Shown here piece after piece: positions 1 through 50,076 of a stretch of 50,076 nucleotides of DNA. Source of the DNA: an uncultured Actinomycetes bacterium (GTDB taxonomy: Bacteria > Actinomycetota > Thermoleophilia > UBA2241); assembly GCA_963709345.1 (NCBI GenBank), contig CAVPVX010000005.1, positions 1 to 50,076 of the forward strand. The letters are read 5' to 3'. The position numbers and the translations under genes were made by a program. The notes beneath the pieces are model-generated. The model made no database searches. It saw only the letters and a program-made list of their open reading frames with translations, and had not been told where the DNA came from. The first letter of the stretch is position 1, and each line of letters starts with the position of its first letter.

Positions 1-827
1 GCCGGTCAGCCCGCTGAAGATCGGTGACCGCGCCGAGATGGTCATCGGTTCCGCCCGGCTCGTCGGCGGCGGCATCTTCTGCGCGCCGGCCATCGTCGGC
101 GGCGCGACTGGCCCGGTGACGCTCGCCGGCAGCATCGTCTGCACCAACGCGGAGTTTCTGGCTGCGCTGGTCCTCGCCCAGCTGGTGCGTCGCGGCTCGC
201 GTGTCATCTACGCGAACTCGAGCGCCGTGATGGATCTCATGACGGCCAACCACGCCTTCGGAGCCCCGGAGATGGGCACGCTGGACGCCGCGACGGCGGC
301 GCTCGCCCACCGTTACGGGCTGCCGAGCGCCGTCTCGTCGTTCCCGAGCGCGAGCAAGGAGGTGGACGCGCAGACCGGCTACGAGTCCGCGATGAACGGG
401 CTGCTCGCCGCCCTCGCTGGAGCCGACTTCATCAACGGGCTCGGTGCGCTCGACTTCGCCCTGGACGTTCGACTACTCCAAGTTCATGCTCGACATCGAG
501 TGCGTGCGGCAGATCAAGGCCATCCTGCGTGGCGTCCCGCTCACCGACGCGCACCTGGCGCTGGACGTGATCGAGGAGATCGGTCCCGCCGGTCAGTACC
601 TCGCGCACAAGCACACCACGCGGCACATGAGGAAGCTGGCGCGCCCGGGGCTGTTCGACCGTCAGTCGCGCCACGCCTGGAGTCAGCAGGCCGTCCCCGA
701 TCTCGTGGAGCGTGCGCGCGACGACGCTCGCCGCGTGCTGGCGACGCACCAGCCGCCGCCGGTCTCGGACGCGACTCGCTCCGAGGTCCAGGAGATCATC
801 GCCGGACTCGTCGCCGGACAGGCGTGA
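1..827 (+). CDS. Trimethylamine methyltransferase (MttB) family protein, non-pyrrolysine; 5'-partial, with one frameshift near 463
   Basis: ORF 38.. reads GATGPVTLAGS..NAEFLA, FGAPE and SKEVDAQTGYE. It continues in the frame of ORF 444..827 (LALDVIEEIGPAGQYLAHKHT, FDR), a typical MttB C-terminus. Confidence 0.8.
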
Positions 828-917
828 GCCGCGTGCCCGAGTCGCCGCACGTGGACCCCCCGTCGCGCCAGTCCACTTCACCGAGTGACCCCGAGCGGTC
901 ACACAAAGGAGCCCCTC

Positions 918-2227
918 ATGTTGTCGCAGGAAGCCATCAAGACCCTCGACAGAAGGCACATCATCCACAGCTGGTCTGGTCCAGGCGGACATCAAGCCCC
1001 CGGTCCTCAGCGGGGCGAAGGAAGCGCACTCGGGACGGTGACGGCAACCGGTACCTCGACTTCTCCTCCGGCCTCGTCAACCTCTCCATCGGCTACCAGC
1101 ATCCCATGGTGGTCCAGGCGATCAAGGACGAGGCGGAGAAGAACGCCACGCGCGTGCGGACTGGGCCTGCGAGTCGCGGTCCAGGCTTGGCCGGGACCTC
1201 GCCGCGGTCACGCCGGGTGACCTCGACCACTTCTTCTTCACCACCGCCGGCGCCGACGCCAACGAGAACGCCGTGAAGATCGCGCGCGCCTACACAGGCA
1301 AGTCCAAGATCCTCGCCAAGTACCGCTCCTATCACTGGGGCCACCTACGGCGCTATCACCCTCACCGGCGACTTCCGCCGCCCGCCGGTCGAGCCCGGCA
1401 TCCCCGGCGTCGTCCACTTCCTCGATCCCTTCTGCTACCGCTGCCCGTTGGGGCTGACGCACCCGGACTGCGGCCTGCGCTGCGCGAGTACGTTGACGAG
1501 GTCATCCGCTGGGAGTCACCCAAGACCGTCGCCGCCGTGCTGGTGGAGACCCACACGGGCGGATCGGGCTTCTTCGCGCCCCCCTCGGGCTACTGCGCAG
1601 GCTGCGCGAGATCTGCGACGAGCACGGCGTCCTGCTGATCCTGGACCAGGTGATGGTGGGCCTCGGTCGCACCGGCGAGTGGTTCGCCATCAATCACTAC
1701 GACGGCGTCGTGCCCGACATGATGACCATGGCCAAGGGGCTCACCTGCGGGTACGTCCCGCTGGGCTGCGTGGCCGTCTCGGACCGAATCATGGAGAAGC
1801 TGGACCACGAGATGCTGTACGTGGGTCTGACGTACAGCGCCCACCCGCTCGCCTGCGGCACGGCGAGCGCCGTGCTGCGCGTCCTGCACGAGGAGGGGCT
1901 GATCGAGAACGCCCGCAGGCTGGGCGACGCGGCGAGGCCTCGAGCTGGAAGCGCTCAGAGGCGAGGCGCCGCTGCGTGGGCGACGTGCGCGGTACCGGGC
2001 TGTTCTTCTGCCTCGACCTCGTCGCCGACCGCGCGACCAGGGAGCCTCTGTCTCCCGCGCTGTCGGCCGCCGTCCACCGGCGACTGCTCGAGCGCGGGTT
2101 GAGCACCAACGTCATGGCCAACCTGCTCTTCGTCGGGCCGCCGCTGATCATCACCGAAGACCAGCTGGCCGAGGGCATCAGCGTCATCGACGAGGTCCTC
2201 GAGAGCATCGACAACGAACTCGCGTAG
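918..2227 (+). CDS. Class III PLP aminotransferase, broken by several frameshifts
   Basis: Fragments lie in different frames: GNRYLDFSSGLVN..IGYQHP, KIARAYTGK.KI..YRSYH, LILDQVMVGLGRTG, PDMMTMAKGLT.GY.PLG (PLP Lys), VGDVRGTGL, PPLII. An AAGGAG RBS precedes ATG 918. Confidence 0.75.
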
Positions 2228-2267
2228 GACCGGCGCCGCCGCCGGGCCGACGAAGAAAGGGACAGGC

Positions 2268-3299
2268 ATGCCCGAGACATTCGGACTGAACGTCGACCGT
2301 CTGGTCACCATCGAGATGAAGCGAGGCGGGGTCGAGAACCGGGGCGTGATCCTGCCGCTGTACGAGGCCGCGCACCGGGCCCAGGGCAGGGCGCTCACGC
2401 TGCTGGCCGCTGAGCGCCTCGTCGAGCGCGTGGGCCGAGGCGAGTACGTCCTGATCCTTACCGGCTCGGGGCGGCCGCCCTGGCGGCCTGCAGGCGAGAC
2501 CGACGGCCCGCTGGGGGCCGCCAGCCTGGGCCGGGCCCTGAAGCTCGGGCTCGGCGCGCGGCCCGCCTATGTGGCCGCCGAGCCGTACCTCCCGCCCGTG
2601 GTCGCGGCGAGTGAGGCGGCGGGCATCACGTGCACGCACGACCGCGAGATGGCCGACTACGACGGCTTCTACCCGACAGCGCTGGTACGGCCCTTCACGC
2701 TCGACAAGGACGAGGCGCTCGGGGCGGCTCGGGCGCTGCTCGACGAGCTGCAGCCGGCGGCCGTCATCTCGATCGAAACGCTGGGACCGAACGCCAAGGG
2801 CGTGATCCACAGCGCCAACGGCTACGAGCGGCCGTCCGAGCATGTGGCTCACACGTACCACCTGGTGGAAGAGGCGACCAGGCGCGGGATCCTCACCCTG
2901 GGCGTCGGCGACTTCGGCAACGAGATCGGGTGCGGCGTGGTCGCAGACGAGCTGACAGGGATGCTTCCGTGCTGGACCGCCTGCAAGTGCGCGTGCGCGT
3001 CCGACCCAGTCTGCCATGTGCCCACCGACGTGCTGGTCGTCGGCGCGATCAGCAACTGGGGCGGCTACGGCGTGTCGGCGTGCCTCTCCTACCTGCTCAA
3101 GGACCCCACGATCCTCCAGTCCGCGGAGGTGGAGCGCCGCATGGGCGTCGACTGCGCCTACGCCGGCGCTGAGGGCGAGGCCGGGATGAAGCAGCCGTGG
3201 GTGGACGGCACCTCGCCGGAGACCCAGGAGGCGGTGGTGACCATGCTGCACATGCTGGTCCGCAACGCGCTCTCCAGCCCGCAGGACAGGGGCTGGTAG
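2268..3299 (+). CDS. D-glutamate cyclase-like (DUF4392) protein
   Basis: Motifs ETDGPLGAA, ISIETLG.N..G..H, GVGDFGNEIG.G and SNWG.YG. Confidence 0.75.
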   Translation: MPETFGLNVDRLVTIEMKRGGVENRGVILPLYEAAHRAQGRALTLLAAERLVERVGRGEYVLILTGSGRPPWRPAGETDGPLGAASLGRALKLGLGARPAYVAAEPYLPPVVAASEAAGITCTHDREMADYDGFYPTALVRPFTLDKDEALGAARALLDELQPAAVISIETLGPNAKGVIHSANGYERPSEHVAHTYHLVEEATRRGILTLGVGDFGNEIGCGVVADELTGMLPCWTACKCACASDPVCHVPTDVLVVGAISNWGGYGVSACLSYLLKDPTILQSAEVERRMGVDCAYAGAEGEAGMKQPWVDGTSPETQEAVVTMLHMLVRNALSSPQDRGW

Positions 3300-3300
3300 C

Positions 3301-4577
3301 GTGAGCTCAGGCGCAGGCATCGACCCATCGGTCGGCTACGCGCGGGGCTCGATCCTGGCATCGTCTCTCGACGAGGCCAGACGCCGAGCCCACGCTCTGC
3401 GGCTGATCCGCGAGCGCGCCGCAGCCATCGGTCACGACAGCTTCTACAACTTCACCGGACTGCACCGGGACTTCCCCGTCCCCCCCGACAAGGTGGCGTG
3501 GGGAGAGGAATGGGTGGGCCCGGCGTTCTTCTCGGACGAACTCGAGCAGCTGGCGAGAGAGCACTTCGGCGGTGACGCCGGGCACGACGTGGCGGTCTTC
3601 AACCGCTGTTCGGCCGGCATCATCGCCGCCTGCCTCGCCCTCGCCCGGCCGGGGTCGACCGTGGCGTCGGTCACGCCTGGAGCGCGCTCGCACCCCTCGA
3701 TCGGGCGCGGCGCCCGGCTTGCCGCCGCGCAGCTCCGCCAGACCACGCTGCCCTCCGATGTGGAGCTCTGGCTGGCTGAGGACGACGTGAGCCTCATCGT
3801 CATCACGGGGGTCTCGAGCGAGCTTGAGATCCTCGGCCAGGACGTGCTTCTCGCCGCGGTGCGGCTCGGCCGCGACGCAGGCGTCCCCGTGCTGCTGGAC
3901 GACGCCTACGGCACCAGGCTCCGCCCCATCGTCTTCGGCGGCCTCAAGACCATGGAGACGGGCGCGGACCTGGGCGTGACGGCCTGCGACAAAGCGGGTC
4001 TGGGTGGTCCCCGGGCCGGCCTCATGGTCGGCGAGCCCGGACTGATGCGTCAGGTCGCCGCCAAGGCCGCGGAGCTGGGAATGGAGGCGCGGCCGCCGCT
4101 GGCCCTGGGCATCTGGTCCTCGCTCCGCACGTTCGATCGCCCGGCATCTGCTGCGAGGAGTACGCGCTCGGCGGTGAGATCTACGGGGCGCTCAGCGGGC
4201 ACTTCGGTGAGGGTCGGGTGGTCCGCTCGGCGCTCGGCGCGAGCATGCCGGCCGACAAGGTCGACGAGCTGGTGCGCGAGATGACCGGCCACGACCTGCC
4301 CGTCGCACCTGGCGAGCTGACGGCCGGCATCGGTCTGTACTGGCTCGGGGAGCACGGCGTCATCAGCGTGAACGCCATGGGCCAGCCGGGGGCCAGCATC
4401 TGGCTGCGCTTCAAGCCCTCACCGGCCGAGCTCGAGCGCTTCGGCGGCATCCCGGCGCTGCTCGACATCGTCGAGCGCGGCATCGACCACGTCGCGCAGC
4501 GGGCGCACTCGGTCGCGGAGATGCGGCGTCTCATCCTGGGCGAAGGACCGGGCGACGAAGGGAACGAAGGAGCATGA
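3301..4577 (+). CDS. Fold-type I PLP enzyme, MJ0158/TIGR03576 (SelA-like) family; frameshift near 4140
   Basis: Motifs FNRCSAG, SHPSI, DDAYGTRLR and ACDKAGLGGPRAGL. The C-terminus is in ORF 4218..4577, whose stop overlaps the AOR start (ATGA). Confidence 0.6.
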
Positions 4578-6457
4578 ACATCGGCGGCTACGTAGGCAAG
4601 CTGCTCCGCGTCGACCTGACGTCGGGGACCACCATCGTCGAGCCCCTGTCGCAGGAGTTCATCGAGACCTGGGTGGGCGGCGTCGGCTTCGGCGCGCGGA
4701 TCCTCCACGAGGAGGTGCCCGCGGGGGTCGAGTGGGACGACCCGGAGAACCGGATGGTCTGGACCGCCGGCCCGCTGGGCGGCAGCGGCGTCTACGGCGC
4801 GGGGACCTTCAACGTCGCGGCCAAGGGTCCCATGACGGGACTCGCCGGAGCCTCGCAGGCCAACGGCTTCATGGGCGCCTACATGAAGTTCTCGGGCGTC
4901 GACGGCATCGTGTTCACGGGTCGGTCGCCGGAGCTGGTGTACCTCCACATCGAGGACGGGGCAGCGGAACTGCGCGACGCCCGGCACCTGGCCGGCAAAG
5001 ACCTCTTCGAGCTCGAGGACTGCCTTCGCGAGGAACTGGGCGTGAAGGGCCATCAGGTGAGCGTCTACGGCATCGGACCGGCCGGCGAGCAGGGCGTGCG
5101 CTTCGCGGCCATCGGCGGCGACGGCGGGCACCTGGCGGCCCACAACGGGCTGGGCGCCGTGATGGGCGCCAAGAACCTCAAGGCCGTGGTGGCGCACCGA
5201 GGCAAGCGGAACTTCCCCATCCACGACGGCGCTCGGCTCAAGGCCGCCAACCTGGCCATGTTCGAGCACGCCAAGGGCTTCGGGCACGTGTATCAGTGGG
5301 GCACCGGCGGCGGCTTCTCCGCCGTCCACGACGGCGGCCGGCTCCCCGTCCGCAACTACACGACAAGCATCTTCCCCGAGCACGAGAGCATGAACGGACA
5401 GTACATGCGCTCGCACTTCGAGACGCGCTCGATGCCGTGCTACAGGTGCGCGTTCGCCCACGTGAAGGAAGTCACGGTGACCGAGGGCCCCTACGAGGGA
5501 TTCGTGGGGGAGGAACCCGAGTACGAGCAGCTGGCCGCGTGGGGGCCGCAGATCGGCAACACCGACCTCGGTGCGGTCGTCATGCTGACGCGCGAGGTCG
5601 ACCGCCTGGGCATGGACTGCAACGAGGCCTCGTGGACCGTCGGCTGGGTCATGGAGTGCTACGAGAAGGGGCTTCTGTCCAAAGAGGACCTGGACGGTCT
5701 GGACCTGCGCTGGGGCAACGTCGAGGCGGTACGGGAGTTGCTCGGCCGGATGGCTGCCCGAGAGGGTATCGGGGAGCTGCTGGCGGACGGGGTGAAGCGT
5801 GCCTCCGAGAGCGTCGGCGGCGAGGCCGCCGACCTCGCCGTCTACACGCACAAGGGCGCCAGCCCCCGCAGTCACGACCATCGCGGTGGTTGGGCGGAGC
5901 TCTTCGACACCGCGCTCAGCAACACGAGCACGATCGAGTCGACGTGGGCCGGCGTACACCCGCAACTGGTGGATCAGCCCCCGGTAGCCGACCCGTTCTC
6001 CCACGAAGAGGTCTCGCGCACCAACGCCCGCTTCAACGGCATCCGGCAGTTCGACGACTGCCTCGGCACCTGTCGCTTCGTCTCGCCGCACCCGGGCCTC
6101 CAGCTCGACTGCCTGAACGCCGTCACCGGCTGGGACATGACGCTGGACGACGTGTTCACTGTCGGCCGCCGGGTCGTCAACCAGCTGCGCGTGTTCAACT
6201 TCCGGCACGGGATGCGCAAAGAAGACGAGCGGCCGTCCCGGAAGTACGGTTCCGTGCCCGTTGACGGCCCCGCCAAGGGCAAGGACATCATGGAGAAGTG
6301 GGGCCGGATGCTGGAGGTCTACTACGGCGAGATGGGCTGGGACGTGGAGACCGGCAAGCCGCTCTCGCAGACGCTCACAGACCTCGGTCTCGAAGACCTG
6401 ATCGCAGACCTCTGGGCCACGGCGCGCCACGGCCCGGACAAGGACGGCAGCACATGA
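4574..6457 (+). CDS. aor: Aldehyde ferredoxin oxidoreductase (tungsten AOR family)
   Basis: 627 aa; motifs GKLLRVDLT, IGPAGE, GLGAVMGAKNLKA, C..C, EPEYE, DRLGMD and YY..MGWD..TGKP. Confidence 0.9.
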   Translation: MNIGGYVGKLLRVDLTSGTTIVEPLSQEFIETWVGGVGFGARILHEEVPAGVEWDDPENRMVWTAGPLGGSGVYGAGTFNVAAKGPMTGLAGASQANGFMGAYMKFSGVDGIVFTGRSPELVYLHIEDGAAELRDARHLAGKDLFELEDCLREELGVKGHQVSVYGIGPAGEQGVRFAAIGGDGGHLAAHNGLGAVMGAKNLKAVVAHRGKRNFPIHDGARLKAANLAMFEHAKGFGHVYQWGTGGGFSAVHDGGRLPVRNYTTSIFPEHESMNGQYMRSHFETRSMPCYRCAFAHVKEVTVTEGPYEGFVGEEPEYEQLAAWGPQIGNTDLGAVVMLTREVDRLGMDCNEASWTVGWVMECYEKGLLSKEDLDGLDLRWGNVEAVRELLGRMAAREGIGELLADGVKRASESVGGEAADLAVYTHKGASPRSHDHRGGWAELFDTALSNTSTIESTWAGVHPQLVDQPPVADPFSHEEVSRTNARFNGIRQFDDCLGTCRFVSPHPGLQLDCLNAVTGWDMTLDDVFTVGRRVVNQLRVFNFRHGMRKEDERPSRKYGSVPVDGPAKGKDIMEKWGRMLEVYYGEMGWDVETGKPLSQTLTDLGLEDLIADLWATARHGPDKDGST

Positions 6458-7362
6458 GCGGGACACAGATCTCACTGCGCGGGGTGTTCACCCCCATCGT
6501 CACCTCGTTCGACGAGGACGGGGCGGTCGCGCACGACAGGATGGCCGAGAACCTCGATCGCTGGAACCGGACGGGGCTCAAGGGCTACGTCGTCCTCGGC
6601 TCCAACGGCGAGTGGGTCTTTCTCGACGAGCGGGAGCGCCTGGAGGTGCTCAAGACGGCGCGCCAGGCCATCGGCGGGGACAAGCTGCTGATCGCCGGCG
6701 CCGCCGCGGAATCCACAATGCACACGATCGCGCTGACGGAGGCCGCGGCGTCCGTCGGGGCCGACGCGGCCATCGTCGTGAACCCCAGCTACTACAAGGG
6801 CCAGATGACGCCGCCGGTCCTGGCCGACTACTACGTCGCCGTGGCAGACCGCTCGCCGATCCCGGTCGTCATCTACAACCTTCCGCCCGCCACCGGCATC
6901 GACCTGCCGGCGGCGCTGCTGGTCGAGCTCTCGCTGCACCCGAACATCATCGGCGTCAAGGACACCGGCGGAGACGTGGCCAAGATGGGCGAGACCTTGC
7001 GGCAGGCTGACGATTCGTTCGAGGTGCTCGCCGGCTCGTCCAGCTTCTTCTACCCGACCCAGGCCATGGGCGTGGTCGGCGGCGTCCTCGCCCTGGCGAA
7101 CATCGCCCCCAACGAGTCGGTGGCGCTCTACGACCTCTTCCACGCCGGCCGGATGGACGAAGGGCGCAAGCTGCATCTCCGGATGCTGCCGGTCAATCTG
7201 GCCGTCACTACCCGCTTCGGGGTCAGCGGTCTGAAGGCGGCCATGGACATGCTCGGTTACTACGGGGGGCCGCCGCGACCGCCGCTGCGGCCGCTCGACG
7301 AGCAGCGGCGCGGAGAGCTGCGATCGATCCTGCGGCAGGCGGACCTGCTGACAGAGGAGTGA
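6454..7362 (+). CDS. DapA/NAL-family aldolase, 4-hydroxy-2-oxoglutarate aldolase-like
   Basis: Motifs GVFTPIVT.F, VLGSNGE (HOGA-type GSNGE), IYNLP and IGVKDT (Schiff-base Lys). ATGA overlap with the AOR stop. Confidence 0.8.
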   Translation: MSGTQISLRGVFTPIVTSFDEDGAVAHDRMAENLDRWNRTGLKGYVVLGSNGEWVFLDERERLEVLKTARQAIGGDKLLIAGAAAESTMHTIALTEAAASVGADAAIVVNPSYYKGQMTPPVLADYYVAVADRSPIPVVIYNLPPATGIDLPAALLVELSLHPNIIGVKDTGGDVAKMGETLRQADDSFEVLAGSSSFFYPTQAMGVVGGVLALANIAPNESVALYDLFHAGRMDEGRKLHLRMLPVNLAVTTRFGVSGLKAAMDMLGYYGGPPRPPLRPLDEQRRGELRSILRQADLLTEE

Positions 7363-7482
7363 CTTCGCCGGGTGCGGTACGACCGTCGCAGCGGCGGCCA
7401 CGCCCTTGGGCGCACCGCGGGCCGCCCGGGAGAATGACGTACTCTCGGCATCGAGGCCGGCGCTGATGAGCGGGAGGCGCGC

Positions 7483-8754
7483 GTGAGCAGGAGTCAAGGG
7501 AGTCTGGAGTCGCATCTCGAGGAGCGTCGCCGCCACGCCGTCGACTCGTGCACGGCCTGCGGCACCTGTTTCCGCGAGTGCCCGGTGCTCGAGCACCTCG
7601 ACTTCGGCGACCTCAAGCCGGCCGCGGTGCAGGCGCAGATCCGCGCGTTTCTCGACGGCGGCGAGGCGACCGACGCGGTCTTCCGCCGCGTGTTCTCGTG
7701 CATGGGCTGCTACGGCTGCTGCTCGGGCGTCTGCCCGCAGGACCTCGACGTGATGCAGGTGAACGAGCTGGTGAAGGCGCGCTACCGGCGCCTCGGCCTC
7801 GAGTGCGCGGCCTACACGCCGGCCACCGACCCGCAGGCGCCGCAGCGCGTCGTCGCCAGCATCCAGGCGACCCCGGACGAGTACCGGCGCATCTTCACCG
7901 CCTCGCCGCAGCGGCCGGCGCGCTTCGTCTTCTTCGCCGGCTGCAACGTCTACAGCCAGCCGGCGCGCCTGCTCGAGGCCCTCGACGTGCTCGCGCTCCT
8001 CGACGACGACGTCGCCTTTCTCCCCGGTCTCGACCACTGCTGCGGCGACACGCCGCTGTTCATGGGCGACCCCGATGAGGCCGCCCGCGTCATGGACGAC
8101 CTGGTGGCCGCGATCGCCGCCTACGAGCCCGAGGCAGCCGTGTTCTGGTGCCCGACCTGCCTGTGCCGCGCACACACGACCGTTTCGGAGGCGTACCGGC
8201 TGCCGTTCGCTACGCTGTCGCTGCCGCAGTTCCTGGCCGCCCGTCTCGAGCAGCTCGACTTCACGCAGCCGTTCGCGGCCAGGGCTACCGTCCACGACGC
8301 CTGCAAGATCGCGCTCACGGGCCTCGACGCCGACGGCCCGCGGCCGCTGCTGGCGAGCGTCCCGGGTCTGGAACTCGTGGAGATGGAGCGCACCGGGGCT
8401 GAGGCGGCGTGCTGCGGCTCCGGCGCCTTCACCTGGGTCCCCTCCGTCGGCGACGAGGTCCGCGACGAGCGGCTCGCCGAGGCGAGCGGCACCGGCGCCG
8501 ATACGCTGATCGACGTCTGCCATTACTGCCACCACGTGTTCCTGCCGGAGGCCGCGCGGTTCGACCTCGCCTGTGAGAACTGGATCCACGTGCTCGCGCG
8601 CTCGCTCGGCGTCGCGCGCGAAGACGACTACGCAGCCTGGCGGCGAAGTGCGGACCCGGAGCTCGTGATCGCCGCAGCGGCGGACCGCTTCGCCTCGTCA
8701 CCGTTCGACCGCGAGACCATCGAGAACGTCGTTCTCGCCCACTTCGGAAGCTGA
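7483..8754 (+). CDS. Fe-S oxidoreductase with 4Fe-4S dicluster and CCG domains (HdrD/GlpC-like)
   Basis: Motifs CTACGTC..ECP, CMGCYGCCSGVCP, FFAGC, HCCG, CPTC, HDAC, CCGSG and CHYC. Confidence 0.8.
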   Translation: MSRSQGSLESHLEERRRHAVDSCTACGTCFRECPVLEHLDFGDLKPAAVQAQIRAFLDGGEATDAVFRRVFSCMGCYGCCSGVCPQDLDVMQVNELVKARYRRLGLECAAYTPATDPQAPQRVVASIQATPDEYRRIFTASPQRPARFVFFAGCNVYSQPARLLEALDVLALLDDDVAFLPGLDHCCGDTPLFMGDPDEAARVMDDLVAAIAAYEPEAAVFWCPTCLCRAHTTVSEAYRLPFATLSLPQFLAARLEQLDFTQPFAARATVHDACKIALTGLDADGPRPLLASVPGLELVEMERTGAEAACCGSGAFTWVPSVGDEVRDERLAEASGTGADTLIDVCHYCHHVFLPEAARFDLACENWIHVLARSLGVAREDDYAAWRRSADPELVIAAAADRFASSPFDRETIENVVLAHFGS

Positions 8755-9032
8755 TCGCGGCCGCAGAGGGCCCGGCACGGGACGTGCCGCTGGCCGCCTC
8801 ACGGCTGGAGAGGCCGCCGCAGTACGCCAGTTGGCCAGCATCCCGGCTCCATGGTCTCATCGCACGCTCACGAACTCCGATGCGGCGACGGAGCAGTGGA
8901 GGCGACGTCGGTAGGTACAGGCGACGAGTCCATGGCTGCCCCGAAGGACTGGCTGACCATTGACCCGCCCAGCTCGAGCCAGAGAGCCTGAAGAACTGTC
9001 CGACTTCCCCCGAAGGTCCGGGAGCCGTGACG

Positions 9033-9320
9033 ACCGCGAGGACCAGCAGCCGAGAGGCGCCGCGTGCCGTCCCCTGCAAGTTGCTAAGAAGCTGCTGATT
9101 CTGCAGGGAACTGCAGGCTAGACCACGCACCGCGGGCGCCGCTATCGAGCAGGATTGACCCGTTTTGGCCTCAGAAGCACCCAAACAGCACCCTGGAGTG
9201 CGGATTTAGGAAACCTGTGCTCTATCCACTGAGCCACGAGGGCATTATGCCGATTTGCAGGAGTTTTTCCTCTGCGGCGACTCGGCAAGACTACCAGAGT
9301 TGCGAAATCTGCAGGAAACG
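9033..9320. repeat. attP-like integration site, copy 1 (homologous to 13174-13476)
   Basis: Shares blocks with copy 2 (GAGAGGCGCCGCG..GCAAGTTGCYAAGAAG..TGCTGATTCTGCAGG, the tRNA half, GCCGATTTGCAGG, AATCTGCAGGAAACG). Four YTGCAGG motifs flank the tRNA-derived core. Confidence 0.7.
9205..9243 (-). pseudogene. 5' half of tRNA-Arg(CCT), att core, copy 1
   Basis: The minus strand reads GCCCTCG TG GCTC AGTGGATA GAGC A CAGGT TTCCTAA A: acceptor 5' strand, D arm and anticodon loop with CCT. There is no 3' half or T arm. Confidence 0.8.
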
Positions 9321-9497
9321 TGCGGCGGGACCGGCGGCGCGGTGGTCAGAGCAGGTGAACGCGCAGGCCAAGAGCGGCTGCGGGAAGGGTCAGTTAGGGC
9401 GGCCAGCGAGCGCCGGGCATGTGCGCGACGGTTGGGCGTCCGTGCCCCGGGGTACGCTCCGGCGCAGCAAGATCGGCCGAGGAACGGAGTCGGGTCG

Positions 9498-10193
9498 ATG
9501 AGCGACGAGCCGCAGCGGCAGTCCCAGGAGAACAGCATCGCGGACCGGGACCGGTACTCCCTGCCCCTCGACCGCTTCAACGCTTTCTCCGACGGCGTCT
9601 TCGCCATCGCCATCACGCTGCTGGTGCTCGAGATCGCCATCCCAGGCGCGGGCGTCCGCGTGCTGCCGGCGCTGCGGGAGCAGTGGCCCGAGTTCCTCGG
9701 CTACTACATCAGCTTCGCCTTCATCGGCGGCATCTGGATCGCGCACTCCGGCGTGACCAAGCTCATGAAGCTCGGGGACAGCGCATCGTTCGCGCTCAAC
9801 CTGCTGCTGCTGCTCTTCGTCGGCCTGCTGCCCTTCACAACGGCGCTCATGGTCACGCACCTGACGGGAGCGGACGCCGAGATCACGGTGCTGCTCTACG
9901 GCGCGAACCTGCTGCTCGCCTCGACCATGCTCAGCCTGCTCATCCTCTACCTCGCGCAGGAGCCGTCGCTGCTCGTCGACACCATCGCCGAAGGCACGCT
10001 GCGCAGCATCACGCGGCGGCGTTGGACGGCGATCGGGCTGAACGTGCTGGCGATCGCCGTGGCGCTCGTGGCCCCGAAGGCCGCAGTCGGCCTGTACCTC
10101 GCTGAGACGACCTTGCTGCTGGTCATCCCCTTCCTCGGTCTGCGCCGCCACCGTCGGCCGAGATCGGCCGGAAGCGGCGGTCAGAGCAAGTGA
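9498..10193 (+). CDS. TMEM175-family (DUF1211) potassium channel
   Basis: Signature RFNAFSDGVFAIAITLLVLE, W..H, LLPFTT and several TM helices. GGAG precedes ATG 9498. Confidence 0.85.
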   Translation: MSDEPQRQSQENSIADRDRYSLPLDRFNAFSDGVFAIAITLLVLEIAIPGAGVRVLPALREQWPEFLGYYISFAFIGGIWIAHSGVTKLMKLGDSASFALNLLLLLFVGLLPFTTALMVTHLTGADAEITVLLYGANLLLASTMLSLLILYLAQEPSLLVDTIAEGTLRSITRRRWTAIGLNVLAIAVALVAPKAAVGLYLAETTLLLVIPFLGLRRHRRPRSAGSGGQSK

Positions 10194-10212
10194 TCGAGAA
10201 GCACCGAAAGGG

Positions 10213-10914
10213 CTAGCGGCGGCGAGTGGCGAGCGCGACGACGTTGTCGAAACTGGGTCCAGCATCCTCGGCGACCTTCTCTTCGGCGCGCGCCAGTGCC
10301 GCGCGCGTGACCTCGTCGAGCCCCGCCACCGCTCTCGCGCGCGCGGCCGTCGTGAGCCGCACGCAGTGCCTGAGCGTGGTCGCCGGGTCGGAGTGCCCGA
10401 GCCACTCCTGCGCCTGCTTCACGCCGTAGGTTTCGTACACCCAGGTGCCGAACGAGTCGCGCAGGCCGTGGATCGGCAGGTGCGGGTCGATCCTCTGGCG
10501 GGCGACCCAGCTCCACCACTGGCTCTTGACGGTGGAGGGCGCCATCTGCGTGCCCTCCTTCTTGGGGACGACGCGGCCGGCCTCGTTCCAGGCCGGGCCC
10601 TGGGCCAGGCGGTACTCCTTCTGTGCCGCGAGCCAGACGCGCAGGCGGTCGGGGTCGATGGAGCGGTGCGCCTCGAGCTCGGCGATCCATGTCTCTAACA
10701 GTCGCTCGGCGGCCTTCTTGCCCTTCGCCTCGACGACCTTGGTGGTCTTCGGGTACTTCTGCTTCTGCCTGCCCTTCGAGTCGAGCACTGGCTGCCTGTC
10801 CCGGTCGAACGCAGGCTCGGGAGGCAGGTTCACCCACAGCTGCCAGCGGCCGCGCACGGGGACGCCGTTCTTCTTCACGGGGTAGACGAAGCCGGTGAGG
10901 CGGAAGGGGTCCAT
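10213..10914 (-). pseudogene. Phage-type tyrosine integrase remnant 1 (internal deletion; catalytic Tyr changed to Cys)
   Basis: An N-terminal arm-binding-like region (GRWQLWVNL..KKAAERLL) is joined near 10650 directly to box II (HGLRDSFGTW..QEWLGHSDPATTLRHC). Box I and the core-binding domain are missing. Confidence 0.75.
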
Positions 10915-11086
10915 GGCGCGACACTATCGCGCCGGTCGGAGGGAATCTGCGCCCGGCCGACTCGCGCCGGCCGCTCTCGCTTCCGCGCCTCGTGGGGGAA
11001 AGGCAGTCTGCCTTTCGCGCACCTTCAGGCTCGTGATAGCGTCATATGCAGAAAGCGGGAGTCTGTGTCGATGACAAGCACAGACT

Positions 11087-11104
11087 GTCTAATTGTTGTT
11101 AGCC
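11087..11104 (+). other. attI-like site at the start of the cassette array
   Basis: GTCTAAT-TGTT-GTTAGCC is an imperfect L box plus an R box. GTTAGCC is the exact complement of GGCTAAC (R'') at the end of cassette 1. No attC hairpin precedes it. Confidence 0.5.
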
Positions 11105-11191
11105 CCAACACCCCCATCGTCATCTGTGAGCCGCTGGCCCGCGGCGGTACAATGAAGGCACTTGCTTGGGCCACCGGGAGGTGTGACGCGA

Positions 11192-11416
11192 ATGACCATC
11201 GACGAGTTGCGCCGCGAGGCCCTCGGCCTCGACCTCTCCAGTCGTGCCCGTCTCGCGCACGAGCTGATCAACAGCCTCGATGACCTCTCCGAAGCCGAGA
11301 TCGAGCAGCTCTGGCTCGAGGAGTCGCAGCGGCGCCTCGAAGAGGTCGCGTCCGGCGCCGTCGAGACCGTGAGCGCCGAAGAGGCCCTGGCCAAGGCGCG
11401 CGCCGCTCGCCGATGA
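11192..11416 (+). CDS. Putative addiction-module antitoxin (TIGR02574-like)
   Basis: EALGLDLSSRARLAHELINSLD..W..E..RRLEE..SG. GGAGG RBS, a TACAAT -10 at 11148-11153, and an ATGA overlap with the toxin. Confidence 0.8.
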   Translation: MTIDELRREALGLDLSSRARLAHELINSLDDLSEAEIEQLWLEESQRRLEEVASGAVETVSAEEALAKARAARR

Positions 11417-11709
11417 GCCGCTCTCTGCGGCTCCACCCGGCAGCCCAGCGTGAACTCGACGAGTCAGCTGCCTACTACGACGCCGAGAGCCCGGGCCTCG
11501 GCAGCGCCTTCCTCAGCGAGTTCGAGCACGCGCTGCAGCAGATCCGTGCGTTTCCCGAGGCGGCGCCCGTGGGCCTCGGGTCGGTGCGCGTCCGCGTCCT
11601 TGTAGCGTTTCCCTACTCGCTGCACTACGCGCTGCTCGGCGACGCCGTCCTCGTGCTCTCCCTGGCGCACCACAGCAGGCGACCTTTCTACTGGCGTGAT
11701 AGGCAGTAG
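11413..11709 (+). CDS. RelE/ParE-family toxin
   Basis: LHPAAQREL.E...YYD...PGLG..F, FPYSL.Y and LAHHSRRP.YWR.R; paired with the upstream antitoxin. Confidence 0.85.
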   Translation: MSRSLRLHPAAQRELDESAAYYDAESPGLGSAFLSEFEHALQQIRAFPEAAPVGLGSVRVRVLVAFPYSLHYALLGDAVLVLSLAHHSRRPFYWRDRQ

Positions 11710-11719
11710 GCCGGTGGGT

Positions 11720-11809
11720 GGCTAACAAGCGGATCAAGCTGGCTCGCCGCAGCGCCGGCGGCTTCAAGGGAAGCCGCGGCGCTCGCAGCCTATCCGCGGT
11801 GCGTTGACT
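11720..11809 (+). other. attC site 1 (90 bp)
   Basis: R'' GGCTAAC, then AAGCG, L'' GATCAAGC with an extra C, a central GCGGCTTC/GAAGCCGC hairpin, L' GCCTATC and R' GTTGACT. Confidence 0.8.
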
Positions 11810-11855
11810 AGGTTCAGTCCCCCAGCGTTCGCTGTTGCCGGTACGTGGTGAGGAG

Positions 11856-11885
11856 CGTACACTCTTCTGTACAGTAACCTGTACC
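11856..11885 (+). promoter_or_regulatory. Phd/YefM-type operator with overlapping -10
   Basis: CGTACA (11856), TGTACA (11868) and TGTACC (11880) occur at exact 12-bp spacing upstream of the antitoxin RBS. TACACT lies at 11858-11863. Confidence 0.65.
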
Positions 11886-11896
11886 AGGAGGCCGTG

Positions 11897-12175
11897 ATGC
11901 AGCCCCTCAGGCTCGATGAGGATATCCGCCCACTGTCCGAGTTCCGCGCCGGCGTCGCTGGCTTCGTGCGCCGCGTCAGCGAGACCCGCCGCCCGCTGCT
12001 GCTTACCCAGCACGGCCGCGGCGTCGCCGTGCTCGTCGACGTGCGCGAGTTCGAGGCGATGCGCGAGCGCCTGGCCCTGTTCGAGGACGTCACCGCCGCC
12101 GAGGCCGACGTCGCCGCCGGGCGCCTCACGTCCCACGACGAGGCCAGGGCCCGCGTCCTTGGGGACCTCGGGTAG
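11897..12175 (+). CDS. Phd/YefM-family antitoxin
   Basis: DIRPLSEFRA..RRPLLLTQHGRGVAVL. AGGAGG RBS. Confidence 0.85.
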   Translation: MQPLRLDEDIRPLSEFRAGVAGFVRRVSETRRPLLLTQHGRGVAVLVDVREFEAMRERLALFEDVTAAEADVAAGRLTSHDEARARVLGDLG

Positions 12176-13008
12176 TGAGGCTCGCCTGGACCGACCGGGC
12201 GCTCGGGCGCGTGCGCGAGACGGCGCGCCATATCGCCGCCGACGATCCCGCCGCCGCGGTGCGCTGGGCGGAGGGACTCTTCGACGCGGTCGGGCGTCTC
12301 GCCGACTTCCCCGAAAGCGGGCGCCTCGCGCCGGAACTCGAGGACCGAGGCGTGCGCGAGCTCGTCTACGGCGCCTACCGCGTCTTCTACCGCATCGACG
12401 CAGGCACGGTCCTCATCCTCACCGTCAGGCACGCAAGCCAACTGGTCCGCGAGGACGAGGTCGATCAAGGACGAGCCGAACAAGCCATTCCAGCGGACGC
12501 GCTGAATTCAGACGTTGGATGGAAGGCAAGGGTTTCGATGCAGCAAGTCGTCAGTGTCGAGTCGCTATGGTCCGCATTTCTGTCAGCGCACCCGGAACTC
12601 GTCAGTCAGGACGACGTCTACTCGGCGTGGCACTTCTGCGACAACAAGTCAGACGCTGAGGAGTTGGCGCAGCTTGTCGTTGCCGGGGTCAAGCGCGCTA
12701 CCGCCGGCGACCTGTGGTCATATGAGGCAGAAGGGGAGCCACTTCCACGGCCGGGCGATTTCAGCGTGATCACCGATTGGGACGGCAACGCGCGCTGCAT
12801 CATCCGCACCGTGTCAGTCGAGGTCGTCGCATTCCAAGATGTGAGCGACCTTTTCGCTTCAACGGAGGGTGAGGGCGACGGGTCGCTCGCGTACTGGCGC
12901 GAGGCGCATTGGGCGGCGTTCAGCCGCTCGCTTTCGGGAATCGGTCGTGAGCCTTCACTGGACATGCCGGTCGTGTGCGAGGTCTTCGAGGTCGTCTTCG
13001 CGGGGTGA
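12175..13008 (+). CDS. RelE/ParE toxin (to ~12470) reading in frame through attC2 into the ASCH domain
   Basis: MRLAWT..A, LADFPESGR.APE, RELVYGAYRVFYR and ILTVRHA, with no stop before the ASCH region. Confidence 0.7.
   Translation: MRLAWTDRALGRVRETARHIAADDPAAAVRWAEGLFDAVGRLADFPESGRLAPELEDRGVRELVYGAYRVFYRIDAGTVLILTVRHASQLVREDEVDQGRAEQAIPADALNSDVGWKARVSMQQVVSVESLWSAFLSAHPELVSQDDVYSAWHFCDNKSDAEELAQLVVAGVKRATAGDLWSYEAEGEPLPRPGDFSVITDWDGNARCIIRTVSVEVVAFQDVSDLFASTEGEGDGSLAYWREAHWAAFSRSLSGIGREPSLDMPVVCEVFEVVFAG
12475..12520 (+). other. attC site 2 (46 bp, minimal)
   Basis: GCCGAAC AAGCC ATTCCAGCG GACG CGCTGAAT TCAGAC GTTGGAT matches the canonical R''-5bp-L''(extra C)..L'-6bp-R' layout. Confidence 0.8.
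12538..13008 (+). CDS. ASCH domain protein (own ATG within cassette 3)
   Basis: AWHFCD..A.ELAQLV.AG.KRAT, GD.SVITDWDG..RCII.T, EGEGDGSL.YWR.AH and VVCE.FEVV. Confidence 0.8.
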   Translation: MQQVVSVESLWSAFLSAHPELVSQDDVYSAWHFCDNKSDAEELAQLVVAGVKRATAGDLWSYEAEGEPLPRPGDFSVITDWDGNARCIIRTVSVEVVAFQDVSDLFASTEGEGDGSLAYWREAHWAAFSRSLSGIGREPSLDMPVVCEVFEVVFAG

Positions 13009-13063
13009 TGATTCGCAACCGCCGACGTGCTGCGAGATTCCGGGACGCAACTTGGCCGGTCCC

Positions 13064-13150
13064 ATCCAGCAAGCGCATCGAGCTGAAGGCGTCAGGCCAG
13101 AATCATCCCGAAGCGCATGTGCCGCAGCTCACGCGCAAAACACGCTAGCT
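13064..13150 (+). other. attC site 3 (variant core AGC/GCT)
   Basis: ATCCAGC AAGCG CATCGAGCTG .. CAGCTCACGCGC AAAACAC GCTAGCT. CCATCCAGC complements the cassette start GTTGGATGG (12514) at 8 of 9 positions. Confidence 0.7.
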
Positions 13151-13173
13151 GGAAGGGGAATCCGCCGGCCACC

Positions 13174-13476
13174 GCCGCGACAGCTAGCAGGCGAGAGGCG
13201 CCGCGGGTCGTCCCCGGCAAGTTGCCAAGAAGGTTGCTGATTCTGCAGGAGACTGCAGGCTCGAACAGGCTCTCGGCGCCGGCGGACTGTCGCCAAACGA
13301 CCCCAAATCACCCTCGAAGTACCCCGATCGGCACCCCAGGCTGCGGATTTAGGAAACCTGTGCTCTATCCACTGAGCTACGAGGGCATTGTGCCGATTTG
13401 CAGGGATTTCTCCGCTGCGGCACTTCGGCAAGAATACCACGAGTTGCGAAGAAGTTGCTGAAATCTGCAGGAAACG
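13174..13476. repeat. attP-like integration site, copy 2
   Basis: Homologous to 9033-9320. A ~30-bp direct repeat AGTTGCNAAGAAG(G)TTGCTGA(A)WTCTGCAGG lies at 13220-13249 and 13442-13471, on both sides of the tRNA half. Confidence 0.7.
13348..13386 (-). pseudogene. 5' half of tRNA-Arg(CCT), att core, copy 2
   Basis: The minus strand reads GCCCTCGTAGCTCAGTGGATAGAGCACAGGTTTCCTAAA, and similarity to tRNA stops right after the anticodon loop. Confidence 0.8.
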
Positions 13477-14263
13477 CCTCGCCAGCAAGCCCGTGCTTCC
13501 ACAGATAGGCGATGCTGGCCAGCGCCGTTCCAACCTCGCCATGTTCAAGGATTACCGTAGCCTCCGCTCTTCTGGCAACGGTAAGCACGGTGAGGGCGTC
13601 GACGATCCCGTCACCGAGGCAGCGATGAGGATCTCGCTCCTCGGTTGGGCCGGCGTTGCTATGCAGATGAACGTGCACGAGCCTCGCTCGAGGATTCGTC
13701 AGGAACGGGTCCAGAGTGCCGCAGATGGCAGCATGACCCGTGTCGAGCACCAACCCGATCTCGCCGAGGTCGAGGTCTCCAGGTGCGGTGAACCTCCATG
13801 CAGCGCCCGTCGTCATGTTCTCGACCGCCACCTGCACGCCACTCGACGCCTGGACTTCCTCCAGGTCACGCAGGCTTCGCTCAAGCGCTCGCCGCCCCGC
13901 GACACATGGAACGCCCTGTGATCCTCGGTCAGGATGCACGACGTAGCATTGAGCGCCGATCGCAGCAGCTGCCTCAGCATGACGGCGATGGGCTTCAATC
14001 GTGCGATGCCTCTCCGACTCCTCGGGGCTGGCCGGGTCAAACGCGGGCCCGTAGGGACCATGGACGGTGAACGCAAGGCCACTCTCACGCGCCGCGCGAC
14101 GGTTATCGGGCGAGAGCAGCGTGTGGAGGCCGACCGCGTCGACCTCAACCAGACTGCTCCAGCGCGCAAGCAGCATCAGCGCCTCGCGTAGTTGCTTCTC
14201 AGCGTAGACCTGGCTCGGCAGTCCGATGTCGGCCGGCAGCCTCTGTCCGTCGGCGAGAGGCAT
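13349..14263 (-). CDS. Sugar phosphate isomerase/epimerase (xylose-isomerase-like TIM barrel); 3' end runs into the att repeat
   Basis: Motifs TVHGP, VVHP, VAVENM, LDTGHA, HVHLHSN..DPH..LGDG and VILE. Confidence 0.75.
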   Translation of the reverse strand: MPLADGQRLPADIGLPSQVYAEKQLREALMLLARWSSLVEVDAVGLHTLLSPDNRRAARESGLAFTVHGPYGPAFDPASPEESERHRTIEAHRRHAEAAAAIGAQCYVVHPDRGSQGVPCVAGRRALERSLRDLEEVQASSGVQVAVENMTTGAAWRFTAPGDLDLGEIGLVLDTGHAAICGTLDPFLTNPRARLVHVHLHSNAGPTEERDPHRCLGDGIVDALTVLTVARRAEATVILEHGEVGTALASIAYLWKHGLAGEAFPADFSNFFATRGILAEVPQRRNPCKSAQCPRSSVDRAQVS

Positions 14264-14308
14264 GGATTCAGGCTGCCGGCCGCCGGAGTGCTACGTCGCG
14301 CGCCTCCG

Positions 14309-14779
14309 TCAGGACGGCTTCAACGGATCATCGTGCGGCGTGCCCAGGAAGAGGCCCTTGGACGAACCCTCGGCCCTGGGCAGATCGTCAGTGATCTCGT
14401 AGTAGTCGCTCGCCTCGCTGAGCCAGATGTGGCCAGCGCCCTTGATGCCCGTGGGCGGGTCGACGCTCCCCGCCGAGATGTAGACGTACTCGTAGCCCTG
14501 AGGATCCCAGACGACGCTCGAGCCGCACTCCGAACAGAAGCCGCGTTGCACGCCCGGCGTCACGTCTTTGTCGGTGTGGTACCACTTGAGCGTGCGGCTC
14601 TCGGTGATGCTGAGGTCCTCACGCCGAGCCGATGTGTACGCGGAGAAGTTGCCGTGCGTGCGGCGGCAGTTCTCGCAGTGGCAGTAGAGGATGTCCCGAA
14701 GGGGACCGTTCACCTCATACTTGACGCCTCCGCACAGGCAACTGCCGGTGGCCTTCAGCACGCTGGATTCGGTCGACAT
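14309..14779 (-). CDS. GFA (CENP-V/Mss4-like) family protein
   Basis: GSCLCGGVKY, CHCENCRR.HG, RGFCSECGS and HIW. GGAGG RBS. Confidence 0.85.
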   Translation of the reverse strand: MSTESSVLKATGSCLCGGVKYEVNGPLRDILYCHCENCRRTHGNFSAYTSARREDLSITESRTLKWYHTDKDVTPGVQRGFCSECGSSVVWDPQGYEYVYISAGSVDPPTGIKGAGHIWLSEASDYYEITDDLPRAEGSSKGLFLGTPHDDPLKPS

Positions 14780-14845
14780 CCGTTTCCTCCTCCGGTCGAT
14801 AGCGCTTCCCTTCGCTACTGAAGTATTCGAGTCGTTTCCAGTCAG

Positions 14846-14863
14846 GTCAATGACGTGATTGAC
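14846..14863. promoter_or_regulatory. Candidate operator in the GFA/DeoR divergent promoter
   Basis: Inverted repeat GTCAAT-N6-ATTGAC in an AT-richer intergenic stretch. Confidence 0.45.
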
Positions 14864-14917
14864 TGAACATGAGTGTTTTGCTGAGTCTTCCGTCAGCACC
14901 TGAGAAGGGAAGCGATC

Positions 14918-15700
14918 ATGGAACGCAAGGAGGGGCGCGTCGTTGCGGAGGAGCGTCGGCGCCGGATCGAGGAACTGCTGAGGCGTCAGGCGGTGGCGTC
15001 CGTGTCCGACATCATGGACGCCACCGGAGCCAGCGAGGCGACCGCGCGGCGTGATCTTGCCCTGCTCGAGCGCCTCGGCCTGCTTGCCCGAACGAGAGGG
15101 GGAGCGCGGGCGGTCCAGCGCCACTCGACCCTGGAGGAGGAGTTCGAGATACGGCAGAGCCGCGATCGGCGGGAGAAGCGCCTCATCGCCCAGCGGGCGG
15201 CGACCCTCATCAAGGACGGCATGACCGTGTTCCTCACGGACGGGACCACCTCCTTCGCGCTCGCGCAATGCCTCGTTCACCGGCATCTGACCATCGTGAC
15301 GGGAGCACTGAACATCGCTCAGCTATTGGCCGGCAGTGCGGGCATCGAAGTCATCGTCATCGGGGGTCAGCTGCGTGCGACGTCCTTCGGCACGACTGGA
15401 CCCCTGTCCGTTGACACGATCCGCACCCTTCACGCCGACCTGGCCTTCGTCGCCGCGGATGGAGCCACTCTCGATGGCGGCGTCCGGGACTTCTCGCTTG
15501 AGGACGCAGCGTCCGCTCGAGCGATGAGCGAGAGCTCCTCTCAGACGATCGTGCTCGCCTCACCGGGCAAGCTTGGATTCAACGCTCGCGCGCGGGTGGT
15601 TGGCTGGCCCGAAGTCGACGCCCTCATCACAACCCGGCTCCCGAAAGCTTTCGCCGAAGGCCTTGCGAGGCAAGGCGTCCGAGTCTTGATTGCGGGTTAG
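14918..15700 (+). CDS. DeoR/GlpR-family transcriptional regulator
   Basis: ERRRRI, SEATARRDL..LE..GLL.RTRGGA, EKRLIA..AA and DGTT. Confidence 0.9.
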   Translation: MERKEGRVVAEERRRRIEELLRRQAVASVSDIMDATGASEATARRDLALLERLGLLARTRGGARAVQRHSTLEEEFEIRQSRDRREKRLIAQRAATLIKDGMTVFLTDGTTSFALAQCLVHRHLTIVTGALNIAQLLAGSAGIEVIVIGGQLRATSFGTTGPLSVDTIRTLHADLAFVAADGATLDGGVRDFSLEDAASARAMSESSSQTIVLASPGKLGFNARARVVGWPEVDALITTRLPKAFAEGLARQGVRVLIAG

Positions 15701-15773
15701 ATCGCCTGCCTGATGCTCACGGAAGCGGCAGGAATGCAGCATCAGGCGGCAGTGGAGGAGTCAGCTGGAGACA

Positions 15774-16156
15774 CTACTGACGCCTGCTTTCGAGCGAGAC
15801 GACGTTGTCGAGCACGGGCTGCGCATCCTCGGCGGCCTTCTCCTCGGCGACTTCGAGTGCCGCCCGCGTCACCTCGTCGAGCCCGGCGACTGCCTTCGCC
15901 CGCGCTGCCGTAGTGAGCCGCACGTAGTGCCTGAGCGTGGTCGCCGGGTCGGAGTGCCCGAGCCACTCCTGCGCCTGCTTGACGCCGTACTCCTCGTAGA
16001 CCCAGGTACCGAAGGGGTCGCGCAGGCCGCGGATCGGCAGGTGCGGGTCGATCCTCTGCCGCGCCACCCAGTTCCACCAGTGGCTCTTCAGGGTCGAGGG
16101 CGCCATCTGGGTGCCCTCCTTCTTGGGGACGACGCGAGCGGCCTCGTTCCACGCAC
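15774..16156 (-). pseudogene. Tyrosine integrase remnant 2 (C-terminal only; box II His changed to Arg)
   Basis: AWNEAARVVPKKEGTQMAPST..IRGLRDPFGTW..LGHSDPATTLRHY; nearly identical to the C-terminus of remnant 1. Confidence 0.75.
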
Positions 16157-16212
16157 GCCCTTCGCGAGACAGTGCTCCTTCAGAGCGGAGAGGCAGGCGG
16201 CTAGCCACCTCA

Positions 16213-16242
16213 TTGACACCCCCCCCCAAAAAAGTCTAGGTT
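16213..16242 (+). promoter_or_regulatory. Sigma70-type promoter with a homopolymer spacer
   Basis: TTGACA-N18-TAGGTT; the spacer contains C9 and A6 runs. Confidence 0.55.
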
Positions 16243-16304
16243 GGCTGGGGGGAGAACACCCACACCGAGGGGATGCTGCCGACGCGGCGGCGGGAAGTGG
16301 AGCC

Positions 16305-19274
16305 ATGGCCGGATCTGGGGCAAGCAGTGATCCGAAGGCGGCCGGTGCTGTGCCTCTGAACCCTACCTTCGGCGACTGGCTTGAGCGTCGCGGCGCGTCG
16401 GAAAAGGGTGAGGCGGGTCCGCGGGACGGAGCACGCGGCGCAGGCGACCTGCCCTGCGTGCTGGTCGTGGACGACGAGACCGAGATCACCGCCTCCGTCG
16501 CTGAACTGCTGCGCGACGAGTACGCGGTTTTGACGGCGAGTTCAGCCGACGAGGCGCTGGCACTCCTCGAGGAGCACGCCGTCGCGGCGATCCTCACCGA
16601 CCAGCGCATGCCCGGCGGCAGCGGCGCCGAGCTGCTCGAGCGCGCACTCCACATCGCGCCTGAGACGACGCGCATCCTGTTCTCCGGCTACTCGGACATC
16701 AGCGTCGTGGTCGACGCCGTCAATGAAGGACAGGTCTTCCACTACCTGGCCAAGCCCTGGCGCCCCGAGGAGCTGCGGGAAGTGCTCGGGCGCGGCGTCG
16801 AGCGTCACCAGATTCTGCTCGAGAACCGGGCTCTCACCGCCGAGCGCGAGGCAGCACTGCGTGACTTGCACCAGAGCGAGGCTCACTACCGCACCCTCGC
16901 CGAAGCCTCGCCGGACATGGTCTACGTCATCGGCCATGATGACACGGTGCAGTACCTGAACCAGAGGGCGGCCGAGACGGTTCGCCGCTCCCCAGACGAA
17001 GTCGTCGGCATGCCGCGCGCCGACCTTTTCGGCGGCGCGACGGACAGCGGGATGAAGGCTGCCCTTGACGACGTCCTTCAGGCGGGAGAGCCGCGCCACT
17101 CCGAATCTGAGCTGGTCTGCCCGTCGGGGAGGACATGGATCAGCACCTGGCTCGTTCCGCTCAAGGACGTGGACGGCGCCGTGACGGCGGTGCTCGGCAT
17201 CTCGCGCGACATCAGCGAGGACAAGCGCGCCAAGGACGAACTGCGCAAGCGGGCCACGGAGATGGCTGCGCTGCACGCCCTGAGCGCGGCCGCCACGCGA
17301 AGCCTGTCGCTGGAAGGGGTCGCGTCAGAAGCCACAGCGGCGCTGGCGAAGATCATCGGGTGCGACCTGGCACTCGTCTTCATCCGGGACGGAGAGCGTC
17401 TGCTGCTGACGGGCACCGCCCCGGGGTACCGCAAGGCAGAACGCGAGGAGGCGCCCGAGCATCGCGTCGGCGAGTGCCTGTGCGGACTGGCGGTCCGGGA
17501 GGGCGCGCCCATCTACTCCCGCGACCTCTTCAGCGACGAGCGCTGCACGCTGGAGGAGTGTAAGCAGGCCGGCCTGCGCTCCTTTGCCGCCCTGCCGCTG
17601 TACACCGGCGACGAGATCATCGGCGCGGTCGGCGTGGCGTCGGAGACGGAGTGCGACTTCGAGGCGCAGGCCGCGTTCCTCGAGACGCTGGCGAGCGAGG
17701 TCGCCCTGCACGCGCACAATGCCCAGCTGTTCTCCGCGGTCGAGTGGCAGCGTGAGGCACTTCGCGAGCGCGAGGTCGCCCTTGCAAACGCGCAACGCAT
17801 CGCGCACCTCGGCAGCTGGAACTGGGACGCGGCGTCAGGGGAGATCATCTGGTCCGCGGAGGCGTGCCGGATCTTCGGGGTCGCGGCAGACACGCACCCT
17901 GCGCAGGAGGCTTTCATCGACTTCATCCACCCGGACGACCGGAGACTCATGGGGGAATGGATCTCCGCAGCTCGTGGCGGGTCGGCGCCGCCGGGCATCG
18001 AATGTCGCATTCTCCGCCCCGATGGAGAGCTTAGATGGATCTTCAGTGACGGGGAAGCCTCGTCGGAGGAGGCAGGCGCCGTCACCCGCGTCGCCGGGAC
18101 CGTGCTCGACGTCACCGAGCGCAAGCAGGCCGAGGAGATGCTGAAGGCGAGCCAAGAGCGGCTCGAGGAAGCACACCGTCTGGCGCACATTGGGATCTGG
18201 ACCTGGCGGGTCGCCGACGATACCGTCACCTGGAGCGAGGAGCTCTACCGCATCGCGGGCCGCGACCCGAGCTCGCCGGCTCCCACCTACGCCGAGCACC
18301 CCGACCTCTATGCCCCAGAGAGCTGGGACCGTCTGCAGGCGGCGGTCGCGCAGGCATGTGAGCGCGGCACAGACTACGAACTCGATCTTGAAATGATGCG
18401 CCCTGACGGCACCATCCGATGCGTGCACGTCTTCGGCGGCGCCACACGAAACGAGCGCGGAGAGGTCGAAAACCTCTACGGCACCATCCAGGACATCACC
18501 GAGCGCATGCAAGCCGAGGACGAGATCCGTCGCCTCAACGCCGAGCTCGAGGAGCGCGTCGTCCGCCGCACCGAACAGCTCGACGCGACGACCCGTGAGC
18601 TCGAGGCGTTCGCCTACTCTGTGGCCCACGATGTACGCGCGCCGCTGCGCACCATCGATGGCTTCAGCGCCATGGTGATGGAGGACGAGCGCGAGCGGCT
18701 CAGCCCGGAGGGACAGGCGGAACTCAGCCGGGTGCGCGTCGCGGCGCAGACGCTGGCGCGCCTGCTCGACGACCTCATGGGGCTCTCTCGCGTCTCACGC
18801 CACGAGCTCGTCCGCGAAGCAGTCGACCTGAGCGCCCTGGCGCGGCAGGTGGGCGAGGAGACAGCCGCGGGATCGCCGTCGCGCCGGGTCGAGCTCACCG
18901 TGCAGCCCGAGCTTGAAGCTGTCGCCGACCCGGCACTGGTGCGTCTGATCCTGCGCGAGCTCCTTCGCAACGCCTGGAAGTTCACGAGCCGGCACGAGAC
19001 CGCGTGCATCGAGGTCGGCGCGACCGAGGCCGGGGGCGAGGCCGCCTTCTATGTGCGCGACGACGGCGCCGGCTTCGATATGCGCCACGCCCAGCATCTC
19101 TTCGGCGCCTTCCAGCGCATGCACCCGGCAGGGGAGTTCGAGGGCGACGGGATCGGCCTCGCCACGGTGCAGCGGCTGGTGCGCCGGCACGGCGGCCGCG
19201 TCTGGGCCGAAGCCGAGGTCGAGAAGGGCGCGACGTTCCACTTCACGCTGCCGGAGCCGGCAACCGACGGCTAG
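16305..19274 (+). CDS. Multi-sensor histidine kinase (REC-PAS-GAF-PAS-PAS-HisKA-HATPase); exact start uncertain
   Basis: LVVDDE..TDQRMP..KPW, PAS/PAC repeats, GECLCG GAF, YSVAHDVRAPL H-box, NAWKFT, DDGAGF and GIGLA. Confidence 0.85.
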   Translation: MAGSGASSDPKAAGAVPLNPTFGDWLERRGASEKGEAGPRDGARGAGDLPCVLVVDDETEITASVAELLRDEYAVLTASSADEALALLEEHAVAAILTDQRMPGGSGAELLERALHIAPETTRILFSGYSDISVVVDAVNEGQVFHYLAKPWRPEELREVLGRGVERHQILLENRALTAEREAALRDLHQSEAHYRTLAEASPDMVYVIGHDDTVQYLNQRAAETVRRSPDEVVGMPRADLFGGATDSGMKAALDDVLQAGEPRHSESELVCPSGRTWISTWLVPLKDVDGAVTAVLGISRDISEDKRAKDELRKRATEMAALHALSAAATRSLSLEGVASEATAALAKIIGCDLALVFIRDGERLLLTGTAPGYRKAEREEAPEHRVGECLCGLAVREGAPIYSRDLFSDERCTLEECKQAGLRSFAALPLYTGDEIIGAVGVASETECDFEAQAAFLETLASEVALHAHNAQLFSAVEWQREALREREVALANAQRIAHLGSWNWDAASGEIIWSAEACRIFGVAADTHPAQEAFIDFIHPDDRRLMGEWISAARGGSAPPGIECRILRPDGELRWIFSDGEASSEEAGAVTRVAGTVLDVTERKQAEEMLKASQERLEEAHRLAHIGIWTWRVADDTVTWSEELYRIAGRDPSSPAPTYAEHPDLYAPESWDRLQAAVAQACERGTDYELDLEMMRPDGTIRCVHVFGGATRNERGEVENLYGTIQDITERMQAEDEIRRLNAELEERVVRRTEQLDATTRELEAFAYSVAHDVRAPLRTIDGFSAMVMEDERERLSPEGQAELSRVRVAAQTLARLLDDLMGLSRVSRHELVREAVDLSALARQVGEETAAGSPSRRVELTVQPELEAVADPALVRLILRELLRNAWKFTSRHETACIEVGATEAGGEAAFYVRDDGAGFDMRHAQHLFGAFQRMHPAGEFEGDGIGLATVQRLVRRHGGRVWAEAEVEKGATFHFTLPEPATDG

Positions 19275-19275
19275 C

Positions 19276-19445
19276 TATTCGAGTTCACGACGTTGTTGAC
19301 AGGTGAGGGCCTGTCCTGATCGGTTGTTGGTGTCCAAACCAAGACCGAGAGGAAGGCCCTCATGTCGCATCCTAGCGCGAGACTCGCCACGCACGGACGC
19401 CTGCTGCTCTGTGAGCGTCTCGATGAAGGCGGCTGGCGCGTCGGA
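19276..19445 (+). mobile_element. IS481-family left-end remnant
   Basis: MSHPSARLATHGRLLLCERL.EGGW from ATG 19362 resembles IS481 transposase N-termini. An end-like sequence T(A)TTCGAGTTCACGACGTTGTTGACA follows CTAG. It is fused to integrase remnant 3. Confidence 0.6.
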
Positions 19446-19915
19446 GTGGCCGAGCCACTCCTGCGCCTGCTTGACGCCGTACTCCTCGTAGACCCAGGTG
19501 GCGAAGGGGTCGCGCAGCCCGTGGATCGGCAGGTGCGGGTCGATCCTCTGGCGGGCGACCCAGCTCCACCACTGGCTCTTGACGGTGGAGGGCGCCATCT
19601 GCGTGCCCTCCTTCTTGGGGACGACGCGAGCGGCCTCGTTCCACGCCGGGCCCTGGGCCAGGCGGTACTCCTTCTGCGCGGCGAGCCAGACGCGGCGCTC
19701 GTCGCAGGCCGCCGCGGCAGCGGCGCGGTGCGCGCCTTGCCGTTCTTCGGCGGGTACTCGAGGAGCGTGCCGTCGTCGTCCTCCTCGACGGTGCGACAGA
19801 CGGTGACGAAGCCGCGCTCGAGGTCGAGGTCCGACCAGAGGAGGCCCGCGACCTCCCCCACGCGCAGGCCGGAGAAGCCGGCGAGCACGCCGGCGGCGTG
19901 GACCAGCAGGCCGCA
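19440..19915 (-). pseudogene. Tyrosine integrase remnant 3 (box I to box II, frameshifted, no catalytic Tyr)
   Basis: SGLRVGEVAGLLWSDLDLERG.VTV..PKNGKART, a frameshift near 19722, then HGLRDPFATW..LGHSD, truncated by the IS481 piece. Confidence 0.75.
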
Positions 19916-20024
19916 GACCCCCCCGGATGAGTTGCAGGAGGCGCCTTGGGCGGGGGAGTATGCTCGCGAAGGCGATGGTGGGCTTGGGGTCGAGTGACCG
20001 CCAGCCCTGATTGGACCGAGTCGC

Positions 20025-20801
20025 ATGAGCACCGCATTGCGCGCGCTGGTCTTCGATGTGGACGGGACCCTGGCCGACACCGAGCGTGACGGCCATCGCG
20101 TCGCGTTCAACAAGGCCTTCGCCGCCGCCGGACTGGACTGGCACTGGTCGGTGGACCTGTACGGGGAACTGCTCGAGGTCACCGGCGGCAAGGAGCGTAT
20201 CCGCCACTATCTTCAAGTGCACCGGCCCGCTGTCGAGACGAGCGTCGGCACCGACGCCGGCATCGCCGCCTTGCACCTGGCCAAGAACCGCTTCTACGGG
20301 GAGCTGGTGGCGACCGGCGCCGTGCCGCTGCGGCCGGGCGTCAAGCGCCTGTTGCTCGACGCGCGTGCGGCGGGTCTGCGACTCGCGATCGCGACGACCA
20401 CGTCGATGGAGAACGTCACCGCATTGCTGGAGCATTGCATCGGTCCCGGAGCGGAACGCTGGTTCGACGTGATCGGCGCCGGCGACGTCGTGCCCGCGAA
20501 GAAGCCGGCGCCGGACATCTACCGCTTCGTCCTCGAGGCTCTGCGTCTTCGTCCCGAGCGCTGCCTGGCGCTCGAGGACTCAGGCGCCGGTCTGCGCGCG
20601 GCGCGAGCGGCCAAGCTGCCGACCTTGGTGACCGTCGGCGACTACACGGCGGATGACGATCTGCACGGCGCGGCTGTGGTGCTCGATCACCTCGGTGAAC
20701 CCGAGCTGCCGGTACGCGTGCTGGCCGGCGATCTGGGCGACTCGACCTACGTGGATGTGGACGCGCTGCGCACCCTGCACGCTCGTCAGAGCCAGACGTG
20801 A
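20025..20801 (+). CDS. HAD-IA hydrolase, CbbY-like
   Basis: FDVDGTLADTERDGHRVAFN, GGKERI, IATTT, KKPAPDIY and EDS..GL. Confidence 0.85.
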   Translation: MSTALRALVFDVDGTLADTERDGHRVAFNKAFAAAGLDWHWSVDLYGELLEVTGGKERIRHYLQVHRPAVETSVGTDAGIAALHLAKNRFYGELVATGAVPLRPGVKRLLLDARAAGLRLAIATTTSMENVTALLEHCIGPGAERWFDVIGAGDVVPAKKPAPDIYRFVLEALRLRPERCLALEDSGAGLRAARAAKLPTLVTVGDYTADDDLHGAAVVLDHLGEPELPVRVLAGDLGDSTYVDVDALRTLHARQSQT

Positions 20802-21042
20802 GCCGCCGGCCAGGGCTCTGACGCAGATGGTCGCCGCGTGGTCCTGCGTCCCGCGGAGTTGGCAGGATTCCCGCCGCTTCCTGATGTGTGTGAGCGCAGG
20901 CCGCGGCAGGGATGCCCGGAGTGGCAGCCACGCACCCCTGACCATTGACGCCGGCCGCCTAAGACGCAAACATAAGGCGAGCGGTCGGGGGCGAACGCTC
21001 CCCGGCCACAGTCAATGGGGGACTTGGTTAGGGGGAATGATC

Positions 21043-22869
21043 ATGCGGACTGTCGGACGAAAAACCTGGTGGATCCTACTCCTGTGCGCACTCGTTGTCG
21101 CCGGGTTGGGCGCCGTGCTCGGACCCGACATGGCACGCGGCGAGGACGGGTCACCGGCGCCCGCCGCCGACAAGGTCGTCCTCAAGGTCGGCTGGATGGG
21201 CGACATCGACAACCTGAACCCGCTCATCGGCTGGACGAACAACGTCTACGAAGTGTACGCCCAGCAGTACCTCCTCATGGTGGGCCGGAGCTGGGACACG
21301 CTCAAGCCCGACGACTCGGGGATCGCCAAGAGCTGGGAACTCAGCGATGACGAGCTGGAATGGACCTTCACCCTCAACGAGGGCATGACCTGGCAGGACG
21401 GCGTCCCGATCACCTCCAAGGATGTCGTCTTCACCTACAACTTCATCATCGAGAACGAGATCGCGGCCTACGCCAGCTTCATCGGCGGGATCGACCGTGC
21501 GGAGGCCATCGACGACATGACGTACAAGGTCATCTGCAAGGAGCCGGTCGCCAACATGCTCACCCTGTGGATACCCTGCCTCCCCGAGCACATCTGGGGC
21601 AAGATGAGCGCCAAGGAGGCGAGCCAGACCTTCCAGAACAAGCCGCCCGTCATCGGCAGCGGCCCGTACCAGGTCGTCGAGTGGAAGAAGGAGCGCTTCC
21701 TGCGGATGGAGGCCTACGACGACTTCTACCTCGGCAAGCCGACAGTGGACGAACTCATCTTCGTCGTGTATCAGAACGGCGATACGATGGTCCAGGACCT
21801 GAAGTCCGGCAACCTCGACGCCGCCTACCTCTTCCCGCCGGCGCAGCTCGAGCCGCTCAAGGCCGCTGAGGGGATCGAGTCCATCGGTTTCAGCTGGTTC
21901 AACTGGGACTACGTCGGGTTCAATTGCTATGAAGGCCCCTCGAGGGGCAACCCCGTCCTGCTGAACAAGGACTTCCGGGCCGCACTGGAATGGGCGGTCG
22001 ACCGCGAGAAGATCGTCTCGCTCGCCTACGGCGGGCAAGCATGGACTGGCTACACGTTCATGCCCCCGGACAACTGGAGTGATCCGGACTACGCATGGGC
22101 GCCAGATGAGAGCATGGCGCGAGACTACGACCCCGCGAAGGCCAATGCCATGCTCGAGCAGGCCGGGTTCACCGACTCGAACGGCGACGGGGTGCGCGAG
22201 TACAAGGGCAAGCCCATCAAGATCCGTCTGTGGGCCCCCGCCGAGTCGCCGGAGTCGCAACGCGCCGGCAAGCTCATCGCCGGATGGTGGAAGGCCGTCG
22301 GCGTGGACGTCGCGCTGAGCGTGCAAGACGAGGGCGTCTACTTCGACAACATCTGGGCTTACAAAGGCGACACGTTCTCGCCCGACTTCGACGCATACCT
22401 CTGGAGCTGGGACGGCTACATGGATCCCGGCCAGTCCCTGACCTGCTACACGACCGCCCAGATCGAGGGCTGGAACGAGTACGCGTGGTCCAACACCGAG
22501 TTCGATCGACTGGATGGGCTGCAGGCTTCAGAGATGGACCCGGCCACGCGCGCCGGCTACATCCATCAGATGCAGGAAGTCATGTACGAGGACTGCCCTG
22601 GCTTCACCACCGTCTTCCCGCTGAAGCTGGAGGCGTACCGGACTGACAAATGGGACGGCTGGACGCGCTCCAACAGTGGAAACGGAGGAGCCTTCCTCAC
22701 CGCTTCGATCCCGCTGCCGTACTCCCAGCTCACGCCCAAGGTGGCCGAGACGACGAGTTCCAGCACGGGCGTGTGGGTCGCGATCATCGCAGCGGTCGTC
22801 GTCGTCCTGCTGATCGTGCTCTTCCTGGTCCGCAGGAACCGCCGGAGCGGCCCTGCAATGGAGGAGTGA
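21043..22869 (+). CDS. ABC transporter peptide/nickel-binding protein (SBP family 5) with a C-terminal membrane anchor
   Basis: Signal peptide; AKSWE.SDD...WTFTL....TWQDG.PITSKDVVFT, IGSGPY and R.AL..AVDR; C-terminal TM followed by RRNRR. Confidence 0.85.
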   Translation: MRTVGRKTWWILLLCALVVAGLGAVLGPDMARGEDGSPAPAADKVVLKVGWMGDIDNLNPLIGWTNNVYEVYAQQYLLMVGRSWDTLKPDDSGIAKSWELSDDELEWTFTLNEGMTWQDGVPITSKDVVFTYNFIIENEIAAYASFIGGIDRAEAIDDMTYKVICKEPVANMLTLWIPCLPEHIWGKMSAKEASQTFQNKPPVIGSGPYQVVEWKKERFLRMEAYDDFYLGKPTVDELIFVVYQNGDTMVQDLKSGNLDAAYLFPPAQLEPLKAAEGIESIGFSWFNWDYVGFNCYEGPSRGNPVLLNKDFRAALEWAVDREKIVSLAYGGQAWTGYTFMPPDNWSDPDYAWAPDESMARDYDPAKANAMLEQAGFTDSNGDGVREYKGKPIKIRLWAPAESPESQRAGKLIAGWWKAVGVDVALSVQDEGVYFDNIWAYKGDTFSPDFDAYLWSWDGYMDPGQSLTCYTTAQIEGWNEYAWSNTEFDRLDGLQASEMDPATRAGYIHQMQEVMYEDCPGFTTVFPLKLEAYRTDKWDGWTRSNSGNGGAFLTASIPLPYSQLTPKVAETTSSSTGVWVAIIAAVVVVLLIVLFLVRRNRRSGPAMEE

Positions 22870-22879
22870 GGCAGGCGCG

Positions 22880-23020
22880 GAACTGCAGTACGAGGCCGCC
22901 ACGCGCTGCGCCGCGAGACCGAGCTCGTTGCGGTCGCCGCGGCGCAGCGCCTGCGTAGGGTGCGCCGGCACGCACGGCGCGTCCTCGCAGTACGTGTGGG
23001 CGAGTGAGACGTAACGCACG
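22880..23020 (-). pseudogene. Possible degenerate 4Fe-4S dicluster (DmsB-like) fragment
   Basis: YVSLAHTYCEDAPCVPAHPTQALRR resembles CxHCEDAPCxxxCPTGAL, with two Cys replaced by His. Confidence 0.35.
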
Positions 23021-23218
23021 CTCGCCCTCGACCGCGGCTTCGCCTGACCGCTCTGCCGCGGGCACATCGACGCCGAATACGCGCGGGTGACCATAGGATA
23101 CCGCGGGCTCGGACTCACGCTGCTCAGACCGGAGCAGTGTGGGTACATCCCTGACGGTAGCCCTTGGCGGCCCGGAGCCTCTTGCTTCGGGGCGCCGTCC
23201 CCGGCGAGAGGATCCGGA

Positions 23219-24472
23219 GTGGCCAAGCCTCAGTGGAGTGACTTCGGCGCGATGTGGACGACCGTCCGTGAACTCGACATCAACGCCATCCGCCACGAGG
23301 CGGAGCGCAGCCTCGCCATCGCCGTCATCGGTCAGCCTGCGGCGCTGTCGTGGACGGAGCGTCTTCTGCGCGACGGCCCCAATCGCTACCCGCCGAGCTC
23401 CGACCCGCTGGCGCTCGTCCCGCTCGCCGACGTCGGCAGCCGCCTCGACCTCGTCGGAGCGGTCGACCTGCTGGTCCTGGCGCTCGATGCGGCTACGCCG
23501 CTCGACGCCGCCGAGCTCGCCGGGCTCGAGCTGCTGGCGACGACGCCGCGACCCCACCAGGTCGTGCTGCTCTTCGGCGATCCAGGCCCGTCGACCCCAT
23601 GGTCCGCCTACCTTGATCGAGGAGCAGCGATCCTTGTGGATTCGGGGGACCCGGGCGCGGCGGCGCTCGTCGCCGGCGCCGCGCTCGGCGCACTGCCGGC
23701 GGAAGTCCGCCTCGCCGCGGCCCGGCGTCTGCCCGGCCTGAGGCCGCAGTTCGCGGCCCGCCTGACGGGCGAGGTCTCGGCGTCCAACGCGGCCGTCGCT
23801 CTGGCCTCGGGCGTGCCGTCTCTGGTTCCCCTTCTCAGCATCCCCCTCGCGGCTGCCGACACGATCATCCTCACCAAGAGCCAGGCGCTCATGGTCTACC
23901 GTCTGGCTCTGGCCGGCGGAGCGGAGCCGGAGTTCCAGAAGCGCATGCTCGAGATCACTCCCGTCATTGGCGGAGCGGTGATGTGGCGCCAGATCGCCGG
24001 GGCGTTGGCCGGACTGGTGCCGGGCTACGGCATCCTGCCCAAGACCGCGGTCGCCTACGGCGGCACCTACGTGGTAGGCCTGATCGCGACGCGCTGGTAC
24101 GAGACCGGCTTGCTCACCGAGGCCGAGCGAAAGCGCATCACGACCGAGGCCGCGGCCGTGGCCCGCCGGGCGGCCGAGACCATGGTCGGGCAGGCGCGCA
24201 CCGCCGGCGGCAAGGCCGGCGCCCTGACGCAGGGAGGCCTGCAGAAGGCGGCGGAGGGCGCTGCGGCGGCTCGAGCCCAGGCCGGAAGGGTGGCGCAAGG
24301 AGCGCGCACGGCGACCGGTGCGGCTACCGGCAAAGCCGGAGCCGGGGTGCAGCGAACGGCGCGCCGCCTGCGCGACGGGAGTCGGAAGGTGGTGCCGCGC
24401 AGGCGCCCGGCCGCGACGGACGACGGCGGGGAACACGACGACTCGGATCATCCTCCGGCAAGTCCGAGATGA
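23219..24472 (+). CDS. DUF697/YcjF-like protein with a low-complexity tail
   Basis: VP.L.IP..AAD.IILTKSQALM..RLA, RQIAG.L.GLVP and KTAVAYGGTY.VG. GGAG precedes the GTG. Confidence 0.55.
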   Translation: MAKPQWSDFGAMWTTVRELDINAIRHEAERSLAIAVIGQPAALSWTERLLRDGPNRYPPSSDPLALVPLADVGSRLDLVGAVDLLVLALDAATPLDAAELAGLELLATTPRPHQVVLLFGDPGPSTPWSAYLDRGAAILVDSGDPGAAALVAGAALGALPAEVRLAAARRLPGLRPQFAARLTGEVSASNAAVALASGVPSLVPLLSIPLAAADTIILTKSQALMVYRLALAGGAEPEFQKRMLEITPVIGGAVMWRQIAGALAGLVPGYGILPKTAVAYGGTYVVGLIATRWYETGLLTEAERKRITTEAAAVARRAAETMVGQARTAGGKAGALTQGGLQKAAEGAAAARAQAGRVAQGARTATGAATGKAGAGVQRTARRLRDGSRKVVPRRRPAATDDGGEHDDSDHPPASPR

Positions 24473-24861
24473 GACCGTCCCCGGGCCTACGACCCTCTCG
24501 TGGCCTCGTCGACGCGCAGGCTCCGTCCCGTCACGGACGCCTCCGGCGCCGTCCGTGACGACGACGGCCGGAGGCGAGTGAGCGCTTCCTGAAAGAGGGC
24601 CGTCCCCGACAGGCCGCCGGGACATCCTCAGCTTCCCGACCGTCCTCATCATCTCCGCGCGGGAACACCGGTGCAGTCTGACGGACTGCCCGGGCGCGCA
24701 CGGGAGTGCTGCGGCAGGGGTCCACGCGCACGAGCGGGCTCAGCGGCGTTGGCCGGCGAACGAGACGCCGTTGTCCCCTTACTCACACGCGAGTCACACT
24801 CGGCTCGTCTCGGCCACGTGCTAGAATCCGCGCTCGTCCGCCACCCGTGCCCGGGGTCCCA

Positions 24862-25764
24862 ATGACTTCGCCACACGATCGCTATCGAAGCATCCGCAAC
24901 ATCCTCTGGGTGGTCCTCGCGCTCAATCTCGCGGTGGCGCTCGCCAAGCTCGTCTACGGCATGATCAGCCATTCCGCAGCGATGGAGGCCGACGGGTTCC
25001 ACTCGCTGTTCGATGGCGCTTCGAACATCATCGGACTCGTAGGCATGTGGTTCGCGGCGCGCCCTGCCGACGAAGACCACCCGTACGGCCACGGCAAGTA
25101 CGAGACCTTCGCAGCCGCACTCATCGGCATCCTGCTCATCTTCGCGGGCTACAGCGTCGGCAGGGGCGCCCTCGACAGCCTGTTCGGCCGTGGCGCACCG
25201 ACCGAGGTCACGACGATCTCGTTCGCGATCATGCTGGGCACACTCGCGGTCAACATCCTCGTCACCACGTGGGAGCGACGCGCGGGCAAACGGCTGGGCA
25301 GCGAGGTCCTGGTCGCCGACGCCAGCCACACGCTGAGCGACGTGCTGGTCAGCATCGGCGTCATCGTCAGCCTCGTCATCGTGAGGCTGGGATGGGAGCA
25401 GGCGGACGGCATCGTGGCGCTGATCGTGGCCGCCGTCATCCTGCGCACGGCCTGGGCGGTCCTGCGCGGCGCGCTGCACACGCTCGGCGACGCCGCCCGG
25501 CTGCCCGCCGAAGAGCTGGCAGCGGTGGCCAACAGCGTGGCGGGCGTCGTCAGCTGCCACGGGGTCCGGACCAGAGGTCCGGAGAGCCATGTCTACGTCG
25601 ATCTGCACGTCCAGGTCGCTCCCGGCACAACGGTCGAGCGCGGTCACGAGATCGCGCACGCGGTCGAGGGCTCCCTCCGCCGCTCCTACGGGCAGATCAC
25701 CGACGTCGTCGTCCATCTGGAGCCTGCGAGCCCGCGCCCGGCCGGCTCGCCGAACGATCGCTGA
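24862..25764 (+). CDS. Cation diffusion facilitator family transporter
   Basis: ADGFHSLFD, PADEDHPYGHGKYE, ADASHTLSD, VDLH and VVHLEP. Confidence 0.9.
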   Translation: MTSPHDRYRSIRNILWVVLALNLAVALAKLVYGMISHSAAMEADGFHSLFDGASNIIGLVGMWFAARPADEDHPYGHGKYETFAAALIGILLIFAGYSVGRGALDSLFGRGAPTEVTTISFAIMLGTLAVNILVTTWERRAGKRLGSEVLVADASHTLSDVLVSIGVIVSLVIVRLGWEQADGIVALIVAAVILRTAWAVLRGALHTLGDAARLPAEELAAVANSVAGVVSCHGVRTRGPESHVYVDLHVQVAPGTTVERGHEIAHAVEGSLRRSYGQITDVVVHLEPASPRPAGSPNDR

Positions 25765-26140
25765 CTCGCATCCGCGGGCGAGCCGGGGGCGAGCGCGACA
25801 ACGGATCCCCGGACCCTGTCCATCGCCAGCGAATTGGCTGGCCGCAATCACGACACGGTCGACAAGCATTTCTGCCCACTCGATGCCTGATAGGTCGGAC
25901 GAGCTGAGACAGACCGGGACGAAGAACTGACGCGGCGGGCCCCACCCACGCGTCTGTCGAGCGAGTCGCAGGCGAGTCGCCGGCGAGTCGCCGGGCGCGT
26001 GCCACGCTCCCGCGGCGGTCTCCCGAAAATCTACTAAGAACCCCTCTAGGTGGCGCCGCGACCTGCCGACAACGAACCACATGCCGGCATCCGCGGCCTT
26101 TGAGACGGCGGAGCCGGCGGGCGAGGAGAGAGCAGGCACG

Positions 26141-28447
26141 ATGCACGGCCGAGGCGGGCTGCCCTGGACGACGATCATCTTCCTGGTGACGGGAGGAGCG
26201 GTCGCGGTCGCGGCGGCCGCCGGGGCGTTCGGGGCCCTGGAGCCGGCGGCCCTCACCGTCATCGCCGTCGCGACCCTGACCGCGCTGGTAGCCTCCGTGT
26301 GGGCCCACCGGCCCTCGCACATCTGGCCGTGGGCGGCGATAGCACTCGCGCTCGCGTTGTTCATGGCCGGAGGAGCGGTGCGCTCCATTCTGGGCACCCT
26401 GGGAGACCTGAGCGAGACTCGATCTCTCGTGCCCGACCTGTTCGCGCTCCCCGGCTACGTGCTCCTCGCGCTCGGCCTTCTGGGGTTCTGGCGACGGGGC
26501 GCGCCCGGCCCGCGCCGCCACTCGGGCGTCGTGCTCGACGGCCTCGTCGCCGCGCTCAGTCTGGCTGCGCTGGCCTGGGTGTTCCTCATTCAGCGACTGC
26601 TCCAGCAGAGCGATGTGCCGCTCTCGGTCACCCTCGTGCTCATCGCCTACCCCTCGATGTCCGTCTTCATGGTGGTCGTGACCCTGCGGATCGCGTTCAA
26701 CCCGAAGCGGGAGCCCGTCCCCGCCTTCTGGCTGCTTCTGGCCGGGATGACCCTCATGTTCGTGGGCGACGTGGTCTACATGCTGGTCGACCTGAACCTT
26801 GTCTCGCTCCCGCCGCGCATCTTCGACCTGCCCTACGCACTCGCCTACCTGGCCGCCGGCGCGACCGCGCTGCACGCATCGATGCGCAGTCTCACCGAGC
26901 CCGGCGTGCGGCAGCGTATGACCGCCTCCCGATTCCGCATCGCCGTCGTTGCCGTCGCGCTCCTGATCCCCGCCCTGCTGACCCTGGAGGACCGCGGCGA
27001 CACGGTCGCCGACCGCGCGGTCCTCTCGCTGCTGATGCTGGCGATCACCGGTGTGGCCGTCCTGCGCATCGTCCAGGCCCTGCAGACGGCAGAGCGCTCC
27101 GAGACGCGCCTCGTGTTCCAGGCGAACCACGACAGCCTGACAGGGCTCCCGAACCGGCGGATGATGGAGCAGCACCTTACGCATCTTCTCGAAATGACGC
27201 CCACCGACCACACGCACGTGGCGCTGCTCTATCTCGACCTCGACCGCTTCAAGCTGATCAACGACACCCTCGGGCACTCCCAAGGCGACCGGCTGCTCGT
27301 GGAGGTGGCCGACCGCCTGCGCGAGCACGTCAGGCCGGCCGACCTCGTGACCCGTATCGGCGGCGACGAGTTCATGATCGTGCTCGAGCGCGTCGTCAGC
27401 GTCTCGCAGGCCGTCGACCTCGCGAACCGCCTGCGCGTCTGCCTCACCGAACCCTTCGTCGTGGGGGGCATGACCTTCTTCCTCTCCTCAAGTATCGGTC
27501 TGGCCTTCGCGTCGGGCGACGACCCCTCCGCGACGGCCGAGGCCCTCGTCCGAGACGCCGACACGGCGATGTATCAGGCCAAGGATGCGGGGCGCGACGC
27601 CGTGGCCGTGTTCAGCGAGTCGATGCGCACCAAGATGGCCGAGCGTGTCGAGCTGGAGCGTGACCTGCGCCTCGCCGTCGCGATGGACCAACTGCACGTC
27701 GTATACCAGCCCATCGTGCGCCTGCCACACGGCAGTGTCGCGGGCATGGAAGCGCTGGTGCGCTGGACGCACCCGACACACGGAGTGATCATGCCGTCCA
27801 AGTTCATCCCCCTGGCAGAGGACGGCGGGCTCATCGCCGACATCGGCGGATGGGTCCTCGACAAGGCCGTCGGCCAGCTCGCCGCCTGGCGGCGGCAGTC
27901 GCCCGACATGGCCGGTCTCTACGTCTCGGTCAATCTCTCGGGCGCGCAGCTCCACGACGACCGCATCGTCAGCCGGGTCGCCGACTCCCTCACTGTCCAC
28001 GGACTCGACGGGCAGTCGCTCTGCCTGGAGCTGACCGAGTCGGTCGTCATGGAGGATCCCGACGCCGCCGCCAGGATCCTGTCGGAGCTTCGCGGGCTCG
28101 GCGTCCAGATCGCCATCGACGACTTCGGATCCGAATACTCGTCGCTCGCCTACCTCAAGCGCTTCCCCGTGTCCGCCCTGAAGATAGACAAGACGTTCGT
28201 CGACAACCTCGTCAACGACGACAGCGCGGACGCCACACTGATCGGCACCATCGTCGCGATGGCGCGCGCGCTGGGCATCACCACGGTGGCGGAAGGAGTC
28301 GAGACGAGCACCCAGGCGGCGCGACTCGTGGAGCTCGGCTGCGACGCTGTGCAGGGGTACCTGTACTCTCGTCCGGTGGGGTCCGACAGGCTCTGCGAAG
28401 TCGTGAGCTCGCTGCGCTCGCACCGGCTGCACCTCGTGCGCGACTGA
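26141..28447 (+). CDS. Membrane-bound diguanylate cyclase/phosphodiesterase (GGDEF-EAL); start 26081 also possible
   Basis: About 9-10 TM segments, then HDSLTGLPNR, DLDRFKLINDTLGH, RIGGDEF, EALVRW, ELTES, DDFGSEYSSL and AEGVET. Confidence 0.9.
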   Translation: MHGRGGLPWTTIIFLVTGGAVAVAAAAGAFGALEPAALTVIAVATLTALVASVWAHRPSHIWPWAAIALALALFMAGGAVRSILGTLGDLSETRSLVPDLFALPGYVLLALGLLGFWRRGAPGPRRHSGVVLDGLVAALSLAALAWVFLIQRLLQQSDVPLSVTLVLIAYPSMSVFMVVVTLRIAFNPKREPVPAFWLLLAGMTLMFVGDVVYMLVDLNLVSLPPRIFDLPYALAYLAAGATALHASMRSLTEPGVRQRMTASRFRIAVVAVALLIPALLTLEDRGDTVADRAVLSLLMLAITGVAVLRIVQALQTAERSETRLVFQANHDSLTGLPNRRMMEQHLTHLLEMTPTDHTHVALLYLDLDRFKLINDTLGHSQGDRLLVEVADRLREHVRPADLVTRIGGDEFMIVLERVVSVSQAVDLANRLRVCLTEPFVVGGMTFFLSSSIGLAFASGDDPSATAEALVRDADTAMYQAKDAGRDAVAVFSESMRTKMAERVELERDLRLAVAMDQLHVVYQPIVRLPHGSVAGMEALVRWTHPTHGVIMPSKFIPLAEDGGLIADIGGWVLDKAVGQLAAWRRQSPDMAGLYVSVNLSGAQLHDDRIVSRVADSLTVHGLDGQSLCLELTESVVMEDPDAAARILSELRGLGVQIAIDDFGSEYSSLAYLKRFPVSALKIDKTFVDNLVNDDSADATLIGTIVAMARALGITTVAEGVETSTQAARLVELGCDAVQGYLYSRPVGSDRLCEVVSSLRSHRLHLVRD

Positions 28448-28450
28448 GAC

Positions 28451-29215
28451 CTAGTGGCCCGCGGCCTCCTCGCGCCGCCAGGCGACGAGCGAGTCGACAC
28501 GGGCCAGGTCCACCCGCCGCAGCGCCGGCTCAAGACCCTCGCCCAGGACGAGAATGGCGTGCAGGTCGGGGTCCTGTTCGGCGAGGCGCCGCTCAGCCTC
28601 CACCACGCTGCACCAGGCCGGGATACTCGCCGACGAGCCGAGGTACGAACGCGGGGCGAGACCGTCGAAACCGGCGAAGATCATGCGCAGCTTCCAGCGC
28701 AGCATCCTGAACACCGGCATGTCGAGGATCGCGACGAACCACTCGATGCCGAGGCGGCGCGCCGCCAGCGTGAGCGTCTGGTAGAGACCCATGGCCACCA
28801 GGCCCTGCGCCGCCTTGCCGCGGTAGTCGGGGGCGATGGCGAGCGTGGCGATATCCCACGTCCTCTCCGGTTCGATCCCCAGCCCGGTGCGCTCGATCAG
28901 ACCGGCCGGTGTCTCACCCCACACGGATCCGATGTCGTTGAGGCTCTTGGAGCCCAGGGGCGAGGGCAGGAGCACGCGCATGACGCCCGCCGGCAGGCCC
29001 CGCCGGTGATCGATGACGCACAGGAAGACGCTGCTGAGCTCGTAGGGACCGTACTCCGCGGCCAGCAATTCGCGCGTGTTGCCGAACGCCTCGAGAAACA
29101 CCGCCCGCTCGAGCGCGCGCCCGAGCTGGGCGCCCGGCTCGTCGGCGCCGAACAAGTAGGCGCCGAACGGCTCCGGCGCCTCGGGTGCCGTCACCCGGCG
29201 CGCCAGGCTGCGCAC
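28451..29215 (-). CDS. Acyl-CoA N-acyltransferase fold protein (FeeM/LuxI-like)
   Basis: R.LERAVFLEAFG, AGVMRV and WDIATLAIAPDYRG. The pattern recalls N-acyl amino acid and autoinducer synthases. The start may be frameshifted from ATG ~29249. Confidence 0.45.
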   Translation of the reverse strand: MRSLARRVTAPEAPEPFGAYLFGADEPGAQLGRALERAVFLEAFGNTRELLAAEYGPYELSSVFLCVIDHRRGLPAGVMRVLLPSPLGSKSLNDIGSVWGETPAGLIERTGLGIEPERTWDIATLAIAPDYRGKAAQGLVAMGLYQTLTLAARRLGIEWFVAILDMPVFRMLRWKLRMIFAGFDGLAPRSYLGSSASIPAWCSVVEAERRLAEQDPDLHAILVLGEGLEPALRRVDLARVDSLVAWRREEAAGH

Positions 29216-29599
29216 GTCCGCATCATCGAGGTCGAAGTGCGCCGATCATGATTCCGAGACGGAGCGCCGCGGGCCCGGACACGCAGGGCGAGGCCGCGAC
29301 GGGCGCTCACACCGGCGCCGGGCACATTCGTCGCGCACGCACGCACTTCCAGCCATGGACACTCCCGGGCCTGATACTCCACGGAAGCGCGCGCAGCGGT
29401 CGCCCGCCGCACACGCTCCGCTTGATCGGCGCCGGCCGACAGGCGTGCGCGCGAGCCGAACAGGAGGCGCGTCGCCCGCGTATCGCAGGCCGGCTACTAA
29501 GGAGTACGTCGCGTCCGCCGCACTTCCTCCATGAGCGTCCGCCCGCAGCAGTGGGCGCGGCGGCATGACCGCCGTACCCGCCTGGCTGAGCTCACGACG

Positions 29600-29639
29600 C
29601 GGCCGGGGCCGGGGCGCTCTCACGCCCCGGCCCCGGCCG
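29600..29639. terminator. Perfect 17-bp GC hairpin
   Basis: CGGCCGGGGCCGGGGCG-ctctca-CGCCCCGGCCCCGGCCG. Confidence 0.5.
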
Positions 29640-29650
29640 GTCAACTCGTG

Positions 29651-29673
29651 AAACGGCCCGCTCGTGCGGGCCG
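29651..29673 (-). terminator. Putative intrinsic terminator after the DUF5679 gene
   Basis: 8-bp stem CGGCCCGC/GCGGGCCG followed by TTT on the minus strand. Confidence 0.45.
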
Positions 29674-29681
29674 GTGACCTC

Positions 29682-29831
29682 TTACTTGCTCTTGCCGATC
29701 TTGAACATCTTGGTGCCGCAGTCCGGGCAGATGCCCTGGGTGGCCGGCTTGCCGTTCTTCATCGTGACGGCCTTCTCGTCCTTCATGACTTTCTTGGCAC
29801 GACACTTCACGCAGTAAGCCTCAGTCGCCAT
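29682..29831 (-). CDS. DUF5679 small zinc-ribbon protein
   Basis: MATEAYCVKCRAK..MKNGKPATQGICPDCGTKMFKIG. AAGGAG RBS. Confidence 0.8.
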   Translation of the reverse strand: MATEAYCVKCRAKKVMKDEKAVTMKNGKPATQGICPDCGTKMFKIGKSK

Positions 29832-29940
29832 GCGGTCTCCTTTCGGGACACGAATGCGGGCCTCGTGCCCGCCCCCCTGATATCGCGGGCAGCATACTAC
29901 CTCGCCCCAGCGTGCGCAATGAGCCTGCGTTGAGCCTGCG

Positions 29941-34731
<4,791 letters not shown>

Positions 34732-34955
34732 ATTGTCCTATTCAGTGACGCTTATCAGGACATTGTAGACCAGCGAGGACGCCGGAGCCACTGCCGCGAC
34801 GTACCTCCACCTCCACGCGCGAGGCGGACGGCGCGGCCGAACCCTGCCCTCGCGACGATCGTCGGCCCGTCTTGCCTCCGCGCCGCAGAGGCGTCAGAAT
34901 CTACGGCGTCTATACGGCGCACCCCGCCGCCATACGAAGGCCTGAAAGGATGACT

Positions 34956-36284
34956 ATGAATAATCAGCGCCAGGCCGACATCGAGAAGCTCGTCAAAGAC
35001 GAGAACGTGAAGCACATTCAGTTGTGGTTCACGGACATCCTCGGGAACCTCAAGATGGTCGAGGTCCCGGACCGGCAGCTCCCCAGCGTGATCGAGAGCG
35101 GCGCTGCCTTCGACGGCTCTTCCATCAGCGGCTACGCCGAGATCGAGGAGAGCGACATCGTCGCGGTGCCCGACTGGGGCACCTTCACCGTGCTTCCCTG
35201 GGCCTCGGGGAGCGAGCGCACCGCGTTCGTCTTCTGCGACGTCGTCGACCGCAACTTCAAGCCTTTCGAGGGTGACCCGCGCTGGGTGCTCCGCCGCCAG
35301 CTCGACCGTGCCCGCAAGATGGGCCTCGAGTTCTACGTGGGACCCGAGCTCGAGTACTTCTACTTCAAGGACTCCGTGACCCCCGAGCTCACCGACGACG
35401 GCGCCTACTTCGACGTGCTGCCCGCCGACCTCGGCAACGACCTGCGCAAGCAGACGATGCGCACGCTCGACAAGCTCGGCATCCCGATGGAGGCGAGCCA
35501 CCACGAGGTCGCCCCGTCGCAGCACGAGATCGACCCGCACTACGACGAGGCGCTGCTCATGGCCGACCGCGTGATGATCACGCGCCTGATCGTCAAGGAG
35601 GTCGCGGCCCACAACGGCGTGCACGCGACCTTCATGCCCAAGCCTCTGCACGGCCAGAACGGCAGCGGCATGCACGTGCACCAGAGCCTCTTCCGCGGCA
35701 AGACGAACGCGATGTTCAGCGAGACCGACCCCGACCACCTGAGCGATCTCGCCAAGTGCTTCATCGCCGGCCAGCTCAAGCACATGCGCGAGTTCACGTC
35801 GATCCTCAACCAGTACGTGAACAGCTACAAGCGCCTGGTACCCGGCTACGAGGCTCCCGTGTACATCAGCTGGGCGCATCGCAACCGCACCGCCCTCATC
35901 CGCGTGCCGCTGTACGTCCAGGGCAAGGAGAGCACCGTGCGCGCCGAGATCCGCAACCCCGACCCGGCCGCCAACCCGTATCTCGCGTTCGCCGTGATGC
36001 TCGCCGCCGGCCTCGAGGGCATCGAGCAGGAGTACGAGTTGCCGCCGAGCGTGGAACCCAACATCTACAAGATGACCGCCGACGAGCGCGAGATCATCGG
36101 CCTGGGCTCCCTGCCGAACAACCTGTACGAAGCGATCCAGTACACGCAGGAGAGCGAGCTCGTGCGTCGCACGCTCGGCGAACACGTCTTCGAGCGTTTC
36201 GTGACCAACAAGCTCAACGAGTGGTATGAGTACCGCGAGCAGGTCACCGACTGGGAGATTCGCAAGTACTTCTCGAAGATCTGA
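34956..36284 (+). CDS. glnA: Glutamine synthetase type I
   Basis: LWFTDILG.LK, FDGSSI.G, GPELEYF, HHEVAPSQHEI, ATFMPKP..GQNGSGMH.HQS, RLVPGYEAP and EIRNPD..ANPYL. Confidence 0.95.
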   Translation: MNNQRQADIEKLVKDENVKHIQLWFTDILGNLKMVEVPDRQLPSVIESGAAFDGSSISGYAEIEESDIVAVPDWGTFTVLPWASGSERTAFVFCDVVDRNFKPFEGDPRWVLRRQLDRARKMGLEFYVGPELEYFYFKDSVTPELTDDGAYFDVLPADLGNDLRKQTMRTLDKLGIPMEASHHEVAPSQHEIDPHYDEALLMADRVMITRLIVKEVAAHNGVHATFMPKPLHGQNGSGMHVHQSLFRGKTNAMFSETDPDHLSDLAKCFIAGQLKHMREFTSILNQYVNSYKRLVPGYEAPVYISWAHRNRTALIRVPLYVQGKESTVRAEIRNPDPAANPYLAFAVMLAAGLEGIEQEYELPPSVEPNIYKMTADEREIIGLGSLPNNLYEAIQYTQESELVRRTLGEHVFERFVTNKLNEWYEYREQVTDWEIRKYFSKI

Positions 36285-36290
36285 GGCGAA

Positions 36291-36322
36291 GCGAGGCGGG
36301 CGCCGGACGGCGCCCGCCTCGC
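36291..36322 (+). terminator. Hairpin after glnA
   Basis: Inverted repeat GCGAGGCGGGCGCC..GGCGCCCGCCTCGC just after the stop codon. Confidence 0.5.
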
Positions 36323-36410
36323 CGCTTCCCCGGCGCAACCCTTCAGGAGTGGGACGCGGCGTGCCGGTCCGGCCCCGGGTGCGCTACACTTGCATCTCCA
36401 GGGAGGACAC

Positions 36411-37142
36411 GTGGAACAGCTCGCCGCACATCTCACCGAGTGGATCGCCGCCGAGGTCGAGACCTCCGGCGGTAGCGGCGCCGTGTTCGGCCTCTCCGGC
36501 GGCATCGACTCGGCGGTCGTCGCCGCCCTCGCCAAGCGCGCCTTCCCGCATCACACCCTCGGCGTGATCATGCCGTGTCACAGCGACCCGGCCGACGCCG
36601 AGGACGCCGCCGTCGTCGCCCACCACTTCGACGTCCCCGCGACCACGGTCGACCTCGCGCCGATCTACGACCGCTTCGTCGAGATGCTCGGGTGCTGCAG
36701 CACCGACCTGCCGGAGAGCCGGCTGGCCACCGCCAACCTCAAGCCGAGACTGCGCATGACGGCGCTGTACGCCTTCGCCAACCAGCTCGACTACCGCGTG
36801 CTCGGCACCGGCAACCGCAGCGAGCTCGCCGTCGGCTACTTCACCAAGTGGGGCGACGGCGGCGCCGACCTGCTGCCGCTGGGCAGCCTCGTCAAGGGCG
36901 AGGTCCGCGACCTCGCCCGCCACCTCGGCGTGCCCGAGCGCATCGTCACCAAGCCGCCGTCGGCCGGCCTCTGGGCCGACCAGACCGACGAGGCCGAGAT
37001 GGGCCTCACCTACGAGGAGCTCGATGCCTACTTGCTGACGCGCACGGCGTCGCCCGCCGTCAAGGCGAAGGTCGACGCCATGAACGCCGCCAGCGAGCAC
37101 AAGCGCACGCTCCCCCGCATCGCGCCCAAGCCCGGCGCCTGA
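36411..37142 (+). CDS. nadE: NH3-dependent NAD+ synthetase
   Basis: [35 protein letters not shown] and [20 protein letters not shown]. Confidence 0.92.
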
Positions 37143-37279
37143 GGAGGCGGCCGCCCGGATGGGCGGCGCACGCGCCGCCCCTGAGGCGGCCGCGTCGGGG
37201 CGGGGCCGGCGACCCGCGCCAAAGGCGCGCCGGCCCCCCGTCTGCTAGACTTCTACGCCGTCATTTTCGGAGGTACTAC

Positions 37280-38529
<1,250 letters not shown>

Positions 38530-38533
<4 letters not shown>

Positions 38534-39552
38534 CGGCCGGCCGCGAGTACACGGTCGCCATCGCCGGGGCGACCGGCGTCGTCGGCGGCACCGTGCGCGC
38601 GATCCTCGAGGAGCGGGCGTTCCCCGTCGGGGAGCTGCGGCTCCTCGCCAGCGCGCGCTCGGCCGGCCGCAGGCTCCCCTTCCGCGGCGCCGAGATCGAG
38701 GTGCGCGAGCTCGGCCCCGGCTCGTTCGCCGGCGTCGACCTCGTCTTCTTCGCCGCCGGCGGCTCGGTGAGCAAAGAGTACGTGCCGCAGGCCGTCGAGG
38801 CCGGCGCCACCGTGATCGACAAGTCGAGCGTGTTCCGCCAGGACCCGGGCGTGCCGCTCGTCGTACCCGAGGTCAACGCCGATCACCTGGCGGCCCACAC
38901 TGGCCTCATCGCGACGCCCAACTGCTCAACCATCCAGATGGTCGTCGCGCTCAAACCCATCTACGACGCCGCCGGCATCGAGCGTGTCGTCGTCAGCACC
39001 TACCAGGCCGTCTCGGGCAGCGGCCAGGCCGGCATCGCCGCCCTCGACGCGCAGACACGCCAGTGGGCCGCCGGCGAGCCGGTCAAGCCGCAGTTCTACC
39101 CACACCAGATCGCCTTCAACGCCCTGCCGCACATCGACGGCTTCCTGCCGACGGGGGCGACGAAGGAAGAGCAGAAGATGGTCGACGAGACCGTCAAGAT
39201 CTTCGCCGACCCGGACCTCAAGGTCACGGCGACCTGCGTGCGCGTGCCCGTGTTCGGCGCGCACAGCGAGGCGGTCAACATCCAGACGAAGCGCAAGCTG
39301 AGCGCCGGCGATGCGCGAGCCCTGCTCGCGGCCGCCCCCGGCGTCGAGGTCGTCGACGACCCTGCAGAGCTGCGGTACCCCATGCCGCTGCCCGCCGAGG
39401 GCGAGGACCCCGTCTACGTGGGCCGCATCCGCGAGGACGCAACGATCGACAACGGACTGGACATGTGGGTCGTCTCCGACAACCTGCGCAAGGGCGCGGC
39501 GCTCAACGCGGTGCAGATCGCGGAGGAGCTCGTGACCCGGGGTCTGCTCTAA
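38530..39552 (+). CDS. asd: Aspartate-semialdehyde dehydrogenase
   Basis: [37 protein letters not shown] and [14 protein letters not shown]. Confidence 0.95.
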
Positions 39553-39604
39553 GCCGGCACGGGTATACTGAGCGATCATCACTACCCCGAGCGAGGAACC
39601 ACAC

Positions 39605-40621
39605 ATGACTGAACCGACCAGCGAGACCGGCGCCGACATGCTCGACGTCGTCATCGTCGGCGCCGGTCCCGCGGGCCTGACGGCCGGCATCTACTGCAGC
39701 CGCGGCCGCCTCAAGACGGCCATCCTCGAGCGCAACATGGCCGGCGGCCAGATCGCGCTCACCGACCTCGTCGAGAACTACCCCGGCTTCCCCGAGGGCA
39801 TCTCGGGCTTCGATCTCGCGACGAAGATGAAGGACCAGGCGGTCAAGTTCGGCGCCGAGATGCGCGAGATCGAGACGGTGAGCGCCCTGGTCCCCCAGCC
39901 CGACGGCTGCTACGTCATCGTCACCGACCGCGGCGAGATCAAGACGCGCAGCGTGATCCTGGCGCCCGGCGTCGAGCCGCGGCGCTCCGGCATTCCCGGC
40001 GAAGCCGAGTTCGTCGGCCGCGGTGTGAGCTGGTGCGCCACCTGCGACGGCGCCCTCTACAAGGGCCGCACGGTCGCCGTGATCGGCGGCGGCGACTCCG
40101 CCGTCGAGGAAGGCCTCTTTCTCACCAAGTTCGCCGAGAAGGTCTACCTGGTCCACCGGCGCAACGAGCTGCGCGCCGCGCCGATAGCCCAGGAGCGCGC
40201 CTTCGCCAACCCCACCTTCGAGTTCGTCTGGGATTCCATCCCCAAGCGCATCGACGGCGTCGACATGGTCGAGGCGCTCGAGGTCGAGAACGTCAAGACG
40301 GGCGAGCCGCGTTCGCTCCCGGTCAACGGCGTCTTCATGTACATCGGCCAGCTCCCCAACACCGACTGGCTCAAGAGCACCGTGCAGCTCGACGACCACG
40401 GGTACATCGTCACCGACGCTCTGCTGCAGACGAAGCTGCCGGGGGTGTTCGCGTGCGGCGACGCCCACGCCAACCCGCTGAAGCAGATCGCCATGGCAGT
40501 GGGCGAGGGCGCGCTGGCCGCCGTGCACATCGGGCGCTACCTGGACGGATTGGAATGCCCCGCCCCCGAGGCCGAGGTCGCGAACGGCGACAAGCCGTCC
40601 GCGGCCGGCACGCAACGCTGA
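39605..40621 (+). CDS. trxB: Thioredoxin reductase
   Basis: GAGPAGLTA, VENYPGF, GRGVSWCATCDG, GGGDSAVEE and GVFACGD. Confidence 0.95.
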   Translation: MTEPTSETGADMLDVVIVGAGPAGLTAGIYCSRGRLKTAILERNMAGGQIALTDLVENYPGFPEGISGFDLATKMKDQAVKFGAEMREIETVSALVPQPDGCYVIVTDRGEIKTRSVILAPGVEPRRSGIPGEAEFVGRGVSWCATCDGALYKGRTVAVIGGGDSAVEEGLFLTKFAEKVYLVHRRNELRAAPIAQERAFANPTFEFVWDSIPKRIDGVDMVEALEVENVKTGEPRSLPVNGVFMYIGQLPNTDWLKSTVQLDDHGYIVTDALLQTKLPGVFACGDAHANPLKQIAMAVGEGALAAVHIGRYLDGLECPAPEAEVANGDKPSAAGTQR

Positions 40622-40634
40622 CTGGAGGACGCAC

Positions 40635-40949
40635 GTGGACGCTGTCACTCAGGACGACTTCGAGGCCGAGGTCATCAAGACCCCCGGCAAGGTCCTCGTC
40701 GACTTCTGGGCCGAGTGGTGCGGCCCGTGCCGCATGATCGGCCCCGTCCTCGAGGAGATGGCAGGCGACTACCCCGAGGTCAAGTTCGTGAAGCTCAACG
40801 TCGACGAGGCACCTGCGGTGGCCCAGCAGTTCAGCGTCATGAACATCCCGACGATCCTCGCGTTCGAGGGCGGCGAGGTGAAGCAGCGCATCGTCGGCGC
40901 CATGCCCAAGGCCAAGCTCGTCGAAGAGCTCGGCGCCTTCCTGGGCTGA
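40635..40949 (+). CDS. trxA: Thioredoxin
   Basis: VDFWAEWCGPC and IPT. GGAGG RBS. Confidence 0.95.
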   Translation: MDAVTQDDFEAEVIKTPGKVLVDFWAEWCGPCRMIGPVLEEMAGDYPEVKFVKLNVDEAPAVAQQFSVMNIPTILAFEGGEVKQRIVGAMPKAKLVEELGAFLG

Positions 40950-41098
40950 GCGCAGCCCAGAGATGCAGGTCCGCGGCCGGGATGACGGTCGGCAGTTGGC
41001 GGTCGGCGGTCGGCGGCCGAAGCTGCGCTCCCCGGCGGCGCAAGTAGTCTTGCCGACCGTCGGCACCGGTAGTGGCACCGGCACTGGTGCCGCCGTGT

Positions 41099-41242
41099 GC
41101 CACTGGTGCCGCCTGTGATGCCACTGGTGGTGCCGCCTGTGATGCCGGTACTGGTGCCGCCTGTGATGCCACTGGTGGTGCCGCCTGTGATGCCGGTACT
41201 GGTGCCGCCTGTGATGCCGGTACTGGTGCCGCCTGTGATGCC
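41099..41242. repeat. Tandem repeat: one 21-bp and five 24-bp units of two variants
   Basis: Units are GCCACTGGTGGTGCCGCCTGTGAT and GCCGGTACTGGTGCCGCCTGTGAT. Confidence 0.9.
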
Positions 41243-41455
41243 GCACCAGCACCAGCGCCGGTGCCGCCTTCGGCTCCGGGCCGGCGCGGCTCGCGCCTGC
41301 CATCACCTTGGCCGCGGCGGGCCACCGATCACGCCGCCGATATCGGCGGGCGGTCCCGATCGTCACTCTCGTCGGCCGAGATCCGTCACGATACGATCCC
41401 CTCGGACAATGGACCGCAGCCTCCCCAGTCGTGCAATCGGTCACAGCGAGGTTCA

Positions 41456-41920
41456 ATGGAATCAGCCCCCGAGGTCATCCCCATCACGGATCTTCGTCGA
41501 GATGCCGCCAGGATCATTAGTCGCGCGGTCGCCTCCGGCACGCCCGTGTACGTGACTCAGCACGGTCGCGTCACCGCCGTGCTCCTGCCGGAACAGTCGT
41601 ACCAGGGCCTCCTCCATCGGGTCGCGGTCCTCGAAGCGGCCGGGCGGCAACACGCCGATGCGGCGGACGAGGTCCGAGCCCCCGTAGCCGGGCGAAGGCG
41701 TCTCCACGAGCCGATCGGGTACTCGTCGGCGCTGGTGAGGACACGGTTCGGCCTGACGGATCCGGAGACGGCCGCCTTCCTGATAGAGGAGGGCTACGGA
41801 GTCGGAACGGGCGGCGTCGCGGCAGGTGACGCCGGTGCGCCCGGCGTCGGTGCGGGAGCATCCGCGACGGGCGGATTCTCCGCGAGTTGGCTCGAAGTGG
41901 ATGAGGATCAGGCCGGATAG
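41456..41920 (+). CDS. Orphan Phd/YefM-family antitoxin-domain protein with C-terminal extension
   Basis: PEVIPITDLRRDAARII..PVYVTQHGRVTAVLL. GAGG RBS; no toxin gene downstream. Confidence 0.7.
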   Translation: MESAPEVIPITDLRRDAARIISRAVASGTPVYVTQHGRVTAVLLPEQSYQGLLHRVAVLEAAGRQHADAADEVRAPVAGRRRLHEPIGYSSALVRTRFGLTDPETAAFLIEEGYGVGTGGVAAGDAGAPGVGAGASATGGFSASWLEVDEDQAG

Positions 41921-41982
41921 GCGCGGATGGGGGCTGCCGCCGGGGCACAGGTGGAGCGGCCGGGGCGCGGATGGGGGCTGCC

Positions 41983-42035
41983 GGGGAGGCCGGCGTCAGT
42001 AAGGGAGGCCGGCGTCAGTAAGGGAGGCCGGCGTC
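41983..42035. repeat. 19-bp tandem repeat (about 2.7 copies) spanning the deacetylase stop codon
   Basis: GGGAGGCCGGCGTCAGTAA twice, followed by GGGAGGCCGGCGTC. Confidence 0.8.
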
Positions 42036-43385
42036 GGCGCAGAGCTGCGCCAGGCTCACGGCCTTCAGGCCTTTCTTCTTGAGCCCCTTGAGGATCAGCG
42101 GCATCGCGGCATCACTGTTCCACTGGGTGTGGAAGACGATGATCGCGCCGGGTTTGGCGGCGGCGAGCGCATTGGCGGCGACCTGGTCGGCGGACAGACC
42201 CCTCCAGTCGCCGGCGTCACCGTTCCACATCACCACGTACCGATACCCGGCGTCGCCGGCCGCCTTGACCGTGGTGGCGGTCTGCGACCCGTAGGGCGGG
42301 CGGAAGAACGGCTGCGGGATCGCCTTGCAGGCCTTCCACCAGGCGTCGGCGTTGCGGTTCAGCTGGTCCACCTGCTCGGAGTACGAGATCGTGCTGAAGT
42401 CCGGATGATCGTAGCTGTGGTTCCCGAGCGTCTGACCCTGCTCGACGGCGAGCTTGGCCATCTCCGGATACCTGTCGACGCTGACGCCGGTGCAGAACCA
42501 GGTGCCGAGCGAGTCGTGGGAGTACAGCTTGTTCATGAGGCTACGCCAGGCGTACCCTGAGCCGCCGTCGAACGTGAGGGCGACCTCTCTGCCGGCTGCG
42601 GGCAGGTCGGTGATGATGCGCGCCTTGACGGGGCGCACGCAGGCTATCGCGGCGCGCTCCTCGGTGACGTTGCCGGCGGCGTCCTCGGCGCGCACACGCA
42701 GCCAGTAGGTGCCCGGCCCCAGCTTCTCGCCGTCGACGGTCGGCACCTTCCAGGTTACCGAGGCGGCTCCCGCCGGAGTCACCGGCTGCCCTTGCTCGCC
42801 GACCGGCTTGTTGAGGACGTCGACGACCGCCCAGTCGGCCTTGACACCTTCCTCTGGCGGCACCGTGATCGACAGCTTGACCGTCCCGGCGCCGTCGATG
42901 CGCTCCGGCGAGACGGTGACGGAGGTCACTCTCGGCGGCCTCGTGTCAATGCCCACCTTGACGCTGGCGGCGATATCGCCGCCCCCGAGCGGCCGCACGT
43001 CCACGGTGTGCAGGCCGTCTCCGGAATGATCGGCCGGCCCCCGCACGTGGGCGCGTTTGCTCTCTTGCCAAGCGCCGTCGTCGACGCGCCAGCCGGCGGC
43101 GATGGGCTTGTCGTCGGCGTCGCGGAAACGCAGGGTGACCGGACCGGTGTGCCAGATGTCCTCGGCGCCGATGACGCGCAGATCCCGACTGCCCGCATTG
43201 TCGCCGCTCGCCGTGGCCGACGAGGCGCCGGGCCACGGCAGGCCGAGGTGGCCGAACCAGGGGCCGGCGACCGCGACGGCGAGCGCGACGACGACGAGGA
43301 CCGCGACGAGCGCGGTGAGCCGGCGGCGGCGCCGCCGGCGGCGAAGCGCCTCGCGGCGCTCCGCAAACCGCGGCGCTGTGTTCAC
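42015..43385 (-). CDS. Membrane-anchored polysaccharide deacetylase (NodB/CE4)
   Basis: Arg-rich N-terminus and TM segment; VALTFDGG, GNHSYDHP, FFRPPYG, DW and PGAIIVFH. Confidence 0.85.
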   Translation of the reverse strand: MNTAPRFAERREALRRRRRRRRLTALVAVLVVVALAVAVAGPWFGHLGLPWPGASSATASGDNAGSRDLRVIGAEDIWHTGPVTLRFRDADDKPIAAGWRVDDGAWQESKRAHVRGPADHSGDGLHTVDVRPLGGGDIAASVKVGIDTRPPRVTSVTVSPERIDGAGTVKLSITVPPEEGVKADWAVVDVLNKPVGEQGQPVTPAGAASVTWKVPTVDGEKLGPGTYWLRVRAEDAAGNVTEERAAIACVRPVKARIITDLPAAGREVALTFDGGSGYAWRSLMNKLYSHDSLGTWFCTGVSVDRYPEMAKLAVEQGQTLGNHSYDHPDFSTISYSEQVDQLNRNADAWWKACKAIPQPFFRPPYGSQTATTVKAAGDAGYRYVVMWNGDAGDWRGLSADQVAANALAAAKPGAIIVFHTQWNSDAAMPLILKGLKKKGLKAVSLAQLCADAGLPY

Positions 43386-44080
43386 GGGCGTTCCAGCCGC
43401 AACCCGGCGACGTCGTAGCTGAAGCTGATGATCCGGTCGGCGAACACGATGTCCATGTCCGCCTGCACGCCCACAGGCAGCGCCCTGAAACGGTCGCGGA
43501 TGAGATCGGCCTTGGGACCCGGCACCGCCGCGGCCTGGAGCCAGTAGTCGAGGTCGGTCGTGCGCCGCAGGCGCCCGTGCCGACTCACAACGAGCCCGGT
43601 GCGCTCGACGATCGAGTCGAGCTCTTCCACCCGGTAGTGACGGCGGTGCGCCGGCTCCCGCAGACGGGCGAGCTCGTTGAACGCCTTGTCGGTGGCCGCA
43701 TCCACGACGGGATCGAGGAGCACGATGCGGCCGCCGTCGGCGAGTACGCGGCGGAGCTCCACGAGCGCCGCCGTCGGCTCGGGCAGCAGGTGAAAAGCGT
43801 TGCGGCAGACGATCAGACCGAAGGAGCCGTCCTTATGCGGCAGCGCATACAGGTCGACGAGCGTGAAGGCGACGTTGAAGAGGCCGAGCTCCTCGGCGAG
43901 CCGGCGGCCCTCGTCGAGGGTGTCCGGCAACTCGTCGGCAGCCTCAACGGTCGCGACCTCCGGCGCCACGGCGAACCCGGCGATGCCTGCGCCGGCCGCG
44001 TAGTCCAGTACCACGTCGTCGGCGGCCGGGCGGGCGAGGTCGATAAGCAGGTCCAGCGATGCGTCACGCATCTGTTCCAC
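43382..44080 (-). CDS. Class I SAM-dependent methyltransferase (UbiE-like)
   Basis: VLDYAAGAG, LP..DGSF.LI.CR.AFH and E..RVL..GG. Confidence 0.75.
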   Translation of the reverse strand: MEQMRDASLDLLIDLARPAADDVVLDYAAGAGIAGFAVAPEVATVEAADELPDTLDEGRRLAEELGLFNVAFTLVDLYALPHKDGSFGLIVCRNAFHLLPEPTAALVELRRVLADGGRIVLLDPVVDAATDKAFNELARLREPAHRRHYRVEELDSIVERTGLVVSRHGRLRRTTDLDYWLQAAAVPGPKADLIRDRFRALPVGVQADMDIVFADRIISFSYDVAGLRLERP

Positions 44081-44122
44081 AGCGTCTCCCTTCGTCGCCG
44101 GCTCCCGGCCCGAACGGGCCGG

Positions 44123-47374
<3,252 letters not shown>

Positions 47375-47535
47375 GAGACTCGCTTTCTTCCTGCTGCGGA
47401 CCGGATTGTTGATTCTACCAGACCGGCGCGGTCCGCTTCGGCGCGCGTCGGAACGCGACCGGCGGCCGCTGGCGCGCAGCTCACTTGTGTGACCCTCCGC
47501 GCGCCCCGGCCGCCCGGCCCGTGTACACTTTCGGC

Positions 47536-48258
47536 ATGGCCTCTGACGATGCACAGCCGGCGGGCGACGGCCGCCGCATCCTCGCCTTGCTCGACTACGA
47601 CGGAACGATCACCACCCACGAGTGCAACGAGATCGCGCTCCAGCCGCTGGTCGGCGACAAGTGGTGGGCGCTTGAGGAGGAGGCCTACGCGGACCGCATG
47701 AGCCACGCCGAGGTCTTCCAGCGGCAGATCCGGCTGATCCGGGCGCCGCGGACGGAGCTGATCGGCGCCCTCCTCGACGTGGCCGAGCCGATGCGGGGCC
47801 TTAAGGACTTCTTCACTGCGTTGCAGGTGCGCGACGGCCACTCGGCGATCGTGAGCGCCGGCGTGCGCGAGGCCATCGAGGCGTTCTGGCGCCGCGAGGA
47901 GCTGCCGCCGATGCGGCTCTATGCCAGCGAGCTCGTCGGCGAAGGCCCGGACGACGGACCTCCCTATCGTCTCGAGTTCAGCGACGCGCTCGGCGACTGC
48001 CCGCGCTGCGGCCTGGCCAGCTGCAAGGCGGCGATCCTGCGTGCCCTGCGCCGCCCGGGCGACGTGGTGCTCGTCTTCGGCGACGGGCCGAGCGACCTCT
48101 GCCCCGCGCGCGAGGCCGACCTCACCTTCGCGCGCGGTCACCTCGCCGAGCGCTGCGCCGCCGAGGGCCTCGAGTGGCGGCCGCTCTCGGACTTCGGCAC
48201 GGTCATGGATGAGGTCGACGCATGGCTGGCCGACCGCGAGGCGGCGCAGCCGGCCTGA
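47536..48258 (+). CDS. HAD-IB phosphatase, MtnX-like
   Basis: LDYDGTIT, IVSAG, C..CG..CK and GDG.SDLC.AR.ADL.FA. Confidence 0.75.
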   Translation: MASDDAQPAGDGRRILALLDYDGTITTHECNEIALQPLVGDKWWALEEEAYADRMSHAEVFQRQIRLIRAPRTELIGALLDVAEPMRGLKDFFTALQVRDGHSAIVSAGVREAIEAFWRREELPPMRLYASELVGEGPDDGPPYRLEFSDALGDCPRCGLASCKAAILRALRRPGDVVLVFGDGPSDLCPAREADLTFARGHLAERCAAEGLEWRPLSDFGTVMDEVDAWLADREAAQPA

Positions 48259-48327
48259 CCGCGGCGCCCTGCGGCCCGGCCGCCGGCGCAGCCGGCCTGA
48301 CCGCGGCGCGCTGCGGCCCGGCCGCCG
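48242..48327. repeat. 42-bp tandem duplication spanning the phosphatase stop codon
   Basis: CGGCGCAGCCGGCCTGACCGCGGCGC(C/G)CTGCGGCCCGGCCGC occurs at 48242 and 48284. Confidence 0.8.
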
Positions 48328-48437
48328 CCCCCGTTTTGCGCGCTCGGGGGCATCGCGTATCATGACGGCGGCCCGCTGCCGCGCGGCCGGCGCCGCGGCG
48401 CCGCGCGGCCGTCCTCCCCGCCGTCCCAAGGTGATCC

Positions 48438-48857
48438 TTGAACGCTCGCTTCCAGAAGAACAGCAAGCAGTTCGTCAAGTTCGCCATCGTCGGCGCCACC
48501 GGCACCATCGTCAACCTCGCGGTCCTCAAGGTGACACTGCTCATCTGGGGCGCGTTCGCGGCCGAGACGCCGTTCGCGATCGAGGTCTTCGCCAGCGGCC
48601 TGGCGTTCTGCGTCGCGGTCGTCAACAACTACCTGCTCAACCGCCGGTGGACCTTCCGCTCCACCGGCAGAATGGGCGGTGAGTTCGCCAAGTTCCTCAC
48701 CGTGAGCGTCGCCGGACTCGGCTTGAACGAGCTCGCCTTCTGGCTCTTCCGCGGCGAGCTCGGCGTGGACGTCATGCTCAGCCAGCTCTTCGCGATCGGC
48801 TGCGTCCTCCCGTTCAACTTCGTCGTCAACAAGCTCTGGAGCTTCCGCGGCGCGTGA
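48438..48857 (+). CDS. GtrA family protein
   Basis: QFVKFAIVGATGT.VN, NYLLNRRWTF and NF..NK.WSF. Confidence 0.85.
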   Translation: MNARFQKNSKQFVKFAIVGATGTIVNLAVLKVTLLIWGAFAAETPFAIEVFASGLAFCVAVVNNYLLNRRWTFRSTGRMGGEFAKFLTVSVAGLGLNELAFWLFRGELGVDVMLSQLFAIGCVLPFNFVVNKLWSFRGA

Positions 48858-50076
48858 ACGAGCCGGCGACAAGCGAGCGCCCGGCGGCGGTCAGAACGCC
48901 CAGCGCACCGCTGGCGATCCTCGTGGCCGCCGGCCTCACGCTGCTCGTGCTCATCGTCCTGCTGCCGAATCTCTGGTACGGCCTTCACGACATCTCCGAC
49001 ATCGGCGTGTACCACGGGTACGCGGAGCGCATCGCCGCCGGAGAGAGCCCGTTCACGCCCTCCTTCACGGTCGAGTACCCGCCGCTCGCCGTGCCGCTCT
49101 TCCGGCTGCCCGGCCACACCGCGGATCGCGACGCCTACACCCACTGGTTCACCATCCTCATGGGCGCCTTCACCGTAGCCACGGCGGCGGTGACCGCCCT
49201 CGCCGCCTGCCGCATGTGGCCGCGCGGCGGGCGCGCCTACGTCGCCGCGGTCCTCTTCCCCGTCGGCGTGGCGCTCACCGGCGCCATCATCGTCAACCGC
49301 TACGACGTCGTCGTTGCGCTGCTCATCGCCGTGTTCCTGCTCTGCCTCACCGGCCGCTGGTACACCGCGGCCGGGTTCGTCCTGGGCATGGGCTTCGCCC
49401 TCAAGATCACGCCCGTCGCGCTCCTGCCGCTGGTCCTGATACTCGCCGGCCCGCCGCGACGCTGGCTCTGGCCTCTGGTCGCCTTCGCGGCCGCGGCCGT
49501 CGCGCCCTTCCTCCCCTACGTCTTCACCTCATGGGAAGGCATCTGGTACGTCTTCCAGTACCACCTCGAGCGGCCGCTCCAGATCGAGAGCGTGCTCGGC
49601 ACGCCGCTGCTGTTCGGCGAGCTCACCGGCGTGATCCAGGCCACGTGGGGCCACAGCCACGGCTCCCACTCGCTGGTCGCGCCCGGCGTCGGCGCGCTCG
49701 CCGACCTCTCCGGCGGCTTCACGCTCCTGGCCGTCGCCGCCGTCTACTACGTGGCCTGGCAACGCCGCGCGCACCTGAGCGCCTCCCTGCCCGACCAGGC
49801 GCTCACCGTCCTCGCGCTCATCCTCGCACTGATGACGTTCGGTAAGGTGCTCTCGCCGCAGTACTTCATCTGGACGCTCCCGGCGTGGGCGCTGGTCGCC
49901 GCGCGCGACAAGTGGGTGGCCCTCCTCGGCGGCCTTGCACTCCTGCTCACCCAGGTCGAGTTCCCCGCGCTCTACTGGCGCCTGCTCGACATGTCGCCCG
50001 AGACTCTGGTGGTGGTCGTGGCGCGCAACACGCTGCTGCTGGGGGTGTTCCTGTTCACGCTGTGGCGGTTGTGGGG
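48854..50076 (+). CDS. GT87 (DUF2029)-family membrane glycosyltransferase, 3'-partial
   Basis: Open frame from GTG 48854 with SD..VY, VEYPPLA, NRYD, KI.P, R.LQIES and KVLSPQYFIW; many TM segments. It is absent from the ORF track because it has no stop in the window. Confidence 0.8.
   Translation, partial: MNEPATSERPAAVRTPSAPLAILVAAGLTLLVLIVLLPNLWYGLHDISDIGVYHGYAERIAAGESPFTPSFTVEYPPLAVPLFRLPGHTADRDAYTHWFTILMGAFTVATAAVTALAACRMWPRGGRAYVAAVLFPVGVALTGAIIVNRYDVVVALLIAVFLLCLTGRWYTAAGFVLGMGFALKITPVALLPLVLILAGPPRRWLWPLVAFAAAAVAPFLPYVFTSWEGIWYVFQYHLERPLQIESVLGTPLLFGELTGVIQATWGHSHGSHSLVAPGVGALADLSGGFTLLAVAAVYYVAWQRRAHLSASLPDQALTVLALILALMTFGKVLSPQYFIWTLPAWALVAARDKWVALLGGLALLLTQVEFPALYWRLLDMSPETLVVVVARNTLLLGVFLFTLWRLW

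Follow-up and report, generated by a model that had tools for sequence, protein, structure and literature searches.

The stretch of 50,076 nt analysed here (the window) very probably carries a tandem array of decayed small tyrosine-integrase islands, which belong to one family and have integrated in reverse orientation at the anticodon loop of tRNA-Arg(CCT). The most unusual feature of the array, unremarked in an earlier note on this DNA, is the presence of the 5' half of the tRNA gene instead of the usual 3' half; it reflects an uncommon orientation of a well-known process, and neither a new kind of element nor a new mechanism. Pairwise alignment, continuous over both, showed that two att-like blocks of about 290 nt (9033-9324 and 13174-13480) are genuine repeats, and a repeat search of the window gave 84-86% identity in three pieces (9034-9091 with 13175-13232, 9093-9128 with 13235-13270, and 9180-9296 with 13323-13439). 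Three integrase remnants are repeats as well, and all integrase pieces and both tRNA halves lie on the minus strand, so that the repeats and the single orientation described in the earlier note were confirmed. The following features were identified:

7483-8754, plus strand: CCG/4Fe-4S protein gene (Pfam CCG and Fer4)
9033-9204, minus strand: Y1, element end past the crossover point, aligned with Y2 and 19 other junctions
9205-9243, minus strand: displaced 5' half no. 1 of tRNA-Arg(CCT), nt 1-39, 1 mismatch to the 39-nt consensus of relatives
9244-9324, minus strand: X1, unit A's copy of the tRNA-upstream block (38 upstream regions aligned)
9498-10193, plus strand: TMEM175-family channel gene, unit A cargo between integrase and X (Pfam PF06736, 1.4e-22, in ORF 9255-10193; start codon uncertain)
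10213-10914, minus strand: integrase remnant 1, 233 aa, in which residues 1-90 of a 433-aa protein are fused to 292-433
11162-11709, plus strand: toxin-antitoxin pair 1, unit A (Pfam Unstab_antitox 11162-11416, ParE 11413-11709)
11894-13008, plus strand: toxin-antitoxin pair 2, unit A (Pfam PhdYeFM 11894-12175; ParE-ASCH ORF 12175-13008)
13174-13347, minus strand: Y2, upstream end of unit A (alignment; arm-like motif 13220-13248)
13348-13386, minus strand: displaced 5' half no. 2 of tRNA-Arg(CCT), 0 mismatches to the consensus
13387-13480, minus strand: X2, tRNA-upstream block of unit B, both GCAACT repeats present (13442-13470)
13481-15772, mixed strands: unit B cargo, isomerase-like, GFA and DeoR (Pfam)
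13349-14263, minus strand: xylose-isomerase-like TIM barrel (Pfam), in an ORF reaching 13349
within 14309-15286, minus strand: GFA (Pfam)
14918-15700, plus strand: DeoR (Pfam)
15774-16229, minus strand: integrase remnant 2, residues ~305-433 only, catalytic Tyr retained
16458-19274, plus strand: hybrid histidine kinase with receiver, PAS, GAF, PAS, HisKA and HATPase domains (Pfam; start uncertain, ORF opens at 15927)
19275-19436, plus strand: unrelated sequence replacing the 3' end of integrase 3
19437-19914 (limits approximate), minus strand: integrase remnant 3, residues ~219-397 in two reading frames (frameshift)
20025-20801, plus strand: HAD hydrolase gene (Pfam)

Each block consists of X (about 95 nt), the first 39 nt of the tRNA gene, which end in the anticodon loop, and Y, an element end of about 170 nt. 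X corresponds to the sequence found upstream of tRNA-Arg(CCT) in relatives. The alignment of the first 5' half with the intact tRNA genes of nine loci diverges after CCTAAA, and sequence comparison placed the divergence at the same point in all junctions. Y1 contains an arm-like motif, CTGCAG...GCAGCT...GCAACT, at 9079-9106, and in X1 one of the two GCAACT repeats is gone through a 12-nt deletion, the remaining motif lying at 9298-9314.

A search for relatives, which the earlier note had proposed, revealed 36 related loci in public genomes, mostly MAGs labelled Thermoleophilia, and thus a family; among the genomes searched, it was found almost only in MAGs labelled Thermoleophilia or Actinomycetes. 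A haloarchaeal origin, at first considered because of the GC content, was discarded in view of the protein and genome searches. In 17 of the 36 loci an intact tRNA-Arg(CCT) lies at the position of the half in the window, downstream of the 433-aa integrase and on the same strand, and displaced 5' halves stack upstream of it. This combination implies a rare reverse-orientation integration at the anticodon loop. Twenty-nine of the 41 integrase copies that bear a C-terminus are followed by a tRNA-Arg 5' half 595-5797 nt downstream, never on the opposite strand, and within the DNA stretches examined the other 12 had no 5' half downstream, a point against the integration model proposed below. Junctions in which a 5' half passes into Y were counted 21 times, against 17 intact tRNAs, and in all loci that hold both (L016, L020, L021, L026 and L032; 5/5) they are located on the upstream side of the tRNA and share its orientation. 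The start of X is sharp in all but three of the upstream regions (35/38), and the arm motif of Y was recognized in 18 of the 21 junctions. The displaced 5' halves are 98% alike on average, with 14 of 20 equal to the consensus. Successive 5' halves are spaced by about 2.5 to 8.2 kb in the loci and in the window, arrays of two to three junctions are common, and Pfam content differs among units, which bears out the small units with different cargo, stacked in tandem at a tRNA-derived site, that had been described from the window.

The conservation of X and the 5' half at orphan junctions might also be expected if the blocks were structured small RNA genes that begin as a tRNA half and are driven by a tRNA promoter in X. 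We regard this as highly improbable, since Rfam returned no match (8000-21000, E<=1), RNAalifold on 16 junctions gave no convincing structure (210 columns, -17.4 kcal/mol, covariation term only -0.84), the first 105 nt of Y are merely 58% alike, and scans of both blocks for sigma-70-type promoters and terminators were empty.

For integration of the islands at the tRNA gene, we propose that the free element would carry an attP composed of X, the tRNA 5' half (nt 1-39) and Y. X, about 95 nt from upstream of the tRNA, would contain two GCAACT repeats, and Y, of about 150-190 nt, another pair of repeats; the repeats may serve as integrase-binding sites. Recombination in the 7-nt anticodon loop would join X and the 5' half of the element to the resident 3' half, and an intact tRNA would be regenerated, now with an element-derived upstream region, while the resident upstream region and 5' half would be pushed to the far end, where they would adjoin Y. 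With every later insertion, whether into the tRNA or into one of the older junctions, a unit would be added in the order Y, (often) toxin-antitoxin genes, integrase, cargo, X and 5' half. Since no sigma-70-type promoter was found in X, we can only infer that X would supply the promoter. It is a more daring, and in our estimate unlikely, extension of this model that the X, 5' half, Y blocks are live sites, that the array is a tRNA-anchored gene-capture platform and that the newest element sets the upstream region of the host tRNA-Arg(CCT). In that case, units without an integrase (unit A; the CCG-MerR unit of L021) would enter, leave and change places at any junction through the action of any family integrase present, and the newest element would control the expression of the host tRNA-Arg(CCT) via the upstream region it had supplied.

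ARAGORN predicted no tRNA gene in the window, whereas the regenerated intact tRNA is present in 17 of the related loci. Within the 50 kb of the window, at least, the array is thus a remnant from which the functional end is missing. The tRNA end expected from the model is absent from the window array, an observation that stands against the model. In L007, which shares a junction with the window at 95% identity, no tRNA was found in the stretch examined either.

The order of a recombination unit given above assigns positions 9205-13347, including the toxin-antitoxin genes, to unit A, and the module limits drawn in the earlier note are consequently out of phase. Y of block 1 is already part of the following unit, the one with the CCG gene, so that the nest reaches left of 9033, and the CCG gene, as the first gene of the unit starting with Y1, is not a neutral chromosomal flank. 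In L021, a 2.4-kb unit (Y, CCG, MerR, X) without any integrase contains this CCG gene (86% nt identity) as well as a MerR gene; it is bordered by a displaced 5' half at 11983 and by the intact tRNA-Arg at 14458. The two toxin-antitoxin pairs and the ASCH domain, which the earlier note did not mention, sit between integrase 1 and block 2; according to the translation, ParE of pair 2 reads through into the ASCH domain as a single ORF (12175-13008). Pair 1 has a 76% nt match in L023, adjoining an integrase piece, and the TMEM175 gene has an 84.65% nt match in L019, together with an integrase piece. Unit A has both ends, but its integrase is dead; in unit B the upstream end is missing together with two thirds of the integrase gene, and of the third unit only a middle piece of the integrase is left beside the HAD gene. 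The HAD gene is likely the upstream border of the array; its counterpart in L021 (92.6% nt match) is likewise next to an integrase remnant. The hybrid histidine kinase is flanked by two integrase remnants and had no nt match in any related locus, and no att half or arm motif was found near the kinase or the third integrase, as had been noted for this module. Its kinase and integrase remnant hold, whereas an IS481 scrap found no support: the plus-strand ORF start at 19362 bears what we take to be a resemblance to an IS481 transposase N-terminus, but NCBIfam as well as tblastn and blastn searches against plasmids were all empty.

All three integrases of the window are judged dead, as previously suggested, from their deletions, a frameshift and an exchange of the catalytic Tyr for Cys. 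The exchange affects remnant 1 (translation and alignment), which is still recognized as Pfam Phage_integrase at 8.4e-09. The homology of remnant 2, which is 82-91% identical to the integrase of L020, stops at about 16202, and remnants 1 and 2 are both without the catalytic R and K. Remnant 3 has lost the N-terminus and the Tyr region, and its nt sequence matches at least 20 loci over 19437-19914. Pfam Phage_integrase was detected in the window ORFs 10213-10914, 15774-16229, 19275-20435 and 19271-20191. A 271-nt integrase core is common to 10371-10641, 15932-16202 (79%) and 19424-19694 (92%), and copies 1 and 2 also match at the 3' end (10230-10529 with 15791-16090, 86%). A tree of the 270-nt core from 32 copies is star-like, with 19 of 29 inner branches unsupported, a bootstrap that had not settled and only weak pairing (82/90) of copies 2 and 3 from the window; the order of insertions can therefore not be derived from it.

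Blocks and integrase cores that are 79-92% identical within one 11-kb stretch might in principle go back to one local duplication of a segment or to a repeated element that was misassembled, an outcome confined to this locus that the earlier note had named as an alternative. This explanation has almost no probability left and is already contradicted, since entirely different cargo separates the repeats, the deletions in the three integrase remnants end at different points, the same architecture recurs in many independent assemblies, and individual junctions are common to the window and L007, L020 and L021 at 86-97% nt identity.

The integrases of relatives reach Pfam Phage_integrase scores of up to about 1e-22. 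The full-length protein of 433 aa was matched in one piece in 9 of the 36 loci, and an integrase ORF passing all six motif checks is present in five, so that the family as a whole cannot be called non-autonomous, as the earlier note had done. Eight full-length alignment rows retain the R, K, H-x-x-R, H and Y positions, with one exception: in L004, the KNGKAR motif has Asn in place of its middle Lys. The numbers of broken integrases counted in the loci should be treated with caution, because frameshifts in MAG assemblies may be sequencing errors, and a first protein search, which spanned 128-408 aa only and left out the 433-aa form, gives no ratio of whole to broken copies. The family integrase shares at most 31% identity with any phage or plasmid integrase searched. 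A Pfam search for an arm-binding domain in the N-terminal 87-100 residues returned nothing relevant, and an AlphaFold2 model from a 10-row alignment (mean pLDDT 55, pTM 0.29) was too poor for a fold search. In this model residues 1-82 (block means 56-77) form three strands and then a helix, presumably the layout of arm-binding domains.

Could the units of the window still be mobile? They might be non-autonomous mini-islands, att-flanked and without an integrase, that an intact integrase elsewhere in the genome continues to move, one at a time or jointly. Unit A retains both ends, the 2.4-kb unit of L021 is bounded by a displaced 5' half and the tRNA, the 5' halves are strongly alike, and comparable elements are described as CIMEs, i.e., elements with the integrase lost and both att sites kept, in PMC5704250. 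However, X of unit A is short of one of its two repeats, units B and 3 are without an upstream site, and the likeness of the 5' halves is equally explained by the need to match the tRNA on arrival, which makes such mobilisation rather unlikely. As intact integrases are common in the family, units without integrase are most simply decay products.

Comparison with the closest loci allowed us to locate breakpoints. Between the window and L020, homology runs through the 5' half and breaks just after the anticodon-loop CCTAAA, where L020 continues as an intact tRNA. The DeoR-GFA-isomerase block is about 99.6% identical to L020 11196-13495 (10 mismatches in 13473-15772), whereas the flanks of this 2.3-kb cargo block are only 75-91% identical, and the exchange has its breakpoints away from the anticodon-loop core, about 60 nt within the 3' end of the integrase gene on one side and about 20 nt within X on the other. 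Such near-identical cargo points to a recent exchange by homologous recombination, and it is quite probable, as part of the whole explanation, that cargo moves among family members by homologous recombination in the conserved integrase 3' end and X. The same exchange, together with the block-bounded unit without integrase in L021, could be read in favour of an integron-like cassette platform at the tRNA, with X, 5' half and Y as cassette sites and cargo shuffled by any family integrase. This is improbable, as the breakpoints lie off the core and fit homologous recombination, the integrase scored only 28.6 bits where the integron-integrase cut-off is 265, and most units have their own integrase or its remnant. 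Returning to tandem accretion of islands, the window and L007 share 93-95% identity left of Y, in Y (94% for Y1) and in the 5' half, compared with 76.5% in X (X1) and 30% beyond it. They are alike in the unit nearest to the expected tRNA and differ upstream, which is the reverse of the pattern predicted from insertion solely at the tRNA, and the model would thus need insertion or replacement at internal junctions.

Both 5'-fragment islands and tandem accretion of decayed islands are already published. Zhao and Williams reportedly described in 2002 (J Bacteriol 184:859) tRNA-gene islands with a 5' tDNA fragment and reverse target orientation, and Pavlovic in 2004 and Bellanger in 2011 are said to have described CIMEs and tandem accretion of ICE/IME-type islands. 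According to the Islander database, islands with a 5' tDNA fragment are a minority (159 of 3919), and 125 tandems of two or more, only four of them of three or more, were found among the 3919 islands (PMC4383910); 5'-distal recombination is called 'considerably less frequent' in PMC6563490. Such islands share with ours the displaced tRNA fragment and regenerated tRNA that mark the ends, the position of the fragment upstream of and co-oriented with the tRNA, a crossover centred on the anticodon loop and the occurrence of tandem arrays. They differ in that the family has an apparently undescribed integrase lineage and a carried block that reaches about 95 nt beyond the tRNA 5' end, and in that arrays of two to three junctions are common here compared with the Islander set. 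The CIME model, as given in PMC5704250, comprises decay to att-flanked elements followed by accretion; as here, the integrase is lost while att sites are kept, new elements enter an att site holding the target gene end and form tandems, and composite structures are common. In the cases covered there, 3' gene ends and conjugative or mobilisable elements of Firmicutes are concerned, whereas our arrays grow on the 5' side and no conjugation, relaxase or phage genes were found among 73 ORFs of six loci, up to 14 kb upstream of the tRNA or junction. Unlike in ICEs or AICEs, conjugation or replication genes were also absent from these ORFs and from 67 ORFs of five array loci; the ORFs had been pre-filtered by GC3, so that small or atypical genes may be missed. 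No excisionase-like gene was seen, and in 14 intervals between integrase and X no conserved small gene (a possible excisionase) was detected, only L004 and L032 being alike; this, too, tells against the proposed model.

Tandem small units with varied cargo and repeated recombination sites between them are also found in integrons, but the NCBIfam integron-integrase models gave only 28.6 bits (cut-off 265) and 15.9 bits (cut-off 435), the sites of our family are about 300 nt long and tRNA-derived and not attC hairpins, and most units have their own integrase. SSV-type and Mx8-type integrases are mentioned in PMC4383910. In these systems the int gene spans attP, and, as here, integrase fragments lie beside tRNA-derived sites in arrays. 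An SSV-type split integrase was ruled out, because the 433-aa integrase is uninterrupted in integrated copies and the 5' halves lie 0.6-5.8 kb (595-5797 nt) away from it; the integrase fragments are therefore deletions and not products of integration.

A literature search yielded no paper that, judged by title or abstract, deals with this integrase lineage, which is apparently undescribed, is carried by many soil-type Actinomycetota MAGs and uses the uncommon 5'-side tRNA integration. The family offers a natural series of intact, frameshifted and deleted elements, att-flanked units without integrase and orphan junctions, in which island decay and cargo swapping can be followed. For annotation, it accounts for orphan tRNA halves and for many 'integrase' proteins of 130-250 aa in these genomes.

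The same tRNA gene is a hotspot from both sides. Five loci (L002, L004, L005, L015 and L032) have a 3' fragment on the downstream side of this tRNA-Arg(CCT), as in classical anticodon-loop islands, which use the same tRNA and the same crossover region but carry the opposite half. The integrases near these 3' fragments are only 26-30% identical to those of the family described here, and in four of these loci the fragment starts within the final bases of the anticodon stem and the loop, L015 being less clear.

The window carries no tRNA gene over its whole length (ARAGORN), and positions 8000-21000 gave no match in Rfam. In this DNA of about 69% G+C, a repeat finder returned a 271-nt core in three direct copies (10371-10641; 15932-16202, 79%; 19424-19694, 92%), a 300-nt repeat pair (10230-10529 vs 15791-16090, 86%) and two blocks of about 290 nt, seen as three adjoining repeat pairs (9034-9296 vs 13175-13439, 84-86%). 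Pairwise alignment showed these blocks to be continuous over about 9033-9324 (block 1) and 13174-13480 (block 2). The gene order, with names from Pfam, is as follows.

7483-8754, plus strand: CCG/Fer4 protein, followed by block 1
between block 1 and integrase piece 1: TMEM175
10213-10914, minus strand: integrase piece 1
11162-13008, plus strand: two toxin-antitoxin pairs and an ASCH domain, followed by block 2
after block 2: xylose-isomerase-like TIM barrel, then GFA, then DeoR
15774-16229, minus strand: integrase piece 2
ending at 19274: hybrid histidine kinase
about 19437-19914, minus strand: integrase piece 3, in two reading frames
20025-20801: HAD hydrolase
after the HAD hydrolase: family-5 solute-binding protein

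The tandem blocks and integrase remnants described in an earlier note, which had read them as small non-autonomous islands of attachment site, cargo and dead integrase, were borne out by the repeat finder, the alignment and Pfam; its gene list had omitted the two toxin-antitoxin pairs and the ASCH domain at 11162-13008.

Alignment with the tRNA regions of nine related loci showed that each block begins with about 95 nt matching the sequence upstream of tRNA-Arg(CCT) (X), continues with tRNA nucleotides 1-39 (the 5' half) and diverges from the intact tRNAs directly after the anticodon-loop CCTAAA. The following sequence (Y) is not the tRNA 3' half, and about 170 nt of it are common to both blocks. 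A scan of the related loci and the window found 17 intact tRNAs and 21 junctions, that is, a 5' half followed by Y. In all but 3 of its 38 copies X has a sharp start and two GCAACT repeats separated by about one helical turn, and 2 further copies, that of block 1 among them, have lost one of the repeats. Y starts with about 100 variable nt, followed in 18 of the 21 junctions by a CTGCAG...GCAACT...GCAACT motif very like that of X. Within the window, such arm motifs are confined to 9079-9106, 9298-9314 (half deleted), 13220-13248 and 13442-13470. With an X motif, a 5' half and a Y motif, each block has the make-up of a complete putative attachment site (arm, core, arm), the core being the anticodon stem-loop. 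Mean likeness over 20 junctions, one in locus L030 with 3 mismatches and odd flanks having been left out of this count, was 98% for the displaced 5' halves, compared with 70% in X and 58% in the initial part of Y; no functional conclusion is drawn from the 98%, since such likeness is expected if a match to the tRNA was required on arrival. Neither a sigma-70-type promoter in X, nor a conserved RNA structure across the junctions, nor a conserved gene between the integrase gene (int) and X was found. The X block of locus L019 (11640-11700) breaks off after its first bases and gives way to unrelated sequence, so that an element may have inserted into this attachment site; the adjoining TMEM175 cargo matches the window at 84.65%.

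From this anatomy we infer a mechanism in which the attP of the element would consist of X, 5' half and Y, with recombination in the anticodon loop. The X and 5' half of the element would become the new front of the tRNA, and the resident front would be moved upstream and joined to Y. The recombination unit would run Y, genes, int, cargo, X, 5' half, and against this order the earlier modules, drawn from attachment block to integrase, had misplaced boundaries. Classical integration, with the 3' half on the element, is unable to give a 5' half joined to non-tRNA sequence, and the splitting of one tRNA could not yield multiple copies of X and the 5' half. A single duplication is contradicted by the differing cargo between the repeats, for which it is unable to account. 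In two comparisons homology breaks at the site. Window 13348-16199 and locus L020 agree at 97% as far as the final base of the 5' half, and a finer alignment fails just past the anticodon-loop CCTAAA, where L020 runs on as an intact tRNA. Identity to locus L007 falls from 93% to the left of Y, 94% across Y1 and 95% across the 5' half to 76.5% across X1 and 30% beyond X.

In the related loci, tRNA-Arg(CCT) was found in 17 of 36, always downstream of the integrase and on the same strand (ARAGORN). For 29 of the 41 integrase copies with a retained C-terminus, a tRNA-Arg 5' half follows at a distance of 595-5797 nt downstream, and the remaining 12 have none in the locus DNA examined; no family copy lies on the opposite strand. 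Five loci possess both junctions and an intact tRNA (L016, L020, L021, L026, L032), and their junctions, up to two before the tRNA, are always upstream of it and co-oriented. Successive 5' halves are spaced by about 2.5 to 8.2 kb. Fragments of the tRNA-Arg(CCT) 3' part occur 1.1-9.5 kb downstream of the intact tRNA in five loci (L002, 14344-14380; L004, 12996-13032; L005, 21405-21441; L015, 17846-17882; L032, 17658-17694), and in four of them the start falls in the final bases of the anticodon stem and the loop, with L015 less clear. Integrases only 26-30% identical to the family lie downstream of the tRNA or near a 3' fragment (L001, L005, L010, L011, L021). The same anticodon loop is therefore used from two sides, the 3' side by classical elements and the 5' side by the family.

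The window array is best explained as a set of tRNA islands that entered the anticodon loop in reverse orientation, accumulated in tandem and decayed; both the island class and accretion with decay are already known. The Islander survey counts 3919 tRNA/tmRNA islands, of which 3760 are marked by a 3' fragment and 159 by a 5' one; 2083 islands are anticodon-centred, and tandems number 125 with at least two members and 4 with at least three (PMC4383910). 5'-distal recombination is described as considerably rarer, and arrays from re-use of one site have been reported (PMC6563490); the CIME model comprises decay to att-flanked, int-less elements and then accretion of new elements (PMC5704250).

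Unit A of the window (9205-13347) consists, towards the tRNA, of Y2, ASCH/ParE/Phd, ParE/antitoxin, dead integrase piece 1, TMEM175, X1 and 5' half 1. Unit B retains X2, 5' half 2, cargo and the last third of integrase piece 2, and its upstream part is lost. Upstream of it lie the kinase gene and the middle piece of integrase 3, adjoining HAD. This border between HAD and an integrase remnant is also present in L021 (HAD gene, 92.6% identity), where it is followed by a junction, Y, the CCG gene, a MerR gene, X and an intact tRNA. From this order, the CCG gene belongs to a further unit, and the nest reaches to the left of 9033, where it had been taken to begin. After the CCG gene, the window and L007 (95% identical) have DHDPS and an aldehyde ferredoxin oxidoreductase where L021 has MerR, X and the tRNA. 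The far left (38-2227, plus strand) also looks decayed and contains gene fragments, namely an MTTB (trimethylamine methyltransferase) domain piece of 120 residues and, in adjacent ORFs, two short stretches of class-III aminotransferase.

All three window integrase pieces, measured against a 433-aa relative (protein alignment and tblastn map), are dead. Piece 1 has residues 1-90 fused directly to 292-433, is devoid of the core-binding domain, the first catalytic Arg and the Lys, and has the Tyr changed to Cys; piece 2 covers about residues 305-433 and nothing more; piece 3 covers about residues 219-397 with a frameshift, its end being swapped for unrelated sequence (19275-19436). The label of IS481 scrap obtained no support, as 19275-19436 had no match in NCBIfam, plasmid tblastn or plasmid blastn; a plus-strand ORF start at 19362 presumably resembles IS481 transposases. 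About 190 nt upstream of integrase piece 1 (10915-11105) are about 83% conserved in L003, L013 and L018, contain a short inverted repeat and may serve as a promoter or operator for int.

Piece 1, used as a query against proteins of 128-408 aa, gave 160 matches at E<=1e-5, many of them fragments, and the sole taxon-bearing source name among them was Thermoleophilia bacterium. One scan of a species-representative genome collection, with the matched proteins aligned as query, yielded the 36 loci, 33 of which come from MAGs labelled Thermoleophilia, Actinomycetes or Actinomycetota. Integrase pieces of the family were also seen in MAGs labelled Deltaproteobacteria and beta proteobacterium (L028, L029), labels that may reflect binning error or transfer outside Actinomycetota. 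Five integrase ORFs pass all six motif checks and a further three of 433-434 aa have one motif variant; the other copies are frameshifted or truncated, and part of the frameshifts may be assembly errors. The earlier interpretation stands for a family, for tandem stacking and for dead local integrases, and fails on module phase and on non-autonomy, since a one-piece full-length integrase match in 9 of the 36 loci makes the family autonomous elsewhere. Identity to the searched phage or plasmid integrases is at most 31%, and only generic tyrosine-recombinase models match. Judged by title or abstract, no paper on Thermoleophilia integrases at tRNA was found. The tree of the integrase core did not resolve, and the structure model was of low confidence.

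Cargo varies by unit, comprising channels, enzymes and regulators (DeoR, TetR, MerR, AraC, sigma factors). L001 carries an arsenic-type set, and L032 (5532-9905) has one gene for KaiC, two for KaiB and one for a PAS histidine kinase, flanked on each side by a displaced tRNA half. Toxin-antitoxin pairs often lie between Y and int (window; L020, DUF433/DUF5615; L016, HigB/HTH). Conjugation, replication, phage or excisionase genes were not found among 140 ORFs scanned, which had been pre-filtered by codon-position GC. Unit B shares its cargo with L020 at about 99.6% identity (10 mismatches in 13473-15772), and the flanks are less alike (3' part of int, 82-91%; proximal X, 75-87%). Because identity changes about 60 nt into int and about 20 nt into X, the sequence bears the signature of a recent double crossover in conserved sequences of the family and not of integrase action at the core.

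The isomerase-like cargo ORF crosses X2 and the tRNA half at 13349-13480 (minus strand), with its stop codon within the anticodon loop, and its final 45 or so codons are probably not real coding sequence. A single 277-aa ORF at 12175-13008 (plus strand) joins a ParE domain (residues 4-90) and an ASCH domain (162-275) with no intervening stop, either by fusion or by a lost stop codon; the ASCH portion may have a start of its own at Met 122 within the ORF. Distant from the array, amid housekeeping genes, a 282-aa ORF (41072-41920, plus strand) includes a PhdYeFM antitoxin domain.

Follow-up and report, generated by a model that had tools for sequence, protein, structure and literature searches.

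Treponema denticola offers an example of an inverted-integrase integron. Mobile integrons are carried on transposons, class 1 on Tn402-like elements and class 2 on Tn7, and keep their intI gene during this association. A separate group of integrative elements targets tRNA genes by means of tyrosine integrases and includes actinomycete elements such as pSAM2; replacement of the tRNA 5' half, and not of the 3' half, is not known to be common among them. The tRNA sublocations used by integrative elements were reportedly treated by Williams in 2002. The "inverted integrase" layout of sedentary chromosomal integrons is named in a 2026 permafrost study, which also speaks of a "virtual absence" of integrons in Actinomycetota (PMC13323075). 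For the complete genomes of Actinobacteria, the survey of Neron et al. 2022 gives "no complete integrons", one In0 and a few CALINs (PMC9024848), while Cury et al. 2016 report a nearby intI pseudogene for only 15 of 279 CALINs (PMC4889954). A search of the literature on integrons or attC sites in Thermoleophilia and Actinomycetota, and on CALINs or attI sites on tRNA elements, found no description of an arrangement like the one below; it covered work outside subscription journals and supplements and was partly judged by title. The papers that combine Thermoleophilia with integrons are, by their titles, resistance-gene or community surveys.

The locus described here lies in a stretch of 50,076 nt (the window). 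The earlier note called the genome actinobacterium-like, in keeping with which its relatives are Thermoleophilia/Actinomycetota MAGs. The window contains a real, partly decayed integron cassette array without an IntI of its own, inside a decayed tRNA-Arg island; in IntegronFinder terms it is a CALIN with the attI kept. The platform comprises a true attI, three cassettes (two with a type II TA pair, one with an ASCH gene) and two attC sites that can still be recognised (Table 1).

Table 1. Coordinates of the array and of the element remnant in the window.
Feature	Position	Strand	Content or basis
X arm, left part of junction repeat R(a)	9034..9204	+	direct repeat with 13175-13347
tRNA-Arg(CCT) anticodon loop and 5' half, then upstream region	9205..9306	-	left end of element remnant
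TMEM175-family membrane protein gene, element cargo	9498..10193	+	Pfam PF06736, E 7.7e-23
Phage-type tyrosine integrase pseudogene	10213-10914	-	Pfam Phage_integrase PF00589, C-terminal part only
attI region	10988..11104	+	about 49 nt of intI 3' coding end, inverted repeats, R box
Cassette 1	11099..11803	+	Unstab_antitox antitoxin, ParE toxin, attC1; Pfam and covariance models
Unstab_antitox antitoxin gene, cassette 1	11192-11416	+	Pfam
ParE toxin gene, cassette 1	11413-11709	+	Pfam
attC1	11718-11811	+	covariance models R1 and R2
Cassette 2	11804..12514	+	PhdYefM antitoxin, ParE toxin, degenerate attC2; Pfam
PhdYefM antitoxin gene, cassette 2	11894-12175	+	Pfam
ParE toxin gene, cassette 2	from 12175	+	no stop codon; Pfam
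attC2	12473-12522		
Cassette 3	12515..13144	+	ASCH-domain gene, attC3; Pfam and R2
ASCH-domain gene, cassette 3	12538-13008	+	Pfam PF04266, E 1.8e-22
attC3	13062-13152	+	covariance model R2
Junction repeat R(b), right end of remnant	13175..13450	+	X arm 13175-13347, then 13348-13450

The attI site and the integron integrase of the genome

The site at which the array opens, previously termed attI-like, is evidently a true attI. Window positions 10988-11112 are 91% identical over 125 nt to C7:429019-429143, a stretch of another contig of this genome that directly follows a canonical intI and holds the intI 3' end and attI. The first part of the window copy, 10988-11036, shows homology to the 3' end of the intI coding sequence, and this stub of about 49 nt is all of intI that stands next to the attI and cassettes in the window. 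The intI stop codon and GTTAGCC are 62 nt apart in the window and on C7 alike; the R box GTTAGCC occupies 11098-11104, with the crossover after G11098 (G/TT, 11098/11099). The attI region contains conserved inverted repeats, and CAGACTG/CAGTCTG motifs are repeated in it with compensatory changes between copies. Eight related attI copies were aligned: two linked to intI (C7 and locus L019), the others linked to a phage-type integrase (the window, C7 at 768 kb, L013 and L028, also L047 and L024). They are alike up to GTT(A/G) and unrelated past that point, a pattern of similarity loss expected from the turnover of cassettes at a working attI.

A search of the genome with an IntI-specific HMM (TIGR02249), as the earlier note had proposed, gave eight matches, none of them on the window's contig C5; the only one over the cut-off of 265 bits is a canonical IntI at C7:428081-429022 (463.9 bits), and the complete integron of this genome is the one on C7. 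Within the genus, IntI exceeds the cut-off in 13 of the 41 genomes searched, with arrays of up to 16 attC behind IntI within 12 kb.

attC sites and cassettes

As Rfam has no usable attC family (a scan of the window at the gathering threshold gave no matches), covariance models were built, R1 from five attC sites of other contigs and R2 from 26 non-window sites; the source sites were found by similarity to attC1, so the models are tuned to the attC type of this genus. R2 finds 74 matches in six intI loci of relatives, each of them co-directional with intI and on its downstream side; the 19.5 kb upstream of intI in this genome contain none. A scan of the genome for a strict R''...R' pattern gave one to six matches per contig and was dropped as too crude.

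The earlier note had listed three attC folds, of which the first and third are upheld by the models and the second is not. attC1 scores 90.9 bits (E 6e-22) with R1 and 74.5 bits with R2, its bottom-strand DNA fold has a z of -3.15, and five homologues occur elsewhere in the genome, one inside the intI-linked array. attC3 scores 38.6 bits (E 1.7e-8) with R2, the next background match being 15.5 bits, and its fold has a z of -1.98; the broader R2 was needed since the narrow R1 gives attC3 merely 19.5 bits against 18.4 for the next background match. The R' box of attC3 is GCTAGCT, with GCT in place of the crossover GTT. attC2 scores 11.7 bits (E 0.81), the last among 14 R2 matches at E ≤ 1, is missing from the 122 R1 matches at E ≤ 10 and folds no better than shuffles (z about 0); it looks like a shortened, degenerate attC with its middle deleted. 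attC1 and attC3 lie on one strand 1.25 kb apart, which with the structure-aware R2 model gives the at least two attC within 4 kb by which a CALIN is recognised.

Self-complementary ends had been read for cassettes 1 and 3 and a mismatch for cassette 2, and the sequence agrees on all three. The start of cassette 1, GTTAGCC (11098-11104), is complementary to R'' GGCTAAC at 7 of 7 positions and that of cassette 3, GTTGGATGG, to R'' CCATCCAGC at 8 of 9; the ends of cassette 2 have no complementarity, and the ORF at 12175-13008 reads through attC2. In contigs from two metagenome runs, 12474/12476 is linked back to 11722, and thus the cassette 2 homologue there precedes a full attC1-like site. Homologues of the whole of cassette 1, with the same first base, are found on C2, at L036 and in the intI-linked array of the relative L061. 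Scans of 10850-13500 gave no sigma-70-like promoter and a single terminator-like site, which is within shuffle expectation.

The phage-type integrase beside the array

The divergent gene next to attI is a broken tyrosine integrase, as had been described, with a Pfam match in its C-terminal part. Compared by BLASTP with an intact 433-aa paralogue it keeps residues 1-88 and 289-432 and lacks 89-288 in frame, and a Cys replaces the Tyr of the paralogue's TLRHYVRL; with these lesions the copy is dead. It has no match to TIGR02249, and its intact paralogue reaches 31 bits against the cut-off of 265 for a model that includes the IntI-specific extra domain. The pseudogene is divergent from the array and 184 nt from the attI crossover. 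Its description as an integrase "in the intI position" is only loosely true; the intI of this lineage lies upstream of attI and is co-directional with the cassettes. Integrase fragments in the region are found at 10219-10914, 15780-16163 and 19374-19912.

The junction of integrase and attI recurs once more in the genome, at 768 kb on C7, and in three related Thermoleophilia MAGs; L013, L028 and L031 have it directly (3 of 37 related loci) and L024 within about 730 nt. The earlier note had asked whether intact homologues of the integrase lie near attI/attC arrays; those at C7 768 kb, L013 and L028 do, while most homologues have no attI or attC alongside. Twelve related integrase copies without attI share sequence only in the first 40 nt or so upstream of the gene. 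A tree of integrase 5' ends (19 rows, 303 columns; rows of fewer than 230 aligned bases, namely L018, L024, L027, L040 and the second piece of L026, were omitted) is unresolved, and the attI-adjacent copies are unclustered on it, requiring five changes, no better than shuffled labels; the tree therefore supports neither single nor multiple capture events.

The second alternative of the earlier note, a cassette system in which the phage-type tyrosine integrase and not IntI is the recombinase of attI and attC, would account for the conserved junction. It would also suit G042, the genome of L028 (completeness unstated), which has integrase-linked attI arrays and no IntI over the cut-off (best 74.9 bits), as well as the attI repeats, which with their compensatory changes could bind some protein. 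This alternative is nevertheless very improbable: the window attI holds an intI remnant and nearly matches the attI beside a canonical IntI of the same genome, the intact homologue scores far below the IntI cut-off, related integrase copies occur without attI, the attI-adjacent integrases form no clade on the unresolved tree, and 18 of 37 loci link the family to tRNA-Arg(CCT). Moreover, large arrays follow IntI in six relatives with the phage-type integrase absent nearby, and the window copy is dead. A bolder version of the satellite-integron hypothesis given below, with attI and attC recombined by the phage-type integrase in hosts without IntI, e.g. G042, has an equally slight chance of being correct.

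The tRNA-Arg(CCT) element and its ends

Direct repeats with part of the target tRNA stand at both ends of the array's surroundings (9034-9306 and 13175-13450). In each, the X arm, a conserved sequence of the element end that stands in place of the tRNA 3' half, is followed by the anticodon loop, the tRNA-Arg 5' half and the tRNA upstream region; the latter three make up 13348-13450 on the right, and on the left the tRNA part is about 9205-9243 (minus strand) with an upstream region of about 60 nt. The X arm is found beside the tRNA 5' half in 13 of 37 related loci (named: L013, L019, L023, L024, L028, L031, L032, L033, L035, L043). Both junctions match intact tRNA genes solely from the anticodon loop through the 5' half; 9205-9306 is identical to intact tRNA-Arg(CCT) genes from the loop on and diverges exactly at the loop. 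A metagenome contig (run X1, loose end) runs on from 9205 into a genuine tRNA 3' half, and the X arm at 9034-9204 belongs to whatever stands left of it. ARAGORN found no intact tRNA in the window, the tRNA-like stretches being 5' halves only, and the left junction is of the arm plus 5' half type; the element consequently lies among the remains of decayed copies.

The paralogous copy on C7 is complete. It spans 765.9-772.8 kb and contains an intact tRNA-Arg(CCT) at the element end (765934-766009), a position at which the window lacks one, followed by TMEM175, the intact 433-aa integrase, attI, three attC, the X arm and the 5' half. By analogy with this copy, the limits of the window remnant would be 9205 and 13347, in the order tRNA 5' half, TMEM175, phage-type integrase, attI, cassettes, X arm. 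The TMEM175 gene is 79% identical to the paralogue beside the intact C7 integrase, and the integrase reads toward a co-directional tRNA-Arg(CCT) on C7 and in the 18 related loci. About 22 nt separate attC3 from the X arm, with a like distance at C7 768 kb and at L019; in the latter the same slot holds a partial IntI (truncated by the end of the contig), attI, five attC, the X arm and the 5' half. Since the block 9205-13347 is bounded by repeated arm and tRNA 5'-half junctions, the array is considered the cargo of a decayed integrative element, which bears out the first alternative of the earlier note, an IntI-less array captured by a tRNA-targeting element.

The array could instead be an ordinary displaced one, split from intI by rearrangement or deletion and positioned by chance among island fragments without ever having been cargo. 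CALINs have been proposed to form by intI loss or rearrangement (PMC8618304, PMC4889954), the region is rich in integrase fragments, which favours recombination, and the same genome has another CALIN on C2 (eight attC) with no integrase link. This origin is unlikely, as diverged copies (73-84% identity) in this genome and three other MAGs repeat both the integrase-side junction and the spacing between the last attC and the X arm; inheritance as one unit bounded by element ends fits this recurrence. The earlier note had held that a displaced array would go with a canonical IntI elsewhere and integrase homologues that never neighbour attC arrays; the IntI is indeed on C7, but some intact homologues do adjoin attI/attC arrays.

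An assembly artefact is extremely improbable, even though the window is the whole 50-kb contig of an 11-contig MAG assembly in which attC, attI, integrase and the R junction are repeated on several contigs, through which a chimeric contig might have been joined. The junctions are seen again, diverged, on C7 and in independent assemblies, and short metagenome contigs of run X1 with 0-2 differences cover 10846-11030, 11152-11404 and 12259-12474. Twenty sequencing runs were available as Logan contigs and four (X1-X4) were examined; in their contigs, at a partial coverage in which a run shares at most 0.19 of sampled words, there is no contig bridging the whole array, and no joint across the R repeats was seen when excision, a circular form or an empty site was looked for.

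Proposed origin and servicing of the array

The preferred reading is that the window holds an attI-bearing CALIN carried as cargo by a tRNA-Arg island and serviced in trans by the IntI of the genome; this is considered probable. The platform would derive from an integron of the genus type, with intI upstream of attI and co-directional, that has since been stripped of its intI except for about 49 nt. The small integrative element probably targets the anticodon loop of tRNA-Arg(CCT) and supplies the tRNA 5' half. Cassette insertion at the attI crossover would most likely be catalysed by the canonical C7 IntI acting in trans, as would excision between attI and attC1, while movement of the whole platform between tRNA-Arg sites would formerly have depended on the phage-type integrase. 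With the integrase dead, attC2 degenerate and attC3 without GTT, the element is now fixed, cassette 1 and the attI site being the only parts that still appear competent. The array may be a frozen relic instead of a working platform, because attC2 fails both model and fold and attC3 has GCT at the crossover.

A more tentative hypothesis is that the tRNA-Arg(CCT) elements of the genus carry the intI-less attI platform as a working "satellite integron" module, which gains cassettes via the host IntI and transfers between genomes via its own phage-type integrase; this is possible, albeit doubtful. If true, it would extend platform mobilisation beyond transposons and plasmids, in a phylum thought to be nearly free of integrons. 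Were the platforms still to gain cassettes via the host IntI, the known routes of cassette-array spread would increase and a natural system for attI function in trans would be at hand; if they no longer do so, the window is a clear, datable example of CALIN formation.

Comparison with known systems

An attI with cassettes and without intI, carried as cargo of a tRNA-Arg island in a layout kept in several genomes, can be compared with four described systems. The array resembles a CALIN in having at least two attC on one strand with no intI nearby, few cassettes rich in TA pairs, and an IntI elsewhere in the genome (PMC4889954, PMC9024848); it differs in its recognisable attI and intI stub, in the ends of a tRNA-Arg integrative element that bound it, and in an integrase-attI layout that recurs in several genomes. 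With inverted-integrase sedentary integrons it shares homogeneous, genus-specific attC sites, and the intI of the genus is co-directional with the cassettes, with attI after the intI 3' end; the window copy, in contrast, has no intI, and its host is actinobacterial and Thermoleophilia-related. As in transposon-borne mobile integrons, the platform appears to have been moved by the recombination machinery of another element, but the vehicle here is an island that targets a tRNA gene by its tyrosine integrase, and the platform would depend on an IntI encoded elsewhere. The tRNA-targeting islands share the tyrosine integrase by the tRNA, the anticodon-loop crossover, end repeats of tRNA fragments and tandem decayed copies; unlike in pSAM2-like elements, it is the 5' half of the tRNA that is repeated here, the element provides this portion together with the upstream region, and the cargo is an attI with its cassettes.

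The cassette array and its probable vehicle

In the window, a tRNA-Arg(CCT) integrative element probably carries an intI-less, attI-bearing cluster of attC sites (a CALIN), on which the IntI encoded on another contig, C7, would act in trans; we infer both this trans action and the past mobility of the element. The window copy is largely frozen: its vehicle has a dead integrase, attC2 has degenerated and GTT is missing from attC3. The observation in the earlier note, of an integron-like cassette array beside a phage-type integrase, is largely right; of its two readings, capture by a tRNA-targeting element holds and a different recombinase for the cassettes is not supported.

The genome assembly is 3.11 Mb (69% G+C, 11 contigs), and the window is the full contig C5 (50,076 nt). 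MAGs titled Thermoleophilia or Actinomycetota supply nearly all homologues of the neighbouring integrase, and thus the guess of an actinobacterium-like host holds. The genome also has predicted tRNA-Pyl (CTA) and tRNA-SeC (TCA) genes.

Features of the window and of other contigs of the genome
Feature	Position	Strand	Basis
270-nt junction repeat, first copy	9034-9306		
tRNA-Arg(CCT) 5' half, first copy	9205-9243		
Block ordered as the C7 unit	9205-13347		
TMEM175-family membrane protein gene	9498-10193		Pfam
Tyrosine integrase fragment	10213-10914	minus	Pfam
intI 3' end and attI	10988-11112		similarity to C7
Unstab_antitox/ParE pair	11192-11709		Pfam
PhdYefM/ParE pair	11894 to about 12470		Pfam
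ParE-ASCH open frame	12175-13008		
attC2	12473-12522		R2
ASCH-domain gene	12538-13008		Pfam
270-nt junction repeat, second copy	13175-13450		
tRNA-Arg(CCT) 5' half, second copy	13348-13386		
Xylose-isomerase-like TIM-barrel gene, outside unit	13349-14263	minus	Pfam
Integrase C-terminal fragment	15780-16163	minus	
1115-aa open frame	15927-19274		
Integrase C-terminal fragment	19374-19912	minus	
tRNA-SeC (TCA)	C1:120215-120312		ARAGORN
Second CALIN	C2:215711-220743 (L012 3712-8743, minus strand)		
intI	C7:428081-429022		TIGR02249
Canonical integron	C7:428081-432000 (L009/L010)		
Single attC	C7:764923-765013 (L011 4923-5013, minus strand)		R2
Intact tRNA-Arg(CCT)	L011 5935-6010		
Complete unit	C7, 765.9-772.8 kb		
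tRNA-Pyl (CTA)	C11:14991-15063		ARAGORN

attC sites and cassettes

An Rfam search of the window for attC sites gave no matches. BLAST with the region as query turned up attC1 homologues at five other places in the genome; a canonical intI precedes one of them by 1.2 kb. The alignment of the five displays the classic layout (R'' box ending AAC, L''/L' stems with a single-base bulge, variable centre, R' box starting GTT), and RNAalifold predicts R''-R' and L''-L' pairing. The covariance model built from these five non-window sites (R1) scores attC1 (11718-11811) at 90.9 bits (E 6e-22) and attC3 (13062-13152) at 19.5 bits, versus 18.4 for the next background match. A second model (R2), built from 26 non-window sites of this genome and its relatives, gives 74.5 bits for attC1 and 38.6 bits (E 1.7e-8) for attC3, the best other match in 50 kb on both strands being 15.5 bits; attC2 reaches 11.7 bits and is ranked last of 14 matches at E<=1. 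R2 is specific: all 74 of its matches in six same-genus intI loci lie downstream of intI and are co-oriented, and none was found within 19.5 kb upstream of the intI of this genome. Against shuffled sequence, the bottom-strand folds have z of -3.15 for attC1 and -1.98 for attC3, while attC2 folds no better than its shuffles (z about 0). Two of the three attC sites claimed in the earlier note, attC1 and attC3, are therefore real and the third is a shortened remnant. attC3 reads GCTAGCT at the place of the expected GTT.

Metagenome contigs from two runs join 12474/12476 back to 11722, which shows that a homologue of cassette 2 is present elsewhere with a full attC1-like site after it; these joins are consistent with loss of the interior of the window attC2 by internal deletion. 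The same deletion appears to have taken away the ParE stop codon of cassette 2, so that the frame crosses the degenerate attC2 into ASCH, giving a 277-aa ParE-ASCH frame. Homologues of cassette 1 with the identical first base occur in L036, in an array of a relative that is linked to intI (L061), and in the array on contig C2, where the homologue is the innermost cassette (73%). This C2 array is a second, larger CALIN: its eight attC share one strand, most of its cassettes are toxin-antitoxin units, and no integrase adjoins it. Immediately past the 3' end of the intact tRNA-Arg(CCT) on C7 there are a single attC (76 bits, R2) and a 147-aa ORF, perhaps a lone cassette that belongs to no array.

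attI and the integron integrase

The NCBIfam integron-integrase profile TIGR02249 (cut-off 265 bits) has eight matches in the genome and none on C5; the sole gene over the cut-off is on C7 (464 bits). The C7 intI is co-directional with its own cassettes, and attI lies 62 nt past its stop codon, followed by four attC. The attI-like site reported for the window is sound: over 125 nt, 10988-11112 matches the 3' end (~49 nt) of the C7 intI and its attI, as far as GTTAGCC, with 91% identity. In eight related copies of the attI region (two after intI, in C7 and L019; the rest beside the phage-type integrase or alone), similarity holds as far as GTT(A/G) and is lost past it, exactly the trace expected of cassette turnover at a functional insertion site. 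An 8-bp inverted repeat within the region is preserved by compensatory changes between copies.

The neighbouring phage-type integrase

The neighbouring gene is not IntI, and its description as a broken tyrosine integrase was accurate: TIGR02249 gives 31 bits for its intact 433-aa C7 paralogue, and the window copy lacks residues 89-288 of this paralogue, in frame, and has Cys at the Tyr of TLRHYVRL, which from the box II of the family we take to be the position expected for the nucleophile. A co-directional tRNA-Arg(CCT) is found 0.5-4 kb downstream of the integrase in 18/37 related loci, and likewise on C7. Two further C-terminal fragments of the same integrase flank the 1115-aa open frame, whose 3' part is similar to numerous histidine-kinase-like paralogues of this genome.

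The integrase-attI junction is common to the window, C7 at 768 kb, L013, L028 and L031, a direct junction in 3/37 related loci; in L024 the integrase is 5'-truncated and about 730 nt separate it from attI. The check for attI/attC beside integrase homologues gave a mixed outcome: in 12 other copies the shared upstream flank ends ~40 nt from the gene, and attI is lacking. A tree of integrase 5' ends gave no resolution, the attI-adjoining copies being neither grouped nor separated. The conserved junction favors the bolder proposal, that the cassettes are run by this different recombinase, as do the integrase-linked arrays of one related genome, G042 (completeness not given), in which L028 has attI and four attC, L047 has attI and two attC, and the best IntI match is 74.9 bits, below the cut-off; however, an intI stub is retained beside the window attI, the 91% identical attI adjoins a true IntI, the phage-type integrase is tied to tRNA-Arg and many of its homologues lack attI, and the proposal is very improbable.

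The tRNA-Arg element and its possible history

The array is flanked by a 270-nt repeat, which reads as a junction of the X arm (a conserved element-end sequence) with the tRNA anticodon loop, 5' half and upstream region. Similarity of this repeat to intact tRNA genes begins exactly at the anticodon loop, and one metagenome contig runs on at 9205 into a true tRNA 3' half. The element family has the 5' half of tRNA-Arg(CCT) in duplicate, broken in the anticodon loop, and so would supply the tRNA 5' part and upstream region; this polarity is, to our knowledge, unusual among tRNA-targeting islands.

The complete unit on C7 features an intact tRNA-Arg, TMEM175, intact integrase, attI, three attC, X arm and 5' half; the window block keeps this order, but its integrase is dead and it has no intact tRNA. 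From this order and the further integrase fragments, the block is one unit within a run, or graveyard, of decayed tRNA-Arg elements. Between the last attC and the X arm there are ~22 nt in the window, at C7 768 kb and in L019. Block order and junctions with the tRNA 5' half uphold the cautious reading of the earlier note, capture by a tRNA-targeting element; a plain rearrangement, with the array not being cargo, is unlikely, and an assembly chimera is the least probable explanation of all.

In the simplest history of the captured array, an integron of this lineage would have lain within the cargo region of a tRNA-Arg element; a deletion would then have stripped intI to its last ~49 nt and so brought attI and the divergent integrase together, after which the derived form of the element would have spread. 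In L019, a partial IntI cut off by the contig end, followed by attI and five attC, occupies the place before the X arm.

Comparison with known systems

At E<=1e-30, 15/24 same-genus genomes and 0/16 genomes of other genera of the class have an IntI; it is over the cut-off in 13/41 genomes, this one counted, all in one genus. The canonical chromosomal integrons of the genus (the C7 integron and loci L059-L064) have intI co-directional with the cassettes; within 12 kb downstream of intI, R2 matches 7 to 16 attC in each of six relatives; the integron of this genome has four. Treponema is an example of such an "inverted integrase" layout. The term is used for this arrangement in the methods of PMC13323075, a 2026 study that describes integrons as virtually absent from Actinomycetota MAGs; Actinobacteriota are listed among integron-bearing phyla in the review PMC8618304. 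Among complete genomes, Neron et al. 2022 (PMC9024848) report one In0 and a few CALINs for Actinobacteria, without any complete integron. By the IntegronFinder definitions (PMC4889954), the window array fits the CALIN class; unlike CALINs as defined there, it keeps attI and an intI stub, has defined element ends, and displays a layout that recurs in other genomes.
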